A DNA stretch of 64,000 nucleotides from the NCBI GenBank assembly GCA_963803045.1, contig CAWDLC010000014.1, positions 50,003 to 114,002 on the forward strand. The letters run 5' to 3'. The position numbers and the translations under genes are program-made. Below the pieces are notes generated by a model. The model saw only the letters and a program-made list of their open reading frames with translations. It did no database searches and had not been told where the DNA came from. Within the stretch, counting starts at the first letter, position 1. The number at the start of each line of letters is the position of its first letter. Positions 1 to 64,000 of this stretch are shown one piece after another. The stretch comes from Candidatus Binataceae bacterium (GTDB lineage Bacteria; Desulfobacterota; Binatia; Binatales; Binataceae).

Positions 1-174
1 TTTGTTTGCGGCGTCGAGCGCTTTGGTCGCGGACTCTTCGGCGCGCGCGGCGGCTTCCTCCGCCTTCGTGGCCGCGGCTTCGGCCTGCTCGGCCTGCTGC
101 TCCTTTTGTGCGGCGCATCCGGCTACAGCGATCACTAGGACCAGCACCGGCAATTTGGAAAAAAGTTGGCGCAA
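1..174 (-). CDS. lipoprotein, partial (C-terminus lies beyond the left edge)
   Basis: TTG at 172-174 with GAGG 6 nt upstream. It translates to (M)RQLFSKLPVLVLVIAVAGCAAQKEQQAEQAEAAATKAEEAAARAEE..., i.e. a signal peptide, the lipobox VAGC, then an Ala/Glu/Lys-rich stretch. The frame stays open to position 1. Confidence 0.45.
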   Translation of the reverse strand, partial: MRQLFSKLPVLVLVIAVAGCAAQKEQQAEQAEAAATKAEEAAARAEESATKALDAANK

Positions 175-182
175 GCGACACC

Positions 183-1058
183 TCAGCGTTGAGCGAACGC
201 CTGGACCGCGCGAAGGTCGGGCTGCGGCGCGCCGTCGGAACGCAGCGGCAGGATGCAGACGTGAGAGGCGCCGGCCTTGAGGTGCGCGTCGATGCGATCG
301 CGAATCTTGTCCTCGGCGCCCCACGCCACGATGGCATCGACGAGCCGATCGGAGCATCCGTTTTCGAATTCCTTGTCAGCCCATCCGAGCGCTTTGAGGT
401 TGTTGGTGTAGTTGGGCAGGCGCGGAACGTAGGTCTTCATGTAGGCGCGCGCCGCGGTGCGGGCTTTGGCGGCGTCGGTTTCGAGGATGACGGCCTGCGC
501 CGCGCATAGCATCGCGTTCGGTCCGATTTGCGCGCGTGCTTTGGCGGTATGCTCGGGCGGAACGAAGTAGGTGTGTGTGCCGTTGGCCTCGGCCGCCGAC
601 AGCGCGAGCATCTTGGGATGCAGCGCGGCGAGCACCACGGGCACCGGCTCTTTGGGCGCCGGCGCCACGTAGAGCGCGTTCTTCATCTTCGGCAGATACT
701 CTTTCATGTAGCTGTAGGGCTTGTCGTAATTGTGGCCGCGCAGGTTGGTGACGAGAGGCTTGTGACTGACGCCGATGCCGAGCAGGAAGCGGCCGCCGGA
801 AAGCTCGGCGACGGTCTTCGACGCGGCCGCCATCGTAACCGCGTCGCGGGCCCAGATGTTCGCGATGCCGGTTGCGATGGCGAGGCGATCGGTATGGCTA
901 AGCAGGTACGCGGCGTGTGCGAACGGCTCACGGCCGACGGCCTCGGGAATCCAGAGCGCCTTGTAACCGAGCTTCTCGACCAGTTTGGCGAATTCGGCGG
1001 TATCTGCCGCGGCCATCGCGTCGAGGAAGAACCAGATTCCGATTTTTCCGATATCCAT
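183..1058 (-). CDS. luciferase-like monooxygenase (LLM) class oxidoreductase, probably F420-dependent
   Basis: 291-aa ORF. The N-terminus GIWFFLD...AEFAKLVEKLGYKALWIPEAVGREPF and the overall length are typical of the LLM TIM-barrel family. F420 dependence is inferred from resemblance to that subgroup. Confidence 0.75.
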   Translation of the reverse strand: MDIGKIGIWFFLDAMAAADTAEFAKLVEKLGYKALWIPEAVGREPFAHAAYLLSHTDRLAIATGIANIWARDAVTMAAASKTVAELSGGRFLLGIGVSHKPLVTNLRGHNYDKPYSYMKEYLPKMKNALYVAPAPKEPVPVVLAALHPKMLALSAAEANGTHTYFVPPEHTAKARAQIGPNAMLCAAQAVILETDAAKARTAARAYMKTYVPRLPNYTNNLKALGWADKEFENGCSDRLVDAIVAWGAEDKIRDRIDAHLKAGASHVCILPLRSDGAPQPDLRAVQAFAQR

Positions 1059-1096
1059 GACTCAAGTAAGTAACGCGTCGGCGAAATTTGAACAAG

Positions 1097-1114
1097 GCAG
1101 GGGCCAGCCCCTGC
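1097..1114. repeat. GC-rich palindromic hairpin GCAGGGGC-CA-GCCCCTGC (family A, copy 1)
   Basis: Perfect 8-bp inverted repeat in the 63-bp spacer between the GNAT stop (1122) and the LLM start (1058). Near-identical copies are at 4606-4622 and 63011-63028. Confidence 0.8.
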
Positions 1115-1121
1115 GCCCGAG

Positions 1122-1574
1122 TCAGGAAGAAAACGAGCCAGAGCCCGGAACCGGCGCGAGAAGCTTTACATAGATGAGTTCCGGGTCGCCCTCGTCGAGA
1201 TTCTCGATGTAGCCGCTCTTGACGAAGCCCAATCGATCGCACAGCCGCTGCATCGGAATGTTCGACTGATTGGTCGAAGTGAAGAGCTTTGCAGCCTGAC
1301 AATCGAGCTCGGCCGCGCGCATCAGGGCGCTCGCGAGTCCGCGACGGCGGAAATCGGGATGCACGAGCAGCAGGCGCACGAAAAATTGGTCGAAGAAACT
1401 CTCATCCGCGATGACGAAGCCGCGCACGACTCCGTCGACGCGCGCCACTGCGACGCGGCCGTGGGCGCAGGCCTCGCCGATAAATCTGCGCCGTGAGGCG
1501 CCCGCATGGACAGTTTCGTCCAGCGCGCAAATGTGCTCAAAATCCTGACCGGAAGCCCGCTCGATTATCGTCAT
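1122..1574 (-). CDS. GNAT family N-acetyltransferase
   Basis: Internal ATG (CAT at 1572-1574) of ORF 1122..1832 gives 150 aa: MTIIERASGQDFEHI...LLLVHPDFRRRGLASALMRAAE...MQRLCDRLGFVKSG, containing the acetyl-CoA-binding R-R-x-G-x-A motif. The upstream 86 codons of the ORF are Ser/Thr/Arg-rich shadow sequence overlapping the crotonase gene. Confidence 0.8.
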   Translation of the reverse strand: MTIIERASGQDFEHICALDETVHAGASRRRFIGEACAHGRVAVARVDGVVRGFVIADESFFDQFFVRLLLVHPDFRRRGLASALMRAAELDCQAAKLFTSTNQSNIPMQRLCDRLGFVKSGYIENLDEGDPELIYVKLLAPVPGSGSFSS

Positions 1575-2400
1575 GAATCCCGCCAGAGGTACGATTTCCG
1601 TGAAGGATGAAACTTCAGTCGATCCGTTGATAGTTCGCCGCGAAGCACCGCTGGGATGGATGGTGCTGAACCGGCCGCAAGTTCGCAACGCGCTCAATCT
1701 TAGGACCTGGCAGCGGATTGCGGAAGGTGTCGCGGAACTGGCGAGCGACGACGCGGTTCGCGTGATCGTCATGCGCGGCGCGACGCCGCAGGCGTTTATC
1801 GCGGGCGCGGATATCTCGGAGTTCCCTGCCATGCGGGCCGATGCGGCGCAGGCGCGTGCCTATCGCGACGCGCCCAACAGTGCAATCGCGGCGATTGTCG
1901 AATGCCGCAAGCCGATCGTCGCGATGATTTCCGGGGTATGCATCGGGGGCGGCGTACAGGTCGCGCTCGCATGCGACATCCGGATAGCGGCACGCGGCAC
2001 GCGCTTCGGGATTCCCGCCGCGCGGCTTGGACTGGCGTATCCGCTGGAAGGCGTCAACGTGCTCGCGCATACGGTGGGTCCCGCCAACGCGCGCGATATC
2101 CTGCTGTCGGCGCGGCTGTTCGACGCGGAAGAGGCTCTGCAGATGGGGCTAATCAACCGCGTGGTCGATCCCGAAAAGCTCGAGGAAAACGTGCGCGACT
2201 ACGTGCTCACGATGGCGACCAACGCGCCGCTGACGATGGCTGCCGCCAAGCTGGCGATTGGCGAGAGCCTGAAAGATCGCGAGGAGCGCGACACGAAGGC
2301 GGTTTCGACGATGGTCGCGCGATGCTTCGACAGCGAGGACTATCGCGAGGGCGTGCGCGCATTTCTGGAAAAGCGCCGGCCGAATTTCAGGGGCCGCTGA
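1573..2400 (+). CDS. enoyl-CoA hydratase/isomerase (crotonase family)
   Basis: 275-aa ORF with LNRPQVRNALN...VIVMRGA...FIAGADISEF...PIVAMISGVCIGGGVQVALACDIRIA...FREGVRAFLEKRRPNF. An alternative GTG start lies near 1600 with AGAGG upstream. Confidence 0.9.
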   Translation: MNPARGTISVKDETSVDPLIVRREAPLGWMVLNRPQVRNALNLRTWQRIAEGVAELASDDAVRVIVMRGATPQAFIAGADISEFPAMRADAAQARAYRDAPNSAIAAIVECRKPIVAMISGVCIGGGVQVALACDIRIAARGTRFGIPAARLGLAYPLEGVNVLAHTVGPANARDILLSARLFDAEEALQMGLINRVVDPEKLEENVRDYVLTMATNAPLTMAAAKLAIGESLKDREERDTKAVSTMVARCFDSEDYREGVRAFLEKRRPNFRGR

Positions 2401-2886
2401 GTGCCTGGATTCACGTTGCATCGTCGCTTGCGCATCCAATTCGGCCCGCTTGCGCTCGGGGTCATCCTGCCCGCGTTGCTCGGATGCGCGCGGGGTCCAT
2501 GCGTCACGATAGTCGGCGCTGACGGCAAGCCGCGCGCCACAGTTGCGGTTGAAGTGGCGAACACGGGGGCGCTGCGCGAGTTCGGCCTGATGTATCGCAA
2601 GCATCTGGACGAGAATGCGGGGATGATCTTTGTTTTCCCGGATGCGGCGCGCCGGAATTTCTGGATGCACAATACGCCGATTTCGCTCGATATGATTTTC
2701 GCGGACGCGGCGGGCCGGGTGACGGGAATCGTTACGAACGCGGAGCCGTTTTCCGACAAGCTGCTCGGCGTCGAAGGCGACTCGCAGTATGTGCTCGAAG
2801 TGAACCGCGGTTTCTGCGCGAAAAACGGAATCAAGCCCGGTGACCGATTCGATTTCTCCGGGTTTCCACCCCACGCGTCGGAATAA
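2401..2886 (+). CDS. DUF192 domain protein, probable lipoprotein
   Basis: The GTG start directly abuts the crotonase TGA. It has a signal peptide with lipobox LLGC, and GLMYRKHL...GMIFVF...FWMHNTPISLDMIFAD matches the DUF192 pattern. Confidence 0.8.
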   Translation: MPGFTLHRRLRIQFGPLALGVILPALLGCARGPCVTIVGADGKPRATVAVEVANTGALREFGLMYRKHLDENAGMIFVFPDAARRNFWMHNTPISLDMIFADAAGRVTGIVTNAEPFSDKLLGVEGDSQYVLEVNRGFCAKNGIKPGDRFDFSGFPPHASE

Positions 2887-2933
2887 TCGGGCGCTTTAAC
2901 CGGCCGCGAACATGCGGTATCTATCTTGCCGGT

Positions 2934-2960
2934 GGCGCGTGACGGGCGCCTTTTTGTTTG
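2934..2960 (+). terminator. Rho-independent terminator candidate
   Basis: GGCGC-GTGACGG-GCGCC hairpin followed by TTTTTGTTTGT, 48 nt after the DUF192 stop. Confidence 0.55.
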
Positions 2961-2992
2961 TCGCCGATCTCGTCTTATCGCGGTTGTGACAA

Positions 2993-4543
2993 ATGGGTCT
3001 TAAAGAAAATCTCGAACAACTCAAGCGACTCACGCGCGAGGCGGAGGCGGCCGGCGGCCAGGAGCGGCTCAAGAAGCAACGCGCACAGGGCCGCATGACC
3101 GCGCGCGAGCGGGTCGAGTTTCTCCTCGACCGTGATTCGTTCGTCGAACTCGACAAGTTCAAGACCCATCGAATCACCGACTTCGACATGGCGGAGAAGA
3201 AAATCCCCGGCGACGGCGTCGTGACGGGCTACGGCACGATCGACGGGCGGCAGGTGTGCATCTTCAGCCACGATTTCACGGTCTTCGGCGGCAGCCTGTC
3301 GGGCGCATTCGCGGAGAAGGTCTGCAAGGTGATGGACCTCGCGATGAAGACCGGATGCCCTGTGATCGGGCTCAACGACGGCAGCGGCGCGCGAATCCAG
3401 GAGGGCGTCGTGTCGCTGGCGGGCTACGCCGATATTTTTCTGCGCAACGTAATGGCGTCGGGAGTGGTCCCGCAAATTTCCGCGATCATGGGACCGTGCG
3501 CCGGCGGCGCGGTGTATTCGCCGGCGATGACGGACTTCATCGTGATGGTGCGCGATACCTCGTACATGTTCATCACCGGCCCCGACGTGATCCGGGCGAC
3601 CACGCACGAAGAGGTCACGATGCAGGAACTCGGCGGCGCAGATACGCATAGCCAGAAGTCGGGCGTGTGCCATCTCGAGGCCGACGACGACGCGGGCGCG
3701 CTCGCAATGATCCGCGAACTGCTTTCGTTTATTCCGTCGAACAATGTCGATGATCCGCCGTTCGTCGCGGGCGGCGACGATCCCGCCCGGATCGATGCCG
3801 CGCTCGATTCGATCGTCCCCGAAAATCCCAACAAGGCCTACGACATGGGCGAGATCATCCGGCGCGCGGTCGATGACGGCCAGTTTCTGGAAGTGCAGAA
3901 GGACTACGCGCACAACATGCTGATCGGGTTCGCGCGGCTCGGCGGCTACTCGGTTGGCGTGGTCGCGAATCAGCCGGCCTTTCTGGCGGGATGCCTCGAT
4001 ATCGACTCGTCGGTGAAAGCGGCGCGATTCGTGCGCTTCTGCGACGCGTTCAATATTCCACTTGTCACGTTCGTGGACGTGCCGGGCTTTCTGCCCGGTA
4101 CGGCGCAGGAGTTCGCCGGAATTATCAGGCATGGCGCGAAACTGCTCTACGCGTTCTGCGAGGCCACCGTGCCCAAGGTGACGGTGATAACGCGCAAGGC
4201 TTACGGCGGTGCGTACGACGTCATGTCGTCTAAGCATATTCGCGGCGATTTCAACTTTGCGTATCCGAGCGCCGAGATCGCGGTGATGGGACCCGAGCAG
4301 GCCATCAACATTGTTTTTCGCAACGAGATCGCCAAGGCCAAAGACGCAGTCGCCGAGCGCGCGCGGCTGACCGAGGACTATCGCAAGACTTTTGCCAATC
4401 CGTTCAAGGCGGCTGAGCTTGGCTATATCGATGAAGTGATCATGCCGCGCGACACGCGTCCCAGGCTGATCGGCGCATTGAAGGCGCTCGCGAACAAGCG
4501 CGACAAGAATCCGCCGCGCAAGCACGGCAATATTCCACTTTGA
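2993..4543 (+). CDS. pccB: acyl-CoA (propionyl/methylmalonyl-CoA) carboxyltransferase beta subunit
   Basis: 516-aa ORF with carboxyltransferase hallmarks: [70 protein letters not shown]. It is the first gene of a biotin-carboxylase, BCCP and mutase operon. Confidence 0.9.
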
Positions 4544-4605
4544 CCAAAAGTGTCCCGAGCAGCACTGGTCGCGCGCGACAACGGAGCGCGGTCTTAACAT
4601 TGGGT

Positions 4606-4622
4606 GCAGGGGTCACCCCTGC
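4606..4622. repeat. GC-rich palindromic hairpin GCAGGGG-TCA-CCCCTGC (family A, copy 2)
   Basis: 7-bp inverted repeat in the pccB-accC spacer, with the same core as 1097-1114 and 63011-63028. Confidence 0.75.
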
Positions 4623-4713
4623 CGCGCGGTTAGCTCGCGTGGGCTGGATTCAGTATACAATCTGGAGCGCGTGAGCCCCGGTCTGAAAGGTGGCCGGGAG
4701 CCAGAGGAAATTG

Positions 4714-6231
4714 ATGTTCAAGCGGATTCTAATCGCCAACCGCGGAGAGATCGCGGTGCGGATCATCCGCGCATGCCGCGAGTTGGGAATCGAATCGATC
4801 GCCGTCTACTCGGACGCCGATCGCGCCGCGCTGCACGTGCGCGAAGCCGATCATGCGCTACCGGTCGGTCCGGCGCCGGCGGCCCAGAGCTATCTTAACA
4901 CCGCCAAGATTCTTGAAGTCGCGAAACACGCCAAGGCCGACGCGGTTCATCCGGGTTACGGCTTTTTCTCCGAACGCGCCGCGTTTGCGCGCTCGGTGCA
5001 GGACGCCGGTCTGACCTGGATCGGGCCGCCGCCGGACGCAATCGAGCGGATGGGCGACAAGGTCGAGGCGCGCAAGTTGATGTCGGCGGCGGGAGTGGCG
5101 GTCGTGCCCGGCTCGCCGGGGACGCTGGAGACCGAAGCAGAAGTAGCCGCGGTCGCGAAAAAGATCGGGTTTCCAATCATGGTAAAGGCGGCCGCGGGCG
5201 GCGGCGGCAAGGGTCTGCGCTTCGTCGAGAACGGCAAGAACCTCGCCTCGGTGGTGCGCACGGTCGCAAGCGAAGCCAGGTCCTCATTCGGCGACGGGCG
5301 CCTTTACGTCGAGAAATTTCTCAACCACCCGCGCCATATCGAAGTGCAGGTGCTCGGCGACGCGCACGGCAACATCGTCCATCGTCTTCGAGCGCGAATG
5401 CTCGATTCAGCGCCGCCATCAGAAGGTCGTCGAGGAATCGCCGTCGCCGTTTGTCACGCCGGAGATGCGCGCTCAGATGGGCGAGGTCGCGGTGCGCGCG
5501 GCCAAGGCGGTGAATTACGACAGTGCGGGGACGATCGAGTTCCTGGTCGATGCGGAGCGCAACTTTTATTTCCTCGAGATGAACACGCGCATCCAGGTCG
5601 AGCATCCGGTGACCGAGATGGTGACGGGCGTGGATCTGGTGCGCGCGCAAATCGAAATCGCCGCGGGCGCCAAGCTGCCGTTCAAACAAACGGATCTCGC
5701 GCAGCGCGGATGGGCGATCGAGTGCCGAATCTACGCGGAAGATCCGGCGGCCGGCTTCGTACCGGCGCCGGGAAAGATCGAGACGCTCAGATTTCCCGAC
5801 GGTCCGGGCGTGCGCAACGACGCCGGTGTTTATCACGGGCGCCGAAGTGCCGGTCTTTTACGACCCGATGATCTCGAAGCTGGCGGTGTGGGGTGCCAGT
5901 CGCGAGCTTGCGATCGACAGGATGCGGCGCGCGCTCGGCGAATTCGTAATTTCCGGCGATCTGCGCACCAACCTCGACTTCCATCGCTGGCTCATGAAGC
6001 ATCCCAGGTTTTTGAAGGGTGATTTCGATACCTATTTTATCGACCACGAATACCATCCGAATCGAAAACGGCGCCGCGCCGCGCGGTGCGGAGCTGGCGG
6101 CGATTTTTCTCGCCGCGGTCGCAGCGCAGAAAAGCACCGGTCACGGCAATGGCGCCGGCGCGCAGCCGGTGGCCGCGGCGCGGGCGTCCGCATGGCGGAC
6201 GATCGGCCGGCTCGAGATGCTGCGGAGATAG
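4714..6231 (+). pseudogene. accC: biotin carboxylase (acetyl/propionyl-CoA carboxylase), interrupted by three +1 frame disruptions (or assembly indels)
   Basis: The homologous sequence runs through four ORFs in frames 1, 2, 0 and 1. Frame 1 (4714 on): MFKRILIANRGEIAVRIIRAC...GDAHGNIVH. Frame 2: [34 protein letters not shown]...[12 protein letters not shown]...DAGVYHG. Frame 0: [18 protein letters not shown]...DFDTYFIDHE. Frame 1: ...ELAAIFLAAVAA...ASAWRTIGRLEMLRR*. The shifts lie near 5383-5386, 5834-5840 (a GGG run) and 6040-6075. Confidence 0.85.
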
Positions 6232-6246
6232 CCGGGACTCTTATCG

Positions 6247-6750
6247 ATGCGATACCTCGCGACGCTTGACGGTCAGGAACACGAAATCGAGATTGAAGAG
6301 CTCGCCGCGGGCTCGTTCGCGATTCGTTTCGGTGAGAATCGTTTCGAAGCCGATTTGCGCAAGCTCGGGCCCGCATCCTTTTCGGTGATCGTCAACAATC
6401 GCTCGTTCGATTTCGACGTGGCGCGCGACGGCGAGGAAACTGTTGTCGCATCGCGCAGCCGGTCGACGCGGCTTACGGTCGCCGATGCGGCGCGACGGAC
6501 GGCGCGCGCGGCAGGCCCGCGGCGCGAGGTCAGCGGCCGCGTGGAAATAAAAGCCGCGATGCCGGGCCGGGTCGTCAATGTGCTGGTCGCGCCGGGCGAC
6601 GAAGTCAAAGCGGAACAGGGAGTCATCGTCGTCGAAGCGATGAAGATGGAAAACGAAGTCAAAGCGCCCAAGGCTGGCAAAGTCGTGGAAGTGAAGGCGG
6701 TCGCGGGCCAGGCGGTCGAGAAGGGCCAACTGATGATCGTTATCGAGTAG
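6247..6750 (+). CDS. biotin carboxyl carrier protein (biotinyl domain)
   Basis: 167-aa ORF ending in a biotinyl/lipoyl domain with the EAMKMENEV biotinylation motif. Confidence 0.85.
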   Translation: MRYLATLDGQEHEIEIEELAAGSFAIRFGENRFEADLRKLGPASFSVIVNNRSFDFDVARDGEETVVASRSRSTRLTVADAARRTARAAGPRREVSGRVEIKAAMPGRVVNVLVAPGDEVKAEQGVIVVEAMKMENEVKAPKAGKVVEVKAVAGQAVEKGQLMIVIE

Positions 6751-6788
6751 CAGCGGCAGCCGGATTCGACCGGTAGGGGCAGGTTACG

Positions 6789-8462
6789 ATGGCTGAAGAC
6801 GATCGCAAAATCGCGGACGCCCGCAAGCATTGGGAGGAGCGCAAGCTCAACCCTGCGCTGAAGCGCGGCGGCGAGCGCAAGCCCGCGTTCGTCACCAGCT
6901 CCGGAATCGAAATCAAGCGCGCGTACGATCCCGAAGACCTGAACGACTTCGATTTCGTGAGCGAGCTGGGCTTTCCGGGCGAGTATCCGTTTACCCGCGG
7001 CGTGCAGCCGACGATGTATCGCGGACGGCTGTGGACGATGCGCCAGTACGCAGGCTTCGGCAGCGCGGAGGAATCGAACCGCCGCTACCGCTACCTGTTC
7101 GAGCAGGGTCAGACGGGGCTGTCGGTCGCGTTCGATCTGCCCACCCAGATGGGCCGCGACTCGGATCATCCGCTGGCCGAGGGCGAAGTCGGACGCGTCG
7201 GCGTGCCGATATGCTCGCTGGCCGACATGGAGACGCTGCTCGCCGGGCTGCCGCTCGACAAGATTTCGACCTCGATGACGATCAACGCGACCGCGTCGAT
7301 CCTGCTTGCGTTGTACCTGGTCGTGGCGGAGCAGCGCGGGAACACCTGGGACAAGGTCAACGGCACGATCCAGAACGACATCCTGAAGGAATACGTCGCG
7401 CGCGGGACGTACATCTATCCGCCGCGCGGCTCGATGCGGATCATCACCGACATTTTCAGTTTTGCGTCGAAGGAAGTTCCGAACTGGAACACGATATCGA
7501 TCTCGGGCTACCACATCCGCGAGGCCGGCTCGACCGCGGCGCAGGAACTCGCGTTCACGATTGCCGACGGGATCGCGTACGTTGACGCCGCGCTGAAGGC
7601 GGGGTTGCAAATCGACGCGTTTGCGAGCCGCCTCTCGTTCTTCTTCAACGTGCACAACAACTTCTTCGAGGAAGTCGCGAAGTTTCGGGCGGCGCGGCGG
7701 CTGTGGGCGAAAATAATGAAGGAGCGCTTCGGCGCCAAGGATGAGCGCTCGATGATGATGCGGTTTCATGCGCAGACCGCGGGCTCGACGCTGACCGCGC
7801 AGCAGGTGGACAACAATATCGTGCGCGTGACGATGCAGGCGCTGGCGGCGGTGCTGGGCGGAGCGCAATCGCTGCACACCAACTCCAAAGATGAGGCGCT
7901 CGCGCTGCCGACGGAATCCTCGGTACTGCTCGCGCTGCGCACGCAGCAGCTTATCGCGCACGAGTCGGACGTCGCGGATACGATCGATCCGCTCGGCGGT
8001 TCGTACTACGTCGAACGGCTGACGACCGAGCTGGAAAAAAAGGCGGTCGAGTACCTGTCAAAGATCGACGACTTTGGCGGCGCAGTCGCCGCAATCGAGC
8101 GCGGCTACATGCAGCGCGAAATTCAGAACGCCGCATTTATCTACCAGCGCGAGATTGAAACCGGGCAGCGAATTATCGTAGGGGTCAACCAGTTCACCGG
8201 GGGCGGCGAACCGCCGGGGGAAATTCTGCGGGTCAACCCGGAGCTCGAGGAGAAACAGAAGGCAGGCGTTGCGCGCGTGCGGGCAGAAAGAAATGCGGAG
8301 GCGGCGAACAAGGCGCTCGCACGGGTCGAGGCGGCGGCAATCGACGGGCAAAATCTGATGCCGCCGATAATCGATGCAGTGCGCGGATGGTGCACGCTTG
8401 GAGAAATATCGGACGCGATGCGCAAGGTGTTCGGCGAGTACAGACCGGTGAATACGGTGTAG
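6789..8462 (+). CDS. methylmalonyl-CoA mutase family, large (catalytic) subunit without B12-binding domain
   Basis: 557-aa ORF with [61 protein letters not shown] and [14 protein letters not shown]. No DxHxxG cobalamin-binding domain lies at the C-terminus. Confidence 0.9.
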
Positions 8463-8606
8463 CATCGCGTTCGGCGGGCGGATTCATATCAAGGAGACCG
8501 GAATCGGAAAGGGGCGGCGCGTGGCGGATTTCGCGAGCGTCGCAAAGCAACTGGAGTTGTGACAACCAACCGCGGCGACCCGCGCATTCGATCGGAGAAA
8601 AAATAA

Positions 8607-9170
8607 ATGGGGCCGATCCCGAAGGGAGCATTTTTGACCAGGGGCGTGGGCCGGCATCGAGAGAAGCTGACTTCTTTCGAGCTGGCGCTGCGTTCGGCGG
8701 GAATTGCCGAGTTCAACCTCGTGCGCGTCAAATCGATTTTCCCGCCCAATTGCAAACTGCTCAGCCAGCAGGAAGGCTTGAAGTACTTGACCCCGGGGCA
8801 GATTGTTTTTGCCGTGATGAGCGATAACGCGACCAACGAACCGCATCGGCTCATAGCGGCGTCGGTGGGCGTCGCGCTTCCCAGCAATCCGGCGCAGTAC
8901 GGATACCTGTCCGAGCATCACAGCACGGGAGAGACGGACCAGAAGGCGGGCGACTACGCGGAGGATCTGGCGGCGATGATGCTGGCGACAATTCTTGGCG
9001 TCGATTTCGATCCGAATCTGAGCTACGACGAGCGCAAGGATCTGTGGCGGATGTCGGACAAAATCGTAACGACGCGCAACGTGACGCAGTCGGCGATAGG
9101 CGATCGCGACGGGCTGTGGTCGTCGGTGGTCGCCGCCGCGGTGTTCGTCGATATCCCCAACGGCAAGTAG
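8607..9170 (+). CDS. pdaD: pyruvoyl-dependent arginine decarboxylase
   Basis: 187-aa ORF. FLTRGVGRHREKLTSFELALRSAGIAEFNLVRVKSIFPP resembles the PvlArgDC family around the self-cleavage serine. Confidence 0.7.
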   Translation: MGPIPKGAFLTRGVGRHREKLTSFELALRSAGIAEFNLVRVKSIFPPNCKLLSQQEGLKYLTPGQIVFAVMSDNATNEPHRLIAASVGVALPSNPAQYGYLSEHHSTGETDQKAGDYAEDLAAMMLATILGVDFDPNLSYDERKDLWRMSDKIVTTRNVTQSAIGDRDGLWSSVVAAAVFVDIPNGK

Positions 9171-9230
9171 TTCGCGAGCGAAGCGCACCGCGCGTTTGAC
9201 CGGCGCGAGACCGGTGCGTACGCTTTAATC

Positions 9231-9533
9231 ATGGCTACCGAAATTCTCTACTGCGCTGCTTGAGGCTATAAGCCGCGCGCGGCCAGTCTGGCCGCGTCAT
9301 TAAATTCCAGGTTCGGCGAGAAGGCGGAAATCACGGCCGGCAAGTCCGGTCAGTTCGACGTGATCGTGAACGGGCGGCTGGTTTTCTCGAAGGCGAGTAC
9401 AGGCCGATTCCCGCTTGACGGCGAAGTCGAAGAGATCTTCGCGGCTCTCAAAGAAGGCCGCGAGCCTGCGCCGGTGGAAGAAAAGAAACCGGAAGGGTTT
9501 CTCGGGCGCATGCTCGGAAAGCTCAGGAACTGA
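9231..9533 (+). CDS. SelW/Rdx-family selenoprotein (in-frame UGA = Sec at codon 11)
   Basis: ATG 9231, TGA 9261-9263, true stop TGA 9531-9533. Read-through gives MATEILYCAAUGYKPRAASLAASLNSRFGEKAEITAGKSGQFDVIVNGRLVFSKASTGRFPLDGEVEEIFAALKEGREPAPVEEKKPEGFLGRMLGKLRN. It has the CxxU redox motif plus Rdx hallmarks after the UGA (RA..L...L...F, G..G.F.V.V.G.LV.SK...GRFP). A hairpin starts 15 nt downstream of the UGA, and selC is in the same window. Neither half appears in the ORF track. Confidence 0.85.
9278..9296 (+). promoter_or_regulatory. bacterial SECIS-like hairpin
   Basis: CGCGGCC-AGUCU-GGCCGCG: a perfect 7-bp stem and a 5-nt loop containing GU. It starts 15 nt 3' of the UGA at 9261-9263, inside the coding sequence. 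Confidence 0.6.
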
Positions 9534-9580
9534 GCGAATCGGCAGGCGACCGCGAACCGTCCTGACAAAAGATCAATCCG

Positions 9581-10672
9581 CTACGGATGCATGTCGAGGA
9601 ATTCCTTGAAGCCGCTCCGATCGTGCGGCCCCAGGATTATCATCTCGAGGATTCCCATCCCCTCGCGCGAACCCATTTTCGCCTGGCATACAGCCTGGAT
9701 GTGCTGATGAAAGAAATCGCGCTCGTCGACGTCGGCGGTTTTGAACGACTCGTAGGTCGAGACGTCGGGGCCGACGTACATTCCGTGCCCCCACTTCGGA
9801 TGAAGGTAGCCGATGCCTTGCATGTAGAAGTTGTACAGCGTCTTCAGTTCGATGCGGCTTTGGCCGGCGCGCGGGGTGCGCAAAATTATCTCGGCGGTCC
9901 TGGCGTGGCGCGTTCCGGATGCATAGTTGATGTTGAAATCGACGCTGGTTGAGAGATCGAGTGGCGCGCCGGGGTCGGCTTGGGTGACGGCGGCGAACTC
10001 GTGCCATCGCGAGCCGTCGGCGTTTTCGTTGGCGTCGCAAAGAGTGCAGACATCTTCGAAATTGGTCGGCGACCACAGCCAGTAGAACTGGCCCATGGCG
10101 GACGAAGGCACTCCCGCCGGATCCTGCGGCCCGATTGAGCGCACGCCCCACGAGCGATCGCGCGAACCCCACACTCGCGACGGTTTTGCCTCGTAGGTCT
10201 TGCCCGCGACCGTCAGGCTGCCGCGGTAACCGCCGTGCTGTGTGAACCGCGTCAGGTCCATCACGAGCCGCGGACCGGCGCGGCGCGAAAAGCGCGGCTC
10301 CTCGATTGCCGCGGTGCGCGCCTCGAACGTCAGGTCGGCCTTTACAGCTTCATGATCGACGCGAACGCGCAGCGTTCGCATCGGCCGTACGATCTCGATT
10401 GAGATCGGGCCGACCCGCGTGTCCAGCCGCTCGGCGCCGAGCACCCGCGATGCGCGCACGCAATGTTGCACGCCATCGGCGACCGCGCTGAATGCGCAAT
10501 CGATAATCCCGATGTTCGGATAAATTCCCATCGCGGCGGCGAAGTATGGCTCGCCCTCGCGAAAGTAACCGTTGAAAAAAAACCGATCATAAAAGTTGCG
10601 ATCGCTGGTGAAGACCTGCTGGACCGGCTCCGGCGTCTGATGAATCGGATAGTCGTCGCCCTGCGTGATCAT
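9581..10672 (-). CDS. conserved hypothetical protein (beta-rich, no motif I can name)
   Basis: ATG at 10672 preceded by AGGAGA 6 nt upstream; 363 aa beginning MITQGDDYPIHQTPEPVQQVFTSDRNFYDRFFFNGY. The composition is protein-like throughout. The longer TTG-start version in the track (to 10708) is less likely. Confidence 0.65.
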   Translation of the reverse strand: MITQGDDYPIHQTPEPVQQVFTSDRNFYDRFFFNGYFREGEPYFAAAMGIYPNIGIIDCAFSAVADGVQHCVRASRVLGAERLDTRVGPISIEIVRPMRTLRVRVDHEAVKADLTFEARTAAIEEPRFSRRAGPRLVMDLTRFTQHGGYRGSLTVAGKTYEAKPSRVWGSRDRSWGVRSIGPQDPAGVPSSAMGQFYWLWSPTNFEDVCTLCDANENADGSRWHEFAAVTQADPGAPLDLSTSVDFNINYASGTRHARTAEIILRTPRAGQSRIELKTLYNFYMQGIGYLHPKWGHGMYVGPDVSTYESFKTADVDERDFFHQHIQAVCQAKMGSREGMGILEMIILGPHDRSGFKEFLDMHP

Positions 10673-10708
10673 CGTTGTCTCCTGCTGTGACTGAAACGCG
10701 TTCGCCAA

Positions 10709-11632
10709 TCAGGCCGGGAAGAGTTTGCCAAGTTCGGCCGCCTCGAGGCGGATGCCGACGTAAAAGGGGCCGAACTTCGCATACGACGCGCTGGCCTCGT
10801 CGAAGCGCATCTCGTAAACGAGTTTCTTGAATACCAGCGGATCGTCGGCGAAAAGATCGACGCCCCATTCCCAATCGTCGAATCCCATCGAGCCCGAGAT
10901 GATCTGCGTCACTTCGCCGGCGAAACGCCGCCCGACCAGGCCGTGGTCATGCATCAGACGCTGGCGATCCTCCATTGGCAGGCGATACCAGTTATCGGCG
11001 CCTTCGCGCTTCTTGTCCATCGGATAGAAGCACAAGTAGGGTCGCGCGGGGATTTTCGGAAACAAGCGCGGCGAAATTTTCTCCCGCTGCCGGGCAATCT
11101 CGGAATCGATTTCAGACTTCCATTGCGCCGTGTGCGGTCCGATGCCCTGCTCGACGAGCCGGCGATAGAGCGCAACGGTCGCTTCGTAGAGACCGAGTTC
11201 GATTACCGACAGATACGACGTAGTCGGTTCCAGGCAGTCGCTGAGTGCAAGCCCGGCGACGGCCAGCTCGGCCTGGCCGAGTTCCTCGAAGCTGCGGCGG
11301 AAGTGGACGATCATCAGATCGCCCTTGTGGCCGAGCGCGGAGAAGAGCGCGGTTTCACCGTCTTCGCGCCGGGCCATCTCGCCGAACAGCTTCGACGCGC
11401 CCTCGAGGGCAGCGTTGCGTTTCGTAGCCGCGAGCATGCGCAATTCGCGGCGCCGGACGCGGAACATCTGATGGAGAATGCTGTAACCTTCGAGCGTCAG
11501 AGGTGCGGCGGGAAAATCGCCGGGGATCTTCGACCGCTCCCTGCCTCGATTTTGCTCTGCGCGGTCGCTACTCATGGCGGCAATTCTAGACGCTACGCCG
11601 CCGGTTGTCTTGAGTCGCGCGAGCGCAGGCAC
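10709..11632 (-). CDS. chlorite dismutase family protein (HemQ/ChdC-like)
   Basis: Motifs include YSILHQMFRV, LSVIELGLYE, YLCFYPMDKKR, NWYRLPMEDRQRLMHDHG and GFDDWEWGVDLFADDP...KLVYEMRFDE. The start is either GTG 11632 (GGAGG about 10 nt upstream) or ATG 11575. Confidence 0.8.
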   Translation of the reverse strand: MPALARLKTTGGVASRIAAMSSDRAEQNRGRERSKIPGDFPAAPLTLEGYSILHQMFRVRRRELRMLAATKRNAALEGASKLFGEMARREDGETALFSALGHKGDLMIVHFRRSFEELGQAELAVAGLALSDCLEPTTSYLSVIELGLYEATVALYRRLVEQGIGPHTAQWKSEIDSEIARQREKISPRLFPKIPARPYLCFYPMDKKREGADNWYRLPMEDRQRLMHDHGLVGRRFAGEVTQIISGSMGFDDWEWGVDLFADDPLVFKKLVYEMRFDEASASYAKFGPFYVGIRLEAAELGKLFPA

Positions 11633-11693
11633 GAACGGAGAGCCTCCGCCGGTCGGGAGAATCGTGTTCGTATTCCTTTCTCCTGAACTAAAA

Positions 11694-11713
11694 AATGTTT
11701 CACGTGAAACATT
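11694..11713. promoter_or_regulatory. 20-bp perfect palindrome AATGTTTCAC|GTGAAACATT (candidate operator)
   Basis: Loop-less perfect dyad in an AT-richer spacer, about 60 nt upstream of the chlorite-dismutase-family start and 70 nt downstream of the acyl-CoA dehydrogenase stop. Confidence 0.5.
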
Positions 11714-11784
11714 CGTGTCTGGATCCTGGGAAATAACGTGATTTTTGAGAAATTAGCCGTAATTAATGCGACGCAAAGAGCTGT

Positions 11785-12939
11785 CTAGTAAGGGCGAGCA
11801 GCCTTGCCAATAATCTCGCGCGCGACAATCGTCTTCATGATCTGCGCAGTGCCATCGCCGATCTCGAGTCCGATCACGTCGCGCATTCGCTGCTGATGCG
11901 GCAGGTCGAGGCTGAACCCCGGATGCCCGTGGAGCAGAAGGCATTGATGCAAAACGTCAACCGCCAGTTCGGGCGCGAGCCACTTGGCTCCGGCCGCGAG
12001 CCATCCGTGCGGCTCTCCGCGGTCCTTGAGCCATAGCGCTTCGTAGCAGAGCAGACGCGCGGCGCGCAGCCGAACTGCCGCCTCTGCCAGAGGAAACGAT
12101 ACCCCCTCGAACCGTGCGAGCGGGGCGCCGAACGCCTGGCGCGCGGCGACGTAGGCGCAAGTCTCATCGACGCTCTGTTCGGCCGCGCCGATGCACGCCA
12201 GGCCAATCAACGAGCGGCTGAAATCGAATCCCTGCATCACCTCGGCGAAGCCCGCGCCTTCCGCGCCGATGCGAGCAGCAGCGGGCACGCGGACGCTGTC
12301 AAAAAAAAGCTGACCGCGGCCGATTGCGCGTGAGCCCAGATCGCGAAAGCGCGTGCGCGATACGCCCGGTGAGTTGAGGTCGACGTAAAATGCGCTCACA
12401 CCCCGAGCAGCCTGCTGCGCCGTGCCGGTTCGGGCCAGGACGAGGGCAGCGCCGGCCGATGATGAGAATGAGATGGAAGTTTTCTCGCCGCTCAAGACGT
12501 AATGGTCGCCGTCGCGGCGCGCTTGCATCATGATATGTGCGGCGTCGGAGCCGCCGCCGGGTTCGGTCACAGCCAGCGCCGCGACAATTTCGCCTCGGCA
12601 AATCGGGGGAAGAAACGCGGCCTGCTGACGCGCGTCGCCGCGGCGGGAGATTATTGCGCCAGTCAGCGCCGCAAGCAGCAGCACGTACGCGGCGTTCAAA
12701 TCCCCGCGCGCGATTTCCTCGTGCGCGATTCCAAGCGACACATAATCGAGGCTGGAACCGCCGAGTTGCGTACCGACCATCGGCGCCAGCACGCCCAGCT
12801 CGCCGAGCTTCTTCGCCAGCGCCGGTGGCAGGTCTCTATCCGCGTCGCGCGACGCGTAATTGGGAAGCAGTTCGCGCCGCGCAAAGTCACGCAGCGTTTC
12901 CTGCAGTAACTTCTGCTCGGTTGTGAGGGCAAACTCCAT
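11785..12939 (-). CDS. acyl-CoA dehydrogenase
   Basis: 384-aa ORF with ACAD N, middle and C domains (TEPGGGSD, GEKTSISF, ...GLEIGDGTAQIMKTIVAREI). GAGGG lies 8 nt upstream of the ATG. Confidence 0.9.
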   Translation of the reverse strand: MEFALTTEQKLLQETLRDFARRELLPNYASRDADRDLPPALAKKLGELGVLAPMVGTQLGGSSLDYVSLGIAHEEIARGDLNAAYVLLLAALTGAIISRRGDARQQAAFLPPICRGEIVAALAVTEPGGGSDAAHIMMQARRDGDHYVLSGEKTSISFSSSAGAALVLARTGTAQQAARGVSAFYVDLNSPGVSRTRFRDLGSRAIGRGQLFFDSVRVPAAARIGAEGAGFAEVMQGFDFSRSLIGLACIGAAEQSVDETCAYVAARQAFGAPLARFEGVSFPLAEAAVRLRAARLLCYEALWLKDRGEPHGWLAAGAKWLAPELAVDVLHQCLLLHGHPGFSLDLPHQQRMRDVIGLEIGDGTAQIMKTIVAREIIGKAARPY

Positions 12940-12950
12940 CGTCGCAACCC

Positions 12951-13370
12951 TCAGTTGGACGGCGCGTCCTGTGTCGGCACCGTTACGGACTGCGGCGCCG
13001 CGCCCGACGGGCCGACATACTCGGGAAGACTCTCCAGTCCGCCGAGATGGACGTTCGGGGTCGGCTGTTCGATCGATTCGTTGCTGTCGCCGGCGCCCAT
13101 TTTGCCGGCGTAGTGTTGCGTGAGCTGCTTCTGCACTTCATCGGGCGACAAGTTCGGCCGCATTCCCTGGCTGTGCGCAAAGTCGGCGCGGCTCTTGGCG
13201 TCCATGTTGAGCCAGATCTGGCTGGCCTGCGCGCCATTGCCGTGATTCATCGCTTCGATAAATTTTTGCTGCTGCGTTTCCTGATTGGAACGAAACGGCC
13301 AGCATCCCGCCAGCGCTATTGCACACGCAGCAATTGACAACGCGATCGCGCGTTTGATTTTTGCTGGCAT
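12951..13370 (-). CDS. hypothetical lipoprotein
   Basis: The internal ATG gives MPAKIKRAIALSIAACAIALAGCWPF..., a signal peptide with lipobox LAGC; 139 aa. Confidence 0.6.
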   Translation of the reverse strand: MPAKIKRAIALSIAACAIALAGCWPFRSNQETQQQKFIEAMNHGNGAQASQIWLNMDAKSRADFAHSQGMRPNLSPDEVQKQLTQHYAGKMGAGDSNESIEQPTPNVHLGGLESLPEYVGPSGAAPQSVTVPTQDAPSN

Positions 13371-13449
13371 CAGTGCTCCCGCTCCGCCGCCTGAAACGTC
13401 ATCGCACTTCGAGTATAGGCGTCGGTGTGACAGGTTGCCCACGCGCGGG

Positions 13450-14457
13450 TCAGCCGAGCAATTCGAGGCCGCGTTCGAACATTCTAGGAGCGGACAGCGC
13501 GGTATTTTCCCACTGTGGATCGTGGCGCTTGCCGCGCCGATGCAGCATCAAATTGAAACAGGTAATCACGCCAAACCGGTAACCCGAGAATGCGCGGAAC
13601 CATCGCACTTCCGCCGCGGAGACCGGAAAGCCCGCGGCTTCAGCGTACGCATCGACGATTTCGCCTGCGGCGAGAAGCGAGCCCCGGCCGGCGGCGCCAA
13701 CCCAGCTCGCAGGATCGGAAAAGAAGCAAATCCATCCGAGGTCGAGCAGGGTTGCGCCAATGAGCGAGATTTCCCAATCGATCAGCGCGACGACGCGTTC
13801 TTCGTTGAACAGCACGTTGGTCCATTGGAAGTCGCCGTGGACGCATCCGAGGCGCGCGTTTGCGGGCAGGCTCGAGCGCAGGCGCCCGCGAAGTTCGGGT
13901 GCGCGCGCGACGACGGCGGGATCGAGAGTCGGGCGGTCGAGCAGGTAGTCCAGGCGTTTGAGCTCTTCGCCGAGCGGGAACGGCTCGCCCCATGCGGCGC
14001 GGCGCGGCTCCCACGCGACGTTGTGCAGCGCGGCCATGGTCGCGATACCCTTGCGCGCCAAGCGTTTCAAGTGCGCGGCCGGCAGCGCGGATTCGCCGAG
14101 TTTGAATCCTTCGACGAAGCCGCCGACGAAGTACGGCCGATCGAAGAACTCGGGCTCGTCGCCGTACCAGATGATCGGCGGCACCGCGACCGGCGTGTCG
14201 GCCAGCGACGCCATCACGCGCGCCTGCCGCACGATGTCGGCCGGCCCCGAGATTTTGACGCCAGGAGGCGCGATGCGCACGACGAATTTCCCCGCCGGCG
14301 TCGCGCCGGGCGCACTGCGCTCGAGGATGAAGCTGTAGCTGAAGCCGGCGTGACCCGGCAGCGATTCGAGCGAATGCACTCGCGCTCCGGCGTCACCGGT
14401 TTTCGCGCGCACCAAGCCCGTAAGCTGCGCGGTTAGTTGTTCGAAATTTCCGGGCAT
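13450..14457 (-). CDS. phosphotransferase (aminoglycoside phosphotransferase/APH family)
   Basis: Contains the catalytic loop CVHGDFQWTNVLF and ALIDWEISLIGATLLDLGW. ATG at 14457; the track's longer start is a TTG. Confidence 0.8.
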   Translation of the reverse strand: MPGNFEQLTAQLTGLVRAKTGDAGARVHSLESLPGHAGFSYSFILERSAPGATPAGKFVVRIAPPGVKISGPADIVRQARVMASLADTPVAVPPIIWYGDEPEFFDRPYFVGGFVEGFKLGESALPAAHLKRLARKGIATMAALHNVAWEPRRAAWGEPFPLGEELKRLDYLLDRPTLDPAVVARAPELRGRLRSSLPANARLGCVHGDFQWTNVLFNEERVVALIDWEISLIGATLLDLGWICFFSDPASWVGAAGRGSLLAAGEIVDAYAEAAGFPVSAAEVRWFRAFSGYRFGVITCFNLMLHRRGKRHDPQWENTALSAPRMFERGLELLG

Positions 14458-14591
14458 ATTTTTGCGCGGCAGCCAGCCGCGCAACTCTACGATTAAACTC
14501 CGATGGGACTATACAACAGGAGGCTCGAAAGCGGGAACCCAAATCCGGGGCGGGTTGCGCTGGGGGGAAGCGGTCATGTAGGAATTTGCTG

Positions 14592-15905
14592 ATGCGATTT
14601 TGTCCGGAATGCGGCGCGGCGCTGACGGCTGGGGCGAAGTTCTGTGTGGAATGCGGCAGCGCGCTCGCGGGCACAGCATCGAGCGCGGGAGAATCGGGCA
14701 ACCCCAGGGGCAGCGTGGAACGCGAGCGCAATATACCGATTACAACTGCGTTTGTGTTTGTGTTCGTCGCGATCACCATAGTGGGTCTGGCGGCGGCCGC
14801 GTGGATAATGATGCGGACGCCCGAAGTGGTGCGCGAACAAGTCGCCGTCGCGCCGTCTGTCGCCAACGCCCCGGGCGCTGGCGCGCCCAATGCGGCTGCA
14901 CCGGAGCAGAATGTCACGGCGAATCCAGCGGCAGGTGGAAGTCAGAGCGGCAGTTTGCCGGCGGGGCATCCGAAGATCGAGCTGCCGACGGAGGCTCGCA
15001 CTTTTGTTGACAAGGTCGAAAAAGATGCGCACGCGAAACCCGGCGACGTCGCGGCATGGAACAAATTCGGCGCAGTCTCGATGCGCGCGGCGATGTTCGA
15101 TCAAACCTACTACGGCAAGGCCGAGGAAGCGTACGGCCACGTGTTGAAGTTGGAGCCCGACAACCTCGACGCGCTGCGCGGGATCGGTGATATCGACTAC
15201 GACAAGCAGCACTACGACGAAGCGATCGCCGCATACGAGCATTACCTGAAGAAGAAGCCGGACGATCCGGAAGTTCGCACCGACCTCGGCACGATGTATC
15301 TCTACACGGGCAACGCCGATCAGGCGGTCGTGCAGTACAAGAAAGTGATCGCCGCCAAGCCCGGATTTTTCCAGGCGTACTACAACATGGGAGCCGCGTA
15401 CGCGCAGGAGAACAAACCTGATGACGCGGCCGCCGCGTTCAAGCAGGCGCTGGCGCTCGCGCCCGACGACACCGCACGCGCCCAGGTGAAGGATCTGCTC
15501 GCAAAGCTCAGCGGTGCGCCGGCCGCAAGCGCGTCGATGCAGGCCGCATCTGCCGCGACGGAGTCCGCGTCGGTAGCGATGGGCGCGCAAACATCCGGAT
15601 TGCCCGCGGCTGCGCCAACGGCGGGAGCAAAGGATTTTCACGGCGCTATCGAGCAGATGTTCAGGGGGATGCCGACCGCGGGACCCAAGGTCGGCTCCGT
15701 CCAGTGGCCCGACAAGCTCAAGGCCAGGATCCTGATGGACAACTTTCCGATGGACCAAATGCCTGCGCCTGCGAAAAAAATGTTCCTGGCCGAGCTGAAG
15801 GCGAAAATCGACACCGCCAAGAAAGACAACAACATTTCATCGCCGGTCGAAGTCAATATCGTGGACGGTGCGAGCGGCCGCGTGATGGAAACCATTACTC
15901 AGTAG
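14592..15905 (+). CDS. zinc-ribbon / TPR repeat membrane-anchored protein
   Basis: MRFCPECGAALTAGAKFCVECGSAL (zinc ribbon), then one TM helix (ITTAFVFVFVAITIVGLAAAAWIMM), then at least four TPR-like repeats (EEAYGHVLKLEPDN..., YDEAIAAYEHYLKKKPDD..., ADQAVVQYKKVIAAKPG..., PDDAAAAFKQALALAPDD). Confidence 0.8.
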   Translation: MRFCPECGAALTAGAKFCVECGSALAGTASSAGESGNPRGSVERERNIPITTAFVFVFVAITIVGLAAAAWIMMRTPEVVREQVAVAPSVANAPGAGAPNAAAPEQNVTANPAAGGSQSGSLPAGHPKIELPTEARTFVDKVEKDAHAKPGDVAAWNKFGAVSMRAAMFDQTYYGKAEEAYGHVLKLEPDNLDALRGIGDIDYDKQHYDEAIAAYEHYLKKKPDDPEVRTDLGTMYLYTGNADQAVVQYKKVIAAKPGFFQAYYNMGAAYAQENKPDDAAAAFKQALALAPDDTARAQVKDLLAKLSGAPAASASMQAASAATESASVAMGAQTSGLPAAAPTAGAKDFHGAIEQMFRGMPTAGPKVGSVQWPDKLKARILMDNFPMDQMPAPAKKMFLAELKAKIDTAKKDNNISSPVEVNIVDGASGRVMETITQ

Positions 15906-15928
15906 CCGACTGCGCGAATACTAATCGT

Positions 15929-15950
15929 GCCCCGGAGCCGGATGCGGGGC
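15929..15950. terminator. hairpin between convergent genes
   Basis: GCCCCG-N10-CGGGGC between the TPR gene stop (15905) and the ATPase stop (16035). Confidence 0.4.
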
Positions 15951-16034
15951 GAACTGGTCAGGCTGCGCGTCGAACTCGAGGAGCATGACTACGGCGTCGA
16001 AATCCTTCGAACGGCTGCGCTTGCGGTTGATCGC

Positions 16035-18542
16035 TTACTTCACGACCGGGGCCGGATAAAGGCTGGTGTTGACTCTGGCCAAGTGGCGCTGATGGCGTGC
16101 CGTCCCGAGATGCATCAGGCGGTAAACTTCAACCTTCGCCAAGTCGTTGATAACAAACCATACGAGCGCATATCCCCACACCGCCATCGCATACTTCCAT
16201 CCCAGCGGCGTCATACCCCATCCATAGACCGCGGCCAGGGTTCCGATGACCTGGGTTGTTTCGCAGGCAACGACCAGGCGCCAATTGGGCCACGGGCGCT
16301 GCCAAGACGTTCCCACGCTTCGCGTGATGTAAATGGTGAGGTGACCGGCGACCAGCAGCTTGAGGAAGATAAGGCTCTGAACCATGGGCCGGGGCAGGTG
16401 AAGGTATTTCTCTGCGATCCAGAAAAGGCCGAATGCAGAGATAACTCCCATCACGCCGAGAACCGAGCTGACCGTGAGTACGCGTTCCATGTCCCAGCGC
16501 ACTGGGCGTGGAGCTACGATGGTGTTGTCGTAGGCGATCATCATGATCGGGAAGTCATTGAGGACCGCGATGAGAACGATCATGACTGCGGTTACCGGGT
16601 AGAAGTTGAACACCACAATCGCGAGCGTCATGAAGAGCAGGACGCGGATGGTTTCGGAAATCCGGTAGATTGCGTAACTGTTCATGCGCTCGAAGATCTT
16701 GCGTGCTTCTGCAATGGCGGCGGTGATTACAGAGAGACCGGTCGCCGTGAGCACCAGATCCGAGGCCGCACGAGCGGCGTCGGTCGCGCCGCTTACCGCG
16801 ATTCCGCAATCAGCCTGTTTGAGCGCGGGAGCGTCGTTGACGCCGTCACCGGTCATTCCGACGATATGTCCACGCGCCTGGAGGGCCTTGACGATTTTGA
16901 ACTTATGCTCGGGAAAAACCTGTGCGTAGCCGTCGGCCGCGTCTATCTTGTCACTGTCGTCGGCCTTACCGTCAGGAAATAGATCGCTGGCAACCGCGAT
17001 GTTCGGTCCCAGCTTGAGTTCGAGCGATACCTCGCGAGCAATTGCAAGGTTGTCGCCGGTTACCATGCGAACCTGCAGTCCCATCTTTCGCGCGGTCGCG
17101 ATGGTAGAGGCTGAATCGTCGCGCGGCGGATCGGACAGCGACAGTAGTCCAAGGAATTCCCACTTTCCCTGGGCATCGGTGCGGGCGACGCCAAGGGTGC
17201 GATAGCCTTTGGCCGCAAGCTCGTTAACCTGCCCTTCGGCTTTTTTGCGAGCGTCCGCGTCGGGATGGACCAGATCCAGAATCACCTGCGGGGCGCCCTT
17301 CGAGACTTTGAAAGTGGCGTTGTCATGTTTCACCTCGGCCTCAGTTCGCTTACTGACAGGATCGAAAGGGGTGAAATGAGTGATTTGATAGGCTTTTAAC
17401 GCCGACTGATCGCTCAGAGTTTTGAGGACGGCCTCGTCGATGCTGTCGCCGCCCTCCCTTCGCGAGGCCAACGCCGCGCCCAGGATCAGGTCCTGATCGC
17501 TGCTCGCCTTGAAGACAACGGGTTTGCTCAACTTGAGCTCGCTCTTGGTGAGCGTACCAGTCTTGTCCGAGCAGAGAATGTCCATGCCGGCCATCTCTTC
17601 GATCGCGGCGAGGCGGGACACGATAGCCTTCATCCTGGCAAGCACGGATGCGCCGACGGCCATCGTGACGGACAGGACCGCGGGCAAGGCGACCGGGATT
17701 GCAGCTACCGTAAGAATCAGTGCAAATAGCAGGGTTTCGACCAGCGGGTCGCCGCGAAATAGCGCGACTGTCAGGATCAATGCGACCAGGCCGAGCGTGA
17801 TCAGAATGAGGAAATTACCGATCTTGAGCACCGCCTTCTGAAAGTGGGACACGGTCTGAACGCTCTCGACCAGTCGCGCGGTGCGGCCGAAGAGCGTGTT
17901 CATTCCGGTGGCGACGACGAGCCCATTCATCTGGCCCATTCGCACGATCGATCCCGAATACGCGACGTCATTTTTCTTCTTGTCGACCGGCAGTGACTCG
18001 CCCGTCAGCGCCGCCTGATCGATGCTGAGGTAGTCGCCATCGACCAGCTTCAGGTCGGCGGGGATGACGTTGCCGAGTTTGACCATGACAATATCCCCGC
18101 TCACCAGAGTCTTTGCCTCGACGTCGCTCCACTTGCCGTCGCGCAGCACTCGTGAATGCAGTGCGAGATTCTTTTTCAGCGCCTCGATCTCATTGTCGGC
18201 CTTAAATTCCTCCCAGAAGCCGACGACCGCATTCAGCGCCAGCATGAAAAAGATGATGACGAAGTCTTCCCAACGCCGAACCACTGCGGAGAGTATCGCG
18301 GCAATTTCGATCATCCACGCGATAGGTCCCCAAAGGAACGTCAGGAACCGCTTGAGGGGGCTGATGCGCTTTTCTTCGATCGCATTCGGACCGTCCTTCT
18401 TGAGACGGCCTGCCGCTTCTTCCTGGGTCAGTCCATGTTCGAGACTCGAATGGAACTTGGCGAGCGTCTCTTGAATCGTCCCGGTGTCAGCTGGTGTCTG
18501 CGCACCTTTAGGCGCATCTGCGACGGGCTGCGAGTGCTTCAC
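16035..18542 (-). CDS. P-type ATPase, type IIIA (plasma-membrane H+-ATPase-like)
   Basis: CSDKTGTLT, MVTGDNLAIA and GMTGDGVNDAPALKQADCGIAV. The N-terminal half (GLTQEEAAGRLKKDGPNAIEEKR...LRDGKW...VSGDIVMVKLGNVIPADLKL...IDQAALTGESLPV...HFQKAVLKIGNFLI) tracks plant, fungal and archaeal P3A pumps. I place the start at GTG 18540-18542, overlapping the upstream TGA (GTGA); this gives 835 aa. Confidence 0.9.
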   Translation of the reverse strand: MKHSQPVADAPKGAQTPADTGTIQETLAKFHSSLEHGLTQEEAAGRLKKDGPNAIEEKRISPLKRFLTFLWGPIAWMIEIAAILSAVVRRWEDFVIIFFMLALNAVVGFWEEFKADNEIEALKKNLALHSRVLRDGKWSDVEAKTLVSGDIVMVKLGNVIPADLKLVDGDYLSIDQAALTGESLPVDKKKNDVAYSGSIVRMGQMNGLVVATGMNTLFGRTARLVESVQTVSHFQKAVLKIGNFLILITLGLVALILTVALFRGDPLVETLLFALILTVAAIPVALPAVLSVTMAVGASVLARMKAIVSRLAAIEEMAGMDILCSDKTGTLTKSELKLSKPVVFKASSDQDLILGAALASRREGGDSIDEAVLKTLSDQSALKAYQITHFTPFDPVSKRTEAEVKHDNATFKVSKGAPQVILDLVHPDADARKKAEGQVNELAAKGYRTLGVARTDAQGKWEFLGLLSLSDPPRDDSASTIATARKMGLQVRMVTGDNLAIAREVSLELKLGPNIAVASDLFPDGKADDSDKIDAADGYAQVFPEHKFKIVKALQARGHIVGMTGDGVNDAPALKQADCGIAVSGATDAARAASDLVLTATGLSVITAAIAEARKIFERMNSYAIYRISETIRVLLFMTLAIVVFNFYPVTAVMIVLIAVLNDFPIMMIAYDNTIVAPRPVRWDMERVLTVSSVLGVMGVISAFGLFWIAEKYLHLPRPMVQSLIFLKLLVAGHLTIYITRSVGTSWQRPWPNWRLVVACETTQVIGTLAAVYGWGMTPLGWKYAMAVWGYALVWFVINDLAKVEVYRLMHLGTARHQRHLARVNTSLYPAPVVK

Positions 18543-19850
18543 AGGTAGCCTAATTGCCGGGCGCCGAGACGAAGTTGCTCGTGAAATTTCGGATGAGCTA
18601 TTGCAATCAGCGCTTCGGCTCTGTCCGCTGTCGATTTCCCGGTGAGGCAAGCCACTCCATACTCGGTAGCGACATACTGAGTATCGGTTCTTGGATCGGT
18701 AGTGGGTCCTTCGATCTTTGGGACGATACGCGAGATGGTGCCTTTGCCCGCGGTCGAGTACGCGGCGAGAATCGATTTGCCGCCCTTCGATAGCTGAGCG
18801 CCGCGCACGAAATCCAACTGGCCGCCGGGAGCGCTGTACTGCTTGCCCATGATCGCTTCGGAATTGACGGCGCCGTCGAGGCCGACCTCGAGAAACGCGT
18901 TGATCGAGATCACGCAATCGTTCTGTCCGATGACGTTCGGGTCATTCACATAATCAACGGGGCGGGCCTCCATGCTCGAATTGTCGTTGAGAAATTCGTA
19001 GAAAGGTTGGTCGCCGACCGCCAGGGTGTACACGTTCTTGTATCGATTCAGGTTCTTGTACCTGTTCGTGACGGTGCCCGACTGAATCAGCGCCGCCACG
19101 GGGGGCATCATCGAGCTCACTGTGTATGCCCAAATCCTTGTGGCCGTGCAGGGCGGCGCATACAGCGTTGGGTACTCCACCGACTCCTACCTGGAGCGTC
19201 GCGCGGTCCGGGATCAGCTCGACGATGTGCTTGCTGATCACATTGTCCAATGGCGTCGGTGGCCGGGAAGGCACCGAGAACAGCGGACTTTCATTTTCGA
19301 CAATCGCCGCGACTTCCGATATGTGCACCGACGAATCGCCGAACACGCGCGGCATCCTGGGATTGACTTCAACGATCAGATTCTTTGCGATTCGTGCGGT
19401 CGGGATCGTGTAGTCGGAGTTGGTGCCGCAACTGAAGAATCCGCCTTTGTCCATCGGCGCGACCATCATAATGAATGCGTCGATTCCCATTTCGCGCAAC
19501 ACGCGCGGCATCGCACTGAAATTGCCCGGCATGTAGAAGACGACGCGCCGATTATCCTGTTGGCCCCGCTCGAAGAGCATTCGTTCGATAATCGTAGGGA
19601 AGAAGGGATGCGGCTTGATGACGTCCATGTATTCGTACTTTAGGATCGTGGCGGCGGCGGCTGCGACTGAGTGCGAATAGTAAACGCGAAGCTCCTCGAT
19701 CTTGCGGCTCTTCACTCGATTCTCGAGCGCTCCTAACAAGGCGGGCGGTTCGCTGATCGCCATGCCCATCGAGAGGGTGCCTCGCGATGGAATCAACTCC
19801 GCCGCCGCCGCCGGCATCATCAACTTGGATTTGTATTCGGTTTCGTACAT
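18539..19850 (-). pseudogene. acetyl-CoA hydrolase/transferase family (4-hydroxybutyrate CoA-transferase-like), one +1 frame disruption (or assembly indel)
   Basis: Two overlapping ORFs (19850->18954 and 19180->18539) carry consecutive parts of one homolog. Deleting one G from the G6 run at 19100-19105 joins ...HGHKDLGIHSELDDAP to VAALIQSGTVTN... and yields a continuous 436-aa protein. Confidence 0.85.
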
Positions 19851-19873
19851 GTACTGTCCGTTTCCCGGCCCCA

Positions 19874-20056
19874 TTACCTGGGGATCTCTGTACGGCGCCG
19901 CGAAGCAGGCGTGTAGTGGGTCATCTTTTTGTAGATGGCCATCACTATACTGTAGAACTGCCTGCCGCGCGCGTTCGGATATTCCTCTCGGGCGCGGGCC
20001 TTCGCGCGTTCCCACGCGATCTCGTCTTCTGGAGTCTTGACTACACCGACCGGCAT
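19874..20056 (-). CDS. small conserved hypothetical protein (60 aa)
   Basis: ATG at 20056 with GGAGG 9 nt upstream: MPVGVVKTPEDEIAWERAKARAREEYPNARGRQFYSIVMAIYKKMTHYTP.... It is the first gene of the CoA-transferase/ATPase transcription unit. Confidence 0.6.
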   Translation of the reverse strand: MPVGVVKTPEDEIAWERAKARAREEYPNARGRQFYSIVMAIYKKMTHYTPASRRRTEIPR

Positions 20057-20165
20057 AAGGTGGACCTCCTGCTGACTATCCGATCGCACCACTTGGATGC
20101 GGAGGCAAGCCCGGATAACAGCTCAATGGATCAAGCGCTCGCCTGAGTGTTATTCTTCGCGGACG

Positions 20166-21005
20166 ATGTTGTCGCGGCAAGAAAAAGCCACGAAGCAGGA
20201 GTGGACCGAGGAGCGCCGATATTTCGAATCGGACGGCCGCCCGCTGTACGGAGTGATGCATCGGGCACGGCGGGGCGCGCTGCTGGTGGTCTTCTGCAAC
20301 AGCTTTTCCGAGAATCATTGCGAGGGGAGAGCGGAGGCGATCGCGGCGCGGATCGTCGCGGCAAACGGCTACTCCGCCTTTCTGTATCATCCGCGGGCGC
20401 ATGGCGATTCGGCCGGCGACCTTGAGGACGTCACATTCGAGGGTCTGATCGAAGACGCAGTGAACGCCGCGACCTACGCGCGCAGTCGATGCGACGCGCC
20501 GCAAATCGTGTGGGTTGGCGTTCGGTTCGGAGCGCTAGTTGCCGCGCATGCGATCCGCAGAATTACTGACTCAATCGGGCTTGCGCTCTGGGAGCCCGTG
20601 CTGAGCGCGCGCGACTACTTCCTCAAGTCGATGCGCCACGTCATGTATTACGAAATGTCGCAAGGCGAGCGGCCGTCGCTGACGGTCGATCAGATGAGTG
20701 AGCGCCTTAAGCGCGAGGGCAAAATCTCCGTGCTCGGATTCGACCTCTACAGGAAGTTCTTCGAGAGCGCCCAGGGGGTGGACCTGCTGGACGCGCTCCA
20801 ACCCTGGCGCGGCCCGACCCTGATCGCGCAGTTTCAGAAGCACTCCCGGCTCTCGCGCGAACACAACCGGTTGCGTGAGACTCTCGTCCGGCGCGGTCTA
20901 AGCGTGCGCGCACTTCTACATCGCGGGCCGGGCGGAAGCGACCCCTGGTGGACGCCGGAAGCAATCGCACGACAGACAGGAGACTGGCTCGATGAATTGG
21001 CGTGA
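20166..21005 (+). CDS. alpha/beta-hydrolase-fold protein resembling 'hydrolase 2, exosortase A system-associated'
   Basis: 279 aa from the internal ATG. Contains LLVVFCNSFSENHCEGRAEAIAARIVAANGYSAFLYHPRAHGDSAGD and a nucleophile-elbow position reading VWVGVRFGALVAAHA, with Arg where Ser is expected. The family assignment is from memory of the hydr2_PEP pattern. Confidence 0.55.
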   Translation: MLSRQEKATKQEWTEERRYFESDGRPLYGVMHRARRGALLVVFCNSFSENHCEGRAEAIAARIVAANGYSAFLYHPRAHGDSAGDLEDVTFEGLIEDAVNAATYARSRCDAPQIVWVGVRFGALVAAHAIRRITDSIGLALWEPVLSARDYFLKSMRHVMYYEMSQGERPSLTVDQMSERLKREGKISVLGFDLYRKFFESAQGVDLLDALQPWRGPTLIAQFQKHSRLSREHNRLRETLVRRGLSVRALLHRGPGGSDPWWTPEAIARQTGDWLDELA

Positions 21006-21849
21006 AACTCCTGCCACCCTAAGCCGCGCACGCGCCGAGCAGCCTCTTGTATTCAAGGGCCCGAAGGGCGCTCTGCACGGGATCTTCACGCCACCTGCCC
21101 CTGACGCTCCACCGGCGAGCGCGTGCGTCGTTTTCCCGGGCCGCCCGCGTTCGGGGCTTCGCCGTCTTCTGGTACTCGCCGCACGAATCCTTGCCGCCGA
21201 GGGATTCGCGGCCCTCAGATTCGACCTGCGAGGTCGCGGCGAGAGCGCCGGCGAGGTTGCGCTGCCGAGCCGGATGGAGCCGCTCGGTGAAGACGTGGTT
21301 GCCGCGATTCGTCACCTGCGTGAAGCGCACGGGCAGCAGCAGTTTATTCTCGCCGGTTACTGCTTCGACGGGCTGAGCGCGCTCGACTCATTCAAGGACG
21401 AAGCCGGCGCGATCGTTGGCCTGTTCTTTGCCGCCGCCGCGGTCCTCGAGGAGAAGCCTGGCGGATCGCCCGCGAACAACCGCGCGCGCAGCCCCGCATC
21501 GCTCCTGCGCTCAATGGTCAGGCGCGCGCCTGCCCCAAAGATACTGGACAGTTTCGAGATTTCCTTCAGAGCGCTGGCGCGCTCGCATGCGCGCGCGCTC
21601 TTTCTCTACGGAGAGCAGGACCGGCTGCGCGCGGAGTTCCGGATCGCCGAGGAGGTTCTGTTCTCGCAGCTCGACAGCGAAGCGCGCGGGCGGCTCCAGA
21701 TCGAGATCTGGCCCGGCCGCATTCATACCGTCGAGAGCCAGCCCGCGGTCATCGAGCGCGCAATATCGTGGCTGCGCGAATTTCATCCCGCGCGCAGCGA
21801 GAGCGGTGCTCGGCGCGAACCGCGCCAGCCGATCTCTCAGGAGTCGTAG
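20992..21849 (+). CDS. alpha/beta-hydrolase-fold protein resembling 'hydrolase 1, exosortase A system-associated'
   Basis: 285 aa, overlapping the upstream gene by 14 nt. Contains LHGIFTPP...ARILAAEGFAALRFDLRGRGESAGE, with elbow FILAGYCFDGLSAL (Cys, not Ser). The assignment is from memory of the hydr1_PEP pattern. Confidence 0.55.
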   Translation: MNWRETPATLSRARAEQPLVFKGPKGALHGIFTPPAPDAPPASACVVFPGRPRSGLRRLLVLAARILAAEGFAALRFDLRGRGESAGEVALPSRMEPLGEDVVAAIRHLREAHGQQQFILAGYCFDGLSALDSFKDEAGAIVGLFFAAAAVLEEKPGGSPANNRARSPASLLRSMVRRAPAPKILDSFEISFRALARSHARALFLYGEQDRLRAEFRIAEEVLFSQLDSEARGRLQIEIWPGRIHTVESQPAVIERAISWLREFHPARSESGARREPRQPISQES

Positions 21850-21853
21850 CTCG

Positions 21854-23443
21854 ATGCCGACGCTGCCATCTTTCCTTACCGCGACGGCGTCGCGTCACGG
21901 CGCGCGATCAGCGCTGTTGATAGACGATCGGGTTCTCACTTATGCCGAACTCGACGCAGGCGCCGACCGAATTGCTCACTCATTGATTCGGCACGGAATC
22001 CGCACCGGAGATCGCGTGGCTCTCTGGCTGCCGAAGTCGCTCGAGGCGATCGTCTCCATCTGGGGCATCCTCAAGGCTGGGGCAGCCTTCGTGCCAGTTG
22101 ACCCGGCCGCGCCCGCGTCGCGCCTGGCGGCCATCGCACGCGATTGCGGGGTCCGAGCCCTGGTCACGGCGTTGGACCGCGCCGACGATCTGCAGCAGGC
22201 CTTCAGTACCAGCGCGCCGATGCGCACGGTTATCTATGCCGGCGATGGGGCTCATCCAGCTCCCGCGGCGGCATGGTCCTCCCAGACATGGAACGAAGTC
22301 GAGGCCGAGAGTGCGGAGCCGCCGCCGGTTCACATCGATGATGCCGGTCTCGCTGTCGTGCAGTACACCTCGGGTTCCACCGGGACGCCCAAGGGCGTGA
22401 TGGTGTCGCATCGCGCTCTGGCCGGGCAGGCCCAGTGGACCGTAACGTCGTTAGGGCTTTCGAGCGAGGACCGCATCCCGGGCTACACGCCGCTCAGCAG
22501 CGCGATGTCAACGTTCGAGATCTTCGGCGGGGTCCGCGCGGGCGCTGCCGTGTATCCAGTCCCGCCGCGGCTGGCGCCGTTCCCGGCCGCGGTCGCGAAA
22601 AGCTGGAGCGATCAGCGGATCACCGCCGTCTTTGCGGTGGTGAGCGTGCTCCAGATGCTGCTAAGCCGCGGAAATCTCGGCGCGCTCGACTTCTCCGCGC
22701 TTCGAATCATCGTGATAGGAGGCGAACACTTGCCGGCGCAGCGGCTCGGCGAGCTGATGCGGCTTTTGCCCCGGGTTCGTTTCGTCATCTCGTATGGCCG
22801 CACCGAAGCGAAGCTTCGCTCCTTGCACGAGGTGAAATTTCCGCCCGAAGAGACTGACACGCGCACAATCGGCAAGACGGCGGCGGATACGGGGCTGCTG
22901 GTGCTCGGCGAGGATGAGAAGCCGGTCGCGGACGGCGCGATTGGAGAGCTCTGGATCACCGGACCGGGCCTGATGCTCGGTTACTACGGACTTCCGGAGA
23001 TGACTGCGGAGTTTCTGCGAACCATCAGGCTCGGCCCGAGTGAGAGCGTGCCCGCGTGCCGCACGGGCGATCTGGTGCGCCGGCGCGCGGACGGAACGCT
23101 GGAGCTGATCGGCCGTGCTGATGAGCAGGTCAAAGTACGCGGCTACAGAGTTGAAACCGGGGAGATCGAAACCGCACTCTGTCGTCATCCTGCGGTCCAG
23201 GCGGCGGTGGTGATCGCCGTGCCCGATCCGGAGACTGGCAATCGGCTGAGAGCAGTTGTGGTGCTGAAGAACGGTTCGCAGGCCGCCGAACAAACGCTGC
23301 GCGGTCATTGCGCCGCGGAGCTACCACTTTACATGGTGCCCGAGGCAATCGAATTTCGCGCGAGCCTGCCCCTGATGAGCAACGGCAAAGTCGATCGGCG
23401 CAGTCTGCGCGAGAGCGCCGCGCGTTCGGCCAGCGAGAGCTGA
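21854..23443 (+). CDS. acyl-CoA/acyl-ACP ligase (AMP-forming adenylation enzyme)
   Basis: Internal ATG 21854, 4 nt after the upstream stop; 529 aa. Motifs: YAELDAGADRIAHSL, VQYTSGSTGTPKGVMVSH, TGDLVRRRADGTLELIGRADEQVKVRGYRVE, NGKVDRR. Confidence 0.9.
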   Translation: MPTLPSFLTATASRHGARSALLIDDRVLTYAELDAGADRIAHSLIRHGIRTGDRVALWLPKSLEAIVSIWGILKAGAAFVPVDPAAPASRLAAIARDCGVRALVTALDRADDLQQAFSTSAPMRTVIYAGDGAHPAPAAAWSSQTWNEVEAESAEPPPVHIDDAGLAVVQYTSGSTGTPKGVMVSHRALAGQAQWTVTSLGLSSEDRIPGYTPLSSAMSTFEIFGGVRAGAAVYPVPPRLAPFPAAVAKSWSDQRITAVFAVVSVLQMLLSRGNLGALDFSALRIIVIGGEHLPAQRLGELMRLLPRVRFVISYGRTEAKLRSLHEVKFPPEETDTRTIGKTAADTGLLVLGEDEKPVADGAIGELWITGPGLMLGYYGLPEMTAEFLRTIRLGPSESVPACRTGDLVRRRADGTLELIGRADEQVKVRGYRVETGEIETALCRHPAVQAAVVIAVPDPETGNRLRAVVVLKNGSQAAEQTLRGHCAAELPLYMVPEAIEFRASLPLMSNGKVDRRSLRESAARSASES

Positions 23444-23448
23444 TACTG

Positions 23449-23697
23449 ATGAAGAGCATCGAAAGCAGGCTGCGCGAGTTTCTACTCCAGCTCCCCGCCG
23501 CGCGGAAAATCCGCGATCTGAAGCCCGGCGACTCGCTGTTCCAACGCGGCCTGCTCGACTCGATGGGAGTCATCAAGACGGTGGCATTTTGCGAGGAGAC
23601 CTTCGGAATCGAGATCCGTGACGAGGAAGTTCTGCCGGAGAATTTCGAGAGCATGCGCGCCCTGTCGCGGCTGATCAAGCGGGCGCAATCGCGATGA
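23449..23697 (+). CDS. acyl carrier protein (DltC-like)
   Basis: 82 aa with the phosphopantetheine site LLDSMG and EETFGIEIRDEEVLPENFESM. It starts 5 nt after the ligase stop. Confidence 0.8.
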   Translation: MKSIESRLREFLLQLPAARKIRDLKPGDSLFQRGLLDSMGVIKTVAFCEETFGIEIRDEEVLPENFESMRALSRLIKRAQSR

Positions 23698-23867
23698 GCC
23701 TTACTCGCTCACGCGGCCCGGGCAAATAGGCGAAGCTGCCACGCTCGCGCGCCAGAAGCCAGGGCGATGCGACATGAACACTTCTCGATTTCTTCAGTGA
23801 ATTGTTTCTCGTAGATGCAATTGAGATGGCCGGCGCCCTGAAACATTGGCGTCTCGCGCGAACCCGG

Positions 23868-25292
23868 CTAACGCCAGGCCGGGGAATCGCTGCCGAGCGG
23901 CGCGGGCGGGATATCCCATCGCGGCGCCGTTTCCGACATGCGCGCAATCGGCCCCAGCCGCGATAGAGGCCCCCAAGCGCTATTCATCTCAATGATCCAG
24001 GGAGCAATCGCCGCCGCATCGAGTCCCGCAGGTACGGCGTCTGGCGCGGTGCGCGGCAGCGACATGATCCACATCGCAGTGCGCGCCAGCGACACCCGAA
24101 CGTGCCAGCTGCCGCCTTCAACTGCGCGGCGCGCGAGCGCGCACATCACGCCCAGCGCGCCGAGATAACCTGTCGTGTAGTCGGTGATCGCGGCCGGCAC
24201 CAGCGCGGGATGCTCGTCGCCGGCGTGCTCGTGCGCCATGCCGGTAACAGTCTGCGCGAGTTGTTCCCATCCTGGGCGCCCCGCGAACGGACCTTCATGT
24301 CCGTAGCAGTCGATCGATACCACTATGATGCCGGGCCGCATCTGCGCCAGTGCTTCGGGCGCGAAGCCGCGCCGCGCGAGAGCCCCCGGACGGTATCCTT
24401 GCGAGAACACGTGCGCGTCGCGGACCAGCGCGCGCAATTGCTCGGCGTCTTCCTTGCGATCGAGTTCCAGATAGCACGAGTGCTTGCCAGGATTGGTATC
24501 GATCACGAAAGGCTCAATTGACGGCAGCTTGGGCCCTCGCACATGCAGCACCTGCGCGCCATGCTCCGCCAGGGTCCGTGCGCAGGTCGGTCCCGCCAGC
24601 ACGCGCGTCAGATCGAGAACGCGCACGCCCGAAAGCGGCCGAGCGCCATGCTCAGCGGCCCGAGGTGCGGGAAGCGGCTCACGGGCCGCATCGCCGAGGC
24701 GAAGCATCTCGACCACAGGCACTCGCGCGAGCGCGATCCCCTGCGGATGAACGCGCCACTCGTCGGCGCTGCGGAGCTTCGCTCCGCATACGCCACGCTC
24801 GGCGAGCGCATCTTCAAGCGCTTGGGCATCCCAGGATGCGACTGCCTTCGCGATCGCGGCGGGAACGTCATCGCATCTCAAAAGCGCAAGCGTGCCTTCA
24901 CGCGAACGGAATCCGCCGTGCAGATGAATCCATTGCCCGTCACGCGCTTGATAGAGCGCGGTCGTGGGCTGCCCGCGCCGCTCAAACGGGGCACCTTGAT
25001 ACCTCAAGTATGCGAACGACACGAGCGACGCGGCCGCGGCGCGCACGTCCACCTCGATGCGCTGCGGACGGCCGCCGCGCGTGCACCACAGATCGGCGGC
25101 GGCGGTCGCATTCGCGGCGAGAACCGCGGCCGCTGCCTCACCGGCGCGAAATCGAGTCGCGATTACCGGATCACGTCCGGTGATTTGTAGCGCGTGTTGA
25201 TTCGGATTGCCCGCGCCTCCGAGCGGAGCAAGAAGATCGCTCATCCACCTGACCGGTTCCACCGGTGAAGAGGCCGTCTGCGAAGCCGCCAT
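23868..25292 (-). CDS. family III CoA-transferase (CaiB/BaiF) with atypical domain order
   Basis: 474 aa. The signature SGVRVLDLTRVLAGPTCARTLAEHGAQV lies around residue 220 rather than at the N-terminus. The preceding about 215 aa resemble the small-domain/C-terminal half of canonical members (LYQARDGQWIHLHG..., ...SADEWRVHPQG). Confidence 0.75.
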   Translation of the reverse strand: MAASQTASSPVEPVRWMSDLLAPLGGAGNPNQHALQITGRDPVIATRFRAGEAAAAVLAANATAAADLWCTRGGRPQRIEVDVRAAAASLVSFAYLRYQGAPFERRGQPTTALYQARDGQWIHLHGGFRSREGTLALLRCDDVPAAIAKAVASWDAQALEDALAERGVCGAKLRSADEWRVHPQGIALARVPVVEMLRLGDAAREPLPAPRAAEHGARPLSGVRVLDLTRVLAGPTCARTLAEHGAQVLHVRGPKLPSIEPFVIDTNPGKHSCYLELDRKEDAEQLRALVRDAHVFSQGYRPGALARRGFAPEALAQMRPGIIVVSIDCYGHEGPFAGRPGWEQLAQTVTGMAHEHAGDEHPALVPAAITDYTTGYLGALGVMCALARRAVEGGSWHVRVSLARTAMWIMSLPRTAPDAVPAGLDAAAIAPWIIEMNSAWGPLSRLGPIARMSETAPRWDIPPAPLGSDSPAWR

Positions 25293-25404
25293 GCGCCGAA
25301 GCTAGCACTGGAACAAACGGATCGGAAAACGCTCGATCGCTCCGGGTTTGAGGAGTTTGCCGAACGCTGCGGAACCTGCTTGAATTCGCTTCGAGGACGA
25401 CAAC

Positions 25405-26289
25405 ATGAATTCAGAAATCGAGTTGCGCGACCACGTGTTCGCCGGCCCGTTGCGCCGATCGGTGAACAACGCTCGCAATGTCGCGGGGAGCATCCATGAT
25501 GACGCGATGGCGACCAAGCTCGGGTTTCGCGGCGGCACCGTCGCCGGATCGATCCACCTGGAGCTGTTTCCGCCGCTGCTGCTGAAAGCGTTCGGCAAGC
25601 GATGGTTTGAACGCGGCACTATCTCGATGTATTTCCTGAACGCGACGACCGACCGTGAAGCGGTCCGCGCGTTCCTCAAAGAGCCGCCCCCCGACGCGAC
25701 CGACGCGCAGGTCGATGTCTGGGTCGAGCGCGATGACGGCATGCGCGTCGCGGAAGGCACCGCGTCCGTCGGGCGCCCCGAGGAGCCAACCGCATTGCTG
25801 CGCCGTCCGCTCGATCGATTCGATGCGGGTCAATTGCGGATACTGGGCCCGCTTAAGGTCGGCGATCGCTTCGAGGAATGCGACGTATTTCTGACGAAAG
25901 ATACGATGACCGAACGGATGAAAGTCATCACCGAACCGCTGGAATGGTACACCACGCCCTCGCCATGGGGCGGTGCAATCGCCACTCCGGCGGCGATGGT
26001 GCAGCTTCTCTACGCAAAATCGATCGCGACTCTGCGCGACAAACTCGGCCCGGCAGTGGGACTGTTCGGTGCGATCGAACTGCGCAACATCAGCGGCCCG
26101 GTCCTGGTCGAACGTCCATACCGTGTGACCGGGACTATCGTGGCGCTGGGTCAGAGCCCCAAGACCGAATTCATGTGGTTCGAGACCGCGCTGAATGAAG
26201 TGGCCGGCAAGCGCATCGCCGAGATGAGGATGCAGCTGCGCTTCATGAAAGCGTCGTCGCCGCTGTACAAGGACGCGGTCGCAAGCTGA
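25405..26289 (+). CDS. hotdog-fold (MaoC dehydratase-like) protein
   Basis: 294 aa. SIHDDAMATKLGFRGGTVAGSIHL resembles the MaoC hydratase motif region, and the length suits a double hotdog. Confidence 0.5.
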   Translation: MNSEIELRDHVFAGPLRRSVNNARNVAGSIHDDAMATKLGFRGGTVAGSIHLELFPPLLLKAFGKRWFERGTISMYFLNATTDREAVRAFLKEPPPDATDAQVDVWVERDDGMRVAEGTASVGRPEEPTALLRRPLDRFDAGQLRILGPLKVGDRFEECDVFLTKDTMTERMKVITEPLEWYTTPSPWGGAIATPAAMVQLLYAKSIATLRDKLGPAVGLFGAIELRNISGPVLVERPYRVTGTIVALGQSPKTEFMWFETALNEVAGKRIAEMRMQLRFMKASSPLYKDAVAS

Positions 26290-26391
26290 TCCGCCGGGGC
26301 TAGGCATAGTCGCCTGTTCCGCCGACCAGGAACGAGAGCGGCCACATCGCGAACCATGCCGCGCAGCGTCGATGCCGGGAGCGAGTGCTAG

Positions 26392-27747
26392 TCAGGCGCC
26401 GCCGATGCGCCGCTCGTAAGCCCAGTCCTCGGTTCTCAGGTAGGCCCTCAGCGCAGCGCCGATCGCGATCCGGAGCGGTTCGGGCGGCCACGGAATCACT
26501 CTTCGATCAACGAACGGGCACTGCAGTTCGCTCTTGCGCTCCAGCACCAGGTCGCGCAGCACGCACGCGTTCAGGTGGCTCATCGAGACCCCGTGGCCGA
26601 TACAGCCGAGCGCGTAAACTGCGCGCTGGTCACCCAGATGGCCGATTGCGGGGGTAAGATCGAGCGTGACCGAAAACGGTCCGCCCCATCGATGGGTGAT
26701 CCGAACCCCGCGCAGCGACGGGAAGAGGAAGGCGATGTGCTCCTCGAGATGACGCCACGCGGACTCGGAGCGATCGCCGTCCAGGCCGTTCGCCCAAGTC
26801 AGTCCGACCGGACCGCCGCCCATCACCAAGCGGCGGTCGGGCGTCAGCCGATAATAGTGGATGAGATTGCGCGCGTCCTCGATTCCCTCCAACCCTCGCC
26901 ATCCGATCGGCTCAAGCCGCTCGGCACTCAGCGGCTCAGTTGCGACCATGTAGGTGAAGGCGGGCACTTGCTTGCGCCTGAGTGCGGGAAAGAGGTGCGA
27001 GTAGGCGTTGGTCGCGAACACGAGCTTGGCGGCGTTAACTGCTCCGCCCGGAGTTATGAGCCTGAAATTGGGCCGCGAGGTGATCTCGAGCACCGGGGTC
27101 TCTTCGTAAATCGACGCACCCGCTTCGAGCGCGAGCCGCTTGTCCTCGCGTACCAGTTGCGCCGGATTTACCAGGACCAGGCGCGGTTCCCACAGCGCGC
27201 CCAGATAGCACTCCGAGTTAACCCGGCCGCGCACTTCGTCGCGGCCGATCCATTCGATCCCGCTGAAGCCCAGCGACTGGATGAGCTTGATGTCGTGCTG
27301 GAGACGGCGAACGTAGGCCGGTGCGGTAGCGACGCGCAGGAAGCCGGGGCGAATACGGCTGCATTCGAGCTTTTCATCGAGGATTAGCCGGTCCAGGTTA
27401 TCAACCGCCTGCTCCATGTAGGCATGGGCGTCTCTGAGGAATTGCTTGCCGTGCAGCTTCGCGCTCACGCCCAGCCCAAGCCCGACCACCGTCATCGCGA
27501 ACGAGCGGTTGCGGCCGCTCGCGCCGTAGCCAACGGTCTTCGCTTCGAGCACTGCGACCTTGAGCGACGGGTCAGCGCGCCTGAGTTCGCGCGCGGTGGC
27601 AAGGCCGGTGAAACCGCCGCCGATGATCGCCACATCGGCATCGATTTCACCCTTGAGCAGCGGCTCGGGCGTGTACGGCCCGTAAGTGTCGAGCCAAAGC
27701 GAAAGCGGCGAGTCCGGCAGGAACATTGTCGTCACGGCTGTCTTCAT
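26392..27747 (-). CDS. FAD-dependent oxidoreductase (DAO family)
   Basis: ATG 27747 with GGAGG upstream; 451 aa. [18 protein letters not shown] is the dinucleotide-binding motif. Confidence 0.8.
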
Positions 27748-27860
27748 CCGGCCTCCTCGCTCGAAAGATGCTCGTCTTTCGGCCTGGCTTGCAACCGCCG
27801 CGACGGTGGATCGTCGTCGCCTTGGGTTTGCTCCTCTGCTGACTCGCGCGAGCAACCTGC

Positions 27861-30251
27861 TCAAGGCAGGAGGTTCTTCAGAGCGTTAATCGGGTTCGGA
27901 ATCGATGGAATCGACGATCCCGCCGACGGTGCGCCAACGATCGAACCCATCGCGTTCACTCCGCCGCGGATTATGTTGCCGGGCGTGTTAATCGCGCCCA
28001 TCGCCACGCGCTCCGCCAATGTTGGCACGTCCGGCAGCACGCGAACTCCCGGCAGTTCCCCGCTCACCGTGACCGGGATCGCGACCTGCAGTCCGAGCGT
28101 GAGCCGGATGTCGGCGTTCATGCTGATGTTCTTGTCCATGTCGAACCAGCCGTCGCCAGTGATCCTGTAATCCGGCGACTCCGCATAGAGGTCATGCGTC
28201 GTGAACCGCGGCCCGGCCTGCTGATAGCTCATGCTCGCCGATTGCAGCTCGGTGTCGGGATCGACCAGCAACCCATGATGGCTCGACATGAATGCCACGT
28301 TCACGAGTTGGCTTACTCCCGGCGCCGCGGCGATTGCGTTGACCGCGTCCGCCACGATATTGACGCCCACCAGCTTGCCGTTCGCGATTGCCACTCGCCC
28401 GCTGCCGCGTAACGTCGGCTTGATTCGATTCCAATCCGCACCGCTGCCCGACGCCGCCACGTTGCCGGTCAGAAAGCCGTGCACGGTGCTGGCCGCATCG
28501 ATATTTTGCGAGCGCAGCGCTTGTTCGATGTTCAGATTCTTCATCCCGAGCGTGATATTGAATCTCGGCGCGGTACCGAAAACTCCGTCCGCATCCGCCG
28601 TCAGCGAGCCGCCGAACACGCCAACGTTGAGTGGACGCGCCGACGCGCGGCCGTTCAAGTATGCCGCCGTCAGATCGAGATTGCGGTATGAAACATTTTC
28701 GAGCGATCCGTCCGTCGATTGGATCGTCGCGCTCATTCGCGGCGAAGTTATCTCGCCGTCGGCGGTGCCTTTGACCACCAACTGATTGATAACGTCGCCG
28801 GGCTGACGGCTATCGAAAGCGAATATCTGCGCGAGCTTCACCGAGTCGGCCTTCAGCGCATAGCTTGCTTTCAGCGGACTGATGGATTCGACGCGTCCCT
28901 CAAGAGTTGCGTGCGCAGAACCGAGCGTGAAACTCGTCGGTTCGATGACTTCGACTCCATCGGTGAAACGAATCTTGCCGTTTAGATCGCTGATTGCGCC
29001 CGGCCACGACGGCGCCAGCTTCACCGCAACCTGTTTCAGCGTCACGGTTCCATCCATCGCCGGCGCGTTGATGTCCAGTTTCGCGGTACCGTGAATTTCA
29101 CTCATGCCCGCCACGCCGTACCCGGCCGCTGCATTGATCATCGGGCTCAGATTGGCAAGGTTGAAGCTGTTCGAATCGATTTGCGCACCCAAGGGTTGCG
29201 GACCACCGCCCGAAAACCTGCTCGCCGTCAATTCGAGATCGGACAGCTTCAAGTTCACGCTCGCTATCTCAAGCTGCTCCGCCCAGATGCCGTTCGCATT
29301 CACCGTCATCGCGGTCCCCGCCGGCTTGTTGAACAGCGCCGCGTACGCGACCCGGTCTGCGCTGAGATCGGTGCTCAACGCAATTGCGAGCTTGCCGAAT
29401 GAACCGCGGACAGTCCCGCTTACCGATACGGGATCAGGAATCGAGAGCCCCGGCGGTATTTCCGATCCCACGTCAGCAAGCGGCCTGACCCTATCGAGCA
29501 GGATCGAATCGAGCTTCAACTTCAGATCGACCGGGATTCCCGACGCATCCAGGACGCCTTGATTGAGCAGCGGCCCGAGCTTTCCCGATGCCTCGACGTT
29601 TTGCTCTTCGCCCGGGAAGGCGAACTTGGTCTCGACGTCGAATGCCGACGCGGCGTCGAAATTTGTCACGCTGAAATCCAGATGATGGACGCGAATTGGC
29701 GCCGTCTTTTCGCCAAGATCGTTGAAATATATCGCGCCGTCCTCGATGCTCAGCGCCTTGATCGACAAGTCGGCAAGCGACGATCGCTTCTTCGCGCGCC
29801 GGCTCCGCGCCGCTTTCGAACTCTCTCGTCGTATTTCATCGGGGCTGCTCCCGATCGTGCTCACGTTCAGGTCGCCGCGCGCGTTCATCACGATCCGGAT
29901 GTCGGGATTGGCCAGCTCGAGTTTTACGACTTTCGCCGCGCCGCGAAGCAGCGGGATAAACTCAACTTCGATCGACACTTCATTGGCGGCGAGAAACGGT
30001 TTAGCCGAAAATGCCGGATCGTCCGCAATCTTGAGCCCGCTTACTTCGACCGACACGCCCCATCCCATCTGCGCCTGTATTTTCCCGACGTCGACCCGGC
30101 GGCCAAGCTCGTCGCTCACGCGCGCCAGTATTCGCTTCTCATTGCGGGCGACGATCGAGCTCAAATTGTAGAATGCGTAGGCCGTGAGCGCAGCCGCGAT
30201 CAGCACCACCGCGCCAACCACGACTCCGGAGATGAGTAGTATCCGGCGCAA
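27861..30251 (-). CDS. AsmA family outer-membrane biogenesis protein
   Basis: 796 aa. It has an N-terminal TM anchor ([24 protein letters not shown]), then a long beta-rich region with AsmA-like N-terminal and C-terminal segments. Confidence 0.7.
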
Positions 30252-30430
30252 CGTCGCCTCAGGAAGTAATCCGAGCGAAATGATTGGCGATCATTTTTCC
30301 GCGCGACTGGTGGCTACTGACGTCGATTGAACCTCAACGAAACCGCGATAGGGACGGTCGCGAAGTGACCGAGGCCGGAAACCAATCACGCCCGCGCTGA
30401 CGGTTGCGGCGGTCAGCGCCCGAGAAACGA

Positions 30431-30832
30431 CTAGCTCCTTGGCGCGTGCTCGTTAAGGTATTTGCGCAGCGATTCGACACCCCAGTTGCGAGCCGTGGTT
30501 TGCCAGCCGCCCGGGAATCTCTCCTCGATCCACCATTGGTTTTTATCAAGCCTGATGTGGACCTTGCTGTTGTTCCCGGCCGCGGCCATGCCGCGTTGGC
30601 CAAATTGGTCCAAACGCAGGCCGAACTCCTTCAGGAGTTCCTGCCAGTAAGTCCAAGTTAAGCGAGAGACGGTCGTCCGTGAAAAAATGTTCTGGGCCGT
30701 GATCGCGTAGCGCTCCATGAGCGCCTCTTGCAAGTGGGCCGCAGCCGCAGTCTCGGCCTCTGGCGCCGCGGCTTCATTATCGGTGTTCTTCCTACGCAGT
30801 GCGATCATTCGGAGTGCGTCTTCGGTTTTCAT
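30431..30832 (-). CDS. hypothetical protein
   Basis: 133 aa with a strong GGAGG 8 nt upstream of the ATG. I recognise no family. Confidence 0.6.
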   Translation of the reverse strand: MKTEDALRMIALRRKNTDNEAAAPEAETAAAAHLQEALMERYAITAQNIFSRTTVSRLTWTYWQELLKEFGLRLDQFGQRGMAAAGNNSKVHIRLDKNQWWIEERFPGGWQTTARNWGVESLRKYLNEHAPRS

Positions 30833-30923
30833 CGAAACACCTCCACCTCTGTTGCGAACACCATGATCAACATTAGCTGTGCAGCAAATTTGTTACAAGA
30901 AACCTAATGACGGGTCTAAATGT

Positions 30924-31057
30924 AATTTTCAGCGTCGGCGTCTCGTAGCCGGAATTTCTATTTTCACCAGAAGCACCACGCGCTCGCTTGAATTCAGGTT
31001 TGCCCAAACCGCCGAAGCGGGGCCCGAACACGAGGGTTTCTTTACAAATTTTCAGCG
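30924..31057. repeat. 11-nt direct repeat AATTTTCAGCG (30924-30934 and 31047-31057) in an AT-rich spacer
   Basis: Two identical 11-mers sit 123 bp apart in the 330-bp low-GC spacer between the M20 peptidase stop and the hypothetical gene start. Confidence 0.6.
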
Positions 31058-31162
31058 GCGCTGACGTGCACCCTCACATCCAATGACGAAATTGCGGTGA
31101 ATCTGATCGCAAACCACCGGCCCGGCCCGATCCAACTGGCAACGCCAAGCTATTCCCGCAGG

Positions 31163-32572
31163 TTACCCTCGTACAAAGTGATCGGCGATCACTTTCGCCA
31201 CGCAGCAAGTTACCTTCTTCGCTGTCGGGATGTGGAGAAACTCGTTGGGCCCGTGGGCATTGGCGTGAGGTCCCAGCACCCCGGTGATCATAAATTGCGC
31301 CTGTGGGAACCGCGCGCCCAACATCCCCATGAATGGAATGGTGCCGCCTTCGCCCATGTAGGCAACCGGATTGCCGAAGTAGTCATTCGAGGCCTCCTCG
31401 AGGCTGCGCTCGAGCCACGGTGAAAGTTCCGGCGCATTCCATCCGTTGGCGCCCCAGTTCGCCCGGAAACTCACTTTGCACCCATACGGCGGGTCTTTCT
31501 CGAGAATGCTTTTCAGCTCTTGCGACGCGATTTTTGCATCAACGGTCGGCGGCAGTCTGAGCGACAAACTCACCGCCGTGCCCGGGCGCAGCACGTTACC
31601 GGCGTTGCCGGTCGGCGGCAGCCCGTCCGCGCCGATGATCGAGAGAGCGGGCCGCCACGCGCGGTTGAGGATGAGTTCCGTCGTATCGTTGCTCACGGGA
31701 CGCGCGCGCTCGATGAATGGAAACTTGGCGCGGATGTCGTCGCCGAGCACCGCGGCCGCCCCGGCCGCCTGCTTGAGGCGCGCAGCGGGGATCGACGCGT
31801 AAAATTCCGGCCCGAGCACCTTCCCCGTTGCCTCATCCTCGACGCGGCTTAACAACTGGCGCACGATGCGGAAGCTGTCGGGCACAACTCCGCCGGCGTC
31901 GCCCGAATGCACGCCCTCGGTGAGCACGTCGACCTGGAGTTTCCCGCCGACCAGGCCGCGCAGCGATGTTGTCAGCCAAAGTTGCTCGTAGTTGCCGCAT
32001 CCCGAGTCCAGCGCGATGCAGAGGCTCGGCTGCCCGATCCGGGCTGCCAGATGCTCGATGTAGTGCGGGAGATCGAAGCTGCCGCTTTCTTCGCAAGCCT
32101 CGATGATCACAACGCATCGCGCGTGTCGAATCGAGTTCGCCTGCAGCGCGCCGATCGCGCCCACGCATGCAAACATCGCGTACCCGTCATCGGCACTGCC
32201 GCGGCCATACAAACGCTCGCCGTCGAGCACCGGCTGCCACGGCCCCAGCCCTTCGCGCCATCCCGACATCTCGGGCTGCTTGTCCATGTGCCCATAGAGC
32301 AGCACGCAATCCTTGGAGTCGCCGGGGATTTCGATGAACAGCAGCGGGGTGCGACCTTCGAGCCGCACGACTTCCAACCTCAGGGCGCGGATCGGTTGGC
32401 GGCGCGCCCAATCCTCGAAGCGCGCGGCGACGCGGTCCATGTGACCGTGCGCTTTCCAGTCGCGATCGAACGCGACCGACTTGTTGGGAATACGAATGTA
32501 CTCGACCAGTTCGGCGACTATGGATTCATCCCAAAGCCGCTCGACGTGAGTTCGGATCGCTGCCTTGTCCAT
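31163..32572 (-). CDS. M20 family metallopeptidase (dipeptidase/ArgE/DapE/CPG2 family)
   Basis: 469 aa with LLYGHMDKQPEM, GRGSADDGYAM and ACEESGS. Confidence 0.8.
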   Translation of the reverse strand: MDKAAIRTHVERLWDESIVAELVEYIRIPNKSVAFDRDWKAHGHMDRVAARFEDWARRQPIRALRLEVVRLEGRTPLLFIEIPGDSKDCVLLYGHMDKQPEMSGWREGLGPWQPVLDGERLYGRGSADDGYAMFACVGAIGALQANSIRHARCVVIIEACEESGSFDLPHYIEHLAARIGQPSLCIALDSGCGNYEQLWLTTSLRGLVGGKLQVDVLTEGVHSGDAGGVVPDSFRIVRQLLSRVEDEATGKVLGPEFYASIPAARLKQAAGAAAVLGDDIRAKFPFIERARPVSNDTTELILNRAWRPALSIIGADGLPPTGNAGNVLRPGTAVSLSLRLPPTVDAKIASQELKSILEKDPPYGCKVSFRANWGANGWNAPELSPWLERSLEEASNDYFGNPVAYMGEGGTIPFMGMLGARFPQAQFMITGVLGPHANAHGPNEFLHIPTAKKVTCCVAKVIADHFVRG

Positions 32573-32663
32573 GACGTAAAGCCTACGCGAGATGAGTGGC
32601 GATTGGCAAAATACGTGAACTGGATCGGGTGGCGGAAGTGACGCCCTGAAATTGCGATGCGAG

Positions 32664-33164
32664 TCAGTTTGGACGGCCGGCCGGGGACGACATGCTTTGA
32701 ATCAACAAATTCAATGCCGCGGCTCCAAACGTGCGCATGTTGGCCAGGCGATCCGCACGCCCGGTCTCGACAGTCATCGAGCGCTCAACCGGTCCTGCGA
32801 CCGCGATACAACTGTGGCCGGCCGCGTCGCCGTAGCGATTTCCGGTGGGTCCGCTCGCCCCGATCTCCGCGATGCTCCAGTTGACCGCGAATCGTGTGCG
32901 GGCCGCATGCGCCAGGATCATTGCACCCTCTTCAGTGACCGATTTGATCCCGGCAAACGCGGAATCGGCAACATCGAGCATCGCGCGCCGCGCTTTAAGA
33001 GTATAAACGACGGCGCCGCCGACGAAATACGCCGACGCGCCCGGGACGCTCAGCAGCGCGGCCGAGATAAGGCCTCCGGTTGTCGATTCGGCGACCGCGA
33101 CGTTCTCGCGCCGGTCTTTCAGCATCGTAGCGATTTTTTCCGCCAGCGGCAGCAGATCCTGCAT
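32664..33164 (-). CDS. CinA-family protein (nicotinamide-nucleotide amidohydrolase PncC-like domain)
   Basis: 166 aa. VAVAESTTGGLISAALLSVPGASAYFVGGAVVY is diagnostic. Confidence 0.85.
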   Translation of the reverse strand: MQDLLPLAEKIATMLKDRRENVAVAESTTGGLISAALLSVPGASAYFVGGAVVYTLKARRAMLDVADSAFAGIKSVTEEGAMILAHAARTRFAVNWSIAEIGASGPTGNRYGDAAGHSCIAVAGPVERSMTVETGRADRLANMRTFGAAALNLLIQSMSSPAGRPN

Positions 33165-33197
33165 GTGGGCCTCTTCGAATTTTGAATCGGCGCAATG

Positions 33198-33884
33198 TTA
33201 TCGCGCGGAGCATCCGTCGAGGAAGATCGACGTTACAATATCGACCGCGCGCTCGGGTATCGTGTACTCGCGACCGTAGCGGTTGATCCCGCGCATCATG
33301 CCCAGCAGCGATTCGGCCGCGATTCGAGTGTCGATACCCGGCCTCATCGCACCGCGCTTGACGCCGTCGTCGAGAACGGCGCTTATCAATCGCGACAAGT
33401 CATTGCGCTGAGCTTGATACTGGCGCTCCTGTGAGGGCCGCAACGCCTTGGGATCGCGCAGCAGGGCGAAGAACTGGCGGCGGCTCCAGAAGAATCCGAG
33501 AGAATGACGCACGATCGTCGCGATTTGCTCGCGCGTCGGCGTGCAACCCGCCAGCGCCGCGCGAATTTCGCTCTGCAGTTCCGTGAATCCCTTGATTACC
33601 GCGGCCGCGTAAAGCTCCTCTTTCGACTTGAATTGGCGGTAAACGCTGCCCTTGCCAACTCCGGCGTGAGCGGCGACCTCGTCGATCAGCACCAAGTCGA
33701 ATTCCCTTTCGGCAAAGAGTTCCGCGGCACTCAGGAGGATTCTCTCGCGCAGGAACGGCGTTGACGGCCTGCCACGGCCGTCTTTGTGGCGAATCGGCGG
33801 CGAAACCGGTTGGCGCTTGACCCTCACGATTGGAAACCTGCAACCATTGGATTCGTAGATTGGTAGTCGCCTCCAAGGCCTCAT
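33198..33884 (-). CDS. TetR/AcrR family transcriptional regulator
   Basis: The HTH is RERILLSAAELFAEREFDLVLIDEVAAHAGVGKGSVYRQFKSKEELY. It is divergent from the RND efflux operon, and the start codon is uncertain. Confidence 0.85.
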   Translation of the reverse strand: MRPWRRLPIYESNGCRFPIVRVKRQPVSPPIRHKDGRGRPSTPFLRERILLSAAELFAEREFDLVLIDEVAAHAGVGKGSVYRQFKSKEELYAAAVIKGFTELQSEIRAALAGCTPTREQIATIVRHSLGFFWSRRQFFALLRDPKALRPSQERQYQAQRNDLSRLISAVLDDGVKRGAMRPGIDTRIAAESLLGMMRGINRYGREYTIPERAVDIVTSIFLDGCSAR

Positions 33885-33945
33885 TTGAAATATGGACTAG
33901 CCGGTCCAAAATTGCAACAATAGGGATCGTAATTGCTTGCTTGAG

Positions 33946-35205
33946 ATGAGTGCGACGGAGAACATGATGGATTCAGACGGCCCGATGACCGGAAAACCTG
34001 ACGCCTCGCGATTTATGCAGGATACCGAAGTGCGCAGTTGGCTCGACAAAGCCATTCAACGATGGCGTCTGTGGCTGGTCGTTTTGGCCCTCGCGGTGAT
34101 TGGCCTTTACTTTTTTATCGCCCGCAGCCGCCCTGATTCTTCCACAGAGCCATCTGCAGCCGCGGTGCACATGATCGTTCCGGTCGCAGCGGTGCCGGCG
34201 AAGCTCGGTGATATGAACCAGTACCTATCCGCGATCGGAACGGTGACGGCATACAACACGGTTACCATCAAAAGCCGGGTGGATGGCGCGCTCGACAAGG
34301 TAAACTTTACCGAGGGGCAAATAGTAAAGGCCGGCGATCTGCTGGCTGAGATCGACCCGCGTCCGTACCAGGTGCAGCTCGAGCAGGCCGAGGGCACGCT
34401 CGCGAAGGATCTGGCGTCGCTCGAAAACGCCAAGGTTACATTCGAGCGCGACAAGGAACTCTTCAAGCAAAATGCCCTCGCGCGTCAGGATCTCGACAAC
34501 CAGGAAACGGCGGTCGGACAGTACGCCGGTTCGATCGAGAGCGATAAGGGCGCCGTGGATAACGCCAAGCTTCAGCTGACCTACAGCCGCATCACTTCGC
34601 CGATCACTGGTCGGGTTGGGCTGAGGTTGGTGGACGCGGGCAATATCATTCATGCGACCGACGCGACGGGTCTCGCGGTGATCACGCAGCTACAGCCGAT
34701 CGCGGTTGATTTCGGTATTCCGGAGGACGATCTGCCACGCCTCGAGAATGCGATGAAGAGCAACAGCCAGTTGCCGGTCGAGGCTTACGATCGTGACTTC
34801 GAGCACCGGCTCGCGGCTGGAACGCTGCTCACGACCGACAACCAGATCGATCAGTCCACCGGCACGATCAAGCTCAAGGCGTCCTTTCCCAACGAGGACA
34901 ACTCGCTGTTTCCGAATCAATTCGTCAACGCGAGGCTGCTCGTCAATACCCTGCACGATGTGCTTCTGATCCCGGCGGCCGGTCTCCAGCGCAGCCAGCA
35001 AGGTTCGTTTGTATACGTCGTCAAGCCTGACCATACCGTCGAGATGCGCAGCGTGACCGTGGGTGCAACCCAGGGCGACGTGATCGCGATAGACAAGGGC
35101 CTTGCGGCCGGCGACCTGGTCGTCACCGACGGGGTGGACAAGCTGCAACAAGGATCACACGTGGATGTGCAGACGGCGGCTATAGCGCCCGCGAGTACTC
35201 CGTGA
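33946..35205 (+). CDS. mdtA: RND efflux periplasmic adaptor (MdtA-like)
   Basis: TM anchor, then an HlyD/MFP fold with ...[22 protein letters not shown].... The stop overlaps the next gene's GTG (GTGA). Confidence 0.85.
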
Positions 35206-38200
35206 GTCTTTCGCGCCCGTTCATACTCCGGCCGGTTGCAACTTCGCTGCTGATGGTCGGGCTGATGCTGGCCGGCCTCGTCGCCTACGGGCAGCTGCCC
35301 GTGTCGGCGCTGCCGCAGGTGGATTATCCGACCATCCAGGCTATGACGTTTTATCCGGGCGCGAGTCCGGACGTGATGGCGTCTTCGGTAACGGCGCCGC
35401 TCGAGCGGCAATTCGGAGAGGTGCCGGGGCTTACCCAGATGACCTCGAACAGCTCGTTCGGCAGCTCGGTCATCACGCTGCAGTTCGACCTCAACTTGAA
35501 CATCGACGTTGCCGAGCAGGAGGTACAGGCGGCGATCAACGCGGCCGCGACCTACCTGCCCCTGGACCTCCCCAACCCGCCCGTTTACAGCAAGACCAAT
35601 CCGGCCGACGCGCCTATTCTCACCCTGGCGCTGACGTCGAAGGAACTGCCGCTCCCGCAAGTCGAGGATCTGGCCGACACGCGTCTGGCCGAGAAGATCT
35701 CGCAGCTGCCTGGCGTGGGTTTGGTGAGTATCGGCGGCGGCCAGAAACCTTCGGTCCGCATACAGGCCAATCCGACCTCGCTCGCGTCGTATGGAATGAC
35801 GCTCGAGGACCTGCGCACTGCGATCGCGAGTGCCAACGTCAACGAGGCCAAGGGCAACTTCGATGGCAAGCAGCAGGCGTACACGATCGGCGCCAACGAC
35901 CAGCTCCTGACGGCCAAGGACTACCTGCCGCTGATCGTCGCGTATCATAACGGCGCACCGGTCAAGCTTTCCGATGTCGCCCACGCGATAGACGACGCCG
36001 AGAACGTCAAGGCCGCGGCGTGGATGAACACCACGCCGGCCGTGATCCTCAACGTTCAGCGCCAGCCCGGCGCCAACATCATCGCCGTCGTGGACCGCAT
36101 CAAGGCCCTGATGCCGCGCTTGCAGGCCTCGCTGCCCTCGTCGGTGAAGGTCGAGATCCTGACAGATCGGACCACCACGATTCGCGCGTCGGTGGCGGAC
36201 GTGCAGTTCGAGTTGATGCTGACGGTGGCGCTGGTCGTGATGGTCATCTTCCTGTTTCTGCGCAGTCTGTCGGCGACGATCATTCCCAGCATCGCGGTGC
36301 CGCTCTCCCTGATCGGAACGTTCGGCGTGATGTACCTGCTCGGCTACAGCCTCGACAACCTGTCGCTGATGGCGCTTACGATTTCGACCGGCTTCGTCGT
36401 TGACGACGCGATCGTGATGATCGAAAACATCTCGCGCTTCATCGAGGAAGGCGACGCGCCGCTGCAGGCCGCGCTCAAGGGCGCCGAGCAGATCGGCTTC
36501 ACGATTCTTTCGCTGACCGTGTCGCTGATCGCGGTGCTGATTCCGCTGCTGTTCATGGGCGATATCGTCGGCCGGTTGTTCCGTGAGTTCGCGGTCACGC
36601 TGGCGGTGACGATCCTGATGTCCGCGGTCGTCTCCCTGACGCTGACGCCAATGATGTGCGCGAAGCTGCTGCGGCATACGACCGAGCGTGAGCAGACCTG
36701 GTTCTATCGCAGGTCGGAAAAGGTATTCAAAGACACAATCGCGCTTTACGGCCGAACGCTCGAGTGGGTTCTTGCCCACGAAACCGAAACGCTGATGGTC
36801 GCGATCAGCACCCTGGTCCTGACGATCGTGCTCTACGTCGTCGTGCCCAAGGGCTTCTTTCCGGTGGAGGACACCGGCGTTATCCAGGGCGTCTCCGAAG
36901 CGCCGCAGAATGTATCGTTCGCCGCGATGGTGCGCGGCCAGCAGGCTTTGGCGCGGGTCATTTTGCAGGACCCGGCGGTGGAGAGTCTGTCGTCGTTTGT
37001 CGGGATCGATGGCACCAACACCACCGTTAACAGCGGACGAATACTGATCAATCTGAAACCGCTCGAGCAGCGCAACGTGGACATCAGCACGGTCATTAAC
37101 CGCTTGCAGCCGAAGTTGGCGACCGTCGGGGGGATGACGCTCTTTTTGCAGCCGGTGCAGGATCTGACGGTCGAAGACCGCGTGAGCCGCACGCAGTATC
37201 AGTACAGTCTCGAAGATCCAAGCGCCGGCGAATTGATTCTCTGGACGGGGAAACTCGTGGATAAGCTCAAGACGCTGCCGGCGCTCCGCAACGTCGCCAC
37301 CGACCAGCAGAACGGCGGCCAGCAGGAGCATGTCGTCATCGATCGGCTGACGGCTTCGCGCCTGGGTATCACGCCAAATCTGATCGACAACACCTTGTAC
37401 GACGCCTTTGGACAGCGGCAGGTGTCAACGATTTTCACGCAGTTGAACCAGTATCACGTGGTGCTCGAAGTGGCGCCGGAGTTTCAAAACAGTCCGCACG
37501 CGCTTGACGACATCTATATTCGCTCGACCGCGGGCGGTGAGGTGCCGCTCGAGCGCCTTCACCCACTTCGAAGCCGGGTTCTGCCCCGCTTGCCGTCAAC
37601 CATCAGGGCCAGTTTCCCGCAGTCACAATCTCGTTCGATTTGGCACCGGGCTACTCGCTGGGCGACGCGGTCTCCGCGATCGACCAGGCGCGCCAGGAAA
37701 TCGGGATGCCGGTAAGTATCGAGGCTGCGTTCCAGGGCACCGCCGAAGCGTTCCGGGCGTCGTTGACCAACGAGCCGCTGCTAATCCTCGCGGCGCTGGT
37801 CACCGTGTACATCGTGCTCGGGGTTCTTTACGAGAGTTACATCCATCCGATCACGATTATCTCGACCCTGCCATCGGCGGGCGTCGGCGCGATCCTCGCT
37901 CTGATGATCTGCGGTTCTGATCTCAACGTGATCGCGCTCATCGGCATCATCCTGCTGATAGGTATCGTGAAAAAGAACGCAATCATGATGATCGATTTCG
38001 CACTTGAAGCTCAGCGTAAGGACGGCAAGCCACCGCGCGAAGCGATCTTTCAGGCCTGCCTGCTGCGCTTCCGGCCCATCATGATGACCACGATGGCGGC
38101 GTTGCTCGGCGCATTGCCGCTGGCGCTGGGAACCGGCACCGGCTCCGAGTTGCGCCGCCCGCTCGGCATTGCAATCGTCGGCGGCTTGCTCGTGAGCCAG

Positions 38201-38320
38201 GTGCTCACGCTTTACACGACGCCGGTGATTTTCCTGACCTTCGACCGCTTGGCGACGCGAGTGGCGAAGTGGCGGACGAAGGATGTTGTTCCCGAGACCG
38301 TTCCGGCTCAAGCGTCATGA
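35202..38320 (+). pseudogene. mdtB: RND multidrug efflux pump (MdtB-like), two closely spaced +1 frame disruptions (or assembly indels)
   Basis: The sequence is continuous RND from [17 protein letters not shown]. Frame 0 runs to ...GGEVPL. Frame 1 carries only [10 protein letters not shown]. Frame 2 carries [30 protein letters not shown]... through to the stop at 38320. Extra nucleotides lie near 37551 and 37582; removing both gives 1038 aa. Confidence 0.85.
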
Positions 38321-41300
38321 GCATTTCCGAACCCTTCATAAGGAAGCCGGTCGCCACCACGCTGCTGACTATCGCGCTCGCGCTTGCGGGTGCGATCGCA
38401 TTCCGGCTGCTTCCGGTTTCACCGTTGCCGCAGGTCGAGTTTCCGACCATCCAGGTTCAGGCGGCGTTGCCCGGTGCGAGTCCGGAGACGATGGCTTCGT
38501 CGGTGGCGACCCCGCTCGAGCGCCAGTTCGGCCGTATCGCGGGTCTGACGGAACTGACTTCGACCAGCTATCTCGGCGCCAGCAGCATCGTTTTGCAATT
38601 CGACTTGAACCGCAATATAGACGCCGCCGCGCGCGACGTGCAGGCCGCCATCAATGCCGCGGCCGGGCAACTGCCGACGACTCTGCCGAGCAAGCCGACG
38701 TATCGGAAGGTCAATCCCGCCGATGCGCCGATCCTGATTCTCGCGCTCACTTCGGACGCCGTGCGCCCGGGAATGATGTACGACGCGGCTGATTCAATCC
38801 TTGAGCAGAAACTCTCGCAAATAGACGGCGTCGGCCAGGTCACGGTCGGCGGAAGCGCGTTACCCAGTGTCCGCGTCGAACTGAATCCAACGCAGATGAG
38901 CAACCTCGGCGTCGGTCTCGAGGACGTGCGAATGGTGCTGGCCGCCGCCAATGCGAACCGGCCCAAGGGCGAAGTGGCGGACGACAACCGAACATGGGGG
39001 CTGAGCACGACCGATCAGCTGCTCAAGGCTGAGGACTACCAGCCGCTGATCGTTCGCTACACCAATGGCTCCGCGGTCCGGCTTTTCGATATCGCATGGG
39101 TCAGGGACTCGGTCGAGAACGTTCGCGCCGCAGGGATGGTCAATGGCAAGATCGCCCTCGGCGTTATCGTTTTCCGCCAGCCGGGCGCGAACATTATCGA
39201 TACGGTCGATCGAGTCATCGCGGCGTTGCCCCAATTGCGCGCCTCGATCTCGCCCGCGATCAATCTCTCCGTAGTCATGGACCGTACAACCACCATCCGC
39301 GCCTCGGTGCGCGACGTCGAGTTCACGCTGTGCATTTCGATAGCCCTCGTGATCATGGTGGTGTTCCTGTTCCTGCGTAATTTGCGTGCCACATTAATTC
39401 CGGGAGTCGTCGTTCCGCTCTCATTGATCGGAACATTCGGCGTGATGTACCTGCTCGGATACAGCCTCGACAACCTCTCGCTGATGGCGCTTACGATTTG
39501 CACCGGCTTTGTGGTTGACGACGCGATTGTCGTTATCGAGAACATTTCCCGCTACCGCGAACAGGGAATGCCGCCGTTTGAAGCCGCGATCAAGGGCGCT
39601 GCGGGCATCGGCTTCACGGTGATGTCGATCAGCATCTCGCTGGTCGCGGTCTTCATCCCGATTTTGCTGATGGCCGGAATCGTCGGCCGGCTGTTCCGCG
39701 AGTTCGCGGTCACCTTGTCGGCCGCCGTCCTCGTTTCATTGATCATTTCGCTCACCACGACGCCGATGATGAGCGCGCAACTGCTCAGGCCACATGGCGA
39801 AGAGAAACATGGCCGCTGGTACCGTGCGAGCGAGCGTTTTTTCAAGGGGATGCTCGACCGTTACGAAAGCAGCCTGTTGTGGGTGCTGGACCATCAGCCG
39901 CTTACTCTGCTGGTCGCGCTCGGAATGCTCGGCCTGAGCATTTCTCTGTTCCTTGTCGTGCGAAAAGGATTCTTCCCGCAGCAGGATACGGGGCGCCTGG
40001 CGGGCGCGGTGCAGGCCGACCAGGACACTTCATTCCAGGCGATGCACGATCGGCTTACCCAACTGGTAGCGGTCATTTATAAAGACCCAGCCGTGGACAA
40101 CGTGCTCGCATTCACCGGTAGCAACGGCGCAACCAATACCGCGACCATGTTCATCGGCCTCAAGCCCCTAAGCGAGCGAAAGATCAGCGCCGATCTGGTT
40201 ATCGGGCGCATCCGCAAGGAGGTCTCCCACGTCCCCGGCGTCAATCTCTACCTGCAGGCCGTGCAGGATCTGCGGATCGGCGGCAGAAGCAGCAACGCGC
40301 AGTACCAGTTCACGCTGCAGAGCGACGACCTCAATGAGCTCAACCAATGGGCGCCGAAGGTGCTCAAGAAATTGCGTACCGTTCACATTCTCACCGACGT
40401 CAGCAGCGATCAGCAGAATAGCGGCCTCGAAGCCAACGTCGTCGTCGATCGTGACACTGCTTCGCGCCTGGGACTCTCGCAACAGGCGATCGACGATACG
40501 CTCTACGACGCGTTTGGGCAGCGGCAAGTGTCCACGATGTACACGCCGCTGAATCAGTATCATGTCGTGATGGAGGTCGCGCCGCAGTTCTGGCAGAACC
40601 CCGAGTCGCTTGACCAGATCCACGTGCTCTCCAGCAAGGGGCAGCTGGTCAAGCTCAGCACCTTCACGCACTTCGCGTCCGCTACGACCGCGCTTGCCGT
40701 TAATCACCAGGGTCAATTTCCGTCGGTGACGATCTCGTTCAATCTCGCGCCAGGCGTCGCTCTAGGCGATGCGGTTGACGCGATCATGCAAGCCGAGAGG
40801 CAGATTCACCTGCCCGCCGGCATTCGCGGAACATTTCAGGGAACCGCGCAGGCGTTCCAGGCCTCGCTCAAGAACGAAGGTTTCCTCATCGCTTTCGCAC
40901 TCTTCGCCGTGTACATCGTGCTCGGCATTCTCTACGAAAGTTACATCCATCCGATCACGATTCTCTCGACGCTGCCCTCGGCCGGCGTCGGCGCAATTCT
41001 CGCGCTGCTCATTTTCCACGTCGAGCTGAGCGTGATCGCGCTTATCGGGGTCATCTTGCTGATAGGCATCGTCAAGAAAAACGCAATCATGATGATCGAC
41101 TTCGCGCTCGAGGCTCAACGCGGCGAGGGCAAGTCGCCGCACGACGCGATCTATCAAGCGTGCGTGCTGCGCTTTCGCCCGATCATGATGACCACGATGG
41201 CCGCGCTGCTCGGCGGGTTGCCGCTCGCGCTGGGCGTCGGCACCGGCTCCGAGATGCGGCGCCCGCTCGGCATCGCGATCGTTGGCGGACTGCTCGTGAG

Positions 41301-41430
41301 CCAGGTCTTGACGCTCTACACGACGCCGGTGATCTATCTGTATATGGACCGGCTCAGTGCGGGATGGTCGAGATTGTGGCGGCGGATCCTCGGCCGCTCA
41401 CCTGCCGCACCGGCCGACTTGCGCGCCTGA
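38317..41430 (+). CDS. mdtC: RND multidrug efflux pump (MdtC-like)
   Basis: ATGA overlap with the upstream stop; 1037 aa beginning [17 protein letters not shown]. It is paralogous to the upstream pump along its whole length. Confidence 0.9.
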
Positions 41431-41478
41431 TCCGGCGACCGCCAGCACCATCCGGCTATTCAAAATCGAATTGCCGGT

Positions 41479-44004
41479 TCATTTGCTGCTTAGTAATGAC
41501 GGCGGTCGCTTTGTCACCCAGTTGGTCGCCTGATCGTACGCATGCGCCAGCTGCATGCAGGCAAGCTCGGCGTGATTCGGGCCTACAATCTGAATACCCA
41601 TCGGCAATCCGCGTTCGTTGAAGCCGGCTGGTGCGCTGAGCGCCGGGCAACCCGACATCGAGATCGGAATCATCACTTCCATCCAGCGATGGTAAGTATC
41701 CATGGATGCGCCGCCGACCTCTTTCGGCCAATGGATCGTCGCGTCAAACGGGAAAACCTGACCCCCGGGCGCGATCATGAAATCATACTTCTCAAAGAAT
41801 GTGCGCACCGCTTGATACCACGCCGTGCGCACCGTGAGCGCGTCTGCGATTTCGAACGCGCCGGCCTTGAGGCCATTTTCGATCTCCCACCGCAGTTCGG
41901 GTTTCATCAGCACACGCTTGGCGGGATCGGCATAGAGCCCGTTGAGGAGCGCTCCAATCTGCCACGCTCGAATCTTGAGCCAGCTATCCCAGACCGGCTC
42001 CGGCGGATAGTCGGGTATCGCTTCTTCCACCGTGCATCCGATCGCCTCGAACACTTTGAGCGCGCCTTTGCAGAGATCGAGCACGCCTGATTCGAACGGG
42101 ATGTGTCCGCCAAAGTCTCCGACCCATCCGATACGCGTCCCTTTGAAGTCGCGCCCGAGCGGTCCCGCAAACCCAGCCGGATCCTGGCGAATCGAAAGTG
42201 GCGTGCGCGCGTCGTATCCGGCAATCACCGATAGAAACATCGCGAGATCCGGCACCGTCCGCGCCATCGGGCCGTGCACCAAAATCGACGGCATGAAGAC
42301 CTCGTTGAACAACGATGGAACCCGGCCGAACGAAGTTCGCAATCCGAACACGTTGTTGAACGCGGCGGGATTTCGGATCGACCCGCCGTTATCGCTGCCG
42401 TCTGCAACCGGCAACATCCCGAGCGCGAGCGCGACTGCCGCGCCGCCGCTGCTGCCGCCGCACGTCTTCGATTGATCGTACGCGTTGAGCGTAGTGCCAA
42501 AGACGGGATTGTAGGTTTGCGATCCCAAGCCAAACTCCGGGACGTTTGTTTTCCCAATAATGATCCCGCCCGCAAGCCTGATTCGCTCGACCAGGATCGA
42601 GTCCGCAGCCGGAACCAGATTTTTGAACAGTGGCGAGCCCATCGTGGTGCGGATGCCCCTGGTCGGCTCGAGATCCTTGATCGCATGCGGAAAGCCGTGC
42701 ATCCAGCCAAGATGGTCGCCGCGAGCCAGTTGCGCGTCTCGGGTTTTGGCCTGGTCGAGCAGATCCCGGCGAGGCAACAGCGAAACGATCGCGTTGACGC
42801 GCGGGTTCACGCGATCGACGTGATCGAGATACGCGTTCATCACCTCTACGCACGAGACCCGCTTCGACTTGATCGCGCTCGAAAGAGCGTTTGCACCAAG
42901 GCTGACAAGTTCGGGGATCTCGGCCGCCTTGTTCATGATTTCGTTGTGGAGCTCGCTGGCTTGCGCTACATTCCATCCAATTTCGGCCATCAGTCTCGCC
43001 CTGGCGCCACGCTCCGCTGCATCGGGACCGCTCGCGTTGCCAAGTTTCGCGCGCATCGCAATTCCCTGTAGGATGGCGGCGGCACGAAAAAACGAGAACG
43101 CCACAAAGAACATTAGGTCGGGGACGCTGGTCCGGCCGACGCGCCGGCAGTATGCGGCGACAAATTCCTCCTCGCTCGGAATGCCAGCCGCCTTCAGATC
43201 GATGCCTTGAAAACTCAACACGCCGTCGATGCCGGGCGGGCAATGGTAAGGACGGCAGGCCCACCCCAGGTCGCCCAGCGGATGCCCGAGCGTCGAGAGC
43301 TCCCAGTCAAGCACGGCGACCACGCGCGGCTCGACTGGATGAAAGACGATGTTCTCCATGCGATAGTCGCCGTGCGCGATCGTCGTGTCGTCAGCCGCGG
43401 GGATATGCCGCCCAAGCCATTCGATCAGGCGATCCATCTCCGCGATCTCGTCAATTTTCGAGGCTTCGTACTGCTTCGACCAGCGCGCAACCTGACGCGC
43501 GACGTACGCATCCGGCCGGCCGTAGTCGCCAAGTCCCACCGCGCGAAAGTCAACCTTGTGCAACCGCGCAAGCACATCGTTCATCGAGTCGTAGCACGCC
43601 GCGCGTTCGTGCGGGCTCGAGTCGGGCATCATCGGATCGCGCATGATACGCCCCTCGACAAAGTCCATCACAAAGAATGCGGTGCCGATGACGCCGGCGT
43701 CCTTGCACAGGATGTGCACGCCCGGGACCGGCACATCGGTTGCCGCCAGCGCCTTGATGATTCGAAATTCGCGCTCGACCTGATGAGCCGACTGGAGCAG
43801 AGTACCCGGCGGTTTCTTGCGCATGACGAAACGCGCGTCCGGAGTTGAAAGCAGGTAAGTGGGATTCGACTGCCCGCCGATGAACTGTCGAACCGCAAGC
43901 GGACCGCGAAAATTTGGCATCTGCCCGCTCAGATAGTGTTCGAGGCGGGCTTCATCGAAACGATTATTCGCGCGGACCGGTGTGACGTCATCCTCGATCG
44001 ACAT
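41479..44004 (-). CDS. fusion protein: N-terminal APH-family phosphotransferase + C-terminal amidase-signature amidase
   Basis: 841 aa. Residues about 1-345 carry HGDYRMENIVFHP and AVLDWELSTLGHPLGDLGW. Residues about 355-841 carry the amidase signature GGSSGGAAVALA...DGSDNGGSIRNPA and GKTNVPEFG. The junction reads ...GWNVAQASELHNEIMNKAAEIPELVSL.... Confidence 0.8.
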   Translation of the reverse strand: MSIEDDVTPVRANNRFDEARLEHYLSGQMPNFRGPLAVRQFIGGQSNPTYLLSTPDARFVMRKKPPGTLLQSAHQVEREFRIIKALAATDVPVPGVHILCKDAGVIGTAFFVMDFVEGRIMRDPMMPDSSPHERAACYDSMNDVLARLHKVDFRAVGLGDYGRPDAYVARQVARWSKQYEASKIDEIAEMDRLIEWLGRHIPAADDTTIAHGDYRMENIVFHPVEPRVVAVLDWELSTLGHPLGDLGWACRPYHCPPGIDGVLSFQGIDLKAAGIPSEEEFVAAYCRRVGRTSVPDLMFFVAFSFFRAAAILQGIAMRAKLGNASGPDAAERGARARLMAEIGWNVAQASELHNEIMNKAAEIPELVSLGANALSSAIKSKRVSCVEVMNAYLDHVDRVNPRVNAIVSLLPRRDLLDQAKTRDAQLARGDHLGWMHGFPHAIKDLEPTRGIRTTMGSPLFKNLVPAADSILVERIRLAGGIIIGKTNVPEFGLGSQTYNPVFGTTLNAYDQSKTCGGSSGGAAVALALGMLPVADGSDNGGSIRNPAAFNNVFGLRTSFGRVPSLFNEVFMPSILVHGPMARTVPDLAMFLSVIAGYDARTPLSIRQDPAGFAGPLGRDFKGTRIGWVGDFGGHIPFESGVLDLCKGALKVFEAIGCTVEEAIPDYPPEPVWDSWLKIRAWQIGALLNGLYADPAKRVLMKPELRWEIENGLKAGAFEIADALTVRTAWYQAVRTFFEKYDFMIAPGGQVFPFDATIHWPKEVGGASMDTYHRWMEVMIPISMSGCPALSAPAGFNERGLPMGIQIVGPNHAELACMQLAHAYDQATNWVTKRPPSLLSSK

Positions 44005-44438
44005 TATTTCGTGCTCCCGATCTGAGGTTCCAGCACGCAGCTCTGGATCTCGGTCTGTGCCGCATCAGTATCGATCGGATTGAGATGGGGAACGGCAGTC
44101 AGCCAGCCCCATCCAAGTTCTTCTCTGATGTAGTAAACACGCGGCTCGGTTTGGATTTCCACTTCGTCGGCGGTGTCAGTCTGGATGCTGCAAACGACCT
44201 GCTCCCCGGCGGGAACGATGAAAGCATGATAGCCGCCCGGACCGATCCGCGCCGTGTCCTCACCGCATGTAACCGCGGGGCGAAGCGCCGATCCCCCGTA
44301 GCTGTAAGGCCTGTACACGTAGATCACCGCGTTGCCCGGAGGTGCCGGGATTTTTTCAAACGGTTGGCCCTGGACCGCGCATCCGATTGCAAAAACGCCG
44401 ACGACGCCGGGCAAGAATACCAGAAGCCGGCGATTCAT
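44004..44438 (-). CDS. lipoprotein, DUF2846-like
   Basis: Signal peptide with lipobox AIGC. AVIYVYRP...GPGGYHAFIVPAGEQVV resembles DUF2846. Its stop overlaps the fusion gene's ATG by 1 nt. Confidence 0.5.
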   Translation of the reverse strand: MNRRLLVFLPGVVGVFAIGCAVQGQPFEKIPAPPGNAVIYVYRPYSYGGSALRPAVTCGEDTARIGPGGYHAFIVPAGEQVVCSIQTDTADEVEIQTEPRVYYIREELGWGWLTAVPHLNPIDTDAAQTEIQSCVLEPQIGSTK

Positions 44439-45031
44439 TGTCCAAGCGAAGCAGTTGGAGATTTGCCCGCGATGGCGACGGCATCCGCCAACCTGGCCTC
44501 ATCGCTATAGAGCTTTTGATCGATCCTGGCCCTGACCGCGGCGCGCGCAGCGTCGTCCACCTCCTTGTGGGTGGGATGCGAGTACAGGTTGTAGGATTTC
44601 GAAACGTGCTCCTTGGCGGTGTAGTCGCCGAGTATCCTGTCGCCGTCGCTGATCGACAAAGACGCAAACGCGGTCACGCCAATATCGCCGAGCGGAGCAC
44701 CGACCAGATTAGCCGGGTCGAGCGCGGAAACAATCAGTGGGACGTGATAGTCGTCGTGCGTCAATTCCTCGCGATAGGTGAATGTCACGGGTGAAGTGCT
44801 CGACAGGGACATCGCCACCGCGGGTGGAAGTTCAGTCGGGTCTCCGGCCACCAATCGCCCCTTGAATGGCAATGGATGCGCCGGCTCGCCGGCGACCTTG
44901 GGCGCGATTACAAGTTGCGATTGCGATTGAGACGCGCTGGCCGGTTGCGATTGTTCCGGTTGCTGAGTGCTGCATCCGAACGCGGCAGCCGCGGCAATGA
45001 AAAGCGCCGCGAGAGCAAATGTGTATCTCAT
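44435..45031 (-). CDS. hypothetical lipoprotein
   Basis: MRYTFALAALFIAAAAAFGCSTQQ (lipobox FGC), then a Ser/Gln-rich linker. ATGA overlap with the downstream gene. Confidence 0.6.
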   Translation of the reverse strand: MRYTFALAALFIAAAAAFGCSTQQPEQSQPASASQSQSQLVIAPKVAGEPAHPLPFKGRLVAGDPTELPPAVAMSLSSTSPVTFTYREELTHDDYHVPLIVSALDPANLVGAPLGDIGVTAFASLSISDGDRILGDYTAKEHVSKSYNLYSHPTHKEVDDAARAAVRARIDQKLYSDEARLADAVAIAGKSPTASLGQ

Positions 45032-45156
45032 GACATGTCGGCGTCGCGAGCCGGATACTCGGGATTGACTGATTCAATTCCTTGCGACGCCACGTAGCCA
45101 TAGTATCAGAAAATTCCGCCCTCCTTTACGACGCCGGTGTAGCGGGCTCATGCTCC

Positions 45157-45252
45157 TGGCGGAGGGGGGAGGGAGTCGAACCCTCCGGCGACAGTATTAG
45201 CCGCCAAGCCGGTTTTGAAGACCGGTAAGGCCACCGGGCCTTTTCCTCCTCC
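45157..45252 (-). tRNA. selC: tRNA-Sec (anticodon UCA)
   Basis: 96 nt on the minus strand, parsed as: GGAGGAGG-AA-AAGGCC-CGGT-GGCCUU-A-CCGGU-CUUCAAA-ACCGG-C-UUGGCGGCUAAUACUGUCGCCG-GAGGG-UUCGACU-CCCUC-CCCCCUCC-G-CCA. This gives an 8-bp acceptor (one A6-C67 mismatch) plus a 5-bp T stem, a 6-bp D stem with the 4-nt loop CGGU, anticodon loop CU-UCA-AA and a long variable arm. These are the bacterial tRNA-Sec hallmarks, and the D loop and anticodon loop match E. coli selC. Confidence 0.9.
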
Positions 45253-45261
45253 AGCCCTTAT

Positions 45262-45290
45262 TTATTAGGCACTTACGGCGATTCGCACAA
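45262..45290 (-). promoter_or_regulatory. candidate sigma70-type promoter for selC
   Basis: On the minus strand: TTGTGC (45290-45285), a 17-nt spacer, TAATAA (45267-45262), then 9 nt to the tRNA 5' end. Confidence 0.3.
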
Positions 45291-45690
45291 CCCGCAGATC
45301 GGCCAGAGTGCCCACAAACTGCCCACAATTTCTGGATTCGGTTTCCGTGCGGCCAGTGCAAGCGACGATACGAGGACTTTCGAGGCCGCGTCGCAGGGCA
45401 GCCAGCCGCTCGATGACGCGATTGGGAACTCACGAACTGTCGGACTACGAGTAAACGACGACCTGGAGCGGCGCGCGACGCCGCTTAAGGCTTCTCAGCG
45501 AGTGCGCTTTGCGCCGCCGCCGGAGGGCGCGGCGATGGCATCACCCGACGGGCCGCCGCCGGTTCCGTTGCTGCTGGTCTGGCCGACTTCCGACAGCGAG
45601 CGCATAATTTGCGCATCGTAAAACTGGCCACCGCCGGTAAGATACAGCGGTATCGAAGGGTTGGTACACTCGTGCGCGATCTGGTCGATT

Positions 45691-45906
45691 TCACGGACCC
45701 TTTTCGCGAGACAGCGCCCTTCTTAACCTGATCTGTTGAAAGATCGCCAGCAGGACGACCGGAGCTAATACTACGGCGGTCATGATTGCTCCGACTTTGA
45801 GCGAAACTATTCGGCCCACCAACAGGTATGCGAACGCAGGAGTAAAGACCGCCATCAACGCAAGCCTGAAAATCATGCCGAGAACGGTCGCAGGTTTTTT
45901 TGCCAT
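45691..45906 (-). CDS. small membrane protein (2 TM), possibly the 5' part of a longer frameshifted gene reaching 45495
   Basis: MAKKPATVLGMIFRLALMAVFTPAFAYLLVGRIVSLKVGAIMTAVVLAPVVLLAIFQQIRLRRALSREKGP. A protein-like, start-less frame (EIDQIAHECTNPSIPLYLTGGGQFYDAQIMRSLSEVGQ...KRTR*, stop 45495-45497) continues in the +1-shifted frame. Confidence 0.5.
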   Translation of the reverse strand: MAKKPATVLGMIFRLALMAVFTPAFAYLLVGRIVSLKVGAIMTAVVLAPVVLLAIFQQIRLRRALSREKGP

Positions 45907-45918
45907 ACGGAAACTCGA

Positions 45919-46299
45919 TCAGTCCATTTGAAGCCGGTTCAGCGCAAACAGTAATCTGCCATACCGTAGAAACTGGACGGTCATGAAGGCGTTCAAAAAG
46001 AAAACCAGTAGCACCAGCAAGGGCTGACTGAGCCACAGCATAGCCTTGATGGTCACAATCTCCGCAAGACTAGCCGCAATGACCGAGTAAAAGAGCCTTC
46101 GTTCTGCCGCGCATTTGGCCGAGAAGGCGGATACGGCGCCGCAGAGGCCGAGCAGGATTGGCATTGCTACGCTTCGCAGGATCGTGAAGGGGAACGGGCT
46201 CCTCAATCCCCAATATTGTACCCGATACGCGAGCGCGAACTGCAGCGCGAATACCAGCAAACCCAGCGCAATATAAATTCCCGTCCTTAGTGATCGCAT
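45919..46299 (-). CDS. small membrane protein (about 4 TM), orphan
   Basis: 126 aa with four hydrophobic segments, lower GC than the surroundings, and no family I recognise. Confidence 0.55.
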   Translation of the reverse strand: MRSLRTGIYIALGLLVFALQFALAYRVQYWGLRSPFPFTILRSVAMPILLGLCGAVSAFSAKCAAERRLFYSVIAASLAEIVTIKAMLWLSQPLLVLLVFFLNAFMTVQFLRYGRLLFALNRLQMD

Positions 46300-46323
46300 A
46301 ATGCCAAATGTCCCGCCTTCGTG

Positions 46324-46533
46324 TTACCGCTTTGGCTGTAGCGGAGGAGTCGGCGCCTGCGGCGTTAGGGCGCCTGGAGGAAGATCTTCACCGAAACCAG
46401 GGAACTTCCCGCCATGAGCCTGCGAGTAGCAGCCGCCTAAACCGGCGAGTTCAGTTCCGCATGTGCCGAATGCAAGCGCGCACGCCGGCAGCCCGCCCCC
46501 GAGGCAAAGAGAGCCATAGACCCCGCAACCCAC
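46324..46533 (-). other. Cys/Gly-rich open frame (candidate small peptide/protein; start unresolved)
   Basis: Counting from GTG 46533: VGCGVYGSLCLGGGLPACALAFGTCGTELAGLGGCYSQAHGGKFPGFGEDLPPGALTPQAPTPPLQPKR*. The frame stays open upstream to beyond 46821 (...PLYDWILGVSLDLIPSEGSPFQLIQSIERPPPPEFHAAPSGSLSFPLCEGLFLSLTAPAVV...) but has no ATG and no clear SD. It lies 24 nt upstream of the 4-TM ORF and is divergent from the radical SAM gene. Confidence 0.25.
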
Positions 46534-46821
46534 GACCGCGGGCGCAGTTAAGCTAAGAAACAGCCCTTCGCAGAGGGGGAAACTTAGCGACCCGGACGGT
46601 GCAGCGTGGAACTCCGGCGGAGGAGGCCGCTCAATGCTTTGGATGAGCTGAAACGGGGACCCTTCACTCGGAATCAGATCGAGGGAGACACCCAAGATCC
46701 AGTCATACAGCGGGTGGCGTTTGTGGAGCAATCTGGCGCGGGATCGGAGGGCTGCTGCCGCCGCCACCGAGGCGGGTGGAGGATTCGCGCACGCCGCGAG
46801 AGCCGTGGTAAGCTTAAAATT

Positions 46822-47730
46822 ATGGCAGCCACGCACCACGGCGCACTTCGCGAGCCGACGGACTTCGGCAGGCGCGAGTTTCGTGGGGCACTGGTCAATG
46901 TGACCAACGTCTGCAACCTCGAATGCCGCCACTGCTTCGTTTACCGCGACGGCAATCCCAACCTCGCGCGCGACAAGATGGACGACGCGACCATGCTCCA
47001 TCAGTTGCGCACGCTGCGCGACAAGCACGGCATCAAGTCGATGCTGTTCATGGGCGGCGAGCCCATGATTCGCAAGCGCTTGGTATTCGAGGCGATGAAA
47101 CTGTTCGAGCGCTCCTCGATCGTGACCAACGGGACCTACGGGATTCCGTCCGTTCCCGGCCATCTGGTCACCGTGTCACTCGACGGACCGGAGCGGATCA
47201 ACGATCCGATCCGCGGCGAGGGCGTGTTCCGCAAGGTCAAGGAGGCGATCTTCGCGCGCGATCCTCGCGACGGCACGACCGTCATCATCCAGATGACGAT
47301 CACCAGGGAGAACGCGCCGGGACTGGAGGAATTCGTCGAAGAAGTGAAGGACTGGCCGGTCGACGGCGTCGCAGTCACGTTTCATGTCCCCTCCAAGGGA
47401 GAGCACGGCCCGCTTGCCTGGGATGACCTGCGCGAGCGCGACGCGGTTATCGACCGGGTCATCGCGCTCAAGCGGAAGAACCCGACGCTGGTCAAGAGCA
47501 ACGTCGAGACGCTGGAAATGATGAAGTCCGACCGCGCGCTCAATTACACGGGCGAGCGCGGTGAGCATTGCGCGCTGCGCGCGATGCTGCCGCTTTACAT
47601 GGGCGATGGCGGGAATTTCGAGCGAACCTTCTGCTGCTACGGCAACGATGTCGACTGCGCGCGCTGTGGCGCCTACGGCGTTTTCAACAGCGCGTACCAT
47701 CGGATGAAGGGCGACCACGCGGAAGACTGA
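46822..47730 (+). CDS. radical SAM enzyme with C-terminal Cys cluster (possible auxiliary Fe-S, SPASM/twitch- or HpnH-C-terminal-like)
   Basis: 302 aa from ATG 46822. VNVTNVCNLECRHCFVY is the CxxxCxxC motif, followed by MLFMGGEPM and VSLDGPERINDPIRGEGVF. The C-terminal pattern C-x20-CC-x6-C-x2-C is HCALRAMLPLYMGDGGNFERTFCCYGNDVDCARCGAYG. Confidence 0.8.
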   Translation: MAATHHGALREPTDFGRREFRGALVNVTNVCNLECRHCFVYRDGNPNLARDKMDDATMLHQLRTLRDKHGIKSMLFMGGEPMIRKRLVFEAMKLFERSSIVTNGTYGIPSVPGHLVTVSLDGPERINDPIRGEGVFRKVKEAIFARDPRDGTTVIIQMTITRENAPGLEEFVEEVKDWPVDGVAVTFHVPSKGEHGPLAWDDLRERDAVIDRVIALKRKNPTLVKSNVETLEMMKSDRALNYTGERGEHCALRAMLPLYMGDGGNFERTFCCYGNDVDCARCGAYGVFNSAYHRMKGDHAED

Positions 47731-47771
47731 GGTTCCCTGGGCGCACGTTCGTCAGATCGAGGTTGGAGCAA

Positions 47772-48818
47772 TTGAAGACTGGAATCATCGGCGCACGCGG
47801 CGCCGGGAAATCAACCGTATTTCACGCACTGACAGGACTCGCGCCGATTCCGGGCACGGCCGAGGGCCGCAATCGTGCGCGCCCGGGACAAATCAAGGTC
47901 GCGGATCCGCGTCTCGATTTTCTTGAATCGGCGTACGGTTCGAAGAAAAAGATCCCGGTCGAGCTCACCATCCTCGATTTCGCGCCAAATCCCAAGGAGC
48001 AGAAGGAGGGCGCCGCGCTCGATCCGAGTCTGCTGCCGCTGGTGCGCGACATGGACGCACTGCTGATCGTGATTCCGCAATTCGCCGGCATGGAAAAAGA
48101 TCTGGTCGCGACTCTCGAAAGTATCGAGGGCGAGCTGGTGTTCGCGGACTTCGATCAAGCCGAACGCCGCCTCGAGCGGCTAAAGAAGGAGAAGGGCGGC
48201 AGCGACTTCGAACGCGCGGCGCTCGAGAAAGTGATTGCATGGCTCGGCGACGGCAAAGCACTGAGACTGCTCGAACTGACGGCGCAGGAGACCCAGGCAT
48301 TTTCGAGCTTCGGGTTTCTTTCGCGAAAGCCCGCGCTGGTCACCGTCAACTGCGAGATGGAACGCGCCGCCGCCGATATCACCGACGCCGAGCGTGCCGC
48401 CATCCGCGCGCACGGACTCGAGGTGTTCAGGCTCGCGGCCGCTTTCGAGTCGGAATTATGGGAACTTGACGAGGCCGGCCAAAAGGAGATGCTCAAAGAT
48501 GCGGGACTCGACGCGCCCGCGCGCGATCGGCTGATCGGCGCGCTCTACAATCACCTCGGGCTCATCACCTTCTACACCGCCGCCGAGCCCGAGGCGCATG
48601 CATGGTCGCTCCGCCGCGGCGAGTCGGCGCTCGATGCCGCCGGCGTAATCCACACTGATATCGCGCGTGGATTCATCCGGGCCGAAGTTGTCAGTTACGA
48701 GGATTTTGCCATCCACAAGTCCGACGCGAAGGTCAAAGAGGCCGGCAAACTCAGACTCGAAGGCCGCGACTACGTGATGCGCGACGGCGACATGATTCAC
48801 GTCCGCTTCAAGGTCTGA
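47772..48818 (+). CDS. ychF: YchF/OLA1-family P-loop NTPase
   Basis: TTG start with GGAG 5 nt upstream: (M)KTGIIGARGAGKSTVFHALTG. The C-terminus FYTAAEPEAHAWSLRRGESALDAAGVIHTDIARGFIRAEVVSYEDF...GKLRLEGRDYVMRDGDMIHVRFKV tracks E. coli YchF closely. Confidence 0.9.
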   Translation: MKTGIIGARGAGKSTVFHALTGLAPIPGTAEGRNRARPGQIKVADPRLDFLESAYGSKKKIPVELTILDFAPNPKEQKEGAALDPSLLPLVRDMDALLIVIPQFAGMEKDLVATLESIEGELVFADFDQAERRLERLKKEKGGSDFERAALEKVIAWLGDGKALRLLELTAQETQAFSSFGFLSRKPALVTVNCEMERAAADITDAERAAIRAHGLEVFRLAAAFESELWELDEAGQKEMLKDAGLDAPARDRLIGALYNHLGLITFYTAAEPEAHAWSLRRGESALDAAGVIHTDIARGFIRAEVVSYEDFAIHKSDAKVKEAGKLRLEGRDYVMRDGDMIHVRFKV

Positions 48819-48849
48819 CCCGGCTGCGCGGCGATGCGCCGGGCCAGCT

Positions 48850-49215
48850 CTATTCGGAATTCTTCCCCTTCCAAGTCCGCGCGGCCAGATCTATCTCACC
48901 CTCGCTTGCGATTCGGCGCCCATCGGAGATCTGGATAATGGACGCCGTGGACCACCGGTGCTTGCCCTTGCTCTCGTAGGTCCCTTGACCGATGCCGCTG
49001 AGAGCCTCGCCGTTTTCGAGGAATGCCTGCCCGACCAAACTGAAGGTCCCGTCCTTGGTGCCGCCTATGAAGGTGGCCGTTTCGTAGACCGCTCCAAATC
49101 CGGTCGCCGTTCCTTCGAAATTGACCTGGGTGAGAATGCTACCGGCAGGTCCGGCCGCGTTGGTAATAGTGATCATCTTCAGTGAGAATTCCCCGATTGG
49201 TTTAGCAGATGCCAT
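48850..49215 (-). CDS. hypothetical protein
   Basis: ATG 49215 with GAGGAG upstream; 121 aa beginning MASAKPIGEFSLKMITITNAAGPAGSILTQVNFEGTATGFG... Confidence 0.55.
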   Translation of the reverse strand: MASAKPIGEFSLKMITITNAAGPAGSILTQVNFEGTATGFGAVYETATFIGGTKDGTFSLVGQAFLENGEALSGIGQGTYESKGKHRWSTASIIQISDGRRIASEGEIDLAARTWKGKNSE

Positions 49216-49623
49216 TTGGTCTCCTCGTTCGCCAAAAGTTTGTTGTGCTGCCGCGAATTTTTGAGGAACCATCATTAGAAAAAAAGCATGCGGAAGTCAA
49301 ACCATTTAATAGTCATCAAATGAAATTTGCTTGTTGCATTCCGCGCGGCACGAGCCCATGCGAGGCGAAATAGCCTGTTTGCCGACAGGAGCAGACCGGG
49401 CGCTGCCGACGGCGCGCCTCGGCGACGCAAACTACGCTGGTGCGGCGGGAAAGTTGCCGGCGCAGAGCGACTCGTTGGACCTGCGAGGCGCATCCGCGCC
49501 GGCTTCGGACACGGGACCTTCTCTTGCGATCGCGCTTGGGGTGCAAAGACCCCCATCACACGATACTCCGCCTACAATATTCCGGGATCCGGGATATGTA
49601 AACGATTCACACTTGCACTCTGT

Positions 49624-49676
49624 GGAAAAAACAAAGGCGCGGAGCGCCACGGCGACTAACCGTCTTGCTCCGCGCC
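49624..49676 (-). terminator. Rho-independent terminator candidate for the DUF1329 gene
   Basis: On the minus strand: GGCGCGGAGC-N21-GCTCCGCGCC (10-bp stem) followed by TTTGTTTTTT, about 40 nt after the stop at 49714. Confidence 0.6.
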
Positions 49677-49713
49677 GGTTTCAGCAATCAATCAGGCTTC
49701 TTAAAGCTTGGGC

Positions 49714-51012
49714 TTAAGGAGCTGCGCCCACCATCGCTTTCACGGTGCAGAAATCCTTATCGACTGCCCCCATGTTGATGTACCAGCATTCACGCTCAGG
49801 CGAGTGCTGGCCGGGCAGGTAACACATTGTCGAGAAGTTACCCTGCGTGTCGATCGAAGCCGTACCCACTATGAACTCCCGATTGAACGGGTAGACCGCA
49901 ATGCGGGCATCCGGCACCGGGCGGTCACGATAGGCCAGCCAGTAGATGTGCGTGCGCCACAAATGGCCCCTCTGGTCGTACATGTCGACGTACGGCTCGA
50001 ACCATACTTCTCCGTCCAGATAGATGTCGGTCTGCTGGTCGAGCGCACCGGAATTGTTCGTATCGCGCCGGGGTGTCGCCTCGACGATGTACGTGTGGCG
50101 CAGCTCCCAAGCCTCGGGGCATGCGGTCGCACCGCCATCGTAGGGACAGGTCTCTTCGGGCGAATGCTCCGCGTGCACGCTCGCGAGCATCTGCTTCTCG
50201 CCCAGGAATTTGTAGTTGTACTGCTCGGTCTTGGGGTTGAAGCCTGAATAGTGATCAGGATCGTAGCTCTGCGCACCGGTGGCGCTGGAGAGCATCGCCT
50301 CGTTCAGGCGCCGCACACGACGGGTGCCGGGCGTCCAATCCCAGCTGTCATCGCCGCGGTTCGGATCCGCGTAGCGATAGCGGATCAGGCCCTGGCCGCG
50401 CGCTTCCTGCGGTGAAAGCACGGGGTACAGACCGAACAACCACAGGCGCCCCGACTGCTTGAAGTCCGGATCGACCGGCAGCGGCTCGACCTCGGTCCGT
50501 CCGACGAGGTTGTATCCGGCGTAATGACCGATCTGGATGTCGTCGATCATGCGCTGTTCCTGGCCCGGACGAACGTACTCGCTCTGGCAATCGTAGAAGC
50601 GCAGGTCGTAGTCATCGCTCTGGATGGGCCGGAACACGTTGTTCCAGATGATTTTCGTCCCCACGTAGGGGTCGTTCGGATCGATCAATGGAAACGGCTG
50701 GCCGGCGATGTAGCCGATTATGCTGCGATGATCATCAGTGAGCCGCACCTGCTGGGAATACTTTTCCGTCGCGGCCTTGTAAGGCGGCGGCCAATCGACC
50801 CGCTGGGTCGGGACGATGTCCATCCGCATTCCATGAGTCACCGAGTAAAATACCCCGGGCGAGACCAGGTCTTTGACCTGTGCCGCGTTTTGGGGTGTTA
50901 CGACGTCACCTGGTTTCACTGTCGCGTTTGCTGATGCCACGATGAAACACAACCCGAGCGTTAGCGTCCCCACGCTCAACAACTTCTTCCACAAGGCACG
51001 CCTTAAAAACAT
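49714..51012 (-). CDS. DUF1329 domain protein (LolA-like periplasmic/outer-membrane-associated)
   Basis: 432 aa with a signal peptide. GQPFPLIDPND...KIIWNNVFRP, WTPGTRRVRRLNE, YNYKFLGEKQMLASVH and WELRHTYIVEATPR match my recollection of the DUF1329 pattern. Confidence 0.7.
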   Translation of the reverse strand: MFLRRALWKKLLSVGTLTLGLCFIVASANATVKPGDVVTPQNAAQVKDLVSPGVFYSVTHGMRMDIVPTQRVDWPPPYKAATEKYSQQVRLTDDHRSIIGYIAGQPFPLIDPNDPYVGTKIIWNNVFRPIQSDDYDLRFYDCQSEYVRPGQEQRMIDDIQIGHYAGYNLVGRTEVEPLPVDPDFKQSGRLWLFGLYPVLSPQEARGQGLIRYRYADPNRGDDSWDWTPGTRRVRRLNEAMLSSATGAQSYDPDHYSGFNPKTEQYNYKFLGEKQMLASVHAEHSPEETCPYDGGATACPEAWELRHTYIVEATPRRDTNNSGALDQQTDIYLDGEVWFEPYVDMYDQRGHLWRTHIYWLAYRDRPVPDARIAVYPFNREFIVGTASIDTQGNFSTMCYLPGQHSPERECWYINMGAVDKDFCTVKAMVGAAP

Positions 51013-51041
51013 TCTTGGGAAACCTCTTGGCGGCTGCGAAA

Positions 51042-51055
51042 GGGCAGGCCTGCCC
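51042..51055. repeat. loop-less GC palindrome GGGCAGG|CCTGCCC
   Basis: 14-bp perfect palindrome between the macB stop and the DUF1329 start. Its composition is related to the family A hairpins. Confidence 0.5.
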
Positions 51056-51148
51056 GAATTACCGGACTAGTCAAGCACATGCCTTCGGACGAAACAAGAA
51101 GGCACAATAGCTTATCTAAAAGTAATGTGCGGAAACTTTATCGTTCGG

Positions 51149-53281
51149 CTATTCGTAGCGTAGAGCGTCGATCGGGTGCAGCAGGCTCGCTTTGCGCGCG
51201 GGGTAATAGCCGAAGAATACTCCCACCGCCGCCGAAAAGACGAAACCGCCCACCATCGCTACCGGCGAGACCAGCGTCGGCCATTGCGCCAGCGCTGAAA
51301 TCAGCTTCGACACCAGTATGCCCAGGATTATCCCCGCGAACCCGCCCATCAACGACAGCAGCATCGCCTCCACCAGGAACTGCAGCATGATATGGATGCG
51401 GCGCGCGCCGATCGCCATGCGGATTCCTATCTCGCGCGTGCGCTCCGTCACCGATACCAGCATGATGTTCATGATGCCGATTCCGCCCACCAGCAGCGAG
51501 ATCGACGCCACTGCCAAAAGCAGCATCGTCATCACCTGCGTGGCGCCCTCGGACGCCGCCGCTATTTCGCTTAGATCGCGCACCGTGAAGTCGTCGTCCT
51601 GTTTCGGCTGGATGTGATGGCGCTCGTGCAACGTGCGCGTGATTTGCGAAACCGCGTTGTCCACCTGGTCGGAACTGCTTGCCTTGATGAACATCACATT
51701 GACGACGCCGGTGATTTTTGGCGCGCTGGTCGTTTCGGTGCTCGAGCTGTAAACCGAATTGGTCGTCGGTACCGACGCGTAAGGGTTGGTCGCGCTCGCC
51801 GTGGCTACCGCCGCGGGCGACGAAGCTGTCGCCGACGGCGCCGACACGCCCAGCACTTTGCGCTCTGCGGTGTTGAACGGGACGATTACCACGTCGTCCT
51901 GGTCCTGCCCGTAACTCGACTGTCCCTTGACCGACAGCACGCCGATTACTCTCATCGGGGAGTTTTTCACCCGGATCGTCGCGCCGACCGGATTCTGTCC
52001 CTCGCCGAACAGATTGTTCACCACCGTCTGTCCAAGCAGGCATACTGCCGCGCCCGCCTTCTCTTCCGAGTCGGTGAAGATGCGGCCGATCGATGGCGGC
52101 CAGTCTCGGATCGCAAAATAACTCGGCGTCGTCCCCTGAATGTTGGTGCTCCAGTTGCGATTTCCCGAGACCACCTGCGCCACCTGCCGATCCATGTACG
52201 TCACCAGCGCCACCGGCCCTCCGGCATGCGCAAGCGCCTGCGCATCGCCGACCGTAAGCGTGGAATTGCTGCCCAGCCCTGCGCGCACGCCGTTGGCGGT
52301 GGTCGCGCCCGGCACCACTATCAGCAGGTTGGTGCCGAGGCTGTTGATTTGTGCCTCGACCGACGATTTTGCTCCGTCGCCCACCGCCACCATCGTGATC
52401 ACCGCCGCGACGCCGATGAAAATACCCAGCATCGTGAGCGCTGCGCGCAGCTTGTTGCGCTTGATCGCGCGACCCGCCGCCACCACCGCCATGCTGGCAA
52501 ACGTCCACGCCTCGTCCGCGAGCGATCCCGCTCGATCCGCCGCCTCCGTCGCCGGCGCCGCCACATTGCCGCCGGCGCCACCACGCGCGCCGGCGCCGTC
52601 TTTTCGCGTATCCGAGATGATCACGCCGTCGCGAAACGTGACGATCCGGTCCGCGTAAGCCGCCACGTCCGGATCGTGCGTCACCACGATCACCGTGATT
52701 CCCTGTTCGCGATTGAGCTTGGTCAGCACGTCCATTATCTCGGCCGAGTTGGTCGAGTCGAGATTGCCGGTCGGCTCGTCGGCGAGCAGGATCGACGGGC
52801 GATTGACCAGCGCGCGCGCGATCGCCACGCGTTGCTGCTCCCCGCCCGAGAGTTGATTGGGATGGCTCTGCTCGCGGCCCGCCAGCCCGACCAGTTTCAC
52901 CAGGTCGGCGGCGCGATTCTCTCCGTCAGAAGTCCACGCCGAATAGAACAGCGGCAGCTCGACGTTCTCCAGCGCCGAGGTTCGCGACAGCAGGTTGAAG
53001 TTCTGAAACACGAAGCCGATTCGACGGCTCCGGATCGTCGCCAGCTCCGACTCGTTCAGTTGCGCGACGTCCTCGCCCTCCAGGAAGTAGCGTCCGCTGG
53101 TGGACCGGTCCAGGCATCCCACCATGTTCATCAGCGTCGATTTGCCCGACCCCGACGCACCCATCACTGCGACGAACTCGCCGCGCTCGATCTTCAGGTT
53201 GACGCCACGCAGCGCGCGAACCTCGACCTCGCCAAGCACGTAGGTCTTGGTCAAATCGACCAGTTCAATCACGCTGTTCAT
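51149..53281 (-). CDS. macB: MacB-type ABC transporter (fused ATPase + FtsX permease)
   Basis: 710 aa. N-terminal ABC motifs are [24 protein letters not shown] and [13 protein letters not shown] Gly/Ala-rich linker follows, then a MacB periplasmic domain and an FtsX-type 4-TM permease. Confidence 0.85.
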
Positions 53282-53296
53282 CGGATAACCGCGCCC

Positions 53297-54523
53297 CTAG
53301 TGGGGCATATGGATCATCCCGGTCATTCCGCCGCCGTGCGACGAAGATGATCCCCCGCCATGCGATCCGGCGCTGCGAACTTCGTCGGTCACCACGCGAT
53401 CTCCCGCGTGCACGTCGCCCTCGGCGACTTCGACCCACGATCCGTCGCTGAGCCCGGTGGTGATCGTCACCGGTGTGACTTTGCGGTTCTCGAGAACCCA
53501 GACTCGTGTCTGGCGGCCTGGCACTCCGTCAAGCGCCGCGGAATCCGCCGGCGGTTCTCCGGGTGGCGCAAAACGCAGCGCGTCGATCGGAACGCGCACC
53601 GCCTTGTCGCGTGACGCCGTCACGACGTTCACATTCGCCGTCATCCCCGGTTTCAGCAACAGCTCGGGATTTTCCACCGCCACCACCACGTCGTAGGTCA
53701 CCACGTTTTGAACCGTGATCGGAGCCTGCCGAACCTGGCTCACCACGCCCGCGAAATCGCGGTCGGGAAACGCGTCCACCCGAAACGTCGCCTTCTGACC
53801 TTGCCGCACGTAGCCGATATCGGACTCACTGACGTTCGAGTCCACCTGCATCTTGGTCAGGTCCTTCGCGATCAGAAACAGCGTCGGCGTCTGAAAGCTC
53901 GCCGCCACCGTCTGCCCGACGTCCACGTTGCGCGAGACCACCGTGCCGTCAACCGGCGACACGATATTGGTGTAATTCAGGTTGACTTCGGCCGCTTTCA
54001 CATTGGCCGTCTGCTGCTGGATACTGGCGTGATCGAGCTTGATCTGCGCGATATCCATCTGCCATGCGCTGTACGCCGAATCCAGCGTGTCCTTCGAGAC
54101 CGCGTTGGCCTTGTACAGCGCCAGGTTGCGATCGTAGGTGACTTTCTTGTAGTTGAGGTCGGCGGTATCCTTGCCCAGCTGTGCTATCGAGTTCGCCAGC
54201 GTCGCACGCGCAATATCGACCGTCACCTGGTAGGTACTTGGGTCAATTTTCGCGATTAACTGCCCCTTCGTCACCGGCGCATTGTAGTCTTTATAAATTG
54301 CGATGATCGGTCCCGACACGTAAGTGCCGAGCTGCACCGTGATCACCGGATTGACCGTTCCAGTCGCCGTGACCGAGCGCACGATCGGCCCTTCTGTGGC
54401 CCTGGCGGTAACGATCCGGGTCGCGGACGAATTCCCGGCAAGGAAATACCAGCCAACTGCGACGACCGCGACCGCGCCGATCGCAAGCATCCACGCGCTA
54501 TTTTTCATGCTGGACAATTTCAT
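53297..54523 (-). CDS. macA: MacA/HlyD-family periplasmic adaptor with His/Met-rich C-terminal tail
   Basis: 408 aa: TM anchor, coiled-coil hairpin, and the tail ...SAGSHGGGSSSSHGGGMTGMIHMPH. Confidence 0.85.
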   Translation of the reverse strand: MKLSSMKNSAWMLAIGAVAVVAVGWYFLAGNSSATRIVTARATEGPIVRSVTATGTVNPVITVQLGTYVSGPIIAIYKDYNAPVTKGQLIAKIDPSTYQVTVDIARATLANSIAQLGKDTADLNYKKVTYDRNLALYKANAVSKDTLDSAYSAWQMDIAQIKLDHASIQQQTANVKAAEVNLNYTNIVSPVDGTVVSRNVDVGQTVAASFQTPTLFLIAKDLTKMQVDSNVSESDIGYVRQGQKATFRVDAFPDRDFAGVVSQVRQAPITVQNVVTYDVVVAVENPELLLKPGMTANVNVVTASRDKAVRVPIDALRFAPPGEPPADSAALDGVPGRQTRVWVLENRKVTPVTITTGLSDGSWVEVAEGDVHAGDRVVTDEVRSAGSHGGGSSSSHGGGMTGMIHMPH

Positions 54524-54645
54524 GGGTGATGCTCAATTATTATAACCATCATTCATCGGTTTCCAACGAAAGAAGAAAAACGAACAGTGGACTATCGCCT
54601 ATTAGACGTAGCTCCGCCGCGGAAGTTTCGAGAAGGTTGACCGCC

Positions 54646-55827
54646 ATGGCCGAACAGCCGCCGCCCTTGGCGGGAATAAAAGTCGTCGATCTGACCAGGT
54701 ATCTCGCCGGTCCGTTCTGCACGCAAATCCTCGGCGATTACGGCGCCGAGATTCTCAAGATCGAACCGGTCGAAAGTCCGCGCAGCGAGCTGGGAAAAGG
54801 TCCCGACGACTACTTCTTTCTCTGCGTCAATCGATCCAAGAAAAGTCTGCGGCTCGCGATCAAAAAACCGGAGGGCCGCGAAATCCTGATGCGCCTGATT
54901 GACGCCGCCGACGTGGTCGTGGACAATTTCCGGCCCGGCGTCATGCAAGCGCTCGACCTCGGCTACGAAACGCTCGCGAGGCGCAATCCGCGCATCATCA
55001 CCTGCTCCATCTCGGGCTTCGGCTCGACCGGCCCGCTGCGCGATTTCCCCGGCTTCGATCAGATCGCGCAGGGGATGTCGGGCCTGATGAGCGTGACGGG
55101 AACCGTCGAGAGCGGGCCGACCCGGGTCGGCATCGCCATCTGCGATCTGCTCGCCGGAATTTTTTCTGCCCAAGGCATCCTGCTCGCGCTTGAGGCGCGC
55201 CATCGCGACGGCCGCGGCCAGCGCGTCGAGACCTCGCTGCTCGAATCCATCGTCAGCATCCTGACCTGGTCGGCGGGAATTTATTTCGAAACCGGCAAGA
55301 CTCCCGCGCCCGCCGGCAATCATCATCCGCTGGTGTCGCCGCACGGCTTGTTCGATGCGTCCGATCGGCCGTTCAACCTCGCATGCGGGAACGAAGTGAT
55401 GTGGCAAAAGCTGGTCGCTGCCATCGGACGGCCGGAACTTGCTGCCGACGAACGATTCAACAGCAACGGGCGGCGCCTGAAAAATCGCGCCGCATTGACC
55501 TTGGAAATAAATCGCGCGCTCGCCCCGCACCCCGCCGCGCATTGGATTCAATTGTTCAATCGCGAGGGCATCCCGTCGGGGCCGATTCTCACCGTCGAGG
55601 AAATCCTCACGCATCCGCAGACCGCCGCGCGCGCGATGCTTGTAAAGCTGCCGCATCCCGAACTCGGCGAGTACCAGACCACCGGGCTGGCCGCCAAGCT
55701 CGAGGCGACGCCGGGCAGGATCACGCGCCCGCCGCTAGTCGGCGAGCACACCGACCAGGTGCTCGCCGCGCACGGCTATTCGCCCGACGATTTGAAACGC
55801 CTGCGCACCTCCGGCACGATCGCATAA
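54646..55827 (+). CDS. family III CoA-transferase (CaiB/BaiF), canonical architecture
   Basis: 393 aa from the internal ATG: MAEQPPPLAGIKVVDLTRYLAGPFCTQILGDYGAEILKIEP..., with the signature at the N-terminus. Confidence 0.85.
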   Translation: MAEQPPPLAGIKVVDLTRYLAGPFCTQILGDYGAEILKIEPVESPRSELGKGPDDYFFLCVNRSKKSLRLAIKKPEGREILMRLIDAADVVVDNFRPGVMQALDLGYETLARRNPRIITCSISGFGSTGPLRDFPGFDQIAQGMSGLMSVTGTVESGPTRVGIAICDLLAGIFSAQGILLALEARHRDGRGQRVETSLLESIVSILTWSAGIYFETGKTPAPAGNHHPLVSPHGLFDASDRPFNLACGNEVMWQKLVAAIGRPELAADERFNSNGRRLKNRAALTLEINRALAPHPAAHWIQLFNREGIPSGPILTVEEILTHPQTAARAMLVKLPHPELGEYQTTGLAAKLEATPGRITRPPLVGEHTDQVLAAHGYSPDDLKRLRTSGTIA

Positions 55828-55853
55828 TCCCCAAACCCTCTTAATTTGGATCC

Positions 55854-55876
55854 CCGAAACCCACACTGGGTTTCGG
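55854..55876. repeat. palindromic hairpin CCGAAACCCA-CAC-TGGGTTTCGG (family B, copy 1); likely bidirectional terminator
   Basis: 10-bp perfect stem between convergent genes (stops at 55827 and 55901). It shares the GAAACCCA/TGGGTTTC core with 63038-63062. Confidence 0.75.
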
Positions 55877-55900
55877 CTTGCGAACTCCCATTGCCGCAGA

Positions 55901-57052
55901 TTACGCCTGCGACGCGGCGATCATGGCCTCGAGGCAGCTGCGCGAATTGAAATGCGCCTCGGCGATCTCGCGCGCGGCTCGGCTATGCCGCGAATAGTCA
56001 CTATCGATTTCCGCGACCGCGGCCGCCGCTTCTTTCAGATCACGAAACGCGAAAAGGCCGCGGCCCGTCGGCGAATAGTTTGTGAATCCGGTATCGCCGG
56101 CGACCACTGGACGGCCGCTGGCGAGATAAGCGGCGCTGCGTTCGCTGAACCATCCCGTATTCCAATCGACATGGATCGGTTTCGGGCACATGAATTCGGC
56201 CCGGGAGTTCCGAATGTATTCGCGATACGCGTGGGGAGTGGGCGCAATTTTGTGTGGGTCGACGAGCCTCCAACCGTGCTCGCGTAGCAAAATGCGGTCA
56301 CCCGCCGGGTCAATCTCGCCGATATTCGCGGCCAGTTCGAAAGGACGGCGGGTAAGCCGCGGGAGTTCCACGTATTTGAGATAAGCATCGCGCTTCGAGA
56401 CACTTATCAACTGGCCGCCGTATCTGAGCATTTCCCATGTCCATTGCGTTATCGAAGTGAACGGCGCATCTCGCCCGGGATCGGAAGAGAATTCCCATAA
56501 GGGCAGGTAAACGAACGGGTGGAATGGGCGCCATTTCAGTCCGGCAGTCGGTATCCCGCAATTGGGTTCATGTATGTTGGCGCCGACCGTCAGGTAGGCG
56601 TCATGTTTGCCGATGTCCATGACACGCTCTGCTACGCATACGTGCAGAGCTCCCGGGTCGACGTCGATAAACGCCCGCCGCCGAAAGCGCGAGAGCAGCG
56701 GATCGCCGAGCGCATACCACAGATTCCACAACAAATCGGCGTCGCGAGCGAGCTCCAGGATTTTGGCCCGGCTCGCACCGTGGAATTCCGCCTGTTCCAA
56801 GCTCCGCAGAGGCGGGTCGTTGGTCACCGCCACTGCCGCTTGGCCGTCGAGACCATACGCCGCAAGCCGCTGGAAGAAGTTCTCGACGAGATTGCGATCC
56901 TTTTCCGGATTGCCGGTCGAAGGCAGAATTTCGAGCCAGAAGATGCGATGCCCGAGCGCCTTCAATCCGAGCGGGTATTGCAGGAACCACATCCAATGCC
57001 CGCCGCCTTCGGGGTAAAGGGCGATGGTGGCATTGGCAAGAACAATGAACAT
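55901..57052 (-). CDS. hypothetical protein, possibly glycosyltransferase-like (GT-B C-terminal half)
   Basis: 383 aa. The C-terminal SERSAAYLASGRPVVAGDTGF...GLFAFRDLKEAAAAVAEI resembles the sugar-donor-binding half of GT-B/CgeB-like proteins. This is a weak call. Confidence 0.35.
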   Translation of the reverse strand: MFIVLANATIALYPEGGGHWMWFLQYPLGLKALGHRIFWLEILPSTGNPEKDRNLVENFFQRLAAYGLDGQAAVAVTNDPPLRSLEQAEFHGASRAKILELARDADLLWNLWYALGDPLLSRFRRRAFIDVDPGALHVCVAERVMDIGKHDAYLTVGANIHEPNCGIPTAGLKWRPFHPFVYLPLWEFSSDPGRDAPFTSITQWTWEMLRYGGQLISVSKRDAYLKYVELPRLTRRPFELAANIGEIDPAGDRILLREHGWRLVDPHKIAPTPHAYREYIRNSRAEFMCPKPIHVDWNTGWFSERSAAYLASGRPVVAGDTGFTNYSPTGRGLFAFRDLKEAAAAVAEIDSDYSRHSRAAREIAEAHFNSRSCLEAMIAASQA

Positions 57053-57143
57053 GGCTTGTTAACCCGGAATTTCCATTTTGGACTCTCCAGCGCCGCCGCA
57101 ATATTTTGGTTGAAAAATATCCGCGCGACAAATGCCGGGTTGA

Positions 57144-57602
57144 TCATTCCTTTTCAAGAACGCCCTGAAGGCCTGCCTGCCCGTGCGCGATCAGCGACTG
57201 AGCGCTGACCCAGTCGTTGTGTTGCGGCAGGCCCTCTGACACGAATTTGATTCGGTTGTCGTTCTGGATCTGAAGCGCAATTGCGCTCTTGTAAGAACCG
57301 CCGTCTTCGAGCGCTGTAGTCATCGACGCCGTACCGGTTCCGTCAGGCTCAATCCGGTAGACGCCCCGGATGGCGCCTTTTTTGCCCAGAAAAACCTGCC
57401 AGCCCGACAAATTTCCCCGCCCGTCGAAAGCGACTTCGCCTTCGCCAATTTTCGGACCCCCGGCGTATTTGACGTACGGTTTGATGGTCGAGGTTAGCCG
57501 GTACTTTCCGGCGACGCTGGCGTTGGAGTAGGCGGCTTCGCGATGCGCCGGGAGTGCGCATCCGGCCAGGCACGCAACCAACGTCAACGCCCATCGTGTC
57601 AT
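57144..57602 (-). CDS. hypothetical lipoprotein
   Basis: MTRWALTLVACLAGCALP, with lipobox LAGC; 152 aa. Confidence 0.6.
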   Translation of the reverse strand: MTRWALTLVACLAGCALPAHREAAYSNASVAGKYRLTSTIKPYVKYAGGPKIGEGEVAFDGRGNLSGWQVFLGKKGAIRGVYRIEPDGTGTASMTTALEDGGSYKSAIALQIQNDNRIKFVSEGLPQHNDWVSAQSLIAHGQAGLQGVLEKE

Positions 57603-57643
57603 TCGTCGCGGGAGAAAACGCGCCCCCGCCGCGCTGTGCCCTG

Positions 57644-58603
57644 CTACAGACCCTTCAAGAACTCGATCAGGATCTCATTGATCTCTTTGGGACGTTCCTG
57701 CTGCACCCAATGGCCGGCGCCGGGAAGGATCACTTTCTTTTTCAGATTGGGAGTGAACGCACCCGCCATCTCGTACGCGCCAGCATACATTTTGCCGACC
57801 AGGTCATGCTCACCGGCGGCGAACACCGCTGGCTGGCGCAGCTTCGCGCCGTCGAGGAAAGCGGTCAGCTCCCAGTTGCGATCGAAATTGCGATACCAGT
57901 TGACGCCGCCGCGAAAGCCTGCCCGCTTGAACTCGCCGGCAAAGAAATCCAGGTCGGCTTCCGTGAGCCACGGCGGCAGCTTGTCGGGCACGACGCCGGT
58001 CTCGATAAACTTTTTCGTCTTGGGGAACAGGAAAGAGAACTCTCCGGTCTTCGGCGCATCGCCCGACGCCGAGTAGAGGATCATCGCCATCGAGCGGCGC
58101 GGATCGGCGTCGAGTTCCTTCTCGACCTTGCCCGGCTCCTGGAAATAGAGCTGGTAGAAATTCTGGTCACCGGCCAGGGCCTTCATCGCGTCGGTCGGAC
58201 GCATGGGAGTGCGCGGAATATAAGGAACGCTCAGCAGGGCGATCGCGCGAAAGATGTCGGGGCGCAACAGTCCCGAATACCACGCCACCGGCGCTCCCCA
58301 GTCGTGGCCGGCGATCACCGCCGACTCGACGCCGAGACTGTTGACCAGGCCGACGATATCGCCGACCAGATTCAGAATGTTGTACGACTCGATCGGCTCG
58401 GGCTGGTCGGTCTGTCCGTAGCCGCGCTGATCGGGCGCGACGACGCGGAAGCCCGCCGCCGCGAGCGCGGGAATCTGATGGCGCCACGAGTACCAGGATT
58501 CGGGCCATCCGTGGCACAGCACCACCAGCGGACCCGCGCCCTGCTCGACGTAATGCATCCGGATGCCGTTGCTGGCGACGAATTTGTGTTCCAGTTCAGG
58601 CAT
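57644..58603 (-). CDS. alpha/beta hydrolase, epoxide hydrolase-like
   Basis: HGWPESWYSWRHQIP and GHDWGAPVAW (Asp nucleophile elbow) are typical of soluble epoxide hydrolases. Confidence 0.8.
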   Translation of the reverse strand: MPELEHKFVASNGIRMHYVEQGAGPLVVLCHGWPESWYSWRHQIPALAAAGFRVVAPDQRGYGQTDQPEPIESYNILNLVGDIVGLVNSLGVESAVIAGHDWGAPVAWYSGLLRPDIFRAIALLSVPYIPRTPMRPTDAMKALAGDQNFYQLYFQEPGKVEKELDADPRRSMAMILYSASGDAPKTGEFSFLFPKTKKFIETGVVPDKLPPWLTEADLDFFAGEFKRAGFRGGVNWYRNFDRNWELTAFLDGAKLRQPAVFAAGEHDLVGKMYAGAYEMAGAFTPNLKKKVILPGAGHWVQQERPKEINEILIEFLKGL

Positions 58604-58636
58604 CGAAAAAGAAAACTTCTTGCCGCGCGCGCGGTG

Positions 58637-59611
58637 CTACGAATGCTTGAGCTTTTTGATTTCCTCGGTCATCTCGGGCACCGCTTTGAACAGATCGGCG
58701 ACCAGGCCGTAGTCGGCGATGGCGAAAATCGGCGCCTCTTCGTCCCTGTTGATCGCGCAGATGATTTTCGAGTCTTTCATCCCGGCCAGATGCTGTATCG
58801 CGCCTGAAATTCCGACTGCGATGTAAAGTTCAGGCGCAACCACCTTGCCGGTCTGTCCAACTTGCAGATCGTTGGGCACGAAGCCCGCATCGACCGCGGC
58901 GCGCGACGCGCCCATCGCGGCGCCCAGCTCGTCGACCAGCGGCTCGAGCACGGTCTTGAAGTTTTCGCCCGCCTTGAGGCCGCGGCCGCCCGAAACGATT
59001 GTGCGCGCCTCGGTGAGTTGCGGGCGATCGCTCTTGGTCGCGTTGAATGAAACGAATTCCATCTTGAGAGCGCCCGCGTCGATCTCGGCATTGCGCTTTT
59101 CGACGGGAGCGGCGCTGTCGGCCGGCTTGGCGGCGTCGAATGCGGTGCCACGCACCGTCAGTACTTTGATAGGTCCGTCGATCTCGACCGTCGCCATCAC
59201 GTTGCCCGCGTACGCAGGGCGCACGAAGGTGTGGTCGTCGCCGATTGCGGTAATTTCCGACGCCATGGGAGCGTCGAGGCGGGCGGCGAGGCGCGGAAAC
59301 AGGTCCTTGCCCATCGCAGTTGCCGTAGCGATTACAAATTCCGCGCCTTCCTTCTTCGCCAGTGCGGCAAGAGCCTGCGCGTGCGCGTCGGCGAGATAGT
59401 TCTTCAGCGCGGGATGCGCGAGCGCGATTACCTTGGCGACACCATACCTGGCGATTTCGCCCGCGGCCGCGTCGGGCGCGTCGCCTGCCACGACGGCGAT
59501 GGCTTTGCCGCCGCGCTTTTTCGCCAGCTCGAGGCCCGCGTGAACGGCGACCAGCGTGGCCTTGGGGAAATGTCCCGCCTGATGCTCCGCGAAAATCAGA
59601 ACGTCACCCAT
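58637..59611 (-). CDS. etfA: electron transfer flavoprotein alpha subunit
   Basis: 324 aa. The C-terminal FAD-binding segment is [37 protein letters not shown]. Confidence 0.9.
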
Positions 59612-59650
59612 ATCAATTCACTCCGGCGTTCGCGATCGTAAAAGTCGCAG

Positions 59651-60397
59651 TCAAATAACCTTTGCTTCGGTGTGAAGAAGCGACACCAGCTCCTGCACCG
59701 ACGCGACCTTGCGCCCGCCCTGGCGCTTGGGCGGAGCGGCGAGAGTCTTTATCTTGAGCTTGGGAGCGAGATCGACGCCGAGGCTGTCGGCCGCAATCTC
59801 TTTCAGTTCTTTCTTGCGCGCCTTCATGATCCCAGGCAGCGAGGCGTAGCGCGGCTCGTTGAGGCGAAGATCGGTGGTGATGACGGCGGGCAGTTTGAAC
59901 GCAATTGTCTCAAGGCCGCCGTCAACTTCGCGCACGACCGAGGTCTTGTCGGCCGTAATCTCGATCTTGGATGCGAATGTCGCCTGGGGCCATCCCAGCA
60001 TCTCGGCCAGCATCTGCCCGACCTGGTTCGCGTCGTCGTCGATGGCCTGCTTGCCCAGTATGATCAACTCGGGCTTCTCGTTGCCGGCAATTTTCGCGAG
60101 GATTCTCGCGATTGCGAGCGAGTCGAGCGCGGCGTCGGTCTTGACCAGGATTGCGCGATCGGCGCCCATCGCCAGCCCGGTGCGCAATTGCTCCTGCCAG
60201 GCGGACTGGCCAACTGTGACGAGGACGACCTCGCCGGTCTGTTTCTCCTTGATGCGGAGCGCTTCTTCGATCGCGATTTCGCAAAACGGGTTGATGACCC
60301 ATTTGACGTTGTCGGTGGCGATGCCGGTGCCGTCGGGGAGTACGCGGATGGCGGTCGCGGGATCGGGAACTCGCTTGATTGGTACTAGAATCTTCAA
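59651..60397 (-). CDS. etfB: electron transfer flavoprotein beta subunit
   Basis: TTG start: (M)KILVPIKRVPDP...NPFCEIAIEEALRIKE...; 248 aa, directly upstream of etfA. Confidence 0.85.
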   Translation of the reverse strand: MKILVPIKRVPDPATAIRVLPDGTGIATDNVKWVINPFCEIAIEEALRIKEKQTGEVVLVTVGQSAWQEQLRTGLAMGADRAILVKTDAALDSLAIARILAKIAGNEKPELIILGKQAIDDDANQVGQMLAEMLGWPQATFASKIEITADKTSVVREVDGGLETIAFKLPAVITTDLRLNEPRYASLPGIMKARKKELKEIAADSLGVDLAPKLKIKTLAAPPKRQGGRKVASVQELVSLLHTEAKVI

Positions 60398-60582
60398 GGC
60401 CTTATAACTCCACGCATTCGTTGATGCATCGGTTGAATCTGAAAACAGACGAGGTCGCCCGGAATAGACCCGAGGAACGTAAGGATTTCTAACAGCGGTC
60501 CGACCGTTAGTCAAACCATACTAATGGTCGAGCCGCGGCCTCTAGACGCTTCACCGCTTTCGGAGTTTTAGTAGCGACAGTC

Positions 60583-62244
60583 TTAAGGATAGCGGAGGCC
60601 CGTGGTCGTGAGGCTGAGCGGGAAGTGTCCAAGGATGAAGGGGCCATAGACGGCGATTACCAGGATGACCGAAGCGAGAACCCAGTAGCTAAGCCGATCA
60701 AGCCGCGGCTGCCATCCGATGGTGGATGGTGCCTGGACCGTCGCGGTAAAGGGAAGGTCGCGCGGTTGAGTCTTTTTGCCGGCAACTATCGTCATCACCA
60801 GGATGAAGAAGAACAGCATCGCGCTGACGAACATCAGCGAGCCGCCGACGCCCGTCATTATTCCCGGAATCTTCCACGCCGCCAGGCCGTAGCTGGCATG
60901 CACCATGTCGGTGCGCCGCGGCATTCCCTCAATGCCTCCCGCTTCCAGGCCGTGCGAGAAAATCATCACTGCGAAGAAATAAAAAAACGCCTGGAACAGT
61001 GCGAGGCGCGGCGACCATAGCTCGCGTCGCTCGAGATACGGTATCAGCCAGTAGGCAATTCCCATGTAGGAGAGAGCCACCGCGCAGCCGATGGTTTGAT
61101 GAAAATGCCCCGACACAAACGCGGTATTGTGAATCTCCATGTTCATGGTGTAGCTCGCGTTCATCAGGCCGGAGATGCCGCCGAGCAGGAATGCGATCAT
61201 CGCCAGCACCTGCGCCGCCACTGAGGGATCGCTCCATGGAATCCTGAAGAACCATCCGACCAGCCCGCTCCCGCCGCGACGGCGTCCCCCAATCTCCAGC
61301 GCATACATCACCGAGAACGCCGTTATCAGGCTGGGGAAGAAAATCGCGAAGGTCAGGGCCGCGACGCTGAACTTCAGTCCCTGCGAGACTCCCGGATCGA
61401 CGAACTGATGATGAAAGCCGACCGGGATCAGCAGGATAAAAAGTATGAAGGCCACCCGCGTCAAGGTGTCGCTGAAAAGAACGCCGCCAGACTGTTTCGG
61501 AATCAACCCGTACCATGAAACGTAAATCGGCAGCAGCCAGAAGTACACGATCGGATGCCCGGTGAACCAGAACAGCGTGCGATCGAGCATCGGATCGACG
61601 CCCGGAAGCAAACCCAGCGACCAAGGCAGCAGGAACACCACGACCTCTACGGCCAGGCCGACCGATGCGATATCCCACATCACGTAGGTCGCGATCGACA
61701 TGAAGGCGAGCAGCGGCACTCGCTCGCCCGGATGATCCTTGCGCCATCCGCGCAGCGCCACGAGCTGGACCGCCGAGGTGATCCATGTGCTCACCACCAC
61801 CAGCGCAAGGCCCAGGTAGAACGTCCAGTCGGCTTCCAGCGGCGGATAGAAGGTGTACAGGACCGAGGCCTTGTCGGCGAGCATCGCATACGCCGCCAGC
61901 AGCGAGCCGATAAAAAGCGTCCAGAACGCCGCATGAAGGAGCGCACTATTGAGCTTGTGCCCGAGACCTCGCGCCGTGGTCAGCGCGATGAAGCCGTTCG
62001 CGAACGCCGTCGTGAGCACCAGCGCGTTGAACACGCCATGGATCGTCAGTGCTTGGTAGTAGGATTTCACTACCGGATAGTACTGGACGACGTCCACTCG
62101 CGCATAATTGAGCGCCTGGCCCAGTCCCATGATGACGCCGATCGCAAGCACCGCGAATCCGAAATAAATGTTCCATCGGATAACGTTCAACTGGTCCTGT
62201 GGCAGGGCGAAGCCGGATGGCTCCGAGACGACCGCCGTACTCAC
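60583..62244 (-). CDS. heme-copper oxidase subunit I, B-type (ba3-like)
   Basis: GTG start overlapping the subunit II TGA (GTGA); 553 aa. Contains YYQALTIHGVFNALV and WFTGHPIVYFWLLPIY...PVGFHHQF. Confidence 0.85.
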   Translation of the reverse strand: MSTAVVSEPSGFALPQDQLNVIRWNIYFGFAVLAIGVIMGLGQALNYARVDVVQYYPVVKSYYQALTIHGVFNALVLTTAFANGFIALTTARGLGHKLNSALLHAAFWTLFIGSLLAAYAMLADKASVLYTFYPPLEADWTFYLGLALVVVSTWITSAVQLVALRGWRKDHPGERVPLLAFMSIATYVMWDIASVGLAVEVVVFLLPWSLGLLPGVDPMLDRTLFWFTGHPIVYFWLLPIYVSWYGLIPKQSGGVLFSDTLTRVAFILFILLIPVGFHHQFVDPGVSQGLKFSVAALTFAIFFPSLITAFSVMYALEIGGRRRGGSGLVGWFFRIPWSDPSVAAQVLAMIAFLLGGISGLMNASYTMNMEIHNTAFVSGHFHQTIGCAVALSYMGIAYWLIPYLERRELWSPRLALFQAFFYFFAVMIFSHGLEAGGIEGMPRRTDMVHASYGLAAWKIPGIMTGVGGSLMFVSAMLFFFILVMTIVAGKKTQPRDLPFTATVQAPSTIGWQPRLDRLSYWVLASVILVIAVYGPFILGHFPLSLTTTGLRYP

Positions 62245-62723
62245 TTGACCACCACCTTTCCGGACATCGTGTGATGCAGCTCGCCACAGTATTCGTGGCA
62301 AATCAGCAAGTATTCGCCGGGTTGGGTAAAGCGATAGTCGAATTCAGAAATCTGCCCGGGCATGAGCATCATGTTGACTCGCGTGCCGACGATGAAAAAT
62401 CCGTGGGTTACGTCAGCCGACGTTACGACGAAGCTCACCTCGGCGCCAACCGGAAGGTCGATCTCATTGGGAGTAAAGGTCCAGGTCTTCGCGATCACCA
62501 CCGCCCGGTATTTCCCCGGCGCGACTTCCTGCACTCCTGGGTGATCGAAAGGCGGCGTTTTGCGCAGTACCGTGCGAAGCTTCTGGCCGACCCCGCAGTA
62601 GACCACCCCGCTACGCGAAGGAAGATGGACGCCCATGGCGACGCTGCTGTAGCCAAGCATGCACAGGAAAATCACCAGTACTACGGCGGATGCCGCAAGA
62701 AAGGCCTTCTCGTACCGTTCCAT
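62241..62723 (-). CDS. cytochrome c oxidase subunit II (CuA), ba3-type
   Basis: 160 aa with one TM helix and the CuA motif CHEYCGELHHTM. Confidence 0.85.
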   Translation of the reverse strand: MERYEKAFLAASAVVLVIFLCMLGYSSVAMGVHLPSRSGVVYCGVGQKLRTVLRKTPPFDHPGVQEVAPGKYRAVVIAKTWTFTPNEIDLPVGAEVSFVVTSADVTHGFFIVGTRVNMMLMPGQISEFDYRFTQPGEYLLICHEYCGELHHTMSGKVVVK

Positions 62724-62864
62724 TTATCTGCCCAGCAGCATCCAGAACATCGCGGCCCATCCCGCCGCGAGCGCCAGCATGTACGTTCCTAATATGAAGG
62801 TCGTGCCTGTAGGGGGAGGAAGGTCTTCTTCGGAGAATTCGTCGCGCGATGCTTCGACTGCCAT
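62724..62864 (-). CDS. oxidase small subunit (subunit IIa-like single-TM micro-protein)
   Basis: ATG 62864 with GGAGAGGGG upstream; 46 aa: MAVEASRDEFSEEDLPPPTGTTFILGTYMLALAAGWAAMFWMLLGR. It abuts the subunit II start. The assignment rests on position and topology only. Confidence 0.5.
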   Translation of the reverse strand: MAVEASRDEFSEEDLPPPTGTTFILGTYMLALAAGWAAMFWMLLGR

Positions 62865-63010
62865 GCGGCCCCTCTCCTTTGGCTCCTTAAAACCTGAGCC
62901 GCGCGAACAGAAGCGCAAAGGTCGCCGGACTGATCGCGCGTCGCTGATGAGTTCGACGTGTCAGCGATATCATGAACCGGCGTGAAATCAAATCCCAACT
63001 CGCTCCAGGT

Positions 63011-63028
63011 GCAGGGGCTGGCCCCTGC
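63011..63028. repeat. GC-rich palindromic hairpin GCAGGGGC-TG-GCCCCTGC (family A, copy 3)
   Basis: Perfect 8-bp inverted repeat in the IclR-oxidase spacer. Confidence 0.8.
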
Positions 63029-63037
63029 CCAAGGAAG

Positions 63038-63062
63038 TGTGAAACCCACGGTGGGTTTCACA
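63038..63062. repeat. palindromic hairpin TGTGAAACCCAC-G-GTGGGTTTCACA (family B, copy 2)
   Basis: 12-bp perfect inverted repeat, 10 nt from the family A copy and downstream of the IclR stop (63128). Confidence 0.8.
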
Positions 63063-63127
63063 TCTGATCGTCAACCGGCGCTGCGGCGCAAAGCCCGGCA
63101 ACCGGCGGGCTCTGCGGGCAAAAAAGA

Positions 63128-63910
63128 CTATTCGTTGTAGCCGAGGCGATGCGACAGTTCGCGCCCCGCTTCGAGCAGGCTCGGCGCGATTTCGGCGGTG
63201 ATTCGCTCCGGGCCGATGCGATAGGTCGGGCCAGCGACCGCGACCGATCCGACGACCGAGCGCGTGTAATCGCGAATCGGGACCGCGACCGACGACACTT
63301 CTTCGATGAACTCGCCCGAATCCACCGCGTAACCGTCGCGCGCGACTGCTTCAAGCTGCGCGAGCAGAGTGGCGCGATCGACGATTGTGCGATCGGTGAA
63401 GCGGCGCAGCGTCTCGGGCAACGCGGACTTGAGCTGCTCCTCGGCGTCGAAGGCAAGATGCGCCTTGCCGGCGGCCGTACAATGAAGCGGCAGGGTAATT
63501 CCGATGGGCGGCATGATGCGCACCGCGCGATCTTCGGCCTCAGCCGCTTCGAGCGGGACGACGCCGTCGCGCCGGACGATCGCGACGTAAGCGCTTTCAC
63601 GGCATTTGCGGGCGACATCGGCGAGGATGGGGCGCGCTTGCCTCACCAGGCCCATATGATGAATGTAACGGCGTCCGAGGTGCAGACACTTGATGCCGAG
63701 ACGATAATTCTCGGTGGCTTTGTTTTGTTCGATATAGCCACGCGCTTCGAGCGTCGCGAGCAATCGGAAGACGTTGTTCTTATGCAGCTTGAGCCGCTTG
63801 GAGAGTTCGGTAACGCCGAGTTCATCGACGTCGCCGAAGAACTGCTCGAGCACATCGAGCGCGTGCGCGACGGATTGGATGACGTAGTTGGTTTTATCGC
63901 GTCTGACCAT
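63128..63910 (-). CDS. IclR family transcriptional regulator
   Basis: 260 aa. The N-terminal wHTH is VQSVAHALDVLEQF...LGVTELSKRLKLHKNNVFRLLATLEARGYIEQ, followed by a C-terminal IclR effector domain. Confidence 0.9.
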   Translation of the reverse strand: MVRRDKTNYVIQSVAHALDVLEQFFGDVDELGVTELSKRLKLHKNNVFRLLATLEARGYIEQNKATENYRLGIKCLHLGRRYIHHMGLVRQARPILADVARKCRESAYVAIVRRDGVVPLEAAEAEDRAVRIMPPIGITLPLHCTAAGKAHLAFDAEEQLKSALPETLRRFTDRTIVDRATLLAQLEAVARDGYAVDSGEFIEEVSSVAVPIRDYTRSVVGSVAVAGPTYRIGPERITAEIAPSLLEAGRELSHRLGYNE

Positions 63911-64000
63911 CGGCTTTCCGATGCCACGCTGGCGGTTCTCAATATGGCGCAGCGCGGTATGTAAAAGTGTTTTACTTTAGATGACGCGCTCGAACCGTGT

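Follow-up and report, generated by a model that had tools for sequence, protein, structure and literature searches.

Positions 9231-9533 of the window, i.e., the whole stretch of 64,000 nucleotides that was analysed, very probably encode a 100-residue SelW-like protein of the Rdx family, a selenoprotein of a Candidatus Binataceae bacterium produced by the standard bacterial recoding of UGA as selenocysteine (Sec), as far as can be judged from the sequence and its relatives. The gene is complete, lies on the plus strand together with all of its features described below, and consists of 100 sense codons, including the Sec codon 11, plus a terminal TGA; it is supported by the matches to Pfam PF10262 and TIGR02174 and by 79 Binataceae loci. 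Its ATG start codon (9231-9233) is invariant in 80/80 sequences. The frame is interrupted only once, by the TGA at 9261-9263, which ends the putative redox motif TGC GCT GCT TGA (9252-9263), to be read as Cys8-Ala-Ala-Sec11, and it is closed by an ordinary TGA stop at 9531-9533, TGA being the commonest stop in the window (17/35 confident genes, the SelW-like gene among them). The read-through product starts as MATEILYCAA*GYKPRAASLAASL..., where the asterisk stands for the UGA, and the full translation of 9231-9533 is MATEILYCAA*GYKPRAASLAASLNSRFGEKAEITAGKSGQFDVIVNGRLVFSKASTGRFPLDGEVEEIFAALKEGREPAPVEEKKPEGFLGRMLGKLRN. A CxxC or CxxU motif located after the first strand is a trait of the SelW-like family, and in the alignments the Cys8-Ala-Ala-UGA11 occurring here falls opposite the CxxC of MIEN1 and opposite the motif of SelW, which is mutated in the mouse PDB chains. 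Both the 100-codon frame split by the TGA and the Y-C-A-A-U motif had been proposed in the initial annotation, and the ATG, the two TGA triplets and the motif were all recovered in the translation. The accompanying statement that no ORF of 60 aa or more occurs here holds for the own frame of the gene, in which the longest conventional ORF has 57 aa (GTG 9360; 9360-9533), but not for the other frames, where mechanical ORFs of 72 aa (9350-9568, minus strand) and 64 aa (9415-9609, plus strand) overlap the gene. A promoter/terminator scan of 8500-9700 gave nothing informative on the plus strand.

Beyond the Rdx domain, the Pfam match to which stops at residue 68 of the protein, the gene product possesses a C-terminal extension comprising codons 69-100 (9435-9530). 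This tail of about 30 residues is absent from most other family members. Its end, PEGF(V/L)GRMLGKLRN, is kept in many Binataceae relatives and also in the Cys homologue P0121, while some Binataceae subclades possess a longer Ala/Lys-rich linker or end soon after the Rdx domain. The spacing of the hydrophobic residues suggests that the tail could form an amphipathic helix, and the AlphaFold2 (AF2) model of the relative P0001 contains a low-confidence helix at residues 91-96 of this region.

The assignment to the Rdx family was checked with the profile search proposed in the initial annotation. With U replaced by C, the read-through protein matches Pfam PF10262 (Rdx) over residues 4-68 with 59.7 bits, for a cutoff of 22.6 (E = 3.3e-16), and the 89 residues located downstream of the TGA match it on their own (40.8 bits, E = 2.6e-10). 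The NCBIfam model TIGR02174 (SelT/SelW/SelH; CXXU_selWTH) reaches 58 bits (cutoff 34.2). The top-scoring NCBIfam model is the SelTWH_Campy equivalog NF041051 (77.4 bits, residues 4-69), yet its curated cutoff stands at 88 bits, which rules out membership of the equivalog. By sequence, the nearest solved structures are those of human MIEN1 (PDB code 2LJK, 1.3e-8) and mouse SelW (PDB code 2NPB, 5e-5), in both of which the YC-x-x-(C/U)-GYKP segment is aligned; bacterial Rdx structures rank lower. The AF2 model of P0001, built from 23 mostly N-truncated sequences, reaches a pLDDT of 58, too low to establish the fold, and lacks strand 1; its predicted succession of a helix (15-28), three strands and a second helix (63-74) corresponds to the order expected for a thioredoxin-like beta-alpha-beta-beta-beta-alpha fold.

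The SelW-like gene occupies a well-defined position in the genome. Propionyl-CoA carboxylase, methylmalonyl-CoA mutase, pyruvoyl-dependent arginine decarboxylase and the SelW-like gene follow each other in this order (window 2993-9533), the decarboxylase gene (8607-9170, same strand) ending 60 nt before the SelW-like gene. The same arrangement recurs in about 75 of the 80 best Binataceae loci (L001-L080), in which the SelW-like ATG is usually found some 40-75 nt past the decarboxylase gene; the decarboxylase is missing from L041, L049 and L053, where the SelW-like gene comes directly after the mutase. On the other side, a convergent 375-aa ORF (9581-10708, minus strand) has no counterpart in Pfam at a threshold of E = 1e-5 and yet occurs at the same position, with 68-91% identity, in about 50/80 Binataceae loci; it is adjoined by a gene of the chlorite-dismutase family (10709-11632). 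Other genes of the window belong to acyl-CoA metabolism, RND efflux, the electron transfer flavoprotein (ETF) and cytochrome oxidase, and the gene content indicates an aerobic heterotroph. An 841-aa ORF (41479-44004, minus strand) displays an unusual fusion of an APH-type phosphotransferase domain (residues 38-252) with a full amidase domain (residues 387-816).

Several genes of the window appear to be split by frameshifts, at 4690-6750 (plus strand), 18539-20015 (minus), 35202-38320 (plus) and 23868-25292 (minus). The biotin carboxylase domains pass from the frame 4690-5871 into 5465-6022 and then stop again, the N- and C-terminal domains of an acetyl-CoA hydrolase (18539-20015) are distributed over two overlapping ORFs, and an AcrB-type pump breaks off at profile position 794/1021, beyond which a coding-like ORF of the same strand (37541-38320) is found. 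These breaks are probably due to indel errors of a long-read assembly and not to decay of the genes. Similar frameshifts occur within the SelW-like gene itself in the related loci L026, L029 and L067.

The in-frame TGA was followed through the relatives of the gene at two evolutionary distances. One genome per GTDB species was scanned, which yielded 207 relatives, the best 80 of which were examined and 79 of which could be parsed. These best 80 all come from metagenome-assembled genomes (MAGs) labelled Candidatus Binataceae, Candidatus Binatus or "delta proteobacterium", and share 55-94% protein identity. Codon 11 is TGA in 79/79 parsable Binataceae loci (80/80 with the window), none of which terminates at this position. 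The ten codons preceding the UGA encode MAT(E/Q)ILYC(S/A)A throughout. Within this segment, codons 2, 3 and 9 change synonymously while the amino acid is kept (entropy 1.6-1.8 bits), and the pre-UGA segment must therefore be translated in the same frame as the post-UGA segment. Translation in one frame across the UGA is incompatible with an assembly error and speaks against a separate start further downstream. Upstream of the ATG there is no conservation, and several relatives exhibit an in-frame stop four codons before it.

More distant homologues were reached in two ways. An exhaustive search of cluster representatives with P0001 found 248 homologues, and the 150 listed include 42 full-length proteins with a CxxC motif and 36 with an apparent "CxxW"; the closest Cys form among the listed representatives is P0121 (CGIC), with 57% identity. 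In addition, metagenome contigs were scanned with five distant "CxxW" forms as queries, the W being masked as X, and the best 80 loci gave 77 parsable genes. TGA occupies the equivalent codon in 76/77 of these distant SelW-like genes, the remaining one being a Cys paralogue (the second gene in L109). The alignment of Cys versus Sec at codon 11 that had been called for separates the TGA-containing genes from distant full-length homologues which carry Cys at this position, i.e., the 42 CxxC representatives among those listed, P0121 included, and the second gene in L109.

The segment following the UGA contains a hairpin, CGCGGCC/AGUCU/GGCCGCG (9278-9296), beginning 15 nt past the UGA. In the ViennaRNA fold the minimum free energy (MFE) hairpin of the window reaches 9277-9297, with a centroid of -17 kcal/mol. 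The core hairpin (9279-9295), recognized from the fold, frozen synonymous sites, pairing and covariation, consists of the stem GCGGCCA (9279-9285)/UGGCCGC (9289-9295) closed by the loop GUC (9286-9288); the core stem can alternatively be described as 6 bp with the loop AGUCU. The 7-bp hairpin with loop AGUCU announced in the initial annotation is present at the predicted distance, but its outermost pair, C9278-G9296, is not conserved, being a standard pair in 36/76 relatives (25 of them C-G) and no pair in 40/76, and the conserved stem is the one at 9279-9285/9289-9295. The fold energy of the 76 nt at 9255-9330 does not differ significantly from that of shuffled sequences (z = -0.68). Owing to the 62% GC content and to a fold no better than shuffles, the hairpin alone is no evidence, and because of this unexceptional energy the structure has to be argued from conservation and covariation.

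Conservation is first apparent at synonymous sites. The codon entropy given the amino acid, over 80 sequences, falls to 0.10, 0, 0, 0.58 and 0.61 bits for codons 17-21 (GCG GCC AGT CTG GCC, 9279-9293), compared with 1.35-1.81 bits for the Ala codons 2, 22, 32 and 36, and 0.69 bits for codon 10. The codon of Ser19 is AGT in 79/79 sequences, to be set against the 6% of Ser codons that AGT accounts for across the window genes. Within the Binataceae clade (76 sequences including the window), each of the seven core pairs is standard in 92-100% of the sequences, and the few changes of the stem preserve pairing by wobble only (GC->GU 11 times, CG->UG three times, AU->GU once). The stem being near-invariant in Binataceae, the covariation support comes from more distant family members only, namely the metagenomic SelW-like genes, in which the hairpin occurs at the identical offset from the TGA.

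Binataceae and distant genes were combined into a joint covariation alignment of 101 sequences (alignment A6), in which the stem corresponds to columns 22-38 (window 9279-9295). The seven-pair stem shows standard pairs in 88.5% of the cells, and its covariation score amounts to 0.297, whereas shuffles give 0.106 (0/500 reaching the observed value) and slid controls stay at or below 0.10. Pair 24-36 occurs as all four Watson-Crick types (CG 34, GC 32, AU 10, UA 10, in addition to GU 7), pair 25-35 as GC 82 and UA 9, and pair 27-33 as CG 97 and UA 3. The loop G9286 is invariant (101/101) and is followed by U or G; this G-U (9286-9287) corresponds to the G[G/U] element of the bacterial SECIS apical loop, the presumed contact with SelB (PMC13188914). 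Taken at the level of the aligned genes, the synonymous-site constraint and the compensatory changes show that the hairpin is under selection as RNA. According to a 2026 review (PMC13188914), a bacterial SECIS has an upper stem of 4-16 bp, a UGA-loop distance of 16-37 nt, an MFE of -7.5 kcal/mol or lower and an apical loop of the pattern N1 G [G/U] N N2. On these four points the Binataceae hairpin exhibits a stem of 7-9 bp, a spacing of 21-22 nt, -17 kcal/mol and a loop of 3-5 nt (A-G-U-C-U or GUC), which together with the covariation in the wider family bears out the SECIS-like geometry that had been attributed to it. Rfam, applied to the whole window at the gathering score, gave no SECIS-type match to the hairpin, and when applied to 9200-9400 at E up to 10 gave only a chance-level match to a gyrA RNA (E = 0.6).

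The residues encoded by the stem vary across the family (AASLA, AAGLA, AARLA, ASSLE, ASSLG, ATSLA), and the amino acids encoded by its two arms co-vary as A..A, S..E, S..G or T..A in alignment A6. Since these residues change along with the stem, the RNA would constrain the protein over this part of helix 1. In the Cys paralogue of L109 (RATALAS), the only Cys form whose DNA was inspected, the hairpin no longer forms. A broader and rather doubtful proposal may be built on these features: the coding-region SECIS would have shaped the protein sequence family-wide, helix 1 being partly dictated by base pairing; the widespread RAASLAA-type motif, found in some CxxC members too, would be left over from an ancestral form that used Sec; the Binataceae gene would be obligately Sec, as it looks from the TGA in 79 parsable loci, each from the genome of a different GTDB species; and the clade-specific tail, together with the fixed place behind the pdaD and methylmalonyl-CoA genes, might point to a specific partner.

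The window also contains a gene for tRNA-Sec (selC) with the anticodon UCA at 45157-45252 on the minus strand, recognized by ARAGORN and by Rfam RF01852 (72.7 bits for a gathering score of 47, E = 5.9e-13), as the initial annotation had indicated. It is not adjacent to selA or selB; Pfam matches none of the flanking ORFs (44004-45031, 45485-46036 and 46324-47163), and no convincing gene lies in the stretch 45253-46600 beside it. A Pfam scan of the 64-kb window found no selA, selB or selD among its approximately 55 genes. The warning that further UGA-containing genes would be missed by stop-based gene calling found no second case in the window, where the search for other read-through candidates (TGA flanked on both sides by coding-like GC3) returned only gene boundaries and antisense shadows.

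Three other readings of the TGA have to be weighed against Sec. According to one of them, of practically negligible likelihood, it is a sequencing or assembly error for TGC or TGT, and the gene encodes a CxxC homologue of the Rdx family. Such a reading takes its appeal from the existence of Cys forms in the SelW-like family and from the several apparently frame-shifted genes in the assembly (biotin carboxylase 4690-6022, AcrB 35202-38320, acetyl-CoA hydrolase 18539-20015), but the errors visible in the window are indels and not substitutions, and the TGA recurs at this very codon in each of the 79 independent MAG loci that could be parsed, obtained by many studies and assemblers, and in 76/77 distant metagenomic genes. 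The conservation of the TGA across independent MAGs refutes the error in practice, and the possibility of a miscalled Cys codon, raised in the initial annotation, is answered by its presence in every parsable Binataceae locus.

It is also very improbable that the UGA is a true stop, leaving a 10-residue peptide or nothing, and that initiation within the gene yields a shorter Rdx-like protein devoid of the redox motif, as in the 57, 77 or 81 aa of public annotation. The database entries for the clade are almost all truncated ORFs of this kind, and the in-frame GTG at 9360 indeed opens a 57-aa ORF; the internal starts, however, differ in residue (M, L or V) and in position among relatives, no single one being conserved, whereas the ten pre-UGA codons and the stretch extending from the UGA to the internal starts show protein conservation with synonymous variation, and the Rdx profile alignment runs from residue 4 across the UGA. 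The truncated product would, moreover, be devoid of strand 1 and of the active-site motif. An internal-start protein was rejected on account of the missing conserved start and of the conservation on both sides of the UGA. A genome-wide reassignment of UGA to Trp (code 4) or Gly (code 25), or its near-cognate suppression, so that residue 11 would not be Sec, appears extremely improbable. W or G does stand at this position in some database translations of family members, but the W-containing entries also read their own terminal TGA into junk tails and are probably gene-caller artefacts, TGA stops 17/35 confident genes of the window, the SelW-like gene included, and neither Trp nor Gly can substitute for a redox Cys or Sec; the conserved SECIS and the tRNA-Sec gene also count against it. 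Codes 4 and 25 were rejected because more genes of the window end normally in TGA than in any other stop codon.

The preferred reading remains that of a SelW-like selenoprotein gene, for which the family membership, the persistence of the UGA with coding sequence conserved on either side, the constraint and covariation of the hairpin RNA, and the tRNA-Sec gene have been shown. Translation would begin at the ATG 9231, and the ribosome would pass the UGA at 9261-9263 without terminating, the hairpin at 9279-9295, with its loop G-U from 22 nt past the UGA, probably recruiting SelB with GTP and Sec-tRNA(Sec) supplied by the gene at 45157-45252. Sec would be placed as the second redox residue of Cys8-x-x-Sec11, where helix 1 of the predicted thioredoxin-like fold begins. 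At the second TGA (9531), which has no hairpin behind it, termination would be normal. The binding of SelB, the actual insertion of Sec and the redox chemistry of the product are what we infer from this arrangement; the product would most likely act as a small redox protein cycling between a selenenylsulfide and a thiol/selenol form.

Stop-based gene callers truncate the SelW-like gene because its in-frame UGA is read as Sec. A protein search found 136 close relatives, almost all of them fragments of 57, 77 or 81 aa from varying internal starts located after the UGA, for which IMG gives the names "hypothetical protein", "Rdx family" and "predicted Rdx family selenoprotein". In the "CxxW" SelW-like entries of public protein collections (36/150 listed representatives; P0130-P0260; loci L081-L160), the Sec UGA appears as Trp. 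Several of these entries run past their own terminal TGA into junk tails, and therefore code-4 gene models made the TGA into Trp; the spurious tails are consistent with such models on short metagenome contigs. In public data the SelW-like gene of the clade is systematically mis-annotated: it is entered as fragments of 57-81 aa under the name "hypothetical protein" or "Rdx family", and distant members of the family appear with Trp. The gene itself is an ordinary bacterial selenoprotein gene of a long-known family, in a lineage whose use of Sec had not been discussed before; a full-text literature search for Binatota and selenocysteine found no relevant paper. Candidatus Binataceae, an uncultured and widespread group known only from MAGs, uses selenocysteine on this reading and presumably needs selenium. 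The family and its motif are already textbook matter, as is the recoding mechanism, and the value lies in the corrected annotation and in the alignment of a coding-region SECIS with covariation support, clean enough to seed a covariance model for gene finding.

The SECIS of E. coli fdhF, the reference SelB-binding hairpin, is also located in the coding region directly 3' of the UGA. It has in common with the Binataceae hairpin a short GC-rich upper stem closed by A-U and a G-U in the loop, and the UGA-loop distances of both lie within 16-37 nt. The fdhF sequence, which we take to be GCAGGUCUGC, resembles the Binataceae hairpin CCAGUCUGG. The two differ in their loops, GGUC in fdhF and GUC or AGUCU in Binataceae, and in the bulged U, which was not identified in the Binataceae hairpin.

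Mammalian selenoprotein W (PDB code 2NPB) possesses an almost identical motif context, YC-x-x-(U/C)-GYKP. Its recoding signal is organized differently, the mammalian SelW SECIS being located in the 3'-UTR whereas the hairpin of the Binataceae gene lies inside the coding region. MIEN1/C17orf37 (PDB code 2LJK), the Cys paralogue of mammalian SelW, is the closest structure by sequence. The C-terminus of MIEN1 is a prenylation motif, in contrast to the tail of the Binataceae protein, which ends basic and is possibly amphipathic. Eukaryotic SelW depends on its 3'-UTR SECIS with SBP2 and eEFSec (PMC10778597).

The prokaryotic SelW-like selenoproteins, described by Zhang and Gladyshev from 2005 (PMC1088965), are the nearest known system. 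This CxxU selenoprotein family (Pfam Rdx), reported in prokaryotes in 2005, has no known function and outnumbers every other selenoprotein family in marine metagenomes, from the Sargasso Sea and the GOS (PMC1088965; PMC1794560; PMC9312934). Its members have in common with the Binataceae gene a small size, an N-terminal CxxU and an in-frame UGA, behind which comes a small hairpin carrying a G in its apical loop, and the 76 metagenomic SelW-like members also have in common with it the codon, the hairpin offset and the covariation of the stem. The Binataceae protein is distinct from the sampled metagenomic SelW-like proteins, with which it is only about 40-50% identical, in having GYKP and not NYxP after Sec, and from most SelW-like members in possessing the additional C-terminal extension of about 30 residues.

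What the first reader, a model, noticed from the sequence alone, without database searches (positions are those of the whole stretch)
45495..47730. Low-GC islet beside selC: radical SAM (Cys-cluster C-terminus) divergent from a Cys/Gly-rich ORF and orphan small membrane proteins; candidate RiPP/bacteriocin-like module
The stretch from about 45.5 to 46.8 kb is visibly less GC-rich than its flanks (by eye, not computed) and contains nothing I can assign to a family. On the minus strand, in one apparent unit, three elements follow each other. First is an open frame whose last about 70 codons are Cys/Gly-rich and hydrophobic (six Cys counting the upstream PLCEG: GCGVYGSLCLGGGLPACALAFGTCGTELAGLGGCY), followed by a Pro-rich tail. 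Then, 24 nt later, comes a 4-TM orphan, and then a 2-TM orphan. Divergently transcribed is a radical SAM enzyme (CNLECRHC) with a C-terminal C-x20-CC-x6-C-x2-C cluster, a pattern suggestive of an auxiliary Fe-S (SPASM/twitch-like) domain. A Cys-rich peptide, an rSAM with an auxiliary cluster and small membrane (immunity or export?) proteins together form the layout of sactipeptide/ranthipeptide-type RiPP loci. However, this peptide, its tail and the membrane partners do not resemble any class I know. Weak points: the Cys-rich frame has no ATG or SD (only an internal GTG). The rSAM may instead be a housekeeping or HpnH-like enzyme co-transcribed with ychF. Indel errors in this assembly could be hiding the true start.
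Basis: inference. Interest (0 to 1): 0.7.

Follow-up and report, generated by a model that had tools for sequence, protein, structure and literature searches.

The report
Decayed Rhs-type toxin cassette with immunity genes
The Cys/Gly-rich frame is the beheaded tail of an Rhs-type inter-bacterial toxin, and the two small membrane proteins after it are probably its immunity proteins. The radical SAM enzyme next door is an unrelated gene that a rearrangement placed there, so this is not a RiPP cluster.

Summary

**Radical SAM gene (46822-47730, +).** It has five invariant C-terminal Cys and folds like SPASM/twitch enzymes. It is a stand-alone gene. None of about 90 related loci has a conserved neighbour. 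None has a homologue of the Cys-rich frame or of the membrane proteins.

**Cys/Gly-rich frame (46324-46762, -).**
- It is a real protein domain with six conserved Cys, and no Pfam or NCBIfam family matches it.
- In relatives it is always the C-terminal tip of polymorphic toxins. Some carry a canonical Rhs core end.
- The shared N-terminal part also occurs fused to phospholipase A2, Ntox44 and other tips.
- The window copy has lost its 5' half, starting about 10 nt from the radical SAM unit's homology block. It also carries a 1-nt frameshift.

**The membrane proteins.** The 4-TM and 2-TM proteins follow this tip in four separate locus types, down to 41-46% identity. At one conserved locus they are swapped out together with it. 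They also occur alone, without the toxin. A fragment of the next toxin module follows them at 45507-45677.

**Verdict.** This is a decayed orphan Rhs-type toxin and immunity cassette in a Binatus-like genome. It is a new member of a known kind. A membrane-active mechanism is inferred, not shown.

The parts
45157..45252 (-). tRNA-SeC (selC). Context only; it bounds the islet on one side.
   Evidence: ARAGORN. Rfam RF01852, 72.7 bits. No duplicated tRNA end or att-like repeat nearby.
45495..45680 (-). Fragment of the next toxin module: Rhs core-end-like motif plus the start of the Gly-rich linker (..ECTNPSIPLYLTGGGQFYDAQIMRSLSEVGQTSSNGTGGGPSGDAIAAPSGGG..). It ends at an in-frame stop at 45495-45497. 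The ATG at 45605 is where many family ORFs start.
   Evidence: tblastn: 32 family proteins match 45513-45686, most at 54-87% identity. phmmer: 38 family members hit residues 8-64 of this frame, with E down to 1e-20. There is no significant homology beyond the stop. L109 and L110 have the same kind of fragment after the 2-TM gene.
45691..45906 (-). 71-aa protein with 2 TM helices. Candidate second immunity subunit.
   Evidence: ORF; hydrophobic span 6-62. It is conserved directly after the 4-TM gene in L094-L097 (53%), L102/L103 (74%), L104 (49%), L109 (93%) and L110 (41%, E 4e-16). dN/dS is 0.7-1.1, so constraint is weak except at the two ends. No Pfam or NCBIfam family.
45919..46299 (-). 126-aa protein with 4 TM helices. 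Candidate immunity protein.
   Evidence: 35 homologues at 62-100% identity. The few that carry a taxon name are Candidatus Binatus; none has a Pfam family. dN/dS is 0.28-0.33. A homologue at 46% identity (E 4e-34) follows a 44%-identical copy of the toxin tip in L110. It is lost together with the tip where the tip is replaced by phospholipase A2.
46324..46650 (-). Cys/Gly-rich C-terminal toxin domain (CT). It has six conserved Cys and a predicted hydrophobic helical hairpin, followed by a Pro-rich tail. The stop codon is at 46324-46326.
   Evidence: Homologues P0156, P0157, P0162-P0173, P0215 and P0223 all carry it at the C-terminus. P0173 and P0215 have it behind a canonical Rhs core end. dN/dS is 0.44-0.53, and differences by codon position are 26/15/32. 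AF2 model: pLDDT 74, helices 30-40, 42-56 and 60-84. No Pfam or NCBIfam hit and no PDB fold match.
46651..46762 (-). Remnant of the conserved pre-toxin region (..GGSS-PPIPRQ / LLHKRHPLYDWILG..). A 1-nt insertion at 46732, relative to L103 and L109, shifts the frame.
   Evidence: blastn to L109 reaches 46762 and blastn to L103 reaches 46652. Protein-level homology runs to about 46734. The three-way alignment shows the extra A. Two short-read assemblies, L100 and L101, are identical to the window here, so this is probably not an assembly error.
46763..46773 (.). Junction of about 10 nt between the truncated toxin gene and the radical SAM unit.
   Evidence: Toxin homology ends at 46762. Radical SAM homology to L014, L015, L016 and L064 begins at 46774-46784 (alignments). 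In L109 an IS transposase (rve, E 5e-28) lies upstream of the truncated toxin gene.
46774..46821 (+). Conserved 5' flank of the radical SAM gene, containing TGGTAAGCT 7 nt before the ATG. This may be an extended -10 element and may imply a leaderless mRNA (inference).
   Evidence: Alignment of 12 Binataceae loci.
46822..47730 (+). Radical SAM enzyme of 302 aa, with CX3CX2C plus five invariant C-terminal Cys. Unrelated neighbour; substrate unknown.
   Evidence: Pfam finds the Radical_SAM core only; there is no SPASM, RRE or DUF3463 hit. NCBIfam finds no family above cut-off. 619 homologues; those listed are 63-95% identical. AF2 pLDDT 80. Best PDB folds are SkfB, anSME, SuiB and MoaA, TM about 0.5. 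The antisense ORF 46324-47163 over its 5' end is a shadow frame.
47772..48818 (+). ychF (redox-regulated ATPase). Context only; adjacent to the radical SAM gene in this genome alone.
   Evidence: Pfam YchF-GTPase_C 1.7e-32 and TIGR00092 6e-63. Absent from the flanks of all other radical SAM loci. The TTG start at 47772 was read from the sequence.

Best explanation
The stretch 45495-46762 on the minus strand is a displaced and partly decayed orphan module of an Rhs-type polymorphic toxin system, in a Candidatus Binatus-like genome.

**The toxin family (shown by comparison).**
- Intact relatives have, in order, an Rhs/YD core end, a Gly-rich linker, a conserved pre-toxin stretch (..F.DLFGG..PP.PRQ..H.RHP.Y..ILG..LTPTQ.S) and then an exchangeable C-terminal toxin domain.
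- The window keeps only the last 137-146 codons of one such gene, namely the Cys/Gly-rich toxin domain with a frameshifted stub of the pre-toxin stretch.
- It has no start codon and no delivery part, so it is probably not made as a working exported toxin (inferred).

**The immunity genes (inferred).** The two intact genes that follow encode a 4-TM and a 2-TM inner-membrane protein. They are the cognate immunity proteins. They have been kept because they protect the cell against the same toxin delivered by neighbouring cells.

**The end of the module (shown by comparison).** After the immunity genes comes the beginning of the next module of a former array, a core-end fragment cut short by a stop codon.

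**Mechanism (inferred).** The toxin domain is a hydrophobic, Gly-rich helical hairpin, possibly held by disulfides between its six conserved Cys. It acts on the cytoplasmic membrane of target cells by pore formation or depolarisation. The membrane immunity proteins block it within the membrane.

**The radical SAM gene (shown by comparison).** It is a separate single-gene unit. It was joined to the broken toxin gene by a rearrangement, possibly IS-mediated, and takes no part in the module.
For: **Polymorphic architecture**
- Homologues share the N-terminal and pre-toxin region but carry different tips. These are the Cys/Gly tip (P0156, P0157), phospholipase A2 (P0158 with CCRRHDNCY; P0159) and Ntox44 behind YD/Rhs-like sequence (P0160).
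- An exhaustive search found 84 clusters. Their tips include PLA2 (5), Gly-zipper (4), Ntox44 (2), 3D, glucosaminidase and JAB domains. Two members have RHS_repeat hits.
- The Cys/Gly tip is always C-terminal. In P0173 and P0215 it follows a canonical Rhs core end (..YYSPRLQRFLSEDPLGL.. DPSGL).

**Sharp switch point**
- L103 and L107 are syntenic: nitrilase, rhodanese, toxin, small genes, a 132-170-aa ORF on the opposite strand, deaminase.
- By eye they are about 90% identical in DNA through the toxin N-terminal region, up to DLTPTQ(A/E)S. After that point the alignment is random.
- The Cys/Gly tip with the 4-TM and 2-TM genes is replaced by a PLA2 tip with a different 105-aa protein whose sequence is largely hydrophobic (by eye).

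**Co-inheritance of tip and membrane pair**
- They occur together in the window, L102/L103 (88% nt), L109 (91% nt) and L110. In L110 the tip is 44% identical, the 4-TM homologue 46% and the 2-TM homologue 41%.
- L110 has the same order as the window, including a core-end fragment after the 2-TM gene. It also has a preceding module with a different tip and a HEAT-repeat protein.

**Coding constraint**
- dN/dS is 0.44-0.53 for the tip and 0.28-0.33 for the 4-TM gene. The tip has no stops or indels in three lineages.

**Truncation in the window**
- Homology to intact genes ends at 46762, with a 1-nt insertion at 46732. The radical SAM homology block begins at 46774.

**Orphan immunity**
- The 4-TM gene, with or without the 2-TM gene, occurs without any toxin hit beside an esterase in L094-L098. 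It also occurs without one in L104-L106.

**Published parallels**
- Orphan rhs-CT/immunity modules lack the N-terminal trafficking part and keep a homologous stretch for recombination (PMC4436062).
- The Rhs effector Tse5-CT depolarises membranes. Its immunity protein Tsi5 is an integral membrane protein with two predicted TM regions (PMC9637101).
Against: - No toxicity or protection has been measured.
- The tip matches no known toxin family and no solved fold, so the membrane-pore mechanism is an inference. It rests on composition, a medium-confidence model (pLDDT 74, pTM 0.46) and the membrane location of the partner proteins.
- Six conserved Cys are unusual for a membrane-inserting hairpin.
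- No Rhs core, PAAR, VgrG or other secretion gene was found by similarity in the 64-kb window. How the family is delivered in Binatia is unknown.
- The 238-245-aa forms at the rhodanese locus have an ATG and no Rhs shell upstream. Some members may therefore be free-standing proteins rather than orphans.
- The 2-TM gene shows little constraint in close comparisons (dN/dS 0.7-1.1).
- dN/dS is 0.45 between the two truncated copies, window and L109. This leaves open that the truncated tip is still translated.
- The membrane pair is found more often without the toxin than with it (8 of 12 locus types). A housekeeping role is not excluded.
Confidence: 0.8

Rival explanations
1. First reader's reading. 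The radical SAM enzyme installs thioether or other crosslinks on the Cys-rich product, and the membrane proteins export it or give immunity. This would be a sactipeptide/ranthipeptide-like RiPP locus.
For: The radical SAM protein is divergently adjacent and has an auxiliary Cys cluster. Its nearest solved folds include the RiPP maturases SkfB and SuiB. The partner is Cys-rich.
Against: - The adjacency exists only in this strain (the window and L099-L101).
- None of the other radical SAM loci has the Cys-rich domain or the membrane proteins. They share no conserved neighbour and show no excess of Cys-rich small ORFs.
- The other loci with the tip have no radical SAM gene.
- The radical SAM protein has no RRE. 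Only about 30 residues precede its CX3CX2C motif.
- The two units meet at a truncation junction.
Confidence: 0.03
2. The truncated tip is still expressed from an internal start (for example TTG 46731 or 46695). With the membrane proteins it then acts inside the cell as a toxin-antitoxin-like pair, or it serves as a reservoir cassette that can recombine into a full-length rhs gene elsewhere in the genome.
For: - The frame stays open for 137 codons. dN/dS is 0.45 even against L109, which is also truncated.
- L109 has an ATG-initiated 163-aa version.
- A paper on Salmonella reports that orphan Rhs elements act as type II toxin-antitoxin modules (PMC7043789, title and abstract listed). Recombination of orphans into main rhs genes is documented (PMC4436062).
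Against: There is no Shine-Dalgarno sequence or consensus promoter. The frameshift removes the part of the conserved stretch that would support recombination. No rhs gene lies within 64 kb.
Confidence: 0.2
3. The 4-TM and 2-TM proteins are ordinary lineage-specific membrane proteins with a housekeeping role. Toxin tips merely tend to land next to them.
For: In L094-L098 the pair sits at a conserved site between an esterase and a 4HBT thioesterase, with no toxin. It is found without the tip in 8 of 12 locus types.
Against: - At the syntenic rhodanese locus the pair is present only when the Cys/Gly tip is present. It is replaced when the tip is PLA2.
- Pair and tip are still adjacent at 41-46% identity, inside a multi-module toxin array.
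- Immunity genes without a toxin are a known phenomenon (PMC10539506, abstract listed).
Confidence: 0.1
4. The Cys-rich frame is a chance open frame in GC-rich non-coding DNA.
For: GC by codon position is 0.61/0.685/0.62, without the GC3 excess of the neighbouring genes. About 3% of random small ORFs in related GC-rich DNA have 6 or more Cys. There is no start codon.
Against: The frame has protein homologues in at least 17 clusters at 50% identity, with six conserved Cys. Its dN/dS is below 1, and substitutions are concentrated at third codon positions. The odd GC profile follows from the Gly/Ala/Pro/Cys-rich composition.
Confidence: 0.02

Closest known systems
Orphan rhs-CT/immunity modules of Rhs polymorphic toxin loci (E. 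coli, Salmonella, Serratia)
   Same: - An exchangeable C-terminal toxin tip lies behind a conserved core end, with the immunity gene or genes directly downstream.
- Copies lack the N-terminal delivery part and a start codon.
- Modules occur in tandem, each beginning with a core-end fragment.
- Immunity genes also occur without a toxin.
   Different: - The window copy is not downstream of a full-length rhs gene; none was found in 64 kb.
- It is further damaged by a frameshift and abuts an unrelated gene.
- The family has an extra conserved Gly-rich linker and a pre-toxin stretch between the core end and the tip.
- The host is an uncultured Binatia lineage with no known delivery system.
Tse5-CT / Tsi5 (Pseudomonas aeruginosa RhsP1 pore-forming effector and its immunity protein)
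   Same: An Rhs tip with no enzymatic signature and hydrophobic helices. The immunity protein is a small integral membrane protein (Tsi5 has two predicted TM regions) (PMC9637101).
   Different: - No sequence or fold similarity was detected.
- The present tip has six conserved Cys.
- Two membrane proteins follow it rather than one.
- Its activity is untested.
CdiA-CT(EC93)-type ionophore toxins with membrane CdiI immunity, and the glycine-zipper depolarising toxin EsxX
   Same: Polymorphic-toxin tips that dissipate membrane potential. Each is paired with its own cognate immunity protein; a membrane location for CdiI is implied by the cited passages but not stated in them. Gly-zipper-like helices are present (PMC11630599; PMC12744356, abstract listed).
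   Different: The delivery systems differ (type V, type VII). CDI ionophores are predicted to be five-helix bundles; here only a helical hairpin is predicted. No homology was found.
Sactipeptide/ranthipeptide RiPP clusters (SkfB, PapB, StsB type)
   Same: A radical SAM enzyme of the SPASM/twitch branch lies next to a Cys-rich ORF and small membrane proteins, in this window only.
   Different: There is no RRE, no SPASM profile hit and no co-conserved precursor, protease or transporter. The Cys-rich sequence is a domain of larger toxins.
SPASM/twitch radical SAM enzymes (SkfB, anSME, SuiB, MoaA), as the nearest relatives of the neighbouring gene
   Same: CX3CX2C core, partial TIM barrel and a C-terminal Cys cluster. 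These are the best PDB fold matches (E 3e-7 to 1e-5, TM 0.47-0.58).
   Different: - Identity is only 14-19%.
- The protein is 302 aa, with a short C-terminal domain and the motif C-x20-CC-x6-C-x2-C.
- No curated family reaches its cut-off.
- It is 63-95% identical across phyla, with no conserved neighbour.

Membership tests
Rhs-type polymorphic toxin system (orphan CT/immunity module) | The conserved N-terminal region is fused to alternative, unrelated C-terminal domains, with a sharp switch point. | tested here: met
   P0156/P0157 against P0158/P0159 (PLA2) and P0160 (Ntox44). There are 84 clusters with varied tips. The L103/L107 DNA alignment collapses right after DLTPTQxS.
Rhs-type polymorphic toxin system (orphan CT/immunity module) | The tip occurs behind an Rhs/YD-repeat core end (PxxxxDPxGL-type motif). 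| tested here: met
   P0173 and P0215 carry ..RYY(S/N)P.LQRF(L/I)S.DP.G.. DP(S/L)GL before the Cys/Gly tip. P0163, P0164, P0177 and P0212 carry a YD-like variant. Two family members have RHS_repeat Pfam hits. The window itself keeps only a core-end fragment, at 45507-45677.
Rhs-type polymorphic toxin system (orphan CT/immunity module) | The gene or genes immediately downstream co-vary with the tip (cognate immunity). | tested here: met
   The 4-TM and 2-TM genes follow the Cys/Gly tip in four locus types, down to 41-46% identity. They are replaced when the tip is PLA2.
Rhs-type polymorphic toxin system (orphan CT/immunity module) | An orphan copy lacks the delivery region and translation start but keeps a stub of the conserved region. 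| tested here: met
   Homology starts at 46762 within the pre-toxin stretch. There is no ATG or SD, and an extra frameshift lies at 46732.
Rhs-type polymorphic toxin system (orphan CT/immunity module) | The orphan lies downstream of a full-length rhs gene in the same locus. | tested here: not met
   tblastn found no Rhs core in the 64-kb window. The module lies between selC and an unrelated gene, so it is a displaced remnant rather than part of a working locus.
Rhs-type polymorphic toxin system (orphan CT/immunity module) | The tip is toxic and the downstream protein neutralises it. | not testable with these tools
   This needs expression and protection assays.
Pore-forming / membrane-depolarising toxin tips (Tse5-CT, CDI ionophores, Gly-zipper toxins) | Sequence or fold membership in a described family. 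| tested here: not met
   Pfam gave no hit for this tip, Gly-zipper models included, and NCBIfam gave none either. There is no PDB fold match (best E 5.6). The claim is 'works like', not 'is a member'.
Pore-forming / membrane-depolarising toxin tips (Tse5-CT, CDI ionophores, Gly-zipper toxins) | Hydrophobic helical membrane-insertion element, with a membrane-embedded immunity protein. | tested here: inconclusive
   The predicted helices are 30-40, 42-56 and 60-84, at pLDDT 74. One Kyte-Doolittle segment passes the threshold. The partners have 4 and 2 TM helices. No functional data exist.
Sactipeptide/ranthipeptide RiPP cluster | The radical SAM maturase has a SPASM or twitch domain. | tested here: inconclusive
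   Five invariant C-terminal Cys and SPASM/twitch-like best folds. Neither the SPASM profile (PF13186) nor any NCBIfam SPASM/twitch family reaches its threshold.
Sactipeptide/ranthipeptide RiPP cluster | A RiPP recognition element (PqqD-like) in the maturase or a partner protein. | tested here: not met
   No such Pfam or NCBIfam hit. Only about 30 residues precede CX3CX2C.
Sactipeptide/ranthipeptide RiPP cluster | A precursor peptide gene is co-conserved next to the maturase. | tested here: not met
   None of the other radical SAM loci has a homologue of the Cys-rich part. There is no conserved neighbour and no enrichment of Cys-rich ORFs.
HpnH / DUF3463 radical SAM | C-terminal DUF3463 domain and a hopanoid gene context. 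| tested here: not met
   No DUF3463 hit at E of 0.1 or below. The neighbourhoods are unrelated.

The most novel reading that the evidence does not exclude
The Cys/Gly-rich tip may define an undescribed family of small, disulfide-stapled helical-hairpin membrane toxins, neutralised by a two-subunit (4-TM plus 2-TM) membrane immunity complex. The 238-245-aa ATG-initiated forms sit at a conserved rhodanese-adjacent locus and start exactly at the Rhs core end, with no Rhs shell. They could be free-standing secreted bacteriocin-like proteins that evolved from Rhs tips. That would be a shell-free way of deploying polymorphic toxin tips in Binatia.
Probability: 0.25. Interest if true: 0.55.

Novelty: new member of a known kind. 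Interest (0 to 1): 0.35.

Why it matters
- **It removes a false lead.** The radical SAM gene beside a Cys-rich ORF is an accident of rearrangement, not a RiPP cluster.
- **It shows how such false leads arise.** A beheaded toxin gene, an antisense shadow ORF over a GC-rich gene and a neighbouring enzyme can together look like a biosynthetic cluster.
- **It adds to what is known of Binatia.**
  - It documents polymorphic-toxin warfare in an uncultured soil and peat lineage.
  - It supplies an unannotated toxin-tip family with six conserved Cys.
  - It supplies an unannotated pair of small membrane proteins as candidate immunity factors, a pair that can be tested directly.
- **It flags the radical SAM gene.** This is a strongly conserved, uncharacterised, stand-alone family of possible interest in its own right.

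Tried and rejected
- **GC by codon position.** This suggested the Cys-rich frame was non-coding (0.61/0.685/0.62). Comparative data overturned it. The profile reflects the Gly/Ala/Pro/Cys-rich composition.
- **Rfam scan of 44500-47200.** Only tRNA-SeC was found. There is no riboswitch or sRNA in the 520-bp gap.
- **Consensus promoter and terminator scan.** No promoter-like site was found, and the single terminator-like hit lies inside the tRNA-SeC gene. It is uninformative for this phylum.
- **Repeat search for att-like duplications of the tRNA end or IS ends.** Only short chance repeats were found. There is no sign of site-specific integration at selC.
- **Circular-permutation idea.** The fragment after the 2-TM gene and the truncated tip might have been two halves of one gene, joined through a circular intermediate. 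A profile of the pre-toxin region does not match 45253-45500 (E 0.08-0.19 against a single target). The idea was dropped.
- **Conserved partner for the radical SAM gene.** Clustering of neighbours in 80 loci found only common catabolic families, by eye CoA-transferase, MFS, acyl-CoA dehydrogenase, SDR and acyl-CoA synthetase types (not scanned against Pfam). Each occurs in 7 loci or fewer. The amidase next to the gene in L007/L008, and the amidase fusion 3 kb away in the window, look coincidental.
- **Sequence search of the PDB with the radical SAM protein.** Only weak core matches, the best being SkfB at 1.5e-7.
- **Fold search with the tip model.** No match.
- **Rhs core elsewhere in the window.** None found.

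Full report
**1. What is in the sequence**

- The window is 61.6% GC. It carries tRNA-SeC at 45157-45252 on the minus strand.
- On the minus strand an open frame ends at 46324. A 126-aa ORF follows 24 nt later (46299-45919), then a 71-aa ORF (45906-45691). A hydropathy scan fits four and two TM helices respectively.
- On the plus strand lies a radical SAM gene. Homologues show that it starts at the ATG at 46822 and is 302 aa long. The 374-aa frame from the GTG at 46606 is an over-extension.
- The low-GC patch is real but covers only the two membrane genes. Positions 45691-46299 are 53.5% GC, the lowest 600-bp stretch of the 64 kb. The Cys-rich stretch is 63.3% GC.
- Pfam and NCBIfam give only the generic Radical_SAM core for the enzyme. 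They give nothing for the other three frames.

**2. The radical SAM gene is a stand-alone, strongly conserved gene**

- It has 619 homologues. The 120 best listed are 71-92% identical, and genome loci range from 63 to 95%. Hosts include Binataceae, Dehalococcoidia and Anaerolineae, marine Alphaproteobacteria (up to three copies per MAG), Acidimicrobiia, Thermoanaerobaculia and Myxococcota.
- The CX3CX2C motif and five C-terminal Cys (C250, C271, C272, C279, C282) are invariant.
- An AlphaFold model (pLDDT 80) is closest to SkfB, anSME, SuiB and MoaA, with TM about 0.5 and 14-19% identity. An auxiliary cluster of the twitch/SPASM kind is therefore plausible, although no SPASM, RRE or DUF3463 profile matches.
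- Gene neighbourhoods differ in every lineage examined.
- In 80 genome loci no neighbour family occurs in more than 7. Those that recur are, by eye, common catabolic families.
- Small ORFs with 5 or more Cys are no more frequent within 800 nt of the gene (5.8%) than further away (6.4%).
- tblastn of the 4-TM, 2-TM and Cys-rich sequences against the 93 radical SAM loci then held found nothing. The one exception is the part of the long minus-strand ORF that lies antisense to the radical SAM gene itself, which is a shadow frame.

**3. The region is a mosaic**

- DNA similarity of the window to the closest radical SAM loci (94-95%) runs only from 46774-46784 to about 47755.
- Similarity of the membrane-gene pair to other Binatus loci (75-77%) runs only from 45688 to 46321. 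In those loci the pair lies beside an esterase, with no radical SAM gene.
- The adjacency seen in the window recurs only in near-identical assemblies of the same strain, L099-L101.

**4. The turning point**

- Two metagenome contigs, L102 and L103, are 88% identical to window 45676-46652.
- In these contigs the Cys-rich frame is the 3' part of an intact 270-aa ORF, with a likely start at MRYMSQVG. That ORF lies directly upstream of the 4-TM and 2-TM genes. Rhodanese and nitrilase genes lie upstream of it.
- At first the GC profile by codon position (0.61/0.685/0.62) had suggested a non-coding frame. Comparison of the window, L103 and L109 shows otherwise. dN/dS is 0.44-0.53, differences peak at third codon positions (26/15/32), and there are no stops or indels over 130 codons.
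- For comparison, dN/dS is 0.28-0.33 for the 4-TM gene and 0.7-1.1 for the 2-TM gene.

**5. The protein is a polymorphic toxin**

- A search with the intact ORF found proteins that share its first 133 or so residues but end differently:
  - P0158 ends in a phospholipase A2 domain (CCRRHDNCY; PF05826).
  - P0159 ends in a PLA2-like domain.
  - P0160 is a fragment with YD/Rhs-like sequence, followed by the same linker and an Ntox44 toxin domain.
- An exhaustive search of 1.8 billion representatives found 84 clusters. Their Pfam content is PLA2, Gly-zipper, Ntox44, RHS_repeat, 3D, glucosaminidase and JAB.
- The Cys/Gly domain is always C-terminal. In P0173 and P0215 it sits behind a canonical Rhs core end.
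- L103 and L107/L108 are syntenic. By eye they are about 90% identical in DNA through rhodanese and the toxin's N-terminal half. Identity collapses right after DLTPTQ(A/E)S.
- Beyond that point L103 has the Cys/Gly tip with the 4-TM and 2-TM genes. L107 has the PLA2 tip with a different 105-aa protein whose sequence is largely hydrophobic.
- In L110, a Cys/Gly tip only 44% identical is followed by a 123-aa homologue of the 4-TM protein (46%, E 4e-34) and a 74-aa homologue of the 2-TM protein (41%, E 4e-16), and then by a core-end fragment. It is preceded by another module with a different tip and a HEAT-repeat protein.
- This is the architecture described for Rhs, CDI and Maf systems with orphan modules (PMC4436062).

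**6. The state of the window copy**

- Homology to L109 (91% nt) reaches 46762. The radical SAM unit's homology begins at 46774, so the two blocks meet within about 10 nt.
- Relative to both L103 and L109 the window has an extra A at 46732, which shifts the frame.
- Two independent short-read assemblies are identical here, so an assembly error is unlikely.
- In L109 an IS transposase (rve, E 5e-28) lies just upstream of the equally truncated gene. This hints at an IS-mediated origin of the break.
- Downstream of the 2-TM gene, 45677-45507 encodes ..TNPSIPLYLTGGGQFYDAQIMRSLSEVGQTSS... This sequence matches the core end and linker start of 38 family members, with E down to 1e-20. It stops at 45497-45495, and no significant homology follows.
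- The whole interval between selC and the radical SAM unit is therefore accounted for, in minus-strand order:
  - a truncated toxin gene;
  - two intact small membrane genes;
  - the stub of the next module.
- No Rhs core is present elsewhere in the window.

**7. How it most likely works**

- Shown by comparison: this is a toxin tip and its co-varying downstream genes, in a degenerate orphan state.
- Inferred:
  - The membrane proteins are the immunity proteins.
  - They are retained for protection against neighbours' toxin. The pair also occurs widely without any toxin (L094-L098 and L104-L106), as described for orphan immunity genes (PMC10539506, abstract listed).
  - The tip is predicted to be a hydrophobic, Gly-rich helical hairpin (pLDDT 74). 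Since its partners are membrane-embedded, it probably acts on the membrane.
- The closest functional analogue is Tse5-CT with Tsi5 (PMC9637101). CDI ionophores are also similar (PMC11630599).
- The tip has no sequence or fold relative among known families, so this is a 'works like' statement only.
- Whether the truncated tip is still translated is open. dN/dS is 0.45 between two truncated copies.

**8. Verdict**

- The 'unit of Cys-rich ORF plus membrane immunity-like proteins' is supported. The link to the radical SAM gene and the RiPP reading are not.
- The feature is a new member of a known kind: an orphan Rhs-type toxin and immunity cassette. It has an unannotated tip family and an unannotated immunity pair, in an uncultured lineage.
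- Interest is moderate to low for the window copy itself, which is debris plus immunity genes. It is somewhat higher for the intact family and for the uncharacterised radical SAM gene.

Noticed in passing
window 46774-47755; loci L009, L011, L014-L020, L064, L082, L090: Among eight closely related Binataceae genomes the radical SAM gene is 89-96% identical in DNA. The four more distant ones are 79-84% identical. In almost every pairwise comparison similarity is confined to the gene plus about 20-50 nt upstream and 25-100 nt downstream. The 5-kb flanks match in only one pair, L019/L020, and there at other positions. The gene thus sits in a different place in each genome. This suggests a single-gene unit that moves or is exchanged, or extreme local rearrangement.
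   Followed up: partly
window 46795-46824: A conserved TGGTAAGCT lies 7 nt before the radical SAM ATG in nearly all Binataceae copies, and no Shine-Dalgarno sequence is present. It looks like an extended -10 element placed so that the mRNA would be leaderless. This was read by eye only.
   Followed up: partly
window 44529-47977 against L099: A contig from another sample (L099) is identical to the window over 3.4 kb. This block covers the end of a lipoprotein gene, selC, the toxin debris, the membrane genes, the radical SAM gene and the start of ychF. On both sides the two sequences differ by 2-5%. Either this block was recently exchanged or swept between strains, or one assembly is a strain chimera.
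   Followed up: partly
L103 2158-2970, L107 8001-8738: At a conserved locus next to a divergent rhodanese gene, Binatus genomes carry 238-245-aa ATG-initiated toxin ORFs. These begin exactly at the Rhs core-end motif (MRY[MV]SQVGQQGW) and have no Rhs shell upstream. It is unclear whether they are orphans or free-standing small toxins.
   Followed up: partly
marine alphaproteobacterial MAGs: L054/L070/L084, L065/L066/L079, L061/L068/L074: Single MAGs carry three paralogues of the radical SAM gene, each 64-72% identical to the window protein. This is unusual for a housekeeping enzyme.
   Followed up: no
window 41479-44004 (-): An 841-aa fusion of an aminoglycoside-phosphotransferase-like kinase domain and an amidase. 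The kinase half was assigned from a homologue and from the L099 gene call, not scanned directly. In L099 it is split into several ORFs by indels, which may be long-read errors. An amidase also lies divergently next to the radical SAM gene in the Myxococcota loci L007/L008. That is probably coincidence.
   Followed up: no
window 30431-30832 (-): A second low-GC patch (about 54% GC, 30.45-31.4 kb) holds a 133-aa ORF. It was not searched against any family library.
   Followed up: no
window 44004-45031 (-): Two overlapping ORFs of 144 and 198 aa lie on the 3' side of selC. By eye both have lipoprotein-like N-termini. The first has a weak, sub-threshold DUF2846 hit. Neither reaches any family cut-off.
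   Followed up: no
L024-L026, about 4000-4575: Three Dehalococcoidia loci have a 123-aa ORF with eight Cys in CxxC pairs 400-600 nt upstream of the radical SAM gene. It is restricted to that clade and was not examined further.
   Followed up: no
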